Source: a virus
Taxonomy: Duplodnaviria > Caudoviricetes
Reading direction: 5' to 3' (one strand)
DNA length: 41,344 bases
IMG/VR virus record: IMGVR_UViG_3300021408_000013
Location: 1 to 41,344 of that record
The translations under genes and the position numbers were made by a program. How positions within the stretch are numbered: position 1 is the stretch's first letter; every line of letters begins with the position of its first letter. Below, piece by piece: positions 1 through 41,344 of the stretch. Under the pieces are notes generated by a model. The model made no database searches. It was not told the origin of the DNA and saw only the letters and a list, made by a program, of their open reading frames with translations.

Positions 1-126
1 TCCTGAGGGTTTTGATACCAAAACACAGGGAATCCATCGGCATAGCATGGCGGCTCAAGAGTCGAAGCTCCTATATTCCCATTGATCATCGGAATCGTCT
101 GTAAATCCACAGGTAATGGATCAGGC
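1..126. repeat. Terminal direct repeat, copy 1 (circular assembly overlap)
   Basis: 1-126 is identical to 41209-41334, and a CDS reads through the join in frame. Confidence 0.95.
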
Positions 127-320
127 GAAACGAGTGGGTCTAAAATGAACTCATACCAAGTCTTGTTCTTAAAGATGCGGATATCCTGGGTAGACTGGAG
201 TTGGATGAAATCCTGCAAAAACTGAAGCATGATTGCGTCAGTAAATTGAGGGTCAGAGGCATCCACTCTACCCGTGACATTCCGTAAGATTAATATTAGA
301 TCTGCCGCTGACTTAGCCAT
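1..320 (-). CDS. 5' part of a putative head-tail adaptor (tail tubular A-like), continuing at 41208-40869; 219 aa in total
   Basis: ATG at 320 with GGAGG RBS; MAKSAADLILILRNVTGRVDASDPQFTD... is open to base 1 and joins the 40869 ORF in frame (660 nt); lies between head genes and nozzle. Confidence 0.75.
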   Translation of the reverse strand, partial: MAKSAADLILILRNVTGRVDASDPQFTDAIMLQFLQDFIQLQSTQDIRIFKNKTWYEFILDPLVSPDPLPVDLQTIPMINGNIGASTLEPPCYADGFPVFWYQNPQ

Positions 321-329
321 ATGCCTCCG

Positions 330-794
330 TTAGGAAATTTCCATTAAGTGGCAGGAGAATCTGTTTCTCTCTCCAACTTGCTTTGTCTCTGTCTTAACTT
401 CGCCACCGTTCTCTACTTTCACTTCCGCGAAGATAGGCACAGCTAGACGATTCAAGAATCTGATTACAGGCAACGGAAGCTCATAAGTGCATCCAGGTTT
501 AAGTTGACCTTTCCAGTGAATTTCACTGTTTCGAACGCATACTTTCAAAACGTTTTCTGGTTGGTCAAAGCGCTGGAATTTCACCTTCAATTTCTTATGA
601 AACTCTTCGCCTGGGACTTTAACTGGAATTGGTGGGTCACAACGCGGATTATGCTTTTTGGCCTCTCTGAACGCTCTATGTGCATGGAGATTCCAAAGGC
701 GGTAATCTTCTATCGTGTTAAATTCATGGGTATCAAAATCGAATGGTTTTTCCATTTCGATTTTCTCTTCTTTTGTTTCAACTTTCTTGCTCAT
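330..794 (-). CDS. Hypothetical protein in the virion module
   Basis: 154 aa ORF with GAGG RBS, co-oriented with the structural operon. Confidence 0.7.
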   Translation of the reverse strand: MSKKVETKEEKIEMEKPFDFDTHEFNTIEDYRLWNLHAHRAFREAKKHNPRCDPPIPVKVPGEEFHKKLKVKFQRFDQPENVLKVCVRNSEIHWKGQLKPGCTYELPLPVIRFLNRLAVPIFAEVKVENGGEVKTETKQVGERNRFSCHLMEIS

Positions 795-813
795 TTTTCC
801 TCTAGTTTTTAAG

Positions 814-840
814 AGGATGGGGACATAGCGTCCCCACCCT
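814..840 (-). terminator. GC-rich hairpin after the MCP and decoration genes (weak terminator or mRNA stabiliser)
   Basis: Minus strand AGGGTGGGGAC-GCTAT-GTCCCCATCCT, 11-bp stem with one G-U pair, short U tail. Confidence 0.55.
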
Positions 841-845
841 TTGGG

Positions 846-1616
846 TTACGCTACGTCACCGCGATTGACGTAATCATTGAACTGCCATGCAGTGAAGTAG
901 ATAACGTCGTTATCTGCTCCCATGATGGATGTGCCCAATGTCAATTGGACTAATGGTGGATAGTCGATGATCGCTCTATGCTGGACAGCAGGGCTGACCG
1001 GCTGATTGACATCGCCTAACAATGGCCCAATCTTAGTGACTTGGCCGCTGGAGGTATAAGCTCCGACGACCGTGATTGGGATGCCATAAACGTCGTACAA
1101 CGCAAAAGTAGTGGCCGAAAGAACTCGGACTACATATGTGTTGTTGTTCAACTGAGCTGCTGCTGTGCCGATAATCTTGGTGAGAACGACTCGGTCGTAA
1201 TCAGAAAGATTATGGTTAGTAGAAGTCGTGACGACGCCAGGAGTAGCACCTGAGCCGGTAATGCCTGTGATTACCAGATGCTCATTGGTGAATCCACCAG
1301 CAACTGTGGCATTTGTGATGCCATTAGTCGTTTCGAGGAGTAAGCTTGTATTTCCGGTCGAGCCGTTATCGGCAATCGAACGTAGAATCAAAGAATCTCC
1401 GGCAGGGAAATCTCTAAACCAAACGCCTTGGCCTAAAGTTCCTGCTGTTCCGAACGCGGTGTAACGGAACCAATCAAACCTATCAGGTAAGAATGGTAGC
1501 GTTAAATTGTAGGCGGCTCCTCCAGATTGAAGGTATCCGCCGTAGCTATTCGTCACTTGGCTTTGCTCGCGCTGACCTGTGAATCGGTTAGCTGTATTTC
1601 CTAATGGTGCAGTCAT
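846..1616 (-). CDS. Putative capsid decoration / minor capsid protein with an E1-FCCH-like beta domain
   Basis: Directly after the MCP with strong AAGGAGG RBS; contains ITGIT...VVTTSTNHNL...QLNNNTYVVRVLSATTFAL...AYTSSG. Confidence 0.65.
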   Translation of the reverse strand: MTAPLGNTANRFTGQREQSQVTNSYGGYLQSGGAAYNLTLPFLPDRFDWFRYTAFGTAGTLGQGVWFRDFPAGDSLILRSIADNGSTGNTSLLLETTNGITNATVAGGFTNEHLVITGITGSGATPGVVTTSTNHNLSDYDRVVLTKIIGTAAAQLNNNTYVVRVLSATTFALYDVYGIPITVVGAYTSSGQVTKIGPLLGDVNQPVSPAVQHRAIIDYPPLVQLTLGTSIMGADNDVIYFTAWQFNDYVNRGDVA

Positions 1617-1634
1617 ATAAATTCCTCCTTTTTA

Positions 1635-2579
1635 TTAACCTTTAGTGCTTCGTAATGCCACGCACCAGCTATCGTCGAGGATTACGGACCCTAGACGACC
1701 CTTCCAGCCCATAGTCTGGCGCTGGTTAAGTGGATCCTGTCCAGCTCCCAACGGCTTTATGATCATTTCCATAGACTGATCGTCGATGGTGATACGGCCG
1801 TAAGCGTTAGCAGCAAACAGAAGGTTGTAATAAACAGCAGGAACTACTGACACGTCTTTATAGGCCTCAGATGTCTTCACGAGGCGAACTTCGTCGCATG
1901 AGCCATACTCAGCTTCAAGCACAGACTGTTGTCGGGGATAATCCGCAGTCGGCAGGAAGTTGGAGAGGTTTTTAAAGTCCGTACGTAGGTCTGTGGAGAT
2001 GATCATCCAGTAAGCAGCCCATACAGGAGCGGTTCCAAAGGCGTTTGTTCCTTCCTGATTAGGGGAAAGTTTTTTGCCGTTGTTGCCTTCCAAGTAGTCT
2101 ACAGCTAATTCTAAGTCTGTAGTTGTGACTTCAGTGATCGCATTTCCATTGACGCCGTTTAAGCAGTCAATTTGTGCGGCTGTAGCCACAAGCATGTTAC
2201 GAACGATTTTGTCGTAGGTAGACGCCATGTTCTGTGCAAGCATGTCTGCAACTTCGTTTGCAGTTTGGTCTTGAACAGTGATTATAACGTCATCTGATAG
2301 CTCAACCACTTTGCCGTATTGGGATACGACGGCAGTGATGTCGAACTTGGTAACTTGCTCAGAAGCAGGTGTAACACCCTCAGTAAGAGGAGTTAACGCG
2401 TCAGCAAGGTTGTCAAATCTACGGAAGATAGCAGTCTTACTATTCTTCTGAGGAATTCTACGCTCTTGCGCAAAATACCCGTGGACGTAGTAAGGCTGGT
2501 GTCTGTCCAGCAATATGTTGTCGAAGAACAAGTTGACTTCTGGGTCCACTTGTACTGTCGTTGTTGTTCCATTAGCCAT
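1635..2579 (-). CDS. Major capsid protein, N4-gp56 family
   Basis: Motifs IPQKNSKTAIFRRF, PLTEGVTP, QYG, DPLNQRQTMGWK, ILDDSW; follows scaffold; AGGAG RBS. Confidence 0.93.
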   Translation of the reverse strand: MANGTTTTVQVDPEVNLFFDNILLDRHQPYYVHGYFAQERRIPQKNSKTAIFRRFDNLADALTPLTEGVTPASEQVTKFDITAVVSQYGKVVELSDDVIITVQDQTANEVADMLAQNMASTYDKIVRNMLVATAAQIDCLNGVNGNAITEVTTTDLELAVDYLEGNNGKKLSPNQEGTNAFGTAPVWAAYWMIISTDLRTDFKNLSNFLPTADYPRQQSVLEAEYGSCDEVRLVKTSEAYKDVSVVPAVYYNLLFAANAYGRITIDDQSMEMIIKPLGAGQDPLNQRQTMGWKGRLGSVILDDSWCVALRSTKG

Positions 2580-2591
2580 TTTTATCTCCTG

Positions 2592-2647
2592 GTCAAAAAA
2601 TGTTTTGACACTAGAGACAAAAAAATTTTAACGTCTTTTGTCTCTAG
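2592..2647 (-). promoter_or_regulatory. Two hairpins in the scaffold-MCP intergenic leader
   Basis: CTAGAGACAAAA (2611-2622) pairs with TTTTGTCTCTAG (2636-2647); GTCAAAA pairs with TTTTGAC (2592-2609). Confidence 0.55.
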
Positions 2648-3315
2648 GCTTCGCCTCGGAGGACTTTCTGACGGTATTCACGGAACTCTTTTTTACCCTG
2701 GATGCTCTTCAGATATTCAGTTCCTTCAGGCCTTGCAGACTTTCCTACTTCCGTAGGTGATCTAGGCTTTTGGGAGTTCTCAATAATCCTTTTCCCATCC
2801 ATATTGCTGGATGACGCTCTACCTGCTGGCTTTTCTTCCACTAGGTGAAGGTAATCCTGAACAATCTCATACGCTCTCGCGTATCTATTCTGAGCTGTGT
2901 CTACCGATGAAGCCAACCAAGGCTTTTTTTCTAAAATCGGTTTCAAATACTTGTTAATTTTTTGAACAGCCTCAGGATTCATATCTTGATAGAGAGTCTC
3001 TAGGATATCTCGCTTAGTGTGAGCAGTTGTTTCTTGAAGGTCTTTCCGTTCCACAATTGCTCGTGGATCTTCTTCTTCTTCAGGTTCCTGCTTAGCAGCT
3101 TGCATTTTATTAATGTAAGCCTCTAACATCTGAGCCTTCGCTTCAGCCTTATCGGCTCTCGAAGACTCTTCTTGAGATTTCTTCCTAGTCGCAATCATCG
3201 CAGAAAGAGGAACAGTCTTCTGTTCGTCTACTTGATCTTCCTGAGAATCACCGATTGGCTGCTCGGAGACAGCGGCCGCTTGGTCTTGTTCTTCTACTTG
3301 GTCATGTTCACTCAT
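2644..3315 (-). CDS. Capsid scaffolding protein
   Basis: Acidic, helical 223 aa protein with a TVPL motif, immediately upstream of the MCP. Confidence 0.8.
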   Translation of the reverse strand: MSEHDQVEEQDQAAAVSEQPIGDSQEDQVDEQKTVPLSAMIATRKKSQEESSRADKAEAKAQMLEAYINKMQAAKQEPEEEEDPRAIVERKDLQETTAHTKRDILETLYQDMNPEAVQKINKYLKPILEKKPWLASSVDTAQNRYARAYEIVQDYLHLVEEKPAGRASSSNMDGKRIIENSQKPRSPTEVGKSARPEGTEYLKSIQGKKEFREYRQKVLRGEA

Positions 3316-3332
3316 TTACAACTCCCGTTGGT

Positions 3333-3386
3333 TACGCCCGTACACCGGCGACGTGTTTTTGATTACTCGCCCGTTGAGCCGGCGAC
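3333..3386 (-). promoter_or_regulatory. Tandem GTCGCCGG-N-ACGGGCG hairpin motifs in the scaffold leader
   Basis: Two similar 20-nt units at 3333-3352 and 3367-3386, each with a CGCC/GGCG stem. Confidence 0.55.
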
Positions 3387-3722
3387 ACTGATGGTTTTTC
3401 CTATACTTGGCATGCTGAGTTTGTTGTTAGGGTGCATGACCCATAGCAACTCTCTGGTTCCCTTTGTATTGTCCACCTCATACAAATAGGCTTCCTTCAT
3501 GACTTCTGGTTGGACATCATAAGCCTTTAAAAAAGGACGAATGGTTGTCTTTCCGTTTTTCCGCTTACACTTAGCCATGCCGAGAATCCAATATTTTTTC
3601 TTATGGCTATTCTCTTTCATGAGCTTATCCATAAGGTTTAGATGACGATCCGCCAAGCGCTGTCTCGCAGCGATGTGGATATCACCAATAGAGGGTTCTT
3701 TACGGATGGCTTCGTTTAGCAT
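3363..3722 (-). CDS. Hypothetical protein between portal and scaffold
   Basis: 119 aa ORF, translationally coupled within the head operon. Confidence 0.65.
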   Translation of the reverse strand: MLNEAIRKEPSIGDIHIAARQRLADRHLNLMDKLMKENSHKKKYWILGMAKCKRKNGKTTIRPFLKAYDVQPEVMKEAYLYEVDNTKGTRELLWVMHPNNKLSMPSIGKTISVAGSTGE

Positions 3723-3985
3723 GCTTGGCCTCTCAAACTTTCTTTTTTAGCCTGAGCGTCTTTGCTTGCCATTGCTTTCATCCTGTCTGAGTTACCGTAG
3801 CCAGCCCCAATTTGGGATCCTTTTTCGGGAACAGACATTGGATTACCTTTTGTAGAATACTCGCCTTTAGCTGCGCGTCCTGCGCTGCCAGAAGGTGGCT
3901 TATAGCCAGGAGATTCCTGACCGCCGTAAGTACTCATGTTGGGCATCATCTTGTTAGAAGATGCAACTCCTTTCATCTTAGCCAT
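3716..3985 (-). CDS. Small basic, low-complexity head-module protein
   Basis: 89 aa, G/S/K/M-rich, AGGAG RBS, directly after the portal gene. Confidence 0.65.
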   Translation of the reverse strand: MAKMKGVASSNKMMPNMSTYGGQESPGYKPPSGSAGRAAKGEYSTKGNPMSVPEKGSQIGAGYGNSDRMKAMASKDAQAKKESLRGQAC

Positions 3986-3986
3986 A

Positions 3987-6047
3987 TTAAACTCCTGTAG
4001 TTATTGGGCTTTTCGCTTTCTGGGCATCCTGAGTTAACTTTTTCTCTGTCAACGCAGCTTGTTTTTGGCTGATATCAGCAGCCAAAGTCATGACATCCAG
4101 TAAACGCTTGCGATCCATGTCCTTGATTTCAGTGACAGTTTTTGCATTATCAAGGAGGGCTTTGGCATAGTTCTGTTCTCCTTCGGAGATTCTCTCTCTA
4201 GCCAATCCGATATCCGCAAGGACTCTAGCTCTACGCTCTTCAGCCAATGCGGTATTTTGATCAATTTGTGACATCTCAAGAGCTTTCTGGATTTGATCTG
4301 CTTCATCCATTTTCTGCTGCTGTTGTTGCTGTTGTTCAGCGCGCTCAGCCATTTTCTCAATGAGTTCAGTTTTACCTTGGAGAGGAGCGGCTTCCATGAT
4401 GTCTTCCCAAGGAATAGGCGCTCCAAGAGAGACGAGTTGAAGGAGTTGATAGTAGTAAGCTTCTCTCTGAGTTGTTGTCTTAACAGCTTGTTTGATGGCA
4501 CAGTCGTATTCGCCGAATTGTCCGGAGAAGAATTCTTCTGTAGGCTCTTTATTCGTTATTCTATGGATCTTCCCTGGCTGATAGTTCTTCTGTATGCACT
4601 CAAGGACGAGCATCCCAACGTATTTCTTTGTCTGTTCAAGGTTATCAAAAATACCGCGGTTACCTTTAAGGCCATTGCTAGATCGAACTTCTGCGAGTTT
4701 TCCCGAAACCTGACTATCACCAGTTGAAGACAACCCAAGCAATTCATCGGAAGCGCCAGGGATTTCCATGATGTTTTTGTCGATGATGTCTTGGTACTGC
4801 AAGTATCCTGGAGGGATGTTCGGTGGTGATATCTCTCTAACGTCCGCATTGACGTCGTATCCATCGTTGACCACAATTTGTCGTCCCTGACCGGCTTGCA
4901 TAAGCATGGTGGGATCCAAAACTGCCCCATTCTTGGTGATCCACCCCGTGTTAATGATGGATTCCATGAGGTCAATGATCTGGCTGTGGCGACGATTGTA
5001 CTGGCGCTGAGCATCGCGTATTGAACGCACAATGCCTTGAATCTTAAGCTCATACGTATCAATTAGTGGTTCGTGGTAAAGGAGCACCGGCATGAATGGA
5101 AAATTATCCAAGCCAGTCGGATCTGGTCCGCTATAGAGTAATTTGCCTCCAACGATGATGTTAAGCTCAACTGTCCGTTTATGGGATGTGATTAACTTCA
5201 CTTGTGGAGTATTAAGAAGGTCTTTCTTAAGTTCTTTCTCTTCTGCTCTAGTACCAAACCATTCTTCTGAAACGCCTGTTTCTTCATCGACAAGGTACTT
5301 TTGAGCCTTATTTATTCTTTTCCAGTATTGGTCATAAGTGACCAAATTCTTAGCAATGTAAGTAGAATTATACTGACGATAGATCCCTAAATATTGATAT
5401 TTGTTGTCTCTGATACCCGTAGGGATCATATCTATCTCTTCCGGATCAATCCACGGAAGCATAGATTTAACTTGTTCTTTCGAGAGAAGATCTCTCGTAG
5501 ATGCCTGGTCACAGTCGCTGAGATCCCTTTTTGTGAAATAAGGGTCTAACATTAGTGCGTTGAAAGGTTTCCAGTAAAATTTGATATCACCGTTGACCTT
5601 ATCTTTCGAGTAGTCCATGTAGATGCCGACGATCGCCAACCCCGTCTTAAGCGCATGCTCAAAGGCTTCTGAGAAGATATAATCTGCATTTCCTTTGTCG
5701 TAGACGTAGTACATAACATTTGAGAAAAGATCTGCCGTGATTTCATCTGACCCCTCAACAGGAGCGGTGACCGTTTGCGTCCTGTTTTCCCTTTCATATC
5801 CGGAGTATAGGTTAACCACTCTTCGGATCTTGTTAAGTTCGAGGACCATACGATTCTGTCTTTCCAGCTTAGTTCTCTCAAGATTCGTCCAGTTATCTCC
5901 CGCGTATGCGCGCAAATCTCGATAAGCTTGGGCATAGAAAACTCCCCATGTACGATATGCGTCGTAGAAGAACTGCTGCCACTGAAAGACTTTATTGTTG
6001 TGGTCTAGCGTGTAGTTGCTTGTTCCGTCTGCTTGAAATGCGTACAT
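3987..6047 (-). CDS. Portal protein (P22-like)
   Basis: 686 aa; LELNKIRRVVN, DPYF..DLSD, GIVRSIRDAQRQYN motifs; C-terminal coiled coil; downstream of TerL. Confidence 0.92.
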   Translation of the reverse strand: MYAFQADGTSNYTLDHNNKVFQWQQFFYDAYRTWGVFYAQAYRDLRAYAGDNWTNLERTKLERQNRMVLELNKIRRVVNLYSGYERENRTQTVTAPVEGSDEITADLFSNVMYYVYDKGNADYIFSEAFEHALKTGLAIVGIYMDYSKDKVNGDIKFYWKPFNALMLDPYFTKRDLSDCDQASTRDLLSKEQVKSMLPWIDPEEIDMIPTGIRDNKYQYLGIYRQYNSTYIAKNLVTYDQYWKRINKAQKYLVDEETGVSEEWFGTRAEEKELKKDLLNTPQVKLITSHKRTVELNIIVGGKLLYSGPDPTGLDNFPFMPVLLYHEPLIDTYELKIQGIVRSIRDAQRQYNRRHSQIIDLMESIINTGWITKNGAVLDPTMLMQAGQGRQIVVNDGYDVNADVREISPPNIPPGYLQYQDIIDKNIMEIPGASDELLGLSSTGDSQVSGKLAEVRSSNGLKGNRGIFDNLEQTKKYVGMLVLECIQKNYQPGKIHRITNKEPTEEFFSGQFGEYDCAIKQAVKTTTQREAYYYQLLQLVSLGAPIPWEDIMEAAPLQGKTELIEKMAERAEQQQQQQQKMDEADQIQKALEMSQIDQNTALAEERRARVLADIGLARERISEGEQNYAKALLDNAKTVTEIKDMDRKRLLDVMTLAADISQKQAALTEKKLTQDAQKAKSPITTGV

Positions 6048-6242
6048 CTATTCCTTGATCTGTTCTTTAGAAATTTTTAAATCCATTCTTATGAATTCCA
6101 TATCTCTTCCAATCCACATTTGGCTTCCGTAGTAAATCGGTTCATTAACCAAGTTTTTAAAGTAATCACTGTCATCTTTGATTTTTTCGATCATTTGATA
6201 GAGCTGAATCAGCACACTCTCTCTAAAAATCTCAATGTCCAT
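6048..6242 (-). CDS. Hypothetical protein
   Basis: 64 aa ORF filling the gap in the terL-portal operon. Confidence 0.5.
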   Translation of the reverse strand: MDIEIFRESVLIQLYQMIEKIKDDSDYFKNLVNEPIYYGSQMWIGRDMEFIRMDLKISKEQIKE

Positions 6243-6259
6243 GACTATCCTTCAAATAA

Positions 6260-6484
6260 TTACTTGTCATCTGTGGCAAATTTTTTTTGGTGCTCACCAC
6301 ACCACCAATCGTCTTCTACAATCGGAAAACCTGAAGTAGTTCCGTCAATCCGTCTGGGAGGGAATCTTCTACAAACCCCAAAAGTGCGTTCGTAAGTAAT
6401 TCCATCCATTTCATAATCATCTGTGGAGTAGAATTTGCAGGTATTACACTGCGCTAAATCCACTCTTTCCTCATCCGTTTCCAT
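6260..6484 (-). CDS. Small Cys-rich putative metal-binding protein
   Basis: CxxC, CRRFPP and WCGEH motifs typical of a small phage protein family. Confidence 0.6.
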   Translation of the reverse strand: METDEERVDLAQCNTCKFYSTDDYEMDGITYERTFGVCRRFPPRRIDGTTSGFPIVEDDWWCGEHQKKFATDDK

Positions 6485-7944
6485 TCTTCTGCCGACATCC
6501 CTGACCCACCTACGAGCCTTTGTATTGCTTCAGCTCCGTAGATTAAAGCTTTGGCTCCGTGAGAAGCCCAGTCGTGATAGCTTCGCTCTCGGTAGCATCC
6601 GAGCTTTTCGTTCCATTCCTTTCGGAAGTTTTCGATGCACTTGATTCCTTTTTCGCACTTGTTGTAGTCGAAGAAGAATCTTGGCAGGCAGTTTCTGAGG
6701 CATTCGATTCCGAAAATCTCATTGGACTGTCTGGGCACGATGTCAACTTTGAGTCCTTGATCCCTTGCAATGTCGGCAAAGGACTTGCCTGATCCCTTTT
6801 CTCTCGCTGCCGCGTCATGCGGTAGAAAGTGCTTCTCATATATGTATGGCTTGCTTTTAAGCCATTTGACATAATGTGCCAGGGCTTCATCGCTATTCTC
6901 GTAATAGTCGATGCAATGTATTTCCTTCCCGATGAGCTGCCACACCCATATCGCACATGCGTCCCCAATACCGATATCCCAGCTTGTATACGTTTTAGCG
7001 TTGTCATCATAAGGGAGATGGCAAATACGCTTTTCATGGCGAGCTTGGCTAATCTGTTTCGCAAAGTAAAATCCTTCGTTTGCAGATTCGAAAGCTTCTT
7101 CCGGCGTAGAGGGGAATTCCCTCTTCATGTATTCGCCCATCGTCAGCATTTTTTTCTGATACCACGCTTTCTGCTCTGGTTTTAAAATAATTTGTTTACT
7201 TTCTAATTCCTCAAAATACTTCTCCATGTCTTTACTTATCAAGACATTTTTTGAATCTATGACATAATCTGGATGTTTCCACCAAGGAAAGAACCAAAGT
7301 TTCCAATCCAGCTTGCCTAACTCTTTGTTTGCATCCTGTAAAGCTTGGGCTTCTTTGCACAGATTAAAGAAATGACCCTCGCGGCCCCTTGCGGTTGACT
7401 CGATGCAAACAAACTGTCCGGCCTGTACCGCATTGAGTGCGCCAGAGACGATCTCATTGGCTTTAGAAGGATTCTCCTGACATATCTTGGCAAACTCGGT
7501 AATGTGCAAAAGTTGTAAAGTTCCACCTCTAAGAGACGTTGCGACACGGAAGACCGAGCCATTGGCAAAGCGCATTTCATGCACGTTATCTCGATACGCA
7601 GGGCACATGTCTCTAACGAATTGGGGCAAATTGTCATATGCGAATTTAACCTTATCAATAAATATTTCTCTTGCAATTGGTTTACTATCTGCAACTATCG
7701 CGCAATTAACGTTGTGGTTAAATAAACAAGTATCCAAAAATAGTATTGCATGATAAGTCGTAATTCCAAGCTGTCTAGCTTTTAAAATAATATTAAGATA
7801 ATGAGGGTTCTTTAAAGCGTCTTGTGCCCAGTTGGGTTCGAAGTCAACAATCATCCCTTGCTTATCTTTGATTTTATAAAGATTACGAAGCCTCCACTCT
7901 TTGTCGCCTAAGATTCGAAGTGCTTCATCATGAGTCGCCAGCAT
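6454..7944 (-). CDS. terL: Terminase large subunit
   Basis: ILKARQLGITT Walker A variant, LHITE Walker B, ESTA coupling motif, WDIGIGD nuclease motif, HDWASHGA. Confidence 0.95.
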   Translation of the reverse strand: MLATHDEALRILGDKEWRLRNLYKIKDKQGMIVDFEPNWAQDALKNPHYLNIILKARQLGITTYHAILFLDTCLFNHNVNCAIVADSKPIAREIFIDKVKFAYDNLPQFVRDMCPAYRDNVHEMRFANGSVFRVATSLRGGTLQLLHITEFAKICQENPSKANEIVSGALNAVQAGQFVCIESTARGREGHFFNLCKEAQALQDANKELGKLDWKLWFFPWWKHPDYVIDSKNVLISKDMEKYFEELESKQIILKPEQKAWYQKKMLTMGEYMKREFPSTPEEAFESANEGFYFAKQISQARHEKRICHLPYDDNAKTYTSWDIGIGDACAIWVWQLIGKEIHCIDYYENSDEALAHYVKWLKSKPYIYEKHFLPHDAAAREKGSGKSFADIARDQGLKVDIVPRQSNEIFGIECLRNCLPRFFFDYNKCEKGIKCIENFRKEWNEKLGCYRERSYHDWASHGAKALIYGAEAIQRLVGGSGMSAEEWKRMRKEWI

Positions 7945-8074
7945 TTAGTAATTTCCTCATAAGCGCCTTTGTGATGTATAGTCTTTTTTTTAACACTTAA
8001 AGAAAATACTTTACACAACAATTTTCTTTATTAATAAACAAGACTTTGATAAGATAACGCGCGAGAGGTGACAC

Positions 8075-8557
8075 ATGAAGATTCAAGTAGACCGTACAAA
8101 CACGCCTGAGGGCGATCTAGTTTTTACAATCACTGTAAAAGAACCGCATCATGCTTGTTTTGATGAAGTTGAAAAAAACCTTATGGGTGTATTGGATTTC
8201 TGTAAAAAAGGCATAGAAGACCTTTCGCCAGAAGATAATAATCTTAGACAAGACGTGGTTTCTCTGATTCATTTGGCTAAAGAAAAAACCTTCAATCGGG
8301 TGTTAAATAGCCTAAAATTTGCAATAAAAGAGCAATTAGAGCCTAAATTCCAGCCAATCTGCCAAGAGATCTTTAACTGGATTCATGATCAGCAAAAGGA
8401 TGTTTTGAAGAATTGGATGAACGAATTCAATACTGAAAGAACGAAATATTACTTCGACAATGATGCGAAGAATAATCAATACTGCCGAGGTCCTTCGACT
8501 ATTGCGGATGACAAGGTTGACGAAGACGACGATGAAGATGAGGATGACGAAGAATGA
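8075..8557 (+). CDS. Hypothetical protein with an acidic tail
   Basis: GAGG RBS; first gene of a plus-strand coupled cluster. Confidence 0.7.
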   Translation: MKIQVDRTNTPEGDLVFTITVKEPHHACFDEVEKNLMGVLDFCKKGIEDLSPEDNNLRQDVVSLIHLAKEKTFNRVLNSLKFAIKEQLEPKFQPICQEIFNWIHDQQKDVLKNWMNEFNTERTKYYFDNDAKNNQYCRGPSTIADDKVDEDDDEDEDDEE

Positions 8558-8790
8558 TAAAAGCGATGCACTACCTGGCAGGAGCCTTATTAATATTAGG
8601 TTTTGCTTATAAAATAGATACATGTGTGAATGTTGCTGCTGGGTTGCTGCTAGGCTTCGGCACTGGCTCGTGGATTCAATACAACTTCGAAACCGCAGCT
8701 CGTCAGAAAGAGATTGCTGAGCTTTCCGAGCTGATCCATCGTTATCTCAAGTCAAAAACCTATGATCCTAACATTCCGGATAGCAAATGA
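8554..8790 (+). CDS. Small membrane protein (two hydrophobic segments)
   Basis: ATGA overlap with the upstream gene; hydrophobic N-terminal half. Confidence 0.6.
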   Translation: MIKAMHYLAGALLILGFAYKIDTCVNVAAGLLLGFGTGSWIQYNFETAARQKEIAELSELIHRYLKSKTYDPNIPDSK

Positions 8791-9041
8791 TTAATGATCT
8801 CACTGGATGGTATAAATTCGTTAATGAAACCCCAAAGTATGGTTCTTATGTTGTTGTTTTTAGAAATAAAAGAAACAAATACATGATCGCTAAACTTGTT
8901 AAATTAACAGCAGATGATGGTGGTGATAAAATTGAGTGGGTAACAGAGCATGGAAATGTTCATTGTCCAGATTGGGAAGATTTATGGTTTCCTTTTCCTA
9001 ACTTAAAAGTTGAGAAAGGAATCACCATAGATGATAGTTGA
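8787..9041 (+). CDS. Hypothetical protein (DUF551-like W...P pattern)
   Basis: WYKFVNETP...LWFPFP; ATGA coupling. Confidence 0.55.
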   Translation: MINDLTGWYKFVNETPKYGSYVVVFRNKRNKYMIAKLVKLTADDGGDKIEWVTEHGNVHCPDWEDLWFPFPNLKVEKGITIDDS

Positions 9042-9657
9042 TTGCATCTCAGACCTTCACGGTTTCAAACCTTCACTTCCAGGTGGCGATCTTTTAATCG
9101 TCGCCGGCGATCTCACCGCTCGTGATATGGTTACCGAGCATCTAGGATTTTCGGGATGGCTATGCAATCAACCGTACGATAAAATCGTACTGATCGCAGG
9201 CAACCATGATGGAAAGATGACTGACTGGAAACCTATGGAGCAAGACAATCTCAGCTATCTTCAAGATTCTGGTGTGGAATACAAAGGTTTAAAGATATGG
9301 GGATCTCCCTGGACGCCCACTTTCTACGATTGGCATTTCATGAAAGATCGTGGAAATCCTATAAAAGTGATGTGGGATTTGATCCCAGACGATACCGAAA
9401 TTTTAGTCACTCATGGCCCTCCTTTTGGTATCCAAGATCAGGTGAAGTACTCAAGCAAAGCACAGGAAGGAAAGTTTGCTGGATGCGAAGAGTTACGAAA
9501 CGCCCTGGACCGTCTAAAAAAGCTCAAGCTTCACGTCTTCGGCCACGTTCATGAAGGCTATGGGAAAGTCATTGTTAATGGTGTCATACACGTCAATGCT
9601 GCTATCATGGATGAAGAATATCGCCCAGTCAACAAACCAATCAGAGTGGAAATATGA
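9031..9657 (+). CDS. Calcineurin-like metallophosphoesterase
   Basis: DLHG, AGD, GNHD, THGPP and GHVHE motifs. Confidence 0.92.
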   Translation: MIVDCISDLHGFKPSLPGGDLLIVAGDLTARDMVTEHLGFSGWLCNQPYDKIVLIAGNHDGKMTDWKPMEQDNLSYLQDSGVEYKGLKIWGSPWTPTFYDWHFMKDRGNPIKVMWDLIPDDTEILVTHGPPFGIQDQVKYSSKAQEGKFAGCEELRNALDRLKKLKLHVFGHVHEGYGKVIVNGVIHVNAAIMDEEYRPVNKPIRVEI

Positions 9658-10088
9658 CCGAAGAAACGATGGAAGAATTCCAAGCTCGCACGCGCAAGGA
9701 GTTTGGCGCCATGTATTATGATCGTCAAGGCAAAGAGATAGAATTGATGGATTGGGGTCATAAATGTGAAGATTTTGACTATAGAATAGTTAAAACGGAA
9801 AATATTGATAGATGGCATGTCAGCACTGTCTGGATAGGATTGAATATGAATCTATTCAGGAAAGGCCCTCCAATTATATTTGAGACGATGATTTTCCTAT
9901 TAGATAAAGATAATCCTGAAAAGGAAAATGATCCCCTGCATCTATACCAAGAGCGTTATCGCACCGAAGAAGAAGCAATTCGAGGACATGAAGAAGCTAT
10001 GTCGGCTTGTCGTGGACAGCTTTTAATTGAGAAGAGAATTAGGGAACTGGAATCCCTGGGGGTGGGAAAAGAGACGGATTCACAATGA
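9654..10088 (+). CDS. Conserved phage hypothetical protein
   Basis: VSTVWIG...FETMIF...RY.T.EEA..GH pattern. Confidence 0.7.
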   Translation: MTEETMEEFQARTRKEFGAMYYDRQGKEIELMDWGHKCEDFDYRIVKTENIDRWHVSTVWIGLNMNLFRKGPPIIFETMIFLLDKDNPEKENDPLHLYQERYRTEEEAIRGHEEAMSACRGQLLIEKRIRELESLGVGKETDSQ

Positions 10089-10494
10089 GATCCTGACCAG
10101 CTAATGTGAACTGTCCCCCTTGTACATATGGAGTAAAATTGCGCCCATCAATGGGAACTGTGTTCCTATCAGCAAGGTAAAAAGTGTTATCTGTGACTCC
10201 CTGTACATAGAATAGTTTATTATTAAGCTGTTCCATGCCTGTTGCAAGAGCAAAAGGAATAGTAATGAACTTAGTAGCTCTAATACTCTGATTATTTTGT
10301 AGTCCATGAGCTGTCTTTGTTACTATCATTGGAAGGGTGTTTGTGATACTTTCGGGTGTGAATTGACGATTTGTGAAATGACTTAGACTAGAGTCCGGAT
10401 TGTTTGGATACGGACTTGCCGGCTGTGTGTCAATGAAATCATACAGCGGCGAAAGCGGATCTTGTGGATTAGGGCCTGAAGTTAAGCTCGTCAT
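10039..10494 (-). CDS. Stand-alone E1-FCCH-like beta-domain protein (possible virion accessory)
   Basis: ITNTLPMIVTKTAHGL...GMEQLNN...TFYL...FTPYVQGG matches domains in 846-1616 and 37823-40267. Confidence 0.7.
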   Translation of the reverse strand: MTSLTSGPNPQDPLSPLYDFIDTQPASPYPNNPDSSLSHFTNRQFTPESITNTLPMIVTKTAHGLQNNQSIRATKFITIPFALATGMEQLNNKLFYVQGVTDNTFYLADRNTVPIDGRNFTPYVQGGQFTLAGQDLIVNPSLFPPPGIPVP

Positions 10495-10565
10495 TTAACA
10501 ACCTAAGTAAATTCTTTACATAAATTCATCTTACTGCGAAAACATAAATAAACCAAGGAGTTTAT

Positions 10566-10721
10566 ATGGCTAAAGCAAAATCAGATCCAGTCTCAAAATT
10601 TGTCACAGGAAATAAGCAAACCAAGGCTCCAAAGCCTAAGAGCTTAACGCCTAAGACTAAATCTACAAAGTCTGGCGACAAAAAACGTGCAGGTGTATTC
10701 GGGAAATCAGTACCATACTAA
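10566..10721 (+). CDS. 51 aa Lys-rich basic mini-protein (not in the ORF track)
   Basis: AAGGAG RBS at 10555-10560; MAKAKSDPVSKFVTGNKQTKAPKPKSLTPKTKSTKSGDKKRAGVFGKSVPY. Confidence 0.7.
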   Translation: MAKAKSDPVSKFVTGNKQTKAPKPKSLTPKTKSTKSGDKKRAGVFGKSVPY

Positions 10722-10840
10722 AAAGTATGGTTCCCCCGTCTCCGGCTACCAAAAACACGAGGGCGTTGCACGTCTGCTTTTACTTTGGTCGCCACACCCT
10801 TCCCATTTTTATTTTAAAACGCAACGGTTCCAATCGTTTC

Positions 10841-10949
10841 GGGTTCGACTCGAACCCAAATTAGTAAGCAGCCTGACGCGTCTGACCCCCAAGCGCTTGA
10901 GGACTACGGCTATTCGTCTTTTACGCCGGCTGTAAACACCGGATCAGGC
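10841..10949 (-). ncRNA. Candidate structured RNA
   Basis: GCCTGA/TCAGGC closing stem (10871-10949) encloses hairpins; separate GGGTTCGA/TCGAACCC inverted repeat at 10841-10857. Confidence 0.3.
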
Positions 10950-10969
10950 ATTGTGACTGGGCCGCACAC

Positions 10970-11185
10970 CTAGCTTACTAAATTCTTCAAAAACGCTGCT
11001 ACCAGCAATTCTGATTCTGACATCTTATCACCGCAAAGAGTACAAATCAACTGATAAGCACTTCGGCCTATCAACATGGTCTTCCCAGCTCCGCAATTCT
11101 CGCATACTGGATAAGGCTCATCTCCCAAGAATGTGCTCTTTGCCAGGGCTACGGGATGACTAGATCCCCATTCAGCCTCTAACAT
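10970..11185 (-). CDS. Small zinc-ribbon protein
   Basis: CENC...CTLC; ATG at 11185 preferred over the upstream TTG. Confidence 0.5.
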   Translation of the reverse strand: MLEAEWGSSHPVALAKSTFLGDEPYPVCENCGAGKTMLIGRSAYQLICTLCGDKMSESELLVAAFLKNLVS

Positions 11186-11297
11186 ATGCCCTCTTATGTT
11201 TTCGCCATAGACCAGGCGTAATTTTAGCTCCTGAGTAGGCAAAGTCCAAGATAGACCTTAATTCCTTACGAAGTTTTTTAACTCTTGTCTTTCTCAT
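11172..11297 (-). CDS. 41 aa basic mini-protein (not in the ORF track)
   Basis: ATGA overlap with the stop of 11294-12208; MRKTRVKKLRKELRSILDFAYSG... Confidence 0.5.
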   Translation of the reverse strand: MRKTRVKKLRKELRSILDFAYSGAKITPGLWRKHKRAYVRG

Positions 11298-12208
11298 TCT
11301 TCACCTTCCTTTCTTAAAATTGCCATCAAATCCCATAAATTATCCTCCAAACAGGAGATTTTTACTCGCAAATCGTCCAATTTCTGGTCAAATTCAGGGT
11401 TTTCTGACGTCCAAAGGGGGTCAAATGCCGATTTATGGAAAATATCTTCATCCAAGATGTTTTTTAGTCTTTCCTGTGCGCGTCCGAAATCCTCAAGCCT
11501 TGAAATGGCTGCGATCGGGAATGCTTTCATGGGATCGAGGCCTCTTGCCTTCATGACATCCCAGATATTATCCTGGCATTCTGTCTTTTTCTTCTGTGCT
11601 TCGAGGTAAGCCATCCAACGAATCATCACGCGAAGCATTGCTCTGAAAGATTCATCTGGCCGGCAATCGGACTGAACGTACTTCCATCCAAGACGAATGC
11701 ACTCCTCTAAATCCTTCGCGCAGTCTCCAGAAGGTTTGAATAATTCCTCTTGAAAATCAGGAATTGGGATTCCCTTAGGAGTCGCGCCAATCTTTACCTG
11801 AATATGCTCGCCAGGTTTTGTGCATCCAAAATCAGGACTTGCAGGTCCAAGCAAATGTTCGCTTACTCCGGCAATCTTGCAGTGATCCGGCCATTGCTCA
11901 TATGGCACGCGTTTTCGCATGAGCTGCGTAAAATCATCAAAGGTATCACTGATCTTCTGGTACGCTTCCAGGATTTCATTCTTATAGGCTTCATTGAGTG
12001 GTTGCATCTTCATCCTCACATATCTGTAGGGTGGATTCAGATTTGAATCCTCTTCCATCTTCCATTTATCGTTTATGATCAATTCTTCGAGTCGGCAGCC
12101 ATCTTTATCAACAACTTCTCGTACGACGACTTTAGTGATTGGCTCAGGGAAGTCAATGTGTCCGTATCCTCCGCAGAGCTTACAGTCCCCGTTGCAACAT
12201 TCGCACAT
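11294..12208 (-). CDS. Hypothetical protein with an N-terminal Cys cluster
   Basis: 304 aa; CECC...CKLCGG. Confidence 0.7.
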   Translation of the reverse strand: MCECCNGDCKLCGGYGHIDFPEPITKVVVREVVDKDGCRLEELIINDKWKMEEDSNLNPPYRYVRMKMQPLNEAYKNEILEAYQKISDTFDDFTQLMRKRVPYEQWPDHCKIAGVSEHLLGPASPDFGCTKPGEHIQVKIGATPKGIPIPDFQEELFKPSGDCAKDLEECIRLGWKYVQSDCRPDESFRAMLRVMIRWMAYLEAQKKKTECQDNIWDVMKARGLDPMKAFPIAAISRLEDFGRAQERLKNILDEDIFHKSAFDPLWTSENPEFDQKLDDLRVKISCLEDNLWDLMAILRKEGEE

Positions 12209-12275
12209 GACATCATCCTTTCATATTCTTCATGAGTTACTGGAATCCAATTAGGTTCTGGAAGCCTTTCTGCGG

Positions 12276-12665
12276 TCAGATTCTCCCCTTCGGAGATGGG
12301 TATGGTAGCGGCATAGAGTCGCTTGAATCGTTCTTGCATTCTCTCTCCAAATACCAAATGGCTTTCTTTAAATCCTGGACTTTGCTACCTTTCTTGCCAG
12401 CGCGTAGGATATACTTGATCGCATTGCCTAAATGGAAGCCGAGTTCAAAATCTTCGATGATGTCGATAGACTCGAACTTCTTTCCTTGATAATGCGATGG
12501 ATGGTTTACAGCTTCTTCTTGTTGAAGAGCGTCTAGTAAACACATTCTATCTTCGCCTTGTAAAGCGGCTTTACATCCATTACATGGACAAGGAATCGGA
12601 AATGGAATATCCCTCAGTTTCAAAAGTTCCTGATAAGCTGCTTCCTTCTCTTCTCTTGACATCAT
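12276..12665 (-). CDS. DUF3310 family protein (T7 gp1.7 nucleotide-kinase-like)
   Basis: VNHPSHY...ESIDII...FHLGNAIKYILRAGKKG...DLKKAIWYL. Confidence 0.85.
   Translation of the reverse strand: MMSREEKEAAYQELLKLRDIPFPIPCPCNGCKAALQGEDRMCLLDALQQEEAVNHPSHYQGKKFESIDIIEDFELGFHLGNAIKYILRAGKKGSKVQDLKKAIWYLERECKNDSSDSMPLPYPSPKGRI
12559..12575. promoter_or_regulatory. TGTAAA-N5-TTTACA palindrome
   Basis: TGTAAAGCGGCTTTACA; near-identical copies at 27324 and 37513. Confidence 0.5.
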
Positions 12666-12862
12666 CAATACACCACCCAAGAGTTGATCCAATTCATGAA
12701 ATCCGTGTAGGTGAAAAGCCAATAGAGGACGTAAACCCATCCGCAAAACATATGAAGAATCGCAAAGAAAATGGACTTGTTAATTGCATATGACAGAGCT
12801 ATTGCAATCACTCCGCCTGGTATGGCACTTCGTCCATACACTCTTGTTGTATTCGACATCAA
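12665..12862 (-). CDS. Small membrane protein
   Basis: IAIALSYAINKSIFFAILHMFCGWVYVLYW, hydrophobic. Confidence 0.65.
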   Translation of the reverse strand: MMSNTTRVYGRSAIPGGVIAIALSYAINKSIFFAILHMFCGWVYVLYWLFTYTDFMNWINSWVVY

Positions 12863-13014
12863 TCTCCGCTCGGCGTAATTCTAAGTTTATCATTCAAGAT
12901 GAAGTACTCCCACATCGTCAGATCTGGGTAGTACTTCTTCACGGCATTAAATTCTGCCTGAGTCCAATAGTAGCCTATGATCAAAGCTATTATAAAGAGC
13001 CAGATACGCCACAT
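12859..13014 (-). CDS. 51 aa membrane-anchored mini-protein (not in the ORF track)
   Basis: MWRIWLFIIALIIGYYWTQ...; overlaps both neighbours at start/stop codons. Confidence 0.55.
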   Translation of the reverse strand: MWRIWLFIIALIIGYYWTQAEFNAVKKYYPDLTMWEYFILNDKLRITPSGD

Positions 13015-13256
13015 TACTCGACCACTGGCGCTGGTTCTTCTACTACTGACTGTGGTTGTTCAACTGGCTGCACTGGCGGTTGCATCGCCGGCATCGGGTT
13101 GACTGGAGGTAGCACTGGAGTTACCAGGATATTAAACTGGTTTCCAGCAGCTACGCCCATTCCTTGGACTTCAAGGAACTGCACAGACTCCGGACGGAAT
13201 ACGGCTTTCAAAGCGTCGATTCCTGCTTCATCACACAAAAGTAAGTATTGCTTCAT
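13014..13256 (-). CDS. Hypothetical protein with a Pro/Val/Gln-rich tail
   Basis: AAGGAG RBS, coupled to the upstream gene. Confidence 0.6.
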   Translation of the reverse strand: MKQYLLLCDEAGIDALKAVFRPESVQFLEVQGMGVAAGNQFNILVTPVLPPVNPMPAMQPPVQPVEQPQSVVEEPAPVVE

Positions 13257-13462
13257 GCCATCTCCTTGGTCTTCTCTTGAATCTCGATTTCAATTTCATT
13301 GACTTCCACTAGGCCGTCAATCTTATAAACTTTCACAATTCCTGGCGCATCGCGGAATGCTTGCGCCACATCCAGAATAGAATCAGTAAAGATCGACGTA
13401 AACACATTATCTCTACGATTGCCACACATTGAGTCTTGGCCTTTTAAAAGAATTAAATACAT
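13253..13462 (-). CDS. Hypothetical protein
   Basis: 69 aa, TAATG coupling. Confidence 0.6.
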   Translation of the reverse strand: MYLILLKGQDSMCGNRRDNVFTSIFTDSILDVAQAFRDAPGIVKVYKIDGLVEVNEIEIEIQEKTKEMA

Positions 13463-14406
13463 TATTCGTCGTCCTCCTCATCGTCTTCTTCATCTTTCTG
13501 CTCTGGAGCTGGCGCCCCTTGAGCAAGCTTTTGCTTTAGACCATTAAGCTTCTGAGTCACAGTCTTGCGCTCATCTTGAGCTGCGATATAGCGCTTCATG
13601 CACGACGTCACAGTCTCCAAAGCTTGCTGCTCTTTCTGTTTAAGATGCTCTTCTGCATCTGTGTAGACCTTAAAAAGGTCTTTCAGCTCTTCGCTGACAT
13701 CTACGCCTATCACTTGTTTACCCTCCTGCCATTGTTTCTTCAAATCTTCTCCAAATCCTCTTAGGAATGAATCCATCATTATATTCTCCTTCTCTGTTGA
13801 TCTTAAGTTTACCGTCCAAGAGTCATTTAGAATCTTGTTGTTGTTCCCTTGCTTATACCCCATCGGCTGAGGAAAACCAAGTAAAGCTTTCACTAGAATA
13901 TCTAATTGTTCCTCTGGAGGCAATAGATTATCGAACCTTCTGAAGATCATCGTAGGCATCGGAGTGCTTAATAGCTTCGGATCGAAATGTTCTAGGATCT
14001 CCGGAGGTCTAATCTTCTTAGTAAAGCTTTGCTTAGGAGTTTTGGGTTTGTATCTACGGAAGATGCACGGCTTACCGTTTCTCATTCCTGGCGTGTCTAC
14101 AGCTTCCAATTTCCAGTAGGCATCGCGTACGGGTGCAGTCCCAAAGCGCTGATATTCAGAATCGCTCTCAGGATCGTGATCTCCCCAGAACTTATTCCAT
14201 CCAAGATAAGCTTGGCGATAAACGTCCTCTAAACTTTCCTTTTCACGCTTCGCTGCCCAGCCTGCTCGCTCTCGCCATCCAAGGATGTCTTTCTCATTGA
14301 TTGTCCATCTAATCGTCGGCACTTCCTTCCCTCTCTTGTAGTCGATTTCCATCATCGCGCTTCGGCGCTTATTCAGTTCGAGCTGAAGATCTCTTAGACT
14401 ATTCAC
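13462..14406 (-). CDS. Protein carrying scrambled MCP-like peptides plus a C-terminal coiled coil and acidic tail
   Basis: FGTAPVRDAYW, NGKPCIFRRY, TMIFRRFDNL and QPMGYK...ILNDSWTVNLRST match segments of the MCP at 1635-2579. Confidence 0.8.
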   Translation of the reverse strand: MNSLRDLQLELNKRRSAMMEIDYKRGKEVPTIRWTINEKDILGWRERAGWAAKREKESLEDVYRQAYLGWNKFWGDHDPESDSEYQRFGTAPVRDAYWKLEAVDTPGMRNGKPCIFRRYKPKTPKQSFTKKIRPPEILEHFDPKLLSTPMPTMIFRRFDNLLPPEEQLDILVKALLGFPQPMGYKQGNNNKILNDSWTVNLRSTEKENIMMDSFLRGFGEDLKKQWQEGKQVIGVDVSEELKDLFKVYTDAEEHLKQKEQQALETVTSCMKRYIAAQDERKTVTQKLNGLKQKLAQGAPAPEQKDEEDDEEDDE

Positions 14407-14677
14407 CTCTAGCCTCAGAAAGATCTGCTCTTAGTGTTTTCAAACGTTGTTCTTCCTGATTTAGAACTCTAATCCAATCAATGTATTGAATAAGATGGCT
14501 ATGCTTTCTTCCTAGCAGGCTCTTATCAAAAGCTTCCTTGTCAGCTTTAAACTGATCCAACATCGCCTTATGATCATTCAGTCTTTTTAAACAGTCTTCC
14601 ACGTTGTTAGTCAAAGCTTTACCCCTTTTGGCTAAAGGTTTCCAGTCGGTTACATTTTGTAATCTACTGAATATCAT
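14399..14677 (-). CDS. Hypothetical helical protein
   Basis: 92 aa; overlaps the start of the downstream gene. Confidence 0.6.
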   Translation of the reverse strand: MIFSRLQNVTDWKPLAKRGKALTNNVEDCLKRLNDHKAMLDQFKADKEAFDKSLLGRKHSHLIQYIDWIRVLNQEEQRLKTLRADLSEARGE

Positions 14678-14709
14678 AAGGAATTTTTTATAGTAAAGAA
14701 TTATTTTAC

Positions 14710-14776
14710 TTATCCGGAAATTCCGGATAACTCAGGGACATGTCCCTTAAATGTCCCGTCCCTGTCCCGTGTCCCC
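14710..14776. repeat. Cluster of palindromes and GTCCC repeats
   Basis: TTATCCGGAA-A-TTCCGGATAA (14710-14730), AGGGACATGTCCCT (14734-14747), five GTCCC units. Confidence 0.75.
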
Positions 14777-14971
14777 TTACATGAAATCTCTCCACGACAT
14801 ACCCAGGCAGTCCATACAGTTGCCGCAAGGATTCCGCTCACAACAGCAAGAGCACTCTTCTTCCTCGTCTTCATCCGGATCAAAATCCTCATCCTCTTCC
14901 TCTACAAGATCCTTACCTTGCCAGCTATCTAAGTCCGACTTATCCCACTGACTCCAGTAAGGTCCACACAT
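14777..14971 (-). CDS. Small acidic Cys-rich protein
   Basis: Poly-D/E tract followed by CSCCC...CGNCMDC. Confidence 0.6.
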   Translation of the reverse strand: MCGPYWSQWDKSDLDSWQGKDLVEEEDEDFDPDEDEEEECSCCCERNPCGNCMDCLGMSWRDFM

Positions 14972-15270
14972 TAAGTATTCGCCTGGTTCGAGTCCGGTTC
15001 AGGATCTACATGGCTTGCCGTAGATTGTAGGAAGAAACACACCTGCGCGTCCTCTAAGCATCTAATCTTCCTCTTCAGTCTCTTAACCTCTTCCACGATG
15101 GAAAGCAGCGCTACCGGCAAGCTAAACTCGTCCTTAAGGTAATCCGGTAGCTTATCACTACTAAACTCGTTCTTATACTTAATCACCATCTCATCATGCT
15201 GTTTCTTCGCGCTCTCCGCATGGCGGTAAAACGTCTCTTCCAAAAACTCCAGCTCATATCTGTCCATCAC
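14971..15270 (-). CDS. Hypothetical protein
   Basis: GGGGAG RBS; TAATG coupling to the next gene. Confidence 0.6.
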   Translation of the reverse strand: MMDRYELEFLEETFYRHAESAKKQHDEMVIKYKNEFSSDKLPDYLKDEFSLPVALLSIVEEVKRLKRKIRCLEDAQVCFFLQSTASHVDPEPDSNQANT

Positions 15271-15579
15271 TACTCCCCTTGTAAATAGGTTTTTTTATAT
15301 GACAATAAATTTTTTGAAAAGAATTTTCTTCAGCTAGTAAGGAATCCTTACCAGTTCCAGGAGAGAATGTGAAAAGTTTTTATTTGTTTGAGAAAAGGAT
15401 TTAGATGTGACCGAGGTCTGGGATATATATATTCATAGTACCGGTTCTAGTTAAGGACACACACCCACCCTTCATTTCTGAGGTTTAAACGGGGCTAGGG
15501 GTGTCTAGGTCGATGGTAACTAAGGGTTGAGTAACCAACCGATTGGATAGAGCCTATATGATATGCCCTCACACTATAG

Positions 15580-16008
15580 CTATGATGGCTCGGCAGGGTT
15601 CTTACTCTTATTCACTATGAAGTCAAAGGCTGCTGTAGCTATATCCTTAGCTGCATTCTGTGCCTCTGATTGTTCCCAACCTCTATGCTTAGCCTGTGTC
15701 TTTAACACAAAGAGTTGCAAGGTTGTATCATTTGAATCAACCGCACGTTGAAAGACTGATTCTTCAAGCTCATCAATCTGTCTTTCTCTGCAATCCTTTA
15801 GTAGTTGCTTGAGTTCTTCATCTTTGTCAACGTTGGCGCGTATCGTGCCACGTGTTGAGCCTAACGCATCTGCAACGCGTGATAGGTTGCCTGAGGTCTT
15901 AACGATGAGATCGGCGATGCTTTTCTTATCAAGTGGAATACCTGGGCGAGGCTGTTTAGCTTTTTCGCCTAGCTTATTACCTTTTTTAGTTGATGGAAAC
16001 CCAGCCAT
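15580..16008 (-). CDS. terS: Putative terminase small subunit (N-terminal HTH)
   Basis: GNLSRVADALGSTRGTI HTH, then IDELEESVF...TTLQLFVLKTQAKHRGW, a TerS-like pattern. Confidence 0.7.
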   Translation of the reverse strand: MAGFPSTKKGNKLGEKAKQPRPGIPLDKKSIADLIVKTSGNLSRVADALGSTRGTIRANVDKDEELKQLLKDCRERQIDELEESVFQRAVDSNDTTLQLFVLKTQAKHRGWEQSEAQNAAKDIATAAFDFIVNKSKNPAEPS

Positions 16009-16150
16009 GTTATGCTCATGTTTTAGTTATGCTATACGCCTCAGGCCGGCGAGGGCCTTTGCTCAAGACTGATTATACTAATCACCTTAACATATCAAAC
16101 GCTTTACTCGTCAAGTCTTTATTTTAATTCATGTATTTTCACCATCAAGC

Positions 16151-16179
16151 TTGCGTTAAATCATACCACATGTTATATT
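16151..16179 (+). promoter_or_regulatory. Sigma70-type promoter for the early gene cluster
   Basis: TTGCGT-N17-TATATT with TG extension; imperfect inverted repeat flanks the -10 box. Confidence 0.55.
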
Positions 16180-16295
16180 ACATGGTATAACAGCGAAAAC
16201 GATTAGTGCTTAGTGATAAGATCCTAAGTGACGAAAGAAGAGTAAGTGTTATGTGTGTAGAGAGTAAAGCTTAACGTAAACAATAGAGGGATAAC

Positions 16296-16475
16296 ATGAG
16301 CGCACTAGATAAAGAAATGAAAGAATGGTTGTTAGAATGCTTTAGCGATGAATACGACCAAGAACAGATTGAAGAATTGACACACGATCAATTAGTGCGG
16401 TCAATTAATAGATACTTTGATGGTGGTATGAAGGCATTTGTTGCGTGTTCCGGTTGGGTAATGGTGGAGGCGTAA
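16296..16475 (+). CDS. 59 aa acidic protein (not in the ORF track)
   Basis: GAGGG RBS; MSALDKEMKEWLLECFSDEYDQEQIEELTHDQLVRSINRYFDGG... Confidence 0.65.
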   Translation: MSALDKEMKEWLLECFSDEYDQEQIEELTHDQLVRSINRYFDGGMKAFVACSGWVMVEA

Positions 16476-16476
16476 G

Positions 16477-16749
16477 ATGGAATTAGTTTACCTAGAAGAT
16501 ATGCTGAGTGATGAAGCTATAGAGGAAATATGCCAGTCAGGTAGTAATGACGAGGCAGTTAAGAAATGGACAAATGAATATCTTCATGAGATGGGGCGGT
16601 TAAATATCTGTCCTTTTGCTTGTAAGAAGATGTTAGAGGGTTATGACTTTGGACCTGTTGAGGATAAAATGGAATGGATGGAGCGTGCAATATGGTGCGC
16701 TGCCTGGAATGTATTTGAATCAAGTAATCAAATGGAGATGACACAATGA
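16477..16749 (+). CDS. Acidic hypothetical protein
   Basis: GGAGG RBS; member of the coupled early cluster. Confidence 0.7.
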   Translation: MELVYLEDMLSDEAIEEICQSGSNDEAVKKWTNEYLHEMGRLNICPFACKKMLEGYDFGPVEDKMEWMERAIWCAAWNVFESSNQMEMTQ

Positions 16750-17033
16750 GATATACAAAAGCAGAGATTAAAGGAATGTTCGGAAGATTAGCAAAAGCAA
16801 TGGGCAAGCGTGAAGATGCCGGCAGTTATAACGGTTTGTGCTTGGATTATGCGCCTATCTACGGCGGTTATGTGATTGAGGAATTAGGGCCGGAGGGCGG
16901 TTGCAGTCATCCATTTGGAAGTTTAAGAAGAAGTGGGCGTGAGATGTATTTATCAATGTATATGGCAGCTACAGCGCTTGAAGATTTGAAGTGGAAGCAA
17001 GAACAGTTGAATAAATATGAGGTGGTATCATGA
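16746..17033 (+). CDS. Hypothetical protein
   Basis: LDYAPIYGGY motif; ATGA coupling. Confidence 0.7.
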   Translation: MRYTKAEIKGMFGRLAKAMGKREDAGSYNGLCLDYAPIYGGYVIEELGPEGGCSHPFGSLRRSGREMYLSMYMAATALEDLKWKQEQLNKYEVVS

Positions 17034-17218
17034 AGCCTATCAAAGAGTTAATTTGTTGCTGCTGTGGAAATCAGACATCCGGCCGGCAATGGTGGAATAG
17101 GGATACTGGATACGGTCTTTGTGTGAAATGTGCTGAGGTAATCAGCAAGAAAGAGGATGAAGAAACAATGAAATCTTGCTACGGCGAGAAAGGGAAACAT
17201 TATGCAATTGCTAAGTAA
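17030..17218 (+). CDS. Small Cys-rich protein
   Basis: CCCCG...QWWNRDTGYGLCVKC. Confidence 0.65.
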   Translation: MKPIKELICCCCGNQTSGRQWWNRDTGYGLCVKCAEVISKKEDEETMKSCYGEKGKHYAIAK

Positions 17219-17413
17219 AAGTGTGGGCGCTCGTTACGCCCCCACTGAGAAAACAACTAGTGATAGGAATCATAACACGGCATTAAATGGATTACAAGCC
17301 TTAAGAGATATCGCGTGGCAACACGCGATTAAGTACCGCTGGGATCCGGTTTTGAGTCGAGCACATGAGGAATATTTAAACCTACTCAACGGAATCTTAA
17401 AGGAGTGTGAAGC

Positions 17414-17656
17414 ATGAGCAAAGAAGCAAGAAAGGAGCTATGGGAAGATTACCTAGCCTTAGCCGAGAAATACAGTGAGTTAATGCCGGCGCATGAGTTC
17501 GGATACAAGCTAATTGAAATCAGCGTTAAAATGCTAATGGACATCGCGCCGAGGCACGGCGTGGCATTAGAAACAATCAAGATTGCTACGGAAGAAGGCA
17601 TTAAATGGCACGTTGAAGAACGGGCACAACAAAACAAAGGGGGAAATCATGAATAA
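17414..17656 (+). CDS. Hypothetical protein
   Basis: AAGGAG RBS. Confidence 0.65.
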   Translation: MSKEARKELWEDYLALAEKYSELMPAHEFGYKLIEISVKMLMDIAPRHGVALETIKIATEEGIKWHVEERAQQNKGGNHE

Positions 17657-17915
17657 TAGGGAATTAAAAGACTTCTTAAAAGAAACCTTAGACATGGAAA
17701 AAGAGTTATATGATTTCTGTATTGAAGCTTTAACAAAGCTATATCCTGAGCATCATAAACAGGCTATTTCAATATTTGAAGAATCATATAACTTTTATGA
17801 ATATAACGGTTGTATTCAATCGCTTTGCTGCATAGATAGCAGCCTTAAGAGGGAATTGAAACAGCGTGAAGAAATGAAAGAAATACAAGATAAAAAGGAG
17901 AAGAAAGATGAATGA
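17649..17915 (+). CDS. Hypothetical protein
   Basis: ATG at 17649 after AGGGGG; coupled. Confidence 0.55.
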   Translation: MNNRELKDFLKETLDMEKELYDFCIEALTKLYPEHHKQAISIFEESYNFYEYNGCIQSLCCIDSSLKRELKQREEMKEIQDKKEKKDE

Positions 17916-18096
17916 AACATGGATTCAAGTTGTAACAATTATCGGTTCTAATTTGGTTATCATGCTAACCTTTTTCGGTGTTACTGTTTCCTTACACAAT
18001 GGAATGAGAGAAGAAGTTAGAGCAATGAATCAAGAGATGAAGGATTTTCATGGCAGGCTTTGCAAAATTGAAGAGGCAAGGAATGTTAAGCCATAA
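17908..18096 (+). CDS. Small TM plus coiled-coil protein with an EMKDFHGRLC motif
   Basis: N-terminal TM helix, then QEMKDFHGRLCKIEE. Confidence 0.7.
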   Translation: MNETWIQVVTIIGSNLVIMLTFFGVTVSLHNGMREEVRAMNQEMKDFHGRLCKIEEARNVKP

Positions 18097-18415
18097 ACAA
18101 AAAGAAAAGCTTAAAGCCAATTGGGGCGAGAAGGCTAGTTCTATGGCTTGCATGGCGGAAGTGAGGGTCTATGACCCTCTTTCCCCGTGGGAATGCTATA
18201 TCTACGCGCTGAATCCTGAGGATGAGGACGAAATAAGCTGTATTATCAAAGGTTTCTTTGTTGAAGTAACAGAATGGAGTTTGAGCGAGTTAGCTAGTCG
18301 CTTTAACGTAGAGGGCGAACGTCCTATAATAGATCAAGAATATAGACCGCGCAGAGCTGCGGAACTGTTTAAAATATTAAGCGAATCGGAGTTATATGAA
18401 CGCAATCGAGATTAA
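18083..18415 (+). CDS. DUF2958-like protein
   Basis: YDPLSPWECYIYALNPED...WSLSEL pattern. Confidence 0.55.
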   Translation: MLSHKQKEKLKANWGEKASSMACMAEVRVYDPLSPWECYIYALNPEDEDEISCIIKGFFVEVTEWSLSELASRFNVEGERPIIDQEYRPRRAAELFKILSESELYERNRD

Positions 18416-18572
18416 AGATATAAGGGAAAAGCTAGGGTTATCACAAGAAGCCTTAGCGCACTTATTAGGTGTGTCTTTTCAGACAATAAACCGATGGGAG
18501 AAAGGCACTTTCAAACCTTCACCCTTAGCACTTGAGAAACTTAAATCCCTAGAAAAAGAGAAAGTGAAATGA
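18396..18572 (+). CDS. XRE/Cro-family HTH regulator, 58 aa (not in the ORF track)
   Basis: IKDIREKLGLSQEALAHLLGVSFQTINRWEKGTFKPS; GGAG RBS. Confidence 0.88.
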   Translation: MNAIEIKDIREKLGLSQEALAHLLGVSFQTINRWEKGTFKPSPLALEKLKSLEKEKVK

Positions 18573-18625
18573 TATATAGTTATCAAAGCTTTCTTTTATT
18601 TACATAAACAAACAAAGGGTAAGAC

Positions 18626-18991
18626 ATGAAGGATGTACAATTCGTTAGCGCTGAGGAGCTTACAACATTAGAACATTACGGAGCTGCTTTGCTAAGTTCT
18701 ATGATCTCATTGAGAACATTAGAGGGCTTTCACATAGCAGCTTTCAATAAAGGATTGCTTGACGATGACGAAGCGGAGACAGGTAAAACAATTTGCTGGG
18801 AAATTCAAAGGCTTATGGCTCTTTACAAAACCCAGATTGAAAACATCCTAGATCGCACAGAGTTAAGCGAAGAAGAAGTATTACAGAGCCTAAAGGCTAT
18901 GATGCCAAATGTTAAAATTCCGCGTAAGCGCAAGAATGTAAAGAAAGAAAAGAAAGATGGGCATGCCACACCAAAAAGCGATCACGTTTGA
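18626..18991 (+). CDS. Hypothetical protein with a basic tail
   Basis: 121 aa ORF. Confidence 0.6.
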   Translation: MKDVQFVSAEELTTLEHYGAALLSSMISLRTLEGFHIAAFNKGLLDDDEAETGKTICWEIQRLMALYKTQIENILDRTELSEEEVLQSLKAMMPNVKIPRKRKNVKKEKKDGHATPKSDHV

Positions 18992-19289
18992 AGAACGCAA
19001 GCAAATCGAAAAGCATATCAGTGCCGGCTTTAGCTGTTGCGAGACTGCTAGACGAATTGGAAGAAGTAAAAACGGCGTAGTCTCTGAGGTTAGACGCGGA
19101 GGAGGCAAGCTTTATTCCGCTAAGATTGCCCAAAATCTAGCGGATTCGGTCCGCAATGAGAAACATAGAAAGCTATCAGAAAGAAATAAAGGAAATGTAA
19201 CCACATTCCGTTTTAAACAACGTATTGAAAACTTAGAAATGCAAGTGGAGATCCTCCACGATGCTATAAAGGAGCTAATGAATAGATGA
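18957..19289 (+). CDS. HTH DNA-binding protein (IS30-type N-terminal HTH) with a coiled coil
   Basis: ITFEERKQIE...SCCETARRIGRSKNGVVSEVRR...YSA..AQ. Confidence 0.7.
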   Translation: MGMPHQKAITFEERKQIEKHISAGFSCCETARRIGRSKNGVVSEVRRGGGKLYSAKIAQNLADSVRNEKHRKLSERNKGNVTTFRFKQRIENLEMQVEILHDAIKELMNR

Positions 19290-20014
19290 TCAAAAAGACG
19301 AAAGATTATGATTTATTCACGTTTAGAGATGACAACCGCGAGAAGATAGACCAAGCGCACATAAAAAGGCTTATTGAGTCAATCACATCGAGAAACTTGC
19401 TTGAGTTAAGACCTATCATCGTTAATGAGAAAATGGAAGTGATAGACGGCCAACACCGGCTATTAGCTGCTAAACATTTACAGGTTGAAATATACTACCA
19501 GCAAGAAAAGAAATTGGACGCTGCGGATATTGTCCGCATGAATATAAGCAAGCCTTGGACGATGGGCGACTATCTAAATTTTTACTGTCATCATCAATAT
19601 GATGAGTATAAGAAGCTTTCAAGCTTCATGAAGCAACATAATTTAACTCTTAAAGTAGCGTTGACCATAGCACTTGGACAAGCGCGATTAGGGTTTTATG
19701 AATTCAGAATGGGAGAATTTAAGTTTCATGAAGAATCGTTAGACATCGAATTAGATGTATGCTGGGACTCAATAAACTACATAAAGAAGATGAACGGATT
19801 CAGCCCGTACACCTCCTCAAGTAGATTCTGGAAAGCTCTTTTAAAACTGATTAGGCATCCAGAATTTGACGAAACAAAATGGCGGTCGAACATGCAAAAG
19901 ATGATTGATCATTTCTCTCCGAAAGCGCGAACAGAAGATTACGTGAATATGATACAGACTGTTTATAATTGGCGCAATACTTCAAGAATTAACTTAATGG
20001 ATGATGATATATGA
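19286..20014 (+). CDS. ParB/Srx-like N-terminal domain protein
   Basis: PIIVNEKMEVIDGQHRLLAA. Confidence 0.8.
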   Translation: MIKKTKDYDLFTFRDDNREKIDQAHIKRLIESITSRNLLELRPIIVNEKMEVIDGQHRLLAAKHLQVEIYYQQEKKLDAADIVRMNISKPWTMGDYLNFYCHHQYDEYKKLSSFMKQHNLTLKVALTIALGQARLGFYEFRMGEFKFHEESLDIELDVCWDSINYIKKMNGFSPYTSSSRFWKALLKLIRHPEFDETKWRSNMQKMIDHFSPKARTEDYVNMIQTVYNWRNTSRINLMDDDI

Positions 20015-20751
20015 AATATTTAATTTACTTGCGTGTATCAACTGATTTACAAGATACAGAAACACAATTAGATCATTGCTTAAGATTCATTAAGCAAAGA
20101 GATAATACAAACTTTGAATATGAAGTATTTAGAGATAAAATCACCTCTCGAAAGGAATTGTTTAAAAGAGAGGGTGGTAAAGAAATGTTTAGTAGATTAA
20201 AGCGCGGAGATATTATAATCTCAATCCGTTTAGACAGGATAGCTAGAAAGCTTTACGAAACTACACAGCTTATTGATGTCTTAGATAAGGCCGGCGCTGA
20301 GATCTTGTTAGTAGATCAGCCAGGCATTACAAACAAGATTATGCTAGGCCTTTATGCCGGCATGGCTGAAGAAGAAGTGAAACTATTGCGTAAGCGCGTG
20401 AAAGAGAAGCTTGAGACTAAGAAGAATCGCGGAGAGAGATACTCGCGCTTTCTGCCTTATGGCTATGGACTTCATGAAACAAAATTAGTGCCTATTAAAG
20501 TCGGCGATGAAGTGGTAATGAAGCGAGGCGTGCTTGTTCCAATATATGAGGAACAAGAGGTACTTGCTCGGATGTATCAATTATCTGCTGAGGGTATGAG
20601 CCATCAAAGGATTGCGAAGGCTCTAACTGAGTCGGGGTATATGAATCGGGAAGGGCGTCCATTTCAAAAGATGAGCATTTACCGCATTCTTTCCCGAAAA
20701 GAGAATACCACGTCATCGGATCAACTTCAAGAGGCGATAGCAGCTCGCTAG
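20011..20751 (+). CDS. Serine recombinase (resolvase/invertase family with a C-terminal DNA-binding domain)
   Basis: YLRVST catalytic Ser motif, RLDRIAR, PYGY, C-terminal HTH. Confidence 0.9.
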   Translation: MKYLIYLRVSTDLQDTETQLDHCLRFIKQRDNTNFEYEVFRDKITSRKELFKREGGKEMFSRLKRGDIIISIRLDRIARKLYETTQLIDVLDKAGAEILLVDQPGITNKIMLGLYAGMAEEEVKLLRKRVKEKLETKKNRGERYSRFLPYGYGLHETKLVPIKVGDEVVMKRGVLVPIYEEQEVLARMYQLSAEGMSHQRIAKALTESGYMNREGRPFQKMSIYRILSRKENTTSSDQLQEAIAAR

Positions 20752-21148
20752 TCTCATTAATAATAATAATAGTTTTCGGGTATGGGTGGTAAAGCTTTAC
20801 GCTGTCACCCAGACTCACTTTCTGGTCGCCATCGAAGCAAATACCATCCATACAATCGAGATAAAGCTTTATGAAATTATCTGTATCAGGCTTTTTCTCG
20901 TGCTTGAGCAGACCAGATAAATAAAGCGGTAACATCCGTTTCGGAATGCTCTTAGGAATAGGCATATGGAATATAAAACTAACACGGGGATGCCTAAAAA
21001 GAGGATAACGAATATGTTTAATAGCAATGATCTCTTTGAGTTCTGCTTTTGCTTTTTGTCTGGGGTCATAAATCCTTCCTATACCGTTTCTTCCTGAATA
21101 CTTCATTCTAATTTGCGCGATTGGATCGCCTGGGAGAATGAGTTTCAT
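20495..21148 (-). CDS. rusA: RusA-family Holliday junction resolvase with a C-terminal extension
   Basis: KKPDTDNFIKLYLDCMDGICFDGDQKV; FHMPIPKS. Confidence 0.88.
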   Translation of the reverse strand: MKLILPGDPIAQIRMKYSGRNGIGRIYDPRQKAKAELKEIIAIKHIRYPLFRHPRVSFIFHMPIPKSIPKRMLPLYLSGLLKHEKKPDTDNFIKLYLDCMDGICFDGDQKVSLGDSVKLYHPYPKTIIIINETSELLSPLEVDPMTWYSLFGKECGKCSSFEMDALPDSYTPTQLEPSQSFDGSYPQQIIDTSEQVPLVPHILEQARLASLPLHRRL

Positions 21149-21423
21149 TCGCCCTCAATGCTTTTAAGATCAAGATCAAGTTGAACTTCTTGTTCCTTGT
21201 CTTTACACATTTGAAGGCCGACTATATTCGTTACCCATTTCTTGACAACAGGATCTTTCTGAGCTTCTTCGTTTATGTCTACCCATTCATTCCATTTATG
21301 GAGAAAAAACAATGTAGCCATAAATGTTTGCTCTGCAAACATATAAATATCGTCGGGGGGAATATTGCGTTTAAGATACTCAACATTCTTCTCGAACTTC
21401 TCTTTCATTTCTTCTTTGTTCAC
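21145..21423 (-). CDS. Hypothetical protein
   Basis: 92 aa; ATGA coupling to rusA. Confidence 0.55.
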   Translation of the reverse strand: MNKEEMKEKFEKNVEYLKRNIPPDDIYMFAEQTFMATLFFLHKWNEWVDINEEAQKDPVVKKWVTNIVGLQMCKDKEQEVQLDLDLKSIEGE

Positions 21424-21595
21424 CAGGCAACCCCATTACATCAAAATAAATATGCGTACCCTCTGAGTCAGTTTCCTCATGGACTCTGATTATCTCGCGC
21501 CCATTGCGTCCGAGTTTATTAGCCTTCTTAGTAATATAATCAAGATCGGCTACCGAGAGCCGATCTTTATAAGTAATCGCGTGTTCGTGAAGCAT
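21380..21595 (-). CDS. Hypothetical protein
   Basis: AGGAGG RBS. Confidence 0.55.
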   Translation of the reverse strand: MLHEHAITYKDRLSVADLDYITKKANKLGRNGREIIRVHEETDSEGTHIYFDVMGLPGEQRRNEREVREEC

Positions 21596-21603
21596 AAGCC
21601 TCC

Positions 21604-21927
21604 TTAGAATGGCATTTCATCGTCATCTTTGACGACGTCTTCCTGTTTCATTTCTGGATTAGCAGCCAGAAACTTATCTATAGCACCCATAATTTGATTA
21701 CGGAATCTATTTTTTACACCGTCATTGTCGAAGGTAACAAGGTCAGTGTATTTTTTCTCGCCCATATCGTTAGTGAATTCCTTTGCAGGCATTCCAATCC
21801 AACGATTAGCGCCCTTCTCGAAAATCTTGATCTCATGGAGAGTCATTTTCCAAGGAATGATGTGTACATCACACGTGGCTAATAGACTTCCTTTATTCAC
21901 TGGATTAATATTTTGTACTTCAAGCAT
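21604..21927 (-). CDS. SpoVG-like protein with an SSB-type acidic tail
   Basis: KGSLLATCDV...IKIFEKGANRWIGMPAKE; ends DDDEMPF. Confidence 0.7.
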   Translation of the reverse strand: MLEVQNINPVNKGSLLATCDVHIIPWKMTLHEIKIFEKGANRWIGMPAKEFTNDMGEKKYTDLVTFDNDGVKNRFRNQIMGAIDKFLAANPEMKQEDVVKDDDEMPF

Positions 21928-21936
21928 AATGTCCTC

Positions 21937-22779
21937 CTATAGGATTGTTTTTTGTCTTCTTGTTTTGCCTTCAAAGCCAAATATCTGTCCGGTCATGATA
22001 CGATCGGACAGAGCTTCACCACAGAAGGCACTAAATTTCTTAACCTCAAGATTGGTCGTGATGACCGTTCCTCTTGCTTTCCATTGCAGACGCGTGTTAA
22101 TCACGTCCATAAAGAACTCTAAAAACTTAGGGTTAGGCTCTCCCGTCCCAAAGTCATCAATCACTAGTAGCGGTGTAGCAGTCACCGTATTAACATAGTT
22201 ATTCATGTGATCGCCCTGGGCTACAAGCCAGTTGTTTGACATTTGCTTTTGGGTCGTGAACACGCAGAAGCTAGATTTCCTAGTGAAGAATTCACATATC
22301 GCCATAGCTGCATAAGTCTTTCCTGTTCCTGGGTCGCCCCGCATGAGGATGATACCACGAGGAGCAGTAGCAAACTTGAGCATGTAATCGACTTTGCCTT
22401 GTGATTGTTGGACGTTTTCAAACTTGACGTCATAGTGTTCGTCTCCGATGCCGTTAATTTCGCAAAAGGAAGGCCATAGGATCGCGCGTTCTGCTTTTGG
22501 AGGGTTAGGACTGGTTTGGATATCAGAACTGAGCTTAGAGCCAGCGCAAACGCGTCCGCATCCCCATGCTCGTCTTTCCTTATCGACCATGATAAGAAAG
22601 AAATTCTTTTCTCCGCAGAAAGGACATTCAAAATCTTTCGACCATACCGGCGGATCAATGGGAATGAAGCCTTTCTGACTAAAGTAAAAATGCACGAGCT
22701 TATTATCTCTATCTGTCCATGTTTCAGCTTCTTTCTTCGCAATATTTGACATTAATTTCATAGTGCACCCTTCTCCCAT
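21937..22779 (-). CDS. DnaC/IstB-like ATPase (helicase loader)
   Basis: GDPGTGKT Walker A, LLVIDDFG Walker B, TVITTN, Zn-finger CPFC; directly after rep. Confidence 0.9.
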   Translation of the reverse strand: MGEGCTMKLMSNIAKKEAETWTDRDNKLVHFYFSQKGFIPIDPPVWSKDFECPFCGEKNFFLIMVDKERRAWGCGRVCAGSKLSSDIQTSPNPPKAERAILWPSFCEINGIGDEHYDVKFENVQQSQGKVDYMLKFATAPRGIILMRGDPGTGKTYAAMAICEFFTRKSSFCVFTTQKQMSNNWLVAQGDHMNNYVNTVTATPLLVIDDFGTGEPNPKFLEFFMDVINTRLQWKARGTVITTNLEVKKFSAFCGEALSDRIMTGQIFGFEGKTRRQKTIL

Positions 22780-23693
22780 TCTTCCATTTTGGCGAGACTA
22801 CGAGCATCGTTAGAGCTAGGAGCAAACTTGCGGTCTTTTGGCGCTGGCTTTGAATTCATCTTCATTTCGAGTTGATCGAATTGCTTGCGAAGGTATTCGG
22901 CTGGGTTAGGTTTAAACATTTTATCGGCCCAGAAATGATCAGCTAAGGCCCATGAAAATACATCAATGACGAGCTGAGGATCTCGCTTATCCAGGCGAAG
23001 AAGATAGTCAACATGAGTTAAGAAACCTGAAAGGTTTCGAGGAGGAACGTAGTTCGGCTTTGATCGAACGAGACAGTTGACCATCTGCTCACCGACTTCA
23101 CGGACTTTAGGCGTGAAGTCTGCCGGCGTTCTTGTTCTTTTGATTTTCTCTTTTGAAGCATCTTTTAAAATCTCCTCGGCTGCTTTCGCAGCCATCGCTT
23201 TCGCGATTTCTTCCGGATCAAGAGGAGGTATAGGAGGAGAATCTATACTAGGATCTGAGCTAGTATCTATATTATATGGGAGGGTTCCGGTTTCCTGGAA
23301 TTCAGGTTTCCGGTTTTCCGGAAGGGAGCCTTCCGGTTTTCCGGAACCCTGCTTTCCGGCGTCCTCTTTCTTAACGGCATCTTTTGGCGATAAAGCTTTC
23401 ATGATTCGATTACGGCCATTGAAAGATACTTTCTCAAGGAAGCCTGCGTCTTTGAGTTCCTTCATAACCTCATGTAATCTTGAAACTTTTACTCCCAGAA
23501 ATCTTTCTAAATATTCATCGGATGCGTAACATCCTCCTCTTTCCTCATCGAAAAGAGAATCAATTTCAGCCCAGAGAGCCTTAGCTTGAATGCTAAGATC
23601 TGGATGAAGCCAGATTTCACGAGGAATCCAAATCCCCTTAAAGTCACGACTTAACTTGACGGGTAAATCTTTATCTGTCATAATGTGCCTCAT
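22758..23693 (-). CDS. Replication initiator (wHTH, lambda O-like organisation)
   Basis: RDFKGIWIPREIW N-terminus, wHTH, internal iterons, C-terminal FW...P..LRKQFDQL. Confidence 0.85.
   Translation of the reverse strand: MRHIMTDKDLPVKLSRDFKGIWIPREIWLHPDLSIQAKALWAEIDSLFDEERGGCYASDEYLERFLGVKVSRLHEVMKELKDAGFLEKVSFNGRNRIMKALSPKDAVKKEDAGKQGSGKPEGSLPENRKPEFQETGTLPYNIDTSSDPSIDSPPIPPLDPEEIAKAMAAKAAEEILKDASKEKIKRTRTPADFTPKVREVGEQMVNCLVRSKPNYVPPRNLSGFLTHVDYLLRLDKRDPQLVIDVFSWALADHFWADKMFKPNPAEYLRKQFDQLEMKMNSKPAPKDRKFAPSSNDARSLAKMEEWEKGAL
23285..23360. repeat. Replication origin iterons inside rep
   Basis: TTCCGGTTT(T/C)C(C/T)GGAA at 23285, 23308 and 23331, partial copy at 23354; exact 23-bp period. 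Confidence 0.85.
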
Positions 23694-23741
23694 AGACGGG
23701 TAATAGGTTTATAGGTGGGCAGTTATCGCTGCCCATTTTTT
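23656..23741 (+). ncRNA. Putative antisense RNA unit over the rep leader
   Basis: TTGACG-N17-CATAAT with TG extension (23656-23684); terminator TGGGCAG-TTATCG-CTGCCCA-T6 (23716-23741). Confidence 0.6.
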
Positions 23742-23742
23742 G

Positions 23743-24042
23743 TTATTTTTCTTTGCGCTTTCGGAAGTACTCTTTGTAGTACTCCGGATAGCGTGCTTTG
23801 AATTCGGCACGATACTGCGCGAATTTCTCTTTGTTCTTATCGTAATATTCTCTCATATACAGCCTGCGAGTATCGTCATCGACATAACGATGCTTCCAGG
23901 CTTTTGTCTTTCGCTGATAGCGAACATTACGTTTTATCGTGCACATCTTACATTCACTACGCCATCTACCTGAACACAAATAGAAATCCATCACCGCTTC
24001 TTTAGCTTGATGACATTGGCTGCAAATCTTTAAATCACTCAT
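23743..24042 (-). CDS. Zn-binding basic protein (HNH-associated N-terminal domain only)
   Basis: CSQC...CKMC followed by a YMREYYDKNKE helix. Confidence 0.65.
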   Translation of the reverse strand: MSDLKICSQCHQAKEAVMDFYLCSGRWRSECKMCTIKRNVRYQRKTKAWKHRYVDDDTRRLYMREYYDKNKEKFAQYRAEFKARYPEYYKEYFRKRKEK

Positions 24043-24322
24043 GGCGCCCTTCCTTTACGCAAAAGAAACTCTGCCCGTCTTCAGTGTTCATATGTCCTTT
24101 GATGCGGATAGCAATGCTTTGTGGCTTATCTGTAGACACAACAAAGCCTAGAGTTTCAAGAACTCTTAGTTCTGGAAAGTCGAGAGTTTTGAGGGTAAAG
24201 ACTTCACTAGTAGCGAGACGCATAGCACAAAGATCCATCCACAGCCTAGCTGCACGGGTGTTTCTCTTTCCTATGGTTTCGAAGCATTGCTCGCAGCAAA
24301 CGAAATACTTACTCATCTGCAT
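24035..24322 (-). CDS. Hypothetical protein, possibly wHTH
   Basis: Start MQMSK overlaps the upstream stop; LRVLETLGFV. Confidence 0.55.
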   Translation of the reverse strand: MQMSKYFVCCEQCFETIGKRNTRAARLWMDLCAMRLATSEVFTLKTLDFPELRVLETLGFVVSTDKPQSIAIRIKGHMNTEDGQSFFCVKEGRHE

Positions 24323-24581
24323 GTAAGTCCGCCAATGTAACGGAAATACCATTGTTGAATGGATGCCATTCAAGCAAATTTTCACGTGCGAGTTTCTTGA
24401 TGTTATTACGAAAGGATCGCCAGTCATCCGACATGTCGACGTCTACAAGGTCTTTTGAAAAGAAAATAGTGCCGTCTTTATCGGCTCTATTGACGCAGTT
24501 TAGGTAGGCCGAAAGAGCTTCCGGACAATGCCGAGAGACTCTTTCGAGTACTTCTTGTGTAGTGATAGCGTAGATATCCAT
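24309..24581 (-). CDS. Hypothetical protein, possibly wHTH
   Basis: GAGG RBS; FRNNIKKLARENLLEW. Confidence 0.6.
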   Translation of the reverse strand: MDIYAITTQEVLERVSRHCPEALSAYLNCVNRADKDGTIFFSKDLVDVDMSDDWRSFRNNIKKLARENLLEWHPFNNGISVTLADLHADE

Positions 24582-24606
24582 TCGTCCTCATAAAATAAAT
24601 TTACTC

Positions 24607-24757
24607 TGGACAAAATGAAAGGTGATGATGTATTCTCTCCGGTAGATTGGTCCGTCGAGATCGCTGCTTCACCACAACACTGGTAATGTTTGGAGAAGTT
24701 TACATCACATCCTTCAAGATGTCACAAAGTCCCCTCTTAATCGAGGGGATTTTTTCT
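24607..24757 (+). ncRNA. Putative antisense RNA / attenuator upstream of the replication operon
   Basis: TGGACA-N18-TATTCT; imperfect 25-bp inverted repeat at 24616-24640 / 24692-24716; terminator GTCCCCTC-TTAATC-GAGGGGAT followed by a T-run. Confidence 0.5.
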
Positions 24758-24787
24758 TTGCAAAGTAATTCTTCTTTTTAATTAAGT

Positions 24788-25111
24788 CTAGTCATTTTTG
24801 GATGTGGCACGCTTTTCGCAGGCAGATCCATGTAATGCTTCAACTTTATCTAAGTCCAGATCATACTTATCAAAGATTTTCTTTAACACTTCTTTTTGAA
24901 ACTCGTCGGAGATTAATTTATCCGGCCAGTAACAATAATTCGTTTTCTTATCCTGAGTGAACCATTTCTCAGGCATCCTAACCCATGCTTTACGGCCTTT
25001 CGGGTAAAAAACCAAGTCACACTTCATAACAAGTTCATAATAGCGCACAGTCACGCAGGCGATTTTCGTTTTGCACGGGCGCAGCACGAAATCTAAAACA
25101 TCGACATTCAT
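24788..25111 (-). CDS. Second SpoVG-like protein
   Basis: KIACVTV...KAWVRMPE...FQKEVL; GGGAG RBS. Confidence 0.55.
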   Translation of the reverse strand: MNVDVLDFVLRPCKTKIACVTVRYYELVMKCDLVFYPKGRKAWVRMPEKWFTQDKKTNYCYWPDKLISDEFQKEVLKKIFDKYDLDLDKVEALHGSACEKRATSKND

Positions 25112-25141
25112 AAAATCTCCCAGTTTTTTACAAAAAAAGAC

Positions 25142-25170
25142 TTGTCACAACAGCTCTCATCTGCTACGGT
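25142..25170 (+). promoter_or_regulatory. Candidate promoter for the recombination cluster
   Basis: TTGTCA-N17-TACGGT with TG extension. Confidence 0.4.
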
Positions 25171-25412
25171 AAAGTCAAATTAAAAATTTAGTTTACAGGC
25201 GTTTTCATATGAAAGAGGTTTGGAATGAACTTCTGAGTGGCATAGATCCCGTGTTCCTGAAATGCACAATCCGGCTCGGAATCTTTTTACTCATCGTTAC
25301 ATTAGGTCTTTTATATGTTTTTTCCTGAGGATGATAGTGATGGTTACGTCATGGTCTGCCTGCTTCTTTTTTTATATTTAATCATGAACCTATTGTTACA
25401 AAGAAACTTTAC

Positions 25413-25961
25413 ATGTCTCTAAGCGAAAAGTCCAGAGAAAATTACCTGAGAGTCACGCATGTGCTCTATCCATTCTCCGGATTGCAAAACATCGACGCCG
25501 ACGTCTTAGCTCACGCAGCCGAAAGGGGAACGAAAGTTCACAAGATTTGCGAAGGGATTATGGCCGGAATCGGTGAAATTGGCGTAGACGATGAGACATG
25601 GGGTTATGTTGAATCCTTCAAGAAATGGTGGGAGAAAGGTGTTGACATCGTAAAGATGGAAGAGCGCTTTTGGGATGATGAACTTCGCCTCACCGGTCAA
25701 GTTGATCTCATCATAAATACTCCGGATGGTCTTGCAATTGTAGACCTTAAGACCTCAAGCCGACCATCTAAGACATGGGAAGCTCAAGGCTCTGCCTATG
25801 CGTATCTGGCGAAGAAATCCGGCTATGACATCAAGAAGATTTATTTCTTACATCTGAACAAACACGGCAAAGAACCGAAGCTTATTGAATATCCTGTGGA
25901 TGATTCTTTTTTTTTAGCCGTCTACAGAACCTACATTCACTTCTTTCACAAGGAAAAATAA
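25413..25961 (+). CDS. PD-(D/E)XK exonuclease (RecE/Cas4-like fold)
   Basis: RGTKVH, LTGQVDL, IVDLKT and Q..AY motifs; upstream of the annealing protein. Confidence 0.85.
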   Translation: MSLSEKSRENYLRVTHVLYPFSGLQNIDADVLAHAAERGTKVHKICEGIMAGIGEIGVDDETWGYVESFKKWWEKGVDIVKMEERFWDDELRLTGQVDLIINTPDGLAIVDLKTSSRPSKTWEAQGSAYAYLAKKSGYDIKKIYFLHLNKHGKEPKLIEYPVDDSFFLAVYRTYIHFFHKEK

Positions 25962-26150
25962 ATGAACAACCTAAACGAAAAAATGCAAGAAAGGCTCGAA
26001 AAGTGGAGAAAACACACTTTGGTCGTGCCTTCGGCCGCAAAGTTAAGACCCGAAAAAGCCACAAACCGTGGTGGTAAGGGCGACTATGGCGACGCTCTTT
26101 CTATGGAAGAGTGGGAAAACGAAGCTAAGAAGAGTCAAACAAGGAGATGA
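25962..26150 (+). CDS. Hypothetical protein
   Basis: AAGGA RBS; fills the operon gap. Confidence 0.5.
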   Translation: MNNLNEKMQERLEKWRKHTLVVPSAAKLRPEKATNRGGKGDYGDALSMEEWENEAKKSQTRR

Positions 26151-26151
26151 A

Positions 26152-26970
26152 ATGGAAACAGGACTGGCGGTTAGACCGCAAAGCAATGAGTTGACCGTGA
26201 CTCGTGCTTCGATACCGTCGGAGCATGAGATGATGGTTTACCATACGATGGCTGAACAGGCCGTATCAAGCAAAATGTACAAAGGCATAGGAGAGAAAGC
26301 CGGCGTGATGATGATCATGCTTGCAGCCCGTGAGCTTGGCATCCCTCCCATGCAGGCCCTTAACGGAGGAATTAACATCATAAGTGGGAAGGTCGAAATT
26401 TCAGCACGTATGATGAACGCATTAATCCGCAAAGCAGGCCACCAAATTCAAGTGAAAGAGTGTACAGATAATCAATGCGTATTGATAGGAAAAAGATGCG
26501 ACACAGGAGAGAGCCAATATTCTTCTTTCTCAATTCCAGAAGCTCAAAAGGCTGGATTGATCAAGCAAGGCGGAGGATGGACAAAGTTTCCTAAAGACAT
26601 GTGCTTTGCTAGAGCGCTTAGCCGTCTAGCGAGACAGCTATTTAGCGACGTGATCGGCATCGGATACATAGAAGGGGAAATAAATCAAGCCGCTGAAATA
26701 AAAACTTCGGAAATTTCTGAAGTAATTGCGGAGGAACTCCCTCTAATTGAAGAAGTTGTGGTTGAAAATGAGCAGGAATATATAGAGAAATTTCTCAACC
26801 TTTTTGACAAAGAAGATAAACACCATGCAATGCAATATTTGAAAGTGGTGATGAAACACTTTGAATGGAGTTCCATTCAAGCTATCAAAGAGCTTCTCAA
26901 AGACGAGAAGAAACTTTTTGATAAGTTCAATGCCTGGAAAAACAAACTCAAAAAAGCGGAGGAAGTATGA
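26152..26970 (+). CDS. RecT-like single-strand annealing protein
   Basis: AARELGIPPMQALNGGINIISGK...AGL...W.KFPKDM.FARA; AAGGAG RBS before the ATG at 26152. Confidence 0.8.
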   Translation: METGLAVRPQSNELTVTRASIPSEHEMMVYHTMAEQAVSSKMYKGIGEKAGVMMIMLAARELGIPPMQALNGGINIISGKVEISARMMNALIRKAGHQIQVKECTDNQCVLIGKRCDTGESQYSSFSIPEAQKAGLIKQGGGWTKFPKDMCFARALSRLARQLFSDVIGIGYIEGEINQAAEIKTSEISEVIAEELPLIEEVVVENEQEYIEKFLNLFDKEDKHHAMQYLKVVMKHFEWSSIQAIKELLKDEKKLFDKFNAWKNKLKKAEEV

Positions 26971-27155
26971 AATCTCTAATGTGTTTACTGACGTGTTTAG
27001 TCATGGTGGGTTGCACCCAAACTATGACGATGGTTCACACTCAAGGCCAAGCTGACGATGTAGTTGATGAGACATCAAGCGCAAGTCCAACGGTGTCGCC
27101 TAACATCTCGCCTGTTCTGAATATTCCGGCATCGGCCGCGGCGGCTATCCTATGA
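26967..27155 (+). CDS. Small lipoprotein
   Basis: Signal peptide with lipobox-like MVGC. Confidence 0.65.
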   Translation: MKSLMCLLTCLVMVGCTQTMTMVHTQGQADDVVDETSSASPTVSPNISPVLNIPASAAAAIL

Positions 27156-27322
27156 TTAAAGATTTCTTATCCAAGAATTGGAAGGTCATAGTTATCCTCG
27201 TTGTAGGTGTCGTAATTGCCTATGGATCAGTTCTTTACTTAGGTAAAAACAATCCTATTGAATTAGAAGTTGAGAAAGTGATCGAGGTAGAAACGGGCGT
27301 CAAACTCGATTTGACCCCCTAA
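27152..27322 (+). CDS. 56 aa single-TM protein (not in the ORF track)
   Basis: ATGA coupling; MIKDFLSKNWKVIVILVVGVVIAYGSVLYLGKNNPIELEVEKVIEVETGVKLDLTP. Confidence 0.7.
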   Translation: MIKDFLSKNWKVIVILVVGVVIAYGSVLYLGKNNPIELEVEKVIEVETGVKLDLTP

Positions 27323-27323
27323 A

Positions 27324-27340
27324 TGTAAAACGGGTTTACA
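27324..27340. promoter_or_regulatory. TGTAAA-N5-TTTACA palindrome
   Basis: TGTAAAACGGGTTTACA, overlapping the next ATG. Confidence 0.55.
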
Positions 27341-27657
27341 TGAACGAGGATAAAACTTGTACCCTTTGTGGGCGTTTCTATAGGGGAGACGGTCACAAAG
27401 GGGTTTGTACAAGTGAATGTTATTGGAAAGGCGTTTACGCCAAGAAGCATAAGAAGACTGTAAAGCCAGCGGTTCTTCATTATAAGCAGGAACCAAAAGA
27501 ATCAGCGATACAGAAAGCAAATGCAAAGTGGCTGAAGGACGAAAAGCCTAAGCCAAAAACTAGAAAAGAAAAAAATCGAATAGAGCGAATCTTAGCCACG
27601 AAGCATGTGCGTCATGATGAATGGTCAGGCAAGCAATATAGATCGGTTAGAGGATAA
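27340..27657 (+). CDS. Basic Zn-binding protein
   Basis: CTLCG...CTSEC. Confidence 0.55.
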   Translation: MNEDKTCTLCGRFYRGDGHKGVCTSECYWKGVYAKKHKKTVKPAVLHYKQEPKESAIQKANAKWLKDEKPKPKTRKEKNRIERILATKHVRHDEWSGKQYRSVRG

Positions 27658-27683
27658 ACAAATGAAATCAGGATGGGATAATT

Positions 27684-27815
27684 ATGCCTCTGAAAAAAGG
27701 TACGTCCAAAAAGGTTATTTCCGGAAATATAGCGACGGAAGTTCGGGCCGGAAAACCCGTGAAGCAAGCCGCCGCGATAGCGTACAGCAAAGCCGGAAAG
27801 AGCAAAAAGAAGTAG
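27684..27815 (+). CDS. 43 aa Lys/Ala-rich basic mini-protein (not in the ORF track)
   Basis: [43 protein letters not shown], a recognisable small phage protein pattern. Confidence 0.8.
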
Positions 27816-27956
27816 CAATTCAGTCGTACGGTAAATGCGTACTACTGACTGAAGCCGTAGTGCCAAATGAACCATTCACAGCGGATGAAGCAATGGCATT
27901 GCAGATTTATGAAAATGCTTTGAAAGAAGCAGCACCAAAATTAAAGGAGATTGAAA

Positions 27957-28127
27957 ATGGCCAAAGCGAAGTTGGGGTCGGGCAGCCGATTCAAAGCAGT
28001 GGAAAAAGCGGCAGCGAAGTCAGGGGCAGCCAATCCGGCAGCCGTGGCAGCAAAAGCCGGAATGGCAAAGTACGGAAAAGCAAAGATGGAAAAGATGGCA
28101 GTAGCAGGAAAGAAGAAGGCTAAATAG
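27957..28127 (+). CDS. 56 aa Lys/Ala-rich basic mini-protein (not in the ORF track)
   Basis: AAGGAG RBS; MAKAKLGSGSRFKAVEKAAAKSGAANPAAVAAKAGMAKYGKAKMEKMAVAGKKKAK. Confidence 0.8.
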   Translation: MAKAKLGSGSRFKAVEKAAAKSGAANPAAVAAKAGMAKYGKAKMEKMAVAGKKKAK

Positions 28128-28133
28128 CCTTCC

Positions 28134-29345
28134 TTACATGATAATGTATTCAGTAATGAATACGATGCCAGGAGTCCCAGCACCACCGGCGCGTGCGACA
28201 TTGACACCTTTGTTGGATGCGCCGCTTCCGCCTCCTCCATAGCCAGTACCTACAGAGCCAGCGGCTCCAGTGCTTGAGTTCTGAGGAACTCCACCACTAA
28301 ATCTACCACCAGCGCCATCGCCACCATAGCCAAGTTGATCGGAAGTCGAAGCATAACCGGATCCACCGAAGTTGCCTCTAAATCTATAAGCTCCTCCAGT
28401 TCCACCAGTTCCACCAAGACCGCCAGCAGTGTTTAGAGAAATTGCGCTTGCTGCTCCTCCTACCCCTCCGGCTCCTCCGATGGCTGTCATTAAAGCAGCT
28501 ACCGAAGTTGTTCCGCCAGTTCCGCCGGTGTTATTGCCGGCTGCGGCTCCTGTTCCTCCAGCACCGATAGTGATGGCGAGGCCAGCTCCTATAGTCGCGG
28601 CATCTAAGACACCCTCGGCATATTCACCACCCCCACCACCTCCGGCTTCTGCAAATTGTGAAGATCCCGTAATAGCAACCCCACCACCCCCACCACCCCC
28701 ACCCATAATTTGGAAGTTAGCGTATTGAGTTCCTGCCGTAGGAGTATAAGTTCCTGTTGCCGTAATGGTTTGAGTTTGGATGACGTTAATGCCTCCCCCT
28801 CCTCCGCCACCGGATAGAGAAACGAAGCCATTAGCATCGACTGTGAACTGAGCACTGTTAAAGTGCGCCATTCCGCTTAGGTTAGCGGTTGTTGATGCGG
28901 CGGTAGTAGCATACTGGGCTTCGATATTAAACGTATTCAAAGCCCTTGTACGCGTTTCTAATGGCACTGCGTGATTGGCTACAATAGCTCCATTGACAGT
29001 AACCAACCCTCCGGCAGTCGGAAGCACAGGATTGACGCCTGGGGCAGTATTCGCCTGAACTTGAAAACTTACTGGAGTCGCTGAACCTTCGTTAAGCTGA
29101 ATCCAGTATGCTACATTCGCTACAATCTTCGAGAGATACCACATATCTCCCTGAGTTCCTGTAGTTGGATTGATGCCAATGAGCCAAAAAGTATTAAATG
29201 GGTAGAGCTTACCGTTTTCTGGCATACGATAATCAGCGCCCGTAGGCTGCCTATTCCTAGACACGACGGTTGCTATAGCGACATTTGCCCCTAAATATCT
29301 CGAAGGATTGTTAGGTGATAATCCGGTTAAGCTTGTGCTACTCAT
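28134..29345 (-). CDS. Glycine-rich tail fibre-like protein
   Basis: FTVDANGFVSL; GTYTPTAG...GGGGGGG...PGIVFITEY glycine-rich domain. Confidence 0.8.
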   Translation of the reverse strand: MSSTSLTGLSPNNPSRYLGANVAIATVVSRNRQPTGADYRMPENGKLYPFNTFWLIGINPTTGTQGDMWYLSKIVANVAYWIQLNEGSATPVSFQVQANTAPGVNPVLPTAGGLVTVNGAIVANHAVPLETRTRALNTFNIEAQYATTAASTTANLSGMAHFNSAQFTVDANGFVSLSGGGGGGGINVIQTQTITATGTYTPTAGTQYANFQIMGGGGGGGGVAITGSSQFAEAGGGGGGEYAEGVLDAATIGAGLAITIGAGGTGAAAGNNTGGTGGTTSVAALMTAIGGAGGVGGAASAISLNTAGGLGGTGGTGGAYRFRGNFGGSGYASTSDQLGYGGDGAGGRFSGGVPQNSSTGAAGSVGTGYGGGGSGASNKGVNVARAGGAGTPGIVFITEYIIM

Positions 29346-29347
29346 TG

Positions 29348-30013
29348 TTACTCCTTTTTGTCCGTTAAGGCGCTTAAAAGCATTCCGCGTGTTCCGGCGT
29401 GATTGAAATCAATCGTAGGATCAACCCAGATATCTACGCCGGCTTTTCTTGCATTTCTGCAAAAGGTATAATCTTCTCCCCAAAACTCACCGTCATAAAT
29501 CTCACAGCCAAAGAGCATCCATCCTTTCGCGTGTTTCATAGATTCATGTTTAGGCTCGTAATAAAGTTCTGGAAGAGCTTTCTCCATCTTCTCAAAAACG
29601 TTTCGTTTTAAAAGCATGAAACCTGCTGGGATGTATTCCATTTTTAGCAAGCTACCCTCTGTCACAATTGATTGATCTTCCTTCAAAACTGGACGGAAGG
29701 TGAAAGAGTTTTCGCTGCGAGAAGGATAAACTCCAGCAACGAATTCTTTATCAGCCAAAAGCATTTGAACTACTTTTTGTGCCGGCCATCCAAGATCGGA
29801 ATCAATACAGAGTAAATGAGTGCAATCGCTCTCCATAAACATCTGAACAATACGATTCCGCTCAGCAATAATAAGCGAGCCGGAAGTCGTGATGTTGTAA
29901 ACCACTTGGACCGAATTCGTCATTAAGAGAAAAGTTGTCTCCGAAAGAGAAATAGCGTAAGGTACATGGACAGTTCCGGAATAAGCCGGCGTTGCAATCA
30001 TAACTTTATTCAT
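29348..30013 (-). CDS. GT-A fold (GT2-like) glycosyltransferase
   Basis: IATPAY, RNRIV, LLCIDSD (DxD), GFMLL, GEDYTFC. Confidence 0.8.
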   Translation of the reverse strand: MNKVMIATPAYSGTVHVPYAISLSETTFLLMTNSVQVVYNITTSGSLIIAERNRIVQMFMESDCTHLLCIDSDLGWPAQKVVQMLLADKEFVAGVYPSRSENSFTFRPVLKEDQSIVTEGSLLKMEYIPAGFMLLKRNVFEKMEKALPELYYEPKHESMKHAKGWMLFGCEIYDGEFWGEDYTFCRNARKAGVDIWVDPTIDFNHAGTRGMLLSALTDKKE

Positions 30014-30014
30014 T

Positions 30015-32264
30015 CTAGGTTGCCTTTATATAGAGCGATCTACTGAAGTTCGCTGGGGTTTCTACCGTAATTCCGAGCTGCGCATCCGTTGGCAACTGAA
30101 ATTGAGTAGTTGTATCATATAAATATATTGAAGGCGAATTGACTACAACACCTCCTGCACCTGGAGCAACAAAATATGAAGCTCCAGCAACTAGAGCAAA
30201 TAAAGTTGAAGTTGTAGGAGAAGTCCTAGAAACCCAAGTGGTAGCATTCGTTGATGTCCAAATAGATCCACCACCTCCGACCATCGCATAGATTGCCGAG
30301 GTTGTATCGTATGCCAATCCTTGGATTGCATTCGTTGGACTAATAACTGGCTGCTCAGCCCAAGTCGTTCCATCGGTTGATGTAAGGATGGTTCCTTGCG
30401 CTCCTCCGACTACGAATATTGTCCCGAAAGTCACGGCGTTAAGCTGTTGAGTTGTAAAGGAAGTTCTTGCATTCCAAGTGATCGCATCTGTCGAAGACAA
30501 GACGGTTCCTGCGTTTCCTGCTGCCACATAAACGCCGGCTCCATAAGCCATGCCATTCAATGGCGCAGTTGTTCCGCTAGTGCGGCTTGTCCATGTCAAT
30601 CCGTCCGTGGAAGTAGAAATATTTCCTACTGTCGTACCGTAGACATAAAGGCTATTCCCGAATCCTAAGCTAACAATGGTTCCAGAGTTTCCCGATTGAA
30701 CGGCAGGAGTCCATGTGATCGCATCCGTTGAAGTCAAGTAGACGTTATTTCCTATTGCCCTATAATTCGCTCCATCGTAAGCTAGACCGATTAAATCTGT
30801 GGCAGTTCCGCTTGTGCGAGCTACCCAGGTAGTTGCGTCGGTTGAGGTTCCAATACCTCCTCCAACTGTGGCATAAACATAAAGAGAATTAGCAAAGATC
30901 ATGCTTAAGATTGAGCTAGTGGTATTGCTTGTACGGTTTGTCCAGGTCGTCGCATCCGTTGAGCTTGCGATTCTTCCTCCACCACCTCCATAAGCAAAAA
31001 CTGTGCCAAAGGTGATGGTCGAGATCGTGCTCGTGGTCGCGCTTGTCCTTGCTGTCCAAGTCACTGCGTCGGTCGAAGTAAGCATTACCCCACCAACTCC
31101 ACCGGCTAGATAGAGACTTCCACCGAAAGTAAGGGAAAAGAGAGATGAGGTTGTGCCGCTCGTTTGAGCAACCCAAGTCACTGCATCTGTGGAAGTTTTA
31201 ATCATTCCACCAGGACCGGCAGCCACATAGGTAGTGCCATAAGTCAAAGCAAAGATTGATGAAGTTGTGCTTGCTGTTCTCAGTGTCCAAGTCGTGGCGT
31301 TTGGAGACGTCATAATCTGGCCTAAGGAAGATCCTGCCACGTATTGGCTATTTGCAAAGATCAAGGCATTCACACTTGTTAATAAAGGAATGTTTGGTGC
31401 ACCCCAAGTCGTTCCATCTGTGGAAGTGGCTAGATAGTTATTACCTCCTGCTGTTACGTACAAACCTGCGTTGAAAACCAAAAGGTTTCCAAGGTTCGCA
31501 ATCACGCTTGAAGGAGAAGGAACTTTTGTAAACCAGCTCGTCCCGTCTGTCGAAGTCATCATCGCGCCGGTAGATCCGGTTGCCAAAAACTTTGTTCCGT
31601 AGACAGTTGCTAAAAGACCGCTATTATTTGGAACTGGCCTTTTTACCCAGGTCTTTGAATCCGTAGAAGAAAGAAGGGTTCCGCTTACACCTGTAACAAC
31701 ATATGCTCCATTTCCAAAAGATGCTCCGGAAAGGTTTGTAGTGGTGTTAGAGATTTGATTAGTCCAGAATTGTCCTGGAGGATTAATAAGTCCTACCGCT
31801 GCAAATAATGCTGGATATGTGGCCTGCGCTAAAACTTGACCATTCAGTTTTAGCCATCCGGCTGCTAGAATTGTTGCATCTCCTCCAGCATTAGCAAAAT
31901 AATCCATTTCACCAATTATAGTCCCTCCGCTTCCGGCAGGCACAGCCCAAGAACCATCGCCTCGCCAGAAAGTGGTAGCCGTTGCTCCAGTTCCGCTATT
32001 CAAATGCGAAACCGCAAGATTACCTGAGACGAAACTAGCCAGGTCGATTGGAGTTCCATTCCAAACGCCCGTGGTAATCGTCCCTAGAGTTGTGATTGAT
32101 GTTTGCCCTACGTATGTGGCAGCGATATCAACCACAACAGCGCCAGTCGTAGGAGTAACCGTTATCCGGTCGGGAGTACCGGATACGCTGTCTACAGCGC
32201 CTCCCCCTCCCCCTGCTTCATAGTAATCAAGTCTATTAGTGAAGGGATTATATTTGTATGGCAT
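30015..32264 (-). CDS. Tail fibre/spike: collar domain interrupted by about 14 Asp-box-like repeats
   Basis: GWLKLNGQVLAQATYPALFAAVG ... TTQFQLP; repeated TSTD(G/A)xTW every ~40 aa. Confidence 0.85.
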   Translation of the reverse strand: MPYKYNPFTNRLDYYEAGGGGGAVDSVSGTPDRITVTPTTGAVVVDIAATYVGQTSITTLGTITTGVWNGTPIDLASFVSGNLAVSHLNSGTGATATTFWRGDGSWAVPAGSGGTIIGEMDYFANAGGDATILAAGWLKLNGQVLAQATYPALFAAVGLINPPGQFWTNQISNTTTNLSGASFGNGAYVVTGVSGTLLSSTDSKTWVKRPVPNNSGLLATVYGTKFLATGSTGAMMTSTDGTSWFTKVPSPSSVIANLGNLLVFNAGLYVTAGGNNYLATSTDGTTWGAPNIPLLTSVNALIFANSQYVAGSSLGQIMTSPNATTWTLRTASTTSSIFALTYGTTYVAAGPGGMIKTSTDAVTWVAQTSGTTSSLFSLTFGGSLYLAGGVGGVMLTSTDAVTWTARTSATTSTISTITFGTVFAYGGGGGRIASSTDATTWTNRTSNTTSSILSMIFANSLYVYATVGGGIGTSTDATTWVARTSGTATDLIGLAYDGANYRAIGNNVYLTSTDAITWTPAVQSGNSGTIVSLGFGNSLYVYGTTVGNISTSTDGLTWTSRTSGTTAPLNGMAYGAGVYVAAGNAGTVLSSTDAITWNARTSFTTQQLNAVTFGTIFVVGGAQGTILTSTDGTTWAEQPVISPTNAIQGLAYDTTSAIYAMVGGGGSIWTSTNATTWVSRTSPTTSTLFALVAGASYFVAPGAGGVVVNSPSIYLYDTTTQFQLPTDAQLGITVETPANFSRSLYIKAT

Positions 32265-32271
32265 ATGACCT

Positions 32272-32568
32272 CTATGAATATGTTAATGCTGCACGGTTAT
32301 CCCAGATGAAATTAAACTCACTGGAAGCGTGGCCTAAAGTATCTTGAGGCCAAGTAATAGACAGAAGATTGTTGCTTCCGTCGTACGTTAGAAGAGCAAT
32401 CTGCCACTTAGCCACCGAAGTGGCTGTCCCAGGACGAGCAAATCCTTTATAGATAAGATTCGTCCCAGTATAACTCCCTCGGAAAGTCATATCTCCCGTA
32501 TAGGAGTCTTGGATGACATTTCCTTGGGCATCTTTCTTTAAGATCGTCTGATTGACGTTATTAATCAT
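32272..32568 (-). CDS. Small tail-associated protein
   Basis: IYKGFARPG..TS..KWQI...FIWDNRAALTYS; adjacent to the fibre genes. Confidence 0.6.
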   Translation of the reverse strand: MINNVNQTILKKDAQGNVIQDSYTGDMTFRGSYTGTNLIYKGFARPGTATSVAKWQIALLTYDGSNNLLSITWPQDTLGHASSEFNFIWDNRAALTYS

Positions 32569-32580
32569 TTGCGCCCCCTA

Positions 32581-33513
32581 TTAGTTAACGATTTCCCAGC
32601 CGACTACTGAAACGTCCGCTGCTTGTGCAGCAGTAGCATCCGCAGGTTCAACCGCTCTAATGGTGAAAGAGGTTCCAGCAGTTCTTGTCAAAATTGACAG
32701 GATACCTAAGGCAGCCGCACCTGTAGCACCAACACCCTGACGATAAAGTCGGATTTGAGAGTTTGCAGTCACAGCAGTTGTGGCAATAATAGCTTCACCG
32801 GCAACTAAAGTAACCGTACCTGCTGAGTTTGCGCCGGCAGCAGTTGTTGTCGCTACACTAGTGTAAACATCTTTATTACCTGCTGTTCCTCTAACGATAT
32901 TACCATTTGTCGCTGTGATATTACCTAGAGTGGCTGTAACGGTCGTTCCAGCTGTGACAGATCCTAATGTCGCCGAAATATTGCCAGCTGAAGCAACAAT
33001 ATTTCCTAATGTAGCAGTGACATCACCTGTCGTTGCAGTAACCGATGTCATTGATCCGGCTCCAGCTGTCAATGCACCGCCATCAAGATTCAATGGAGTT
33101 GCACCACCGTCAGTTAATAGGCCCATTAAAGCCAAGCCTGCCTTAATTTCAGTTGTTGCGCCTGGTCTTGCAGCCGCAGCTACACCAAAGAAACCGATCG
33201 TTCCTGTCGCGTTACCAATGTTAGTTACTGCTCCTGCACCTGTTGCAAGGCTAGTTAAGCCTGTAGAATCTAAAGTCGTCGCATGCACTGGTCGTGGAGT
33301 TGTGCTACCAAAACCGAGCACTGGAGGAGAAGCAAAGTTTGCTACACCACCGGCTGAAACCGCAGCAGCTAATTGAGCTGGAGTGATAACCACGTTCTGA
33401 GCTGTCCCTGCCGTAGCTTCTACGTCAGTAGCTAAGCGGACGATCCCTTGTTTGTATTGTGTTCCTGGTTGGCCGTCATAGCCATTAGGATTTCTAAGAT
33501 TCAAAGTTGCCAT
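32581..33513 (-). CDS. Ala/Thr/Gly-rich virion fibre protein
   Basis: GIVRLATDVE...VVITP fibre motif; GNIxAT beta repeats; GGAGG RBS. Confidence 0.75.
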   Translation of the reverse strand: MATLNLRNPNGYDGQPGTQYKQGIVRLATDVEATAGTAQNVVITPAQLAAAVSAGGVANFASPPVLGFGSTTPRPVHATTLDSTGLTSLATGAGAVTNIGNATGTIGFFGVAAAARPGATTEIKAGLALMGLLTDGGATPLNLDGGALTAGAGSMTSVTATTGDVTATLGNIVASAGNISATLGSVTAGTTVTATLGNITATNGNIVRGTAGNKDVYTSVATTTAAGANSAGTVTLVAGEAIIATTAVTANSQIRLYRQGVGATGAAALGILSILTRTAGTSFTIRAVEPADATAAQAADVSVVGWEIVN

Positions 33514-33592
33514 AAACCCTCCGGAGGTTTAAAATAATTACTTTACATTTAACGCGAAAACCATTTCCGCGTCTTTAAAAAAGTGATTCGTA

Positions 33593-33621
33593 TTCACTTT
33601 AACGAACCACTGTGCTATGAT
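33593..33621 (+). promoter_or_regulatory. Promoter for a convergent mini-gene
   Basis: TTCACT-N17-TATGAT with TG extension. Confidence 0.5.
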
Positions 33622-33644
33622 TTAGACCTTAACCAGGAACTCTT

Positions 33645-33701
33645 ATGGAATTCTTAGCTGTCTTCGTCACCTTTAGCGTCTTAGGCTGGATGTTCGATTA
33701 A
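33645..33701 (+). CDS. 18 aa hydrophobic peptide (possible superinfection exclusion factor)
   Basis: MEFLAVFVTFSVLGWMFD; AGGA RBS; stop overlaps the stop of the ejection gene. Confidence 0.4.
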   Translation: MEFLAVFVTFSVLGWMFD

Positions 33702-35548
33702 TCCAGTTTGACCTTTATACCCTCATCATCAAGGTATTTCTGCATCGCATCATGTGCAGAGCGGAAGGCTCTGGGCGATTCATTCTTTAGAGAATGAAGG
33801 CCCCTGACCAATAAGTTCTGAAACTTAGGATCAGTTAAAAACTTCTCTGCGATTTTTTTAGATGCTATACCTGCTCCCTTAGATGCTAAAACTGCTGCTA
33901 ATCCTTCCATATCACCTTTATAAAGGTAATATCCTGCTCCTCCAGCGCGAGCTAGATCTAATGCTTGATTTCCTTGAAGAAGGTTTGTTGCTTTCCATGC
34001 TTTATCGAAGTCTTTGACTTCGCGTCCTGTTTTGGAAATCAGTTCAAGGTTTCTGGTTTGAGTAGCGCCAAGAACATCTTCGAAGAGGTGTACGTTCTCG
34101 GCCTTATCAAAGAGTTTGTTTAGCTTTTTGTAGTCGATTCCATCTTGCGTAGCAGCTTTTTGGATCAGGTTGTGGACGTCCTCAGCCTGATAAGCTCTAC
34201 GGATTCCGGCGTTAGCCACTTCGAATTCCTCAGCAAGTTGACGGCCAGCTCTTCCTTCGCTGCGGAAAGTATCCTTGATACCGTTCTTTACCTGAGTAAT
34301 GAGGCGATCTTTTTGTGATCTCCCCATCCATGCGCCGGCTTTATTCAACTCCTTATAGAAGTTCATGAAGTTCTCGGCTGTCGGATTCTGAGTTGAAGCA
34401 ACCACGGCATCATAAAGACGATTTAGGAATGGTTCAGCCTCAGGATTTCTCCCAAGATTTCGACGTAATTCCCGTACAACTCCAGTTGCGGAGTCGATAA
34501 ATGGCGTTGAATCTCGTATGACAAGATTCGATCCATTACGAGCGACTTGACCATAGACATCCGAAGCCAATTGGTGTACATGCGCTGTTCCTTGTTCGAT
34601 TCCAGGAATGCTTGATGTCAGAATATCTGACACCATTTGATCAGAATGCTCGGCGAAGTTTTCAAAGGCTTGTTCGGTTTTCGCACCTTTCGAAGCTTTT
34701 ACCCCAGCTTTCTTTCCTTTCGAAGCGTGATTAATCGCCAGAGTAATATCTTCCTCTGTGTAACCAAGTCTTCGGAGATTGTTAATCTTGTCAGCTACTT
34801 CTTTTTTAGCCGAACCTTGTAAGACTTTCTTACCAGCTTGACCTGGTGATAGAAGTAAACCTGCGATCTCGGCTGCGGCTTGAGTTAGAGGGCCTGCGCC
34901 AAGTTCTTCGGCTGTTTGGCCTAATCCAGCCCCTACAACAGCCGGTAATGGATTCACCTGACCGAATGCCAGGCCTGAGCCGTAAAGCTTACCTGTGCGT
35001 CCTGCGTATCGTCCAGCCATTGACTCTGCTTCTCCTGGTCCACCAATCGCTTCATTTACGTCCCGAAGATTCTGCGAGGTAGGAAGTCTCATAGAGGTAG
35101 GAAGAAAGTCATCATCATCGCTCAGCGAATAGATGTCTGAGAAGGAGGGTTTATACCCTGGCTGCTCCATCCGTTGAAGAGTTTCGAAGTCTCTACTGTT
35201 CTTGCCTTTTACGGCTTCGCTTTCTTTGTTGAGTCCGGCGAGTTCTGCAAGATCGCCCCAGGTTCCACCGAGTCCGATAAGAAACTCTTTTGTCCCCTGC
35301 TTGCCAACATCCTTTGCAACTTCCCAGTTCGTAAGTTCTTTTTTCGGTTTATTCTTCTCTTTTTTAACCGCTGCGATCTCATCTTCTCTGGGTCTAAGTT
35401 CTGCGAAGACATCTAAATCCTCCCCATCTGCTTCATCCGCTGGATTGTCATCTACTGCAATACCCGTTGGACGAACAGATGCGAAGATGTCATAGTCTGT
35501 GTCTTCTTCCTCTTCCTGTGGTGGCGCTTGTTGTCCTATTGGATTCAT
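33698..35548 (-). CDS. DNA ejection / internal virion protein (large)
   Basis: 616 aa, helical, with Ala/Gly hydrophobic stretches; third gene of the post-nozzle trio. Confidence 0.7.
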   Translation of the reverse strand: MNPIGQQAPPQEEEEDTDYDIFASVRPTGIAVDDNPADEADGEDLDVFAELRPREDEIAAVKKEKNKPKKELTNWEVAKDVGKQGTKEFLIGLGGTWGDLAELAGLNKESEAVKGKNSRDFETLQRMEQPGYKPSFSDIYSLSDDDDFLPTSMRLPTSQNLRDVNEAIGGPGEAESMAGRYAGRTGKLYGSGLAFGQVNPLPAVVGAGLGQTAEELGAGPLTQAAAEIAGLLLSPGQAGKKVLQGSAKKEVADKINNLRRLGYTEEDITLAINHASKGKKAGVKASKGAKTEQAFENFAEHSDQMVSDILTSSIPGIEQGTAHVHQLASDVYGQVARNGSNLVIRDSTPFIDSATGVVRELRRNLGRNPEAEPFLNRLYDAVVASTQNPTAENFMNFYKELNKAGAWMGRSQKDRLITQVKNGIKDTFRSEGRAGRQLAEEFEVANAGIRRAYQAEDVHNLIQKAATQDGIDYKKLNKLFDKAENVHLFEDVLGATQTRNLELISKTGREVKDFDKAWKATNLLQGNQALDLARAGGAGYYLYKGDMEGLAAVLASKGAGIASKKIAEKFLTDPKFQNLLVRGLHSLKNESPRAFRSAHDAMQKYLDDEGIKVKLD

Positions 35549-36801
35549 GATAGTGACGCTCCGTAAGGTGGTTTAGAATATTTTTCCACTTCATTAGCTG
35601 GCACGTGAAGAGGACGCCTCTTCTTGTCATACATCAATACTTTCCCAGGAGGGACATTCTGAATCGCCTGGAAATCTATCGCTGTCTGTTTGAGTTCTTT
35701 TGAAATTTTCTCAGATTGTAGAGCAAACTCTTCATTAACTTTCCGTTGAATTCCTTCAGGGATTTGACCGCCATTTTCCTCTAACATCTTCTTAGTGATG
35801 TCGGAATAGAGCTTGTCATAGCGAATTGCGAGCTTCTCTTTCTTGATAATCTGTCTGTTTGCTTCCTTGCTGAATCTTTCACTGATTGTGGCATCACGGA
35901 AGAATCCGAATTCCATCTGTGAGATTTGGGAGCCGATAACGCCCTTGATGTTAGAATTCTTAACCATCTCTTTTGCGTAGCTAGAAAACTCTCGGAATCC
36001 TTCGGAAGTGAACTGAAGTAAGCCAGCTTTCTGCATGGCTTGATCCCAAGCTTGTCCAGTCACACCTTCTTCATTCAAAACGTCGGCTGCTTCAACCGTT
36101 TGCTGTCTTGCAACTAAACTCGGATACTTAGAGGCTTGCTCATCCACAAAAGCCACATCATTCTCAGCTTGTTTCTTCGTCAGAACACTAGACCTTTCGT
36201 TGGCAATCTTCGCTTCCTCACCGTAAGGCTTAAGAACACTATCAGTATTTTCCTTAGAAACTCCTGAATCCCTGAGCATCTTTCCTTTCTTAGGAAGCGA
36301 AGCTCCTTCAAATTCTGGAAGGCTTTCTACGTGTTGAATCCTGCGAAGCTGATCATCGTTGATAGGTTGACTTGCTTGCGTCCCTTTCTCTGGGCGAGTG
36401 ACTTGCTCAGCCATCTTCGGATCGTCTTCATAAGCAGCGAGAGATCCAGGAGTTAAATTCCTTCGTCTCTCTAGGTCAGCGACCTTTGCTTTATTTGAAG
36501 CTTCTTCCTTAGCTTTCTTCTGGAGTTCAGTATTATGCTTCTGAAATTCCATAAGCTGCTTTACGGTGTTCACTCTCGTGGTCGGAGAAATTCCAGGTTT
36601 AGTTTGAATTTCCTGAATCGTTTTCTCTAAGTTCTGTCCATCCCTTTGATGCTGGCTATAGATTTCTTTAAGAGCGTCAGTCTCGTCAGCTTCAATCTGG
36701 TTTTCTCTATTGCGTTTGCTAAAACCTGCAAGAGTTTTTTCCAAGTTTGTCTGCTCTGTTCTTGGGCTAGGAGATAAATCTATTACTTGTGCGCCTGGCA
36801 T
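35545..36801 (-). CDS. DNA ejection / internal virion protein (middle)
   Basis: 418 aa, charged and helical; GGAGG RBS; position. Confidence 0.7.
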   Translation of the reverse strand: MPGAQVIDLSPSPRTEQTNLEKTLAGFSKRNRENQIEADETDALKEIYSQHQRDGQNLEKTIQEIQTKPGISPTTRVNTVKQLMEFQKHNTELQKKAKEEASNKAKVADLERRRNLTPGSLAAYEDDPKMAEQVTRPEKGTQASQPINDDQLRRIQHVESLPEFEGASLPKKGKMLRDSGVSKENTDSVLKPYGEEAKIANERSSVLTKKQAENDVAFVDEQASKYPSLVARQQTVEAADVLNEEGVTGQAWDQAMQKAGLLQFTSEGFREFSSYAKEMVKNSNIKGVIGSQISQMEFGFFRDATISERFSKEANRQIIKKEKLAIRYDKLYSDITKKMLEENGGQIPEGIQRKVNEEFALQSEKISKELKQTAIDFQAIQNVPPGKVLMYDKKRRPLHVPANEVEKYSKPPYGASLS

Positions 36802-36810
36802 ATTTCCTCC

Positions 36811-37500
36811 TTATACCACCGCAGGAGCGGCGGCTGCGGTTGCAGGTTTGTTACCTTTCTTCAGATAGTCAGCAAACCATTCGCCGGCTGCTGGGCCTAC
36901 AGTTCCTAAGATCTGATCAATAGCACTGGGAGCCTGAGCACCTGGTTTCTCATAAGCAAAAGTCTGTGTTCCAAGGACACTATTGATTGCATTCTGCTTG
37001 TTCTGGTTAGCTTGCTGCTGTCCCTGAAAAACGTTCTGCGATCTCTGAGCATCTAAATTCTCTTGAACATCTCTACCTGCACGAGATAAAGATTCTCCAG
37101 CATAAGAGCTATTTTGCAGGTTATTGCTTCTAAACTGCCCTGTAATTCCAGGGATGATATTCTCTTGGAAGTTCCGGTTTGCAGCTCTTCCAATTGTTTT
37201 ATCAAAAACGTCGTTGTATCCTTGCGCGTCGAAGTTGTACATGTCCTTCATAGGACCTTCACCCCTGATCGAGCTGATATAGTCGTTATAGAGAGCCTGT
37301 TGTTGAGGATCTAAAGTGCTTCTCTTTTTAGGCTTTTTCTTTTTCTTTCCACCAAAAAGCCCAGAGATTCCCCCGATGATTCCACCAACTGCTCCGCCGA
37401 TTGCTGTTCCTACTCCAGGGATAATCGAGCCGATACTTGCTCCGGAAACTGCTCCGGAAACTGCACCTCCTGCTCCTCCACCCCAATCTGCTTTAGGCAT
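36811..37500 (-). CDS. DNA ejection protein (P22 gp7-like)
   Basis: N-terminal glycine-zipper hydrophobic segment GAVSGASIGSIIPGVGTAIGG, then a Lys run and Q/N-rich helix; GGAGGA RBS. Confidence 0.75.
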   Translation of the reverse strand: MPKADWGGGAGGAVSGAVSGASIGSIIPGVGTAIGGAVGGIIGGISGLFGGKKKKKPKKRSTLDPQQQALYNDYISSIRGEGPMKDMYNFDAQGYNDVFDKTIGRAANRNFQENIIPGITGQFRSNNLQNSSYAGESLSRAGRDVQENLDAQRSQNVFQGQQQANQNKQNAINSVLGTQTFAYEKPGAQAPSAIDQILGTVGPAAGEWFADYLKKGNKPATAAAAPAVV

Positions 37501-37512
37501 ATATTCCTCCAA

Positions 37513-37529
37513 TGTAAAGCGGTTTTACA
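37513..37529. promoter_or_regulatory. TGTAAA-N5-TTTACA palindrome
   Basis: AATGTAAA-GCGGT-TTTACATT just upstream of the ejection gene RBS. Confidence 0.55.
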
Positions 37530-37823
37530 TTATGTAATTAGTGTCCATGTCACCGCATTTGCGGTGGTTCGGCTAGTCATCATCCAGGCAGTATTCGTGT
37601 CTGTTCGAACAAAGACGTCGCATATTTCAAAGTTCTTGTTGAAGTCAGAGTTCGCCGGTGGATTCATGTGTGGTCTTTGGTTTCCATCCGTGGCATACTT
37701 TGAAATCTTCGTATTCACTGCCTGAGCCGTGTCATTGTAAGCTTGCGAAAGCTGACGTGTAAGCTCTGGATTTTCATTCCTAAGAGCTTGACCCCAGTTG
37801 TAATTCGTGATGAGCGTTGGCAT
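37530..37823 (-). CDS. Small tail protein
   Basis: TAATG coupling after the nozzle gene. Confidence 0.6.
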   Translation of the reverse strand: MPTLITNYNWGQALRNENPELTRQLSQAYNDTAQAVNTKISKYATDGNQRPHMNPPANSDFNKNFEICDVFVRTDTNTAWMMTSRTTANAVTWTLIT

Positions 37824-40267
37824 TAGATTAATCTCCCTACTGGCTGGAATCCTGGCATGGTAGCCTGGATATTTATCTGTGCCCCAGACTGCCGATTTCT
37901 AAGCCGGAACTGAATGAATTTGCCAACCTGGTTAATAAAGACCTTGTACCACTTCTTGTTGCCGTCCTCGAAGACCATGTTCGTCATGTTCCCTTGATAA
38001 GGATCTTGAGAGAGGTTATTGAGCTGAGTCTTATGTCCAACATCGTTAGTGATGATGTCGATGCTCATCTTGGCATTTTCTTGCACCCCGACATACCCTC
38101 CTGAGGTATAAGCTCCGAAACCAGTCGAGTCGATGCCGTTGAGTGAAAAAGACAAAGTGTCGATGACTGTGATAAATGCAAGAGTGCCATTCAATTGAGT
38201 CATTCCTCCAATGCCAAAAAAGGTTACTTGATCGCCAGTGTGAAGATCGTGCGCTATCTCAGTAGAAACCACGCATGGATTTGATTGAGTGATGTCGTCA
38301 ATAACGAGATTTCTTTGAAGGTCCGTGCCTGTAGAATCGACATACATGTAAAGCCAGCCGCATCGAACCTTTCTGTCTTGGTTAATGAAAGGATTGAATT
38401 TCTTGAAGAGAGCAGAGAAAGGAATAACCCTTTGCGCTCTTCCGCCTGAAACATAAGGAGTGAAGCTAGTCGCTTGAACTACGGCATCCGATACATCTAA
38501 TCTAAAAGTATTTCGATTAACTATTGAAACTATCGGAAACTGCTGGTTATTAATTTCTTGCATTCCCACGATTCCAGTTAAGAAAATGAAATCAGCTCCT
38601 TTTTCTGCATCATCAAGATTCAGGCTGTAGTTGTTGTAGTCGGTTGTCACTTCGATTGTCACAGAGTCAATCACTGTAATGTCATAAATTCTGACAGGAT
38701 TGTCTTCTGATTCTGTTACCGATAGTCTCCAAATCTCTCCATTCTGACCGCCTCCGATACTGAATGGCGCGCCGGAATTATAGGAGAAAGAGTTCCAATT
38801 TCCGTAAGCAGCCGCAAAAGAAGCCCAGTTAGGATAGATTAGCAAGTCATTCCATGTAATAGTAAATGCAGTAATATATGTTCCCATACATGATAATGGG
38901 AGCCTATAGATTGAATAATTGTCTTCGTCATAGTTGGTCGTTAATATTCTCTTTGATGTGTCTTGTCCGGCAGGAGGATAGATAAGATAATGATCCCTGT
39001 CGGCATCCACTGTCCCAGCAAAGCAAAGAGTAAAGTTAGCTCCATCGACTTCATCAAATGAGAAGTCTGGGATTGCTTCATCCTGTCTTTCTACACGATA
39101 GCCATCTGAGATAATCAAGCCACGTCGAGAAGCTGCGGATGTTCGGTTCAGGTAAGTGATAACGCTAAAAGTCGCATCGCAACCACGAGACTCGTCGATC
39201 TTGTCTAAGACGAAAGGAGTCGTGTCATTGCCTGTATATTTGAGAACCCAAGTACTTCCTTCAGTAAAGATGATTAAATCATCTCGGTTAAACGAAGCTC
39301 CGTTAATCCATGTTCCGTCAGGGATATCAATTAACCCAGCGCCAGTCGCTGAAGTTCTAAAGTCATCTGAACTAGCTCCGGTTCCTGAAATTCGGATTCT
39401 CTGAGGATAGATGATTCCATTTTCAGTCGTCCTTAAAAGAATCAAACGATCCTTCATCTCTGCCATCCAAGAGCAAGTAAGAGTCGTCACTGCTGCTGGG
39501 GCTGGAACGGCCACTGTCGGAGTGGTTAACATATTGTAGACGTAAGCGGCTACGGTCGTTCCATCATATTGCTGGATAACGTCCTTATTATTGCAGAACA
39601 ATAATCTAGGCGTATTGGTAGCGCTGGCATAATTTACCCAAGTAAAGAACTGGAATTTGTTGCCTGTATAAGGAGTTGTTGTTATGTCTTGTAATATATT
39701 TAATGTAGAATTGTATCTATTAATATAATTAGTACTAGCAACTATTAACTCTTTAATGTTGGTGTTTGTTATAAAGTTAGCTACCATCATTACTGGATCA
39801 TCATTTCCAAAACTATAATGAACCACGACGGTGGAAGCGATAGCAGGAGGAACTGTAAAAGTAACTGAAATTGCTCCAGTCGCATAGTTTACTGTTCCTG
39901 TTCCATCGCCAGTAAAAGCGCCGGCGCCATCATCTATAACTGTTTGCTGAGGATTTGATCCTAGTAAGATCACACTTCCTGGCAAAAGGATGGTGGCAGC
40001 CGCGACCGTAAAGGTTGCATTGATTCCATTAATAGCACCCACGACCGCAAAGCTTGGAGTGCCAGAGACAATCCTTGATTCTCGGTAAGGAGCACCTCCT
40101 CTTTCCCCTGTAGCGAAATAATTGTATCCTTCTCTCTTAGACATGGTTCCGCGATAGACGAAGCCGTCAAACAATTGCTCTTGAGCATCGTCCGGAATGA
40201 GCCAAGGTTGGAGCCTTGTATCGACACCGGTCGCGTAGTTAGCTATGAGATAAGGAGCATAAGTCAT
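37823..40267 (-). CDS. Tail nozzle / tubular protein B-like, with two inserted E1-FCCH-like domains
   Basis: 814 aa, beta-rich; position after the adaptor; GKFIQFRL C-terminus. Confidence 0.78.
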   Translation of the reverse strand: MTYAPYLIANYATGVDTRLQPWLIPDDAQEQLFDGFVYRGTMSKREGYNYFATGERGGAPYRESRIVSGTPSFAVVGAINGINATFTVAAATILLPGSVILLGSNPQQTVIDDGAGAFTGDGTGTVNYATGAISVTFTVPPAIASTVVVHYSFGNDDPVMMVANFITNTNIKELIVASTNYINRYNSTLNILQDITTTPYTGNKFQFFTWVNYASATNTPRLLFCNNKDVIQQYDGTTVAAYVYNMLTTPTVAVPAPAAVTTLTCSWMAEMKDRLILLRTTENGIIYPQRIRISGTGASSDDFRTSATGAGLIDIPDGTWINGASFNRDDLIIFTEGSTWVLKYTGNDTTPFVLDKIDESRGCDATFSVITYLNRTSAASRRGLIISDGYRVERQDEAIPDFSFDEVDGANFTLCFAGTVDADRDHYLIYPPAGQDTSKRILTTNYDEDNYSIYRLPLSCMGTYITAFTITWNDLLIYPNWASFAAAYGNWNSFSYNSGAPFSIGGGQNGEIWRLSVTESEDNPVRIYDITVIDSVTIEVTTDYNNYSLNLDDAEKGADFIFLTGIVGMQEINNQQFPIVSIVNRNTFRLDVSDAVVQATSFTPYVSGGRAQRVIPFSALFKKFNPFINQDRKVRCGWLYMYVDSTGTDLQRNLVIDDITQSNPCVVSTEIAHDLHTGDQVTFFGIGGMTQLNGTLAFITVIDTLSFSLNGIDSTGFGAYTSGGYVGVQENAKMSIDIITNDVGHKTQLNNLSQDPYQGNMTNMVFEDGNKKWYKVFINQVGKFIQFRLRNRQSGAQINIQATMPGFQPVGRLI

Positions 40268-40866
40268 TAGATTGACTCCACAATGATGTAATAGCCCACG
40301 GTTCTTGCACTGCTATTTCCATTCACAACTCGAATATTCGAGCCGCTGATAGAAATGTTTGGTTTACTTGAGTTATCGCTATCTTTAATAAGAGCAGCAT
40401 CAACAAAAGTAGTTCCAGATTTATAGAACATGTAATATCGGTAGAAGTTTCCTGCTGGAGATATATAATTAACAAAGATCGTTCCGAAACTATTATTAGG
40501 AATTGTGTAGATCGTTCCTGAAGTAGCATTCCCTGCTAATGCAACCGACCCTGTCACTTTAGTAGGGCCAGCCACTAAAGGAGTAAGTTGATAATCAGTT
40601 GCACCATTGTAAAATCTAAGCTGCGTCTGCCCAGCGCCATCAAGCCATGAATAAAGAATAGAATTCGCACCGGTAGGCAAACCGCCTGGCATCGCTCTAG
40701 CGATCATTGTGCACTGTCTATGAAAGCCATCTGTAGACTGTGCTGTATCGTTAAACACGTGATCGGCGTTGATGATTGTCTTCAGCCGTGCAAAGTTCGT
40801 GTTGTTTTGTGGAGGAAACAACCCTGGCGATTGTCCGGCATTTGGAATATTTGGATCAAAAGTCAT
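40267..40866 (-). CDS. Tail-associated structural protein
   Basis: Start MTFDPNIP with GGAG RBS; NNTNF...DH...GFH motif. Confidence 0.65.
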   Translation of the reverse strand: MTFDPNIPNAGQSPGLFPPQNNTNFARLKTIINADHVFNDTAQSTDGFHRQCTMIARAMPGGLPTGANSILYSWLDGAGQTQLRFYNGATDYQLTPLVAGPTKVTGSVALAGNATSGTIYTIPNNSFGTIFVNYISPAGNFYRYYMFYKSGTTFVDAALIKDSDNSSKPNISISGSNIRVVNGNSSARTVGYYIIVESI

Positions 40867-40868
40867 GG

Positions 40869-41208
40869 TTAAAACTCCGGTGAAGGGCGTTGATTCTGAT
40901 ATTGCGAAACGGTTCTTGAATAAACCAAAGCACGATATCGTTGAAATGCTGGATAGATTTCCCTCCACTTATCCATCTCGCCGTAATCCGAAAAGATGTC
41001 TAAGGCAGCTCCGTAGCAGATGTAGCGATAAAGATAGTCTTGATTCAGAACGCCGTTGCTTATCTGAACTTCAACCTGATAGGCAGCGATCTTGATCAAA
41101 TAATCTTTATCCGGAGGTCCTCTAAAAGTCAGCTCGTTATTGTAATAGAGCACGTAAGTCGGACGCTGTGGCTGATAAGTCTGCGTTTCAGGCCATATCG
41201 CATAGAAT
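40869..41208 (-). CDS. 3' part of the putative head-tail adaptor (begins at 320)
   Basis: In frame across the circular junction; RPTYVLYYNNELTFRGPPD...YICYGAA. Confidence 0.75.
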
Positions 41209-41334
41209 TCCTGAGGGTTTTGATACCAAAACACAGGGAATCCATCGGCATAGCATGGCGGCTCAAGAGTCGAAGCTCCTATATTCCCATTGATCATCGG
41301 AATCGTCTGTAAATCCACAGGTAATGGATCAGGC
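41209..41334. repeat. Terminal direct repeat, copy 2
   Basis: Identical to 1-126. Confidence 0.95.
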
Positions 41335-41344
41335 AAAACAAGAG

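Follow-up and report, generated by a model that had tools for sequence, protein, structure and literature searches.

A phage accessory gene assembled from fragments of capsid and portal proteins

Why should a tailed phage keep an accessory gene that repeats pieces of its own major capsid protein (MCP)? The question arose from one open reading frame (ORF) of the window, by which we mean the whole stretch of DNA analysed (41,344 nt). This 41.3-kb sequence is that of a tailed phage with a terminase, a P22-like portal, an N4-gp56-type MCP, lambda-like replication genes and a serine recombinase. In the ORF, the initial annotation had reported four MCP-like segments.

The mosaic ORF and its parts

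The ORF, here called the mosaic ORF, sits in an accessory-gene run behind the probable terminase small subunit. The genes concerned are the following.

1635..2579, (-) strand: own MCP, N4-gp56 family (TIGR04387, E 2.6e-56; its model matches the N4 capsid 9e99, E 5e-9)
3987..6047, (-) strand: own portal, P22-like (PF16510, E 5e-75)
15580..16008, (-) strand: probable terminase small subunit, first gene of the run in which the mosaic ORF lies (phrog_309, E 3.4e-6; synteny in relatives)
13462..14406, (-) strand: mosaic ORF, 314 aa; overlaps at both ends, its GTG start with the upstream stop and its stop codon with the next ATG

Relatives of the mosaic ORF start at the equivalent place, and GAGG at 14413–14416 precedes the GTG. 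The window encodes a terminase, a portal, a gene in scaffold position and an MCP, and does not qualify as a satellite. No close cultured phage was found (best tblastn identity 32%). The host clues were one MCP homologue labelled Candidatus Rhabdochlamydia and one gene of the mosaic family on a 10.9-kb contig of a Bacteroidales bin.

Other features of the phage were recorded alongside. The terminase genes lie about 7.6 kb apart, and the accessory genes between them include an opposite-strand block, 8075–10088 (+), with a metallophosphoesterase. E1-FCCH-like domains occur in three proteins (846–1616, 10039–10494 and 37823–40267), one of them in the accessory region. The genes for the serine recombinase (20011–20751, +) and RusA (20495–21148, -) overlap tail to tail by about 250 bases, as they do in L081. 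MCP genes of relatives were often interrupted, at several positions (L057, L064, L065, L067, L069, L070, L073, L077, L080 and L094); the inserts of L069 and L094, likely introns, contain endonuclease-like ORFs. That the modules might be decoy sites for intron endonucleases was considered and rejected, as the introns of related MCP genes lie at positions (about 34, 68, 89, 102, 124–140 and 277) outside the main modules.

Along the mosaic protein, the parts listed below were recognised; counts refer to the 178 listed relatives introduced in the next section.

14347..14403, (-) strand: portal piece, aa 2–20 = portal 341–360 (HHalign probability 88.5, E 2.7e-6; 30 of 178)
14182..14229, (-) strand: possible portal piece, weak, aa 60–75 = portal 23–38 (HHalign E 0.004; 13 of 178)
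14113..14151, (-) strand: MCP 179–191 piece, aa 86–98; foreign-lineage type, with R where the own lineage has W
14050..14088, (-) strand: second copy of MCP 43–55, aa 107–119; own-lineage type
13945..14010, (-) strand: MCP N-arm pieces, aa 133–154; MCP 11–24 weak, MCP 22–32 of foreign-lineage type
13924..13953, (-) strand: MCP 49–58 piece, aa 152–161; own-lineage type
13873..13914, (-) strand: probable MCP helix 152–165 piece, aa 165–178; foreign-lineage type (1/200 shuffles)
13795..13869, (-) strand: MCP C-terminal piece 288–312, aa 180–204; the commonest module (93 of 178)
13519..13713, (-) strand: long helix, aa 232–296, conserved (pLDDT >90); the carrier, found alone in many relatives
13465..13500, (-) strand: acidic tail, present across the alignment of relatives

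Residues 86–204 are mostly tiled by MCP fragments, which follow one another in the order 179–191, 43–55, 11–24, 22–32, 49–58, 152–165 and 288–312. All four segments of the initial annotation were recovered where it had placed them: aa 88–98 against MCP 181–191 (9/11 identical), aa 109–119 against 45–55 (6/11), aa 152–161 against 49–58 (9/10) and aa 180–204 against 288–312 (14/25). In a shuffle control against the own MCP, three of them (ungapped scores 64, 54 and 46) exceeded the best of 300 shuffles (44), whereas the score of aa 109–119 (35) is not significant, lying below a level attained by nine of 300. Against a library of MCP windows, the score of the latter segment was reached by none of 200 shuffles. 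Different codons at most shared residues, a further part of the claim, were found in the first (5/9), third (7/9) and fourth (9/14) segments; in aa 109–119, just one of six identical residues differs in codon. The copy at aa 107–119 was present in only three of the 178 proteins and is likely a recent insert; it shares 23 of 28 bases with a 98%-identical MCP gene.

The linkers had been called unrelated, which is wrong: aa 143–154 (0/200 shuffles) and 165–178 (1/200) match distant-lineage MCPs, aa 133–146 do so weakly (8/200), and aa 2–20 are portal sequence. The resemblance of aa 60–75 to the portal is not significant within the mosaic protein alone, 74 of 200 shuffles reaching the score. No source was found among MCP, portal or other phage proteins for aa 29–39, aa 207–219 or the C-terminal helix. 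An origin of aa 235–246 in TerS was rejected, the resemblance being at chance level. The MCP segments are indeed permuted and most of the HK97-type fold is missing; there is no spine helix, and MCP 83–135 (spine helix 105–133) was matched by only 1–2 of the 178 listed relatives. A decayed second MCP is ruled out by the portal pieces and the permuted order. The observation of capsid matches was thus confirmed as real and found to be understated. Overlooked were the portal pieces, the modular shuffling, the stand-alone helix gene, the internal starts and the presence of the same motifs on unrelated genes.

Modules, donors and selection across the family

Searches returned 38 homologues of the mosaic protein at 39–76% identity. 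A profile search found 225 proteins; among the best 150 of the 225, 139 were new, and the analysed set comprised 39 + 139 = 178 relatives. We scanned these with 22 profiles of 16 phage proteins. The MCP profiles matched 96 and 89 of the listed relatives and the portal profiles 12 and 21, while the 18 profiles of 14 other phage proteins had 0–5 matches each (1.8 expected). By these profile matches, MCP and portal were shown to be the only donors among the 16 phage proteins scanned.

The modules were counted by region in the 178 listed relatives: MCP C-terminus (93), MCP 177–194 (60), MCP 43–61 (58), portal 338–362 (30), MCP 19–44 (20), portal 18–40 (13), MCP 5–33 (12) and four others (4–7). The test regions were picked after the matches were seen, and twelve control regions were matched by 0–5 of the relatives each, a level at which the rarest modules stand. 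MCP 62–170 was likewise matched by 0–5 of the 178. The best nine-residue identity between lineages is 0.54–0.61 for this skipped stretch and 0.38–0.65 for the retained parts; since it is as conserved between lineages as they are, retention of the modules is selective and not a detection bias.

At least one module of 10–25 residues was present in 114 of the 178 listed relatives, in 51 different arrangements. The C-terminal helix was found in 154 (90 with modules, 64 without detected modules), and 24 had modules without the helix. Late start calls or split genes, as seen in G024, may account for some of the short forms. In L099 (1757–2720), the modules lie in another order and are spread over two adjacent genes; this phage and L110 (2031–2534) are distant phages with the same modules on other carriers and in another order. 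The gain, loss and reordering of modules among relatives is shown at the level of sequence. Repeated origins are not proven, because the helix tree required 41 changes against 49 in shuffled data and only six of its 151 branches were well supported.

Within the own lineage, nine of 20 genomes carried the helix gene, in each case no more than about 3 kb behind the terminase small subunit; none was seen in the other 11. With 64 of the 178 relatives lacking a detected module as well, the family gene is dispensable. In 50 records from more distant lineages, of which 28 were at least 90% complete, it was absent and only the MCP region was matched.

The motifs also occur outside the family. The MCP C-terminal motif lies inside an unrelated gene, a homologue of window 27605–28123 (+), in three of 20 genomes (G008 20557–21099, G010 25975–26439 and G022 16566–17135); the window copy is without it. 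One further carrier is found in the window.

12591..12641, (-) strand: portal-like helix module (portal about 530–546) at the front of the DUF3310 gene 12276–12746; score 43 against 39 for the best of 12 shuffles

This module is shared with the family proteins P0179 and P0039 and, among eight homologues of the DUF3310 gene, with one, that of L101. The true start of the DUF3310 gene is probably near 12665, at MM. Such matches show that MCP and portal motifs have been grafted onto unrelated accessory genes. Two neighbouring genes were noted separately. Window 10970–11242 (-) has at 11150–11185 an MCP 220–231-like motif in the form of family proteins P0037, P0166 and P0205, which was not significant in a shuffle test and is absent from the gene's one homologue. 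Window 11294–12208 (-) belongs to another family, in which short N-terminal modules form a variable string ahead of a conserved C-terminal domain; no structural-protein source was found.

Selection was estimated with a codon model on eight genes. Omega was 0.16 overall, 0.14 for the MCP pieces, 0.13 for the N-terminal part and 0.10 for the helix, and fixing it at 1 cost 215, 75, 33 and 85 log-likelihood units, respectively (for the MCP pieces, 2dlnL 149). The closest pair, L101 and L102, has a dN of 0.06 and a dS of 0.55. Identity was 0.66–0.71 in motif columns versus 0.38 in the linker. At aa 151–165, 62% of the codon pairs for the same residue differ, and the fused junctions, found in no MCP, are conserved. 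Since junctions unique to the mosaics were kept while synonymous sites diverged, selection acted after assembly. The gene is real, as the initial annotation supposed, and in many relatives its motifs are retained under purifying selection and show no neutral decay. Nor was near-identical donor DNA, the mark of recombination debris, found: when 19 mosaic genes were compared with 149 MCP and 114 portal gene stretches, identity was at most about 88% over 32–34 bases, and the segments are not recent DNA copies of any sampled MCP gene.

The donor lineage was assessed by comparing the modules with 205 own-lineage and 168 other MCPs. Foreign MCPs fit better for 48 of 49 modules of type 179–191, 48 of 48 (22–32), 44 of 45 (MCP helix 152–165), 16 of 17 (11–24) and 47 of 71 (C-terminus), the patterns for the 22–32 and MCP helix modules having been defined from foreign resemblance itself. 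For the 49–58 module, the own lineage fit better in 54 of 57. At position 187, 44 of 49 modules have R or K, whereas 227 of 229 own-lineage MCPs have W and 116 of 117 others R; the basal own-lineage MCP P0159 also has R. The suggestion that the pieces were captured from related phages agrees with these results, as most of them fit foreign lineages better than the own MCP, namely MCPs just 35–39% identical to it. Among 372 MCPs, the one that fits best as a single donor shares 39% identity with the own MCP (summed score 233; own MCP 195; per-module optimum 295). The case for several donor lineages is weakened because seven of the 372 MCPs combine three diagnostic features, and one distant or ancestral donor followed by own-lineage refreshes is possible.

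Predicted structure and internal starts

AlphaFold modelled the mosaic protein with a pTM of 0.27, low confidence over most of aa 86–207 and one confident helix (238–296). A fold search with this model, limited by its low confidence, gave no PDB match and no BFVD match below E 0.86, and the ESM Atlas gave no usable match for either half of the protein. The pieces are predicted to be largely unfolded, with no capsid-like fold, and the long C-terminal helix (aa 232–296) is likely a coiled coil. As a mimic of a folded capsid subunit the protein does not hold up; it appears to be a string of linear motifs.

Shine-Dalgarno-like sites accompany in-frame starts at V1, V29, M210/211 and V232. The three predicted internal starts are as follows.

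14320..14334, (-) strand: V29 (GTG 14322), 286-aa product; Shine-Dalgarno-like, -6.3 kcal/mol; equivalent in six of nine gene DNAs
13777..13791, (-) strand: M210 (ATG 13779), 105-aa product; AAGGAG, -8.4 kcal/mol; five of nine gene DNAs, M in 35 of 39 proteins
13711..13727, (-) strand: V232 (GTG 13713), 83-aa helix-only product; AGGAGG, -10.3 kcal/mol, the strongest in the gene; eight of nine gene DNAs

The V232 site is kept in eight of nine gene DNAs, against a background of seven among 115 internal starts of five further genes in the window, and its equivalent is V or M in 27 of the 33 proteins that have a residue at this point. From these conserved internal ribosome-binding sites, nested products are predicted with lengths of 314, 286, 105 and 83 residues; the gene has the appearance of a small helix gene extended forward with its old starts retained. 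A promoter and terminator scan of 9900–16600 gave 12 and 9 sites, respectively, against 12.1 and 5.9 expected; a promoter-scan site scoring 10/12 at 13806–13778 overlaps an internal ribosome-binding site.

Possible functions

The modules derive from an N4-gp56 MCP (TIGR04387, PF25209) and a P22-like portal (PF16510). Unlike these proteins, the mosaic protein has no family match, no spine helix and no predicted globular fold, and the order of its segments is permuted. It (P0001) had no capsid match in Pfam, PHROGs or NCBIfam and no match to defence or anti-defence families in PADLOC, Pfam, PHROGs or NCBIfam, nor any in 50,697 phage records.

We tentatively favour, at not quite an even chance, a multi-bait decoy for host anti-phage proteins that bind capsid and portal. 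Each module would most likely work alone as a linear motif, because the modules are independent in number, order and carrier. From its position behind the terminase small subunit and its overlapping start and stop codons, the gene would be made late, with the head proteins. The internal starts would yield a strong helix-only product and weaker longer ones, and an oligomer of the helix would display differing bait sets. The baits would bind host anti-phage proteins without setting them off. Sensors, proteases or stoichiometric assembly blockers, whether encoded by the host or by resident prophages, would in this way be kept busy, and the real MCP and portal would be spared.

Four modules (152–165, 179–191, 218–233 and 305–312) lie in a confidently modelled part of the MCP model that we take, from HK97 anatomy, to be the A-domain. 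According to the accessible part of a report on Avs sensors, Avs7, 8 and 10 bind the hexon- and penton-forming face of the MCP A-domain, Avs11 responds to the portal, and sensors of known structure recognise folded monomers across extensive surfaces (10.64898/2026.01.04.697583). In the accessible text of other sources, CapRel and Thoeris sense capsid (PMC9712102, PMC12578639) and HigC reads the unfolded structural protein gpV as a peptide (10.1101/2024.02.24.581848). The donors of the modules are exactly MCP and portal, which are known triggers, and host recognition is the known reason for a phage to care, an analogy that argues for a decoy. The 51 arrangements among 114 carriers suggest the turnover typical of conflict, and the mixed set of own and foreign modules would suit a target able to recognise many lineages better than one specific to a single capsid. 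Against a decoy, short unfolded pieces may not fill large sensor surfaces, and sensed peptides, in the HigC source as accessible, trigger rather than block (10.1101/2024.02.24.581848), binding without activation being an assumption. The dispensability of the family gene, with no module detected in 64 of the 178 listed relatives, also weighs against it. Its foreign-type majority of modules would fit a weapon against rival phages equally well.

Such a weapon, the main rival reading but one that we consider unlikely, would be an assembly poison: the pieces would replace matching elements in the capsid and portal contacts of competing phages and stall head assembly at co-infection or prophage induction. 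Subunits of HK97-fold structures contact one another through the N-arm, the E-loop strand and the last strand, which counts for a poison. So do the better fit of five of the six tested modules to foreign MCPs, the R or K that the modules share with them at position 187, the best single donor at 39% identity to the own MCP (233 vs 195) and the absence of the family gene from the 50 foreign-lineage records, 28 of them at least 90% complete. However, the 49–58 module is of own type in 54 of 57 and a recent own-type copy has been added here, which would risk self-poisoning. The foreign type may merely reflect an old capture, the basal own-lineage P0159 also having R. The gene, moreover, lies in an apparently late run and not among lysogeny genes, and hosts shared by both lineages are an assumption.

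Two readings fit worse than decoy or poison. It is quite improbable that the protein helps the phage's own head assembly, its pieces docking on free monomers of the own MCP and portal, where they would set the pace of assembly, shield exposed faces from sensors or bring the carrier into the head. The own-type 49–58 module and the position behind the terminase small subunit point that way, as does the statement in the accessible part of the Avs report that sensors target monomers (10.64898/2026.01.04.697583), but most modules do not track the own MCP, the arrangement is unstable and the gene is absent from over half of the close relatives. Recombination debris is very improbable and largely refuted by selection; on this reading, fragments would have piled up ahead of a small helix gene, their frame kept open just for translational coupling and their low omega inherited from the donors. 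The strongest start does bypass all modules, many relatives are without modules, and the commonest module is the MCP end, which adjoins a ribosome-binding site in both genes and would offer a shared DNA foothold, but the conserved junctions amid divergent codons, the low dN of L101 and L102 relative to dS, the neglect of the equally conserved MCP 62–170 and the ceiling of about 88% DNA identity to any sampled MCP gene all stand against it.

Short MCP-derived peptides and small proteins that act on heads have precedents. The Gol peptide of T4, which acts with Lit, is a short MCP peptide active alone; it is part of the MCP and triggers defence. The satellite head redirectors CpmAB, Sid and TcaP are small proteins that redirect head assembly and are folded or scaffold-like. 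The mosaic protein differs from Gol in not being part of the MCP, and from the redirectors in being an MCP-derived string in a full phage. It resembles ChAD elements and gpV as sensed by HigC, described in the accessible text of that source, in being a disordered string of short aromatic motifs and a structural protein in linear peptide form; unlike ChAD, which is host-encoded and part of an antitoxin, it is encoded by the phage and its motifs copy capsid and portal sequence (10.1101/2024.02.24.581848). With Ocr-type anti-defence proteins it would share the decoy logic of imitating what a defence binds, whereas those proteins, in the accessible parts of the sources, mimic DNA or soak up nucleotides (PMC12409349, 10.1101/2025.06.06.658234). 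The main text of EVADES, as accessible, has 0 occurrences of 'capsid'. In the literature searched, which largely leaves aside subscription journals, there was no described phage protein built of capsid or portal fragments. The anatomy of the gene, read from its sequence, is solid and undescribed in the searchable literature.

Among the major triggers of bacterial immunity are MCP and portal, both hard to mutate, and in the literature searched we came across no description of a phage protein that meets this problem with copies of its own trigger motifs. With up to seven pieces in one frame and predicted nested starts, the family is a clear case of new genes arising by accretion of structural-gene fragments ahead of old start sites. 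The segments that it singles out, about six from the MCP and two to four from the portal, could each be synthesised as a peptide. Under decoy and poison alike, these segments would be usable as bait for sensors or testable as assembly inhibitors. It is possible, though not probable, that phages run a modular 'epitope library', in which short conserved motifs of own and rival capsids and portals are joined as portable baits to carrier proteins and nested polyepitope strings neutralise, at one time, several host systems for pattern recognition or for blocking assembly. If so, the retained motifs would be a map of what bacterial immunity, or rival phages, read on the capsid and portal.
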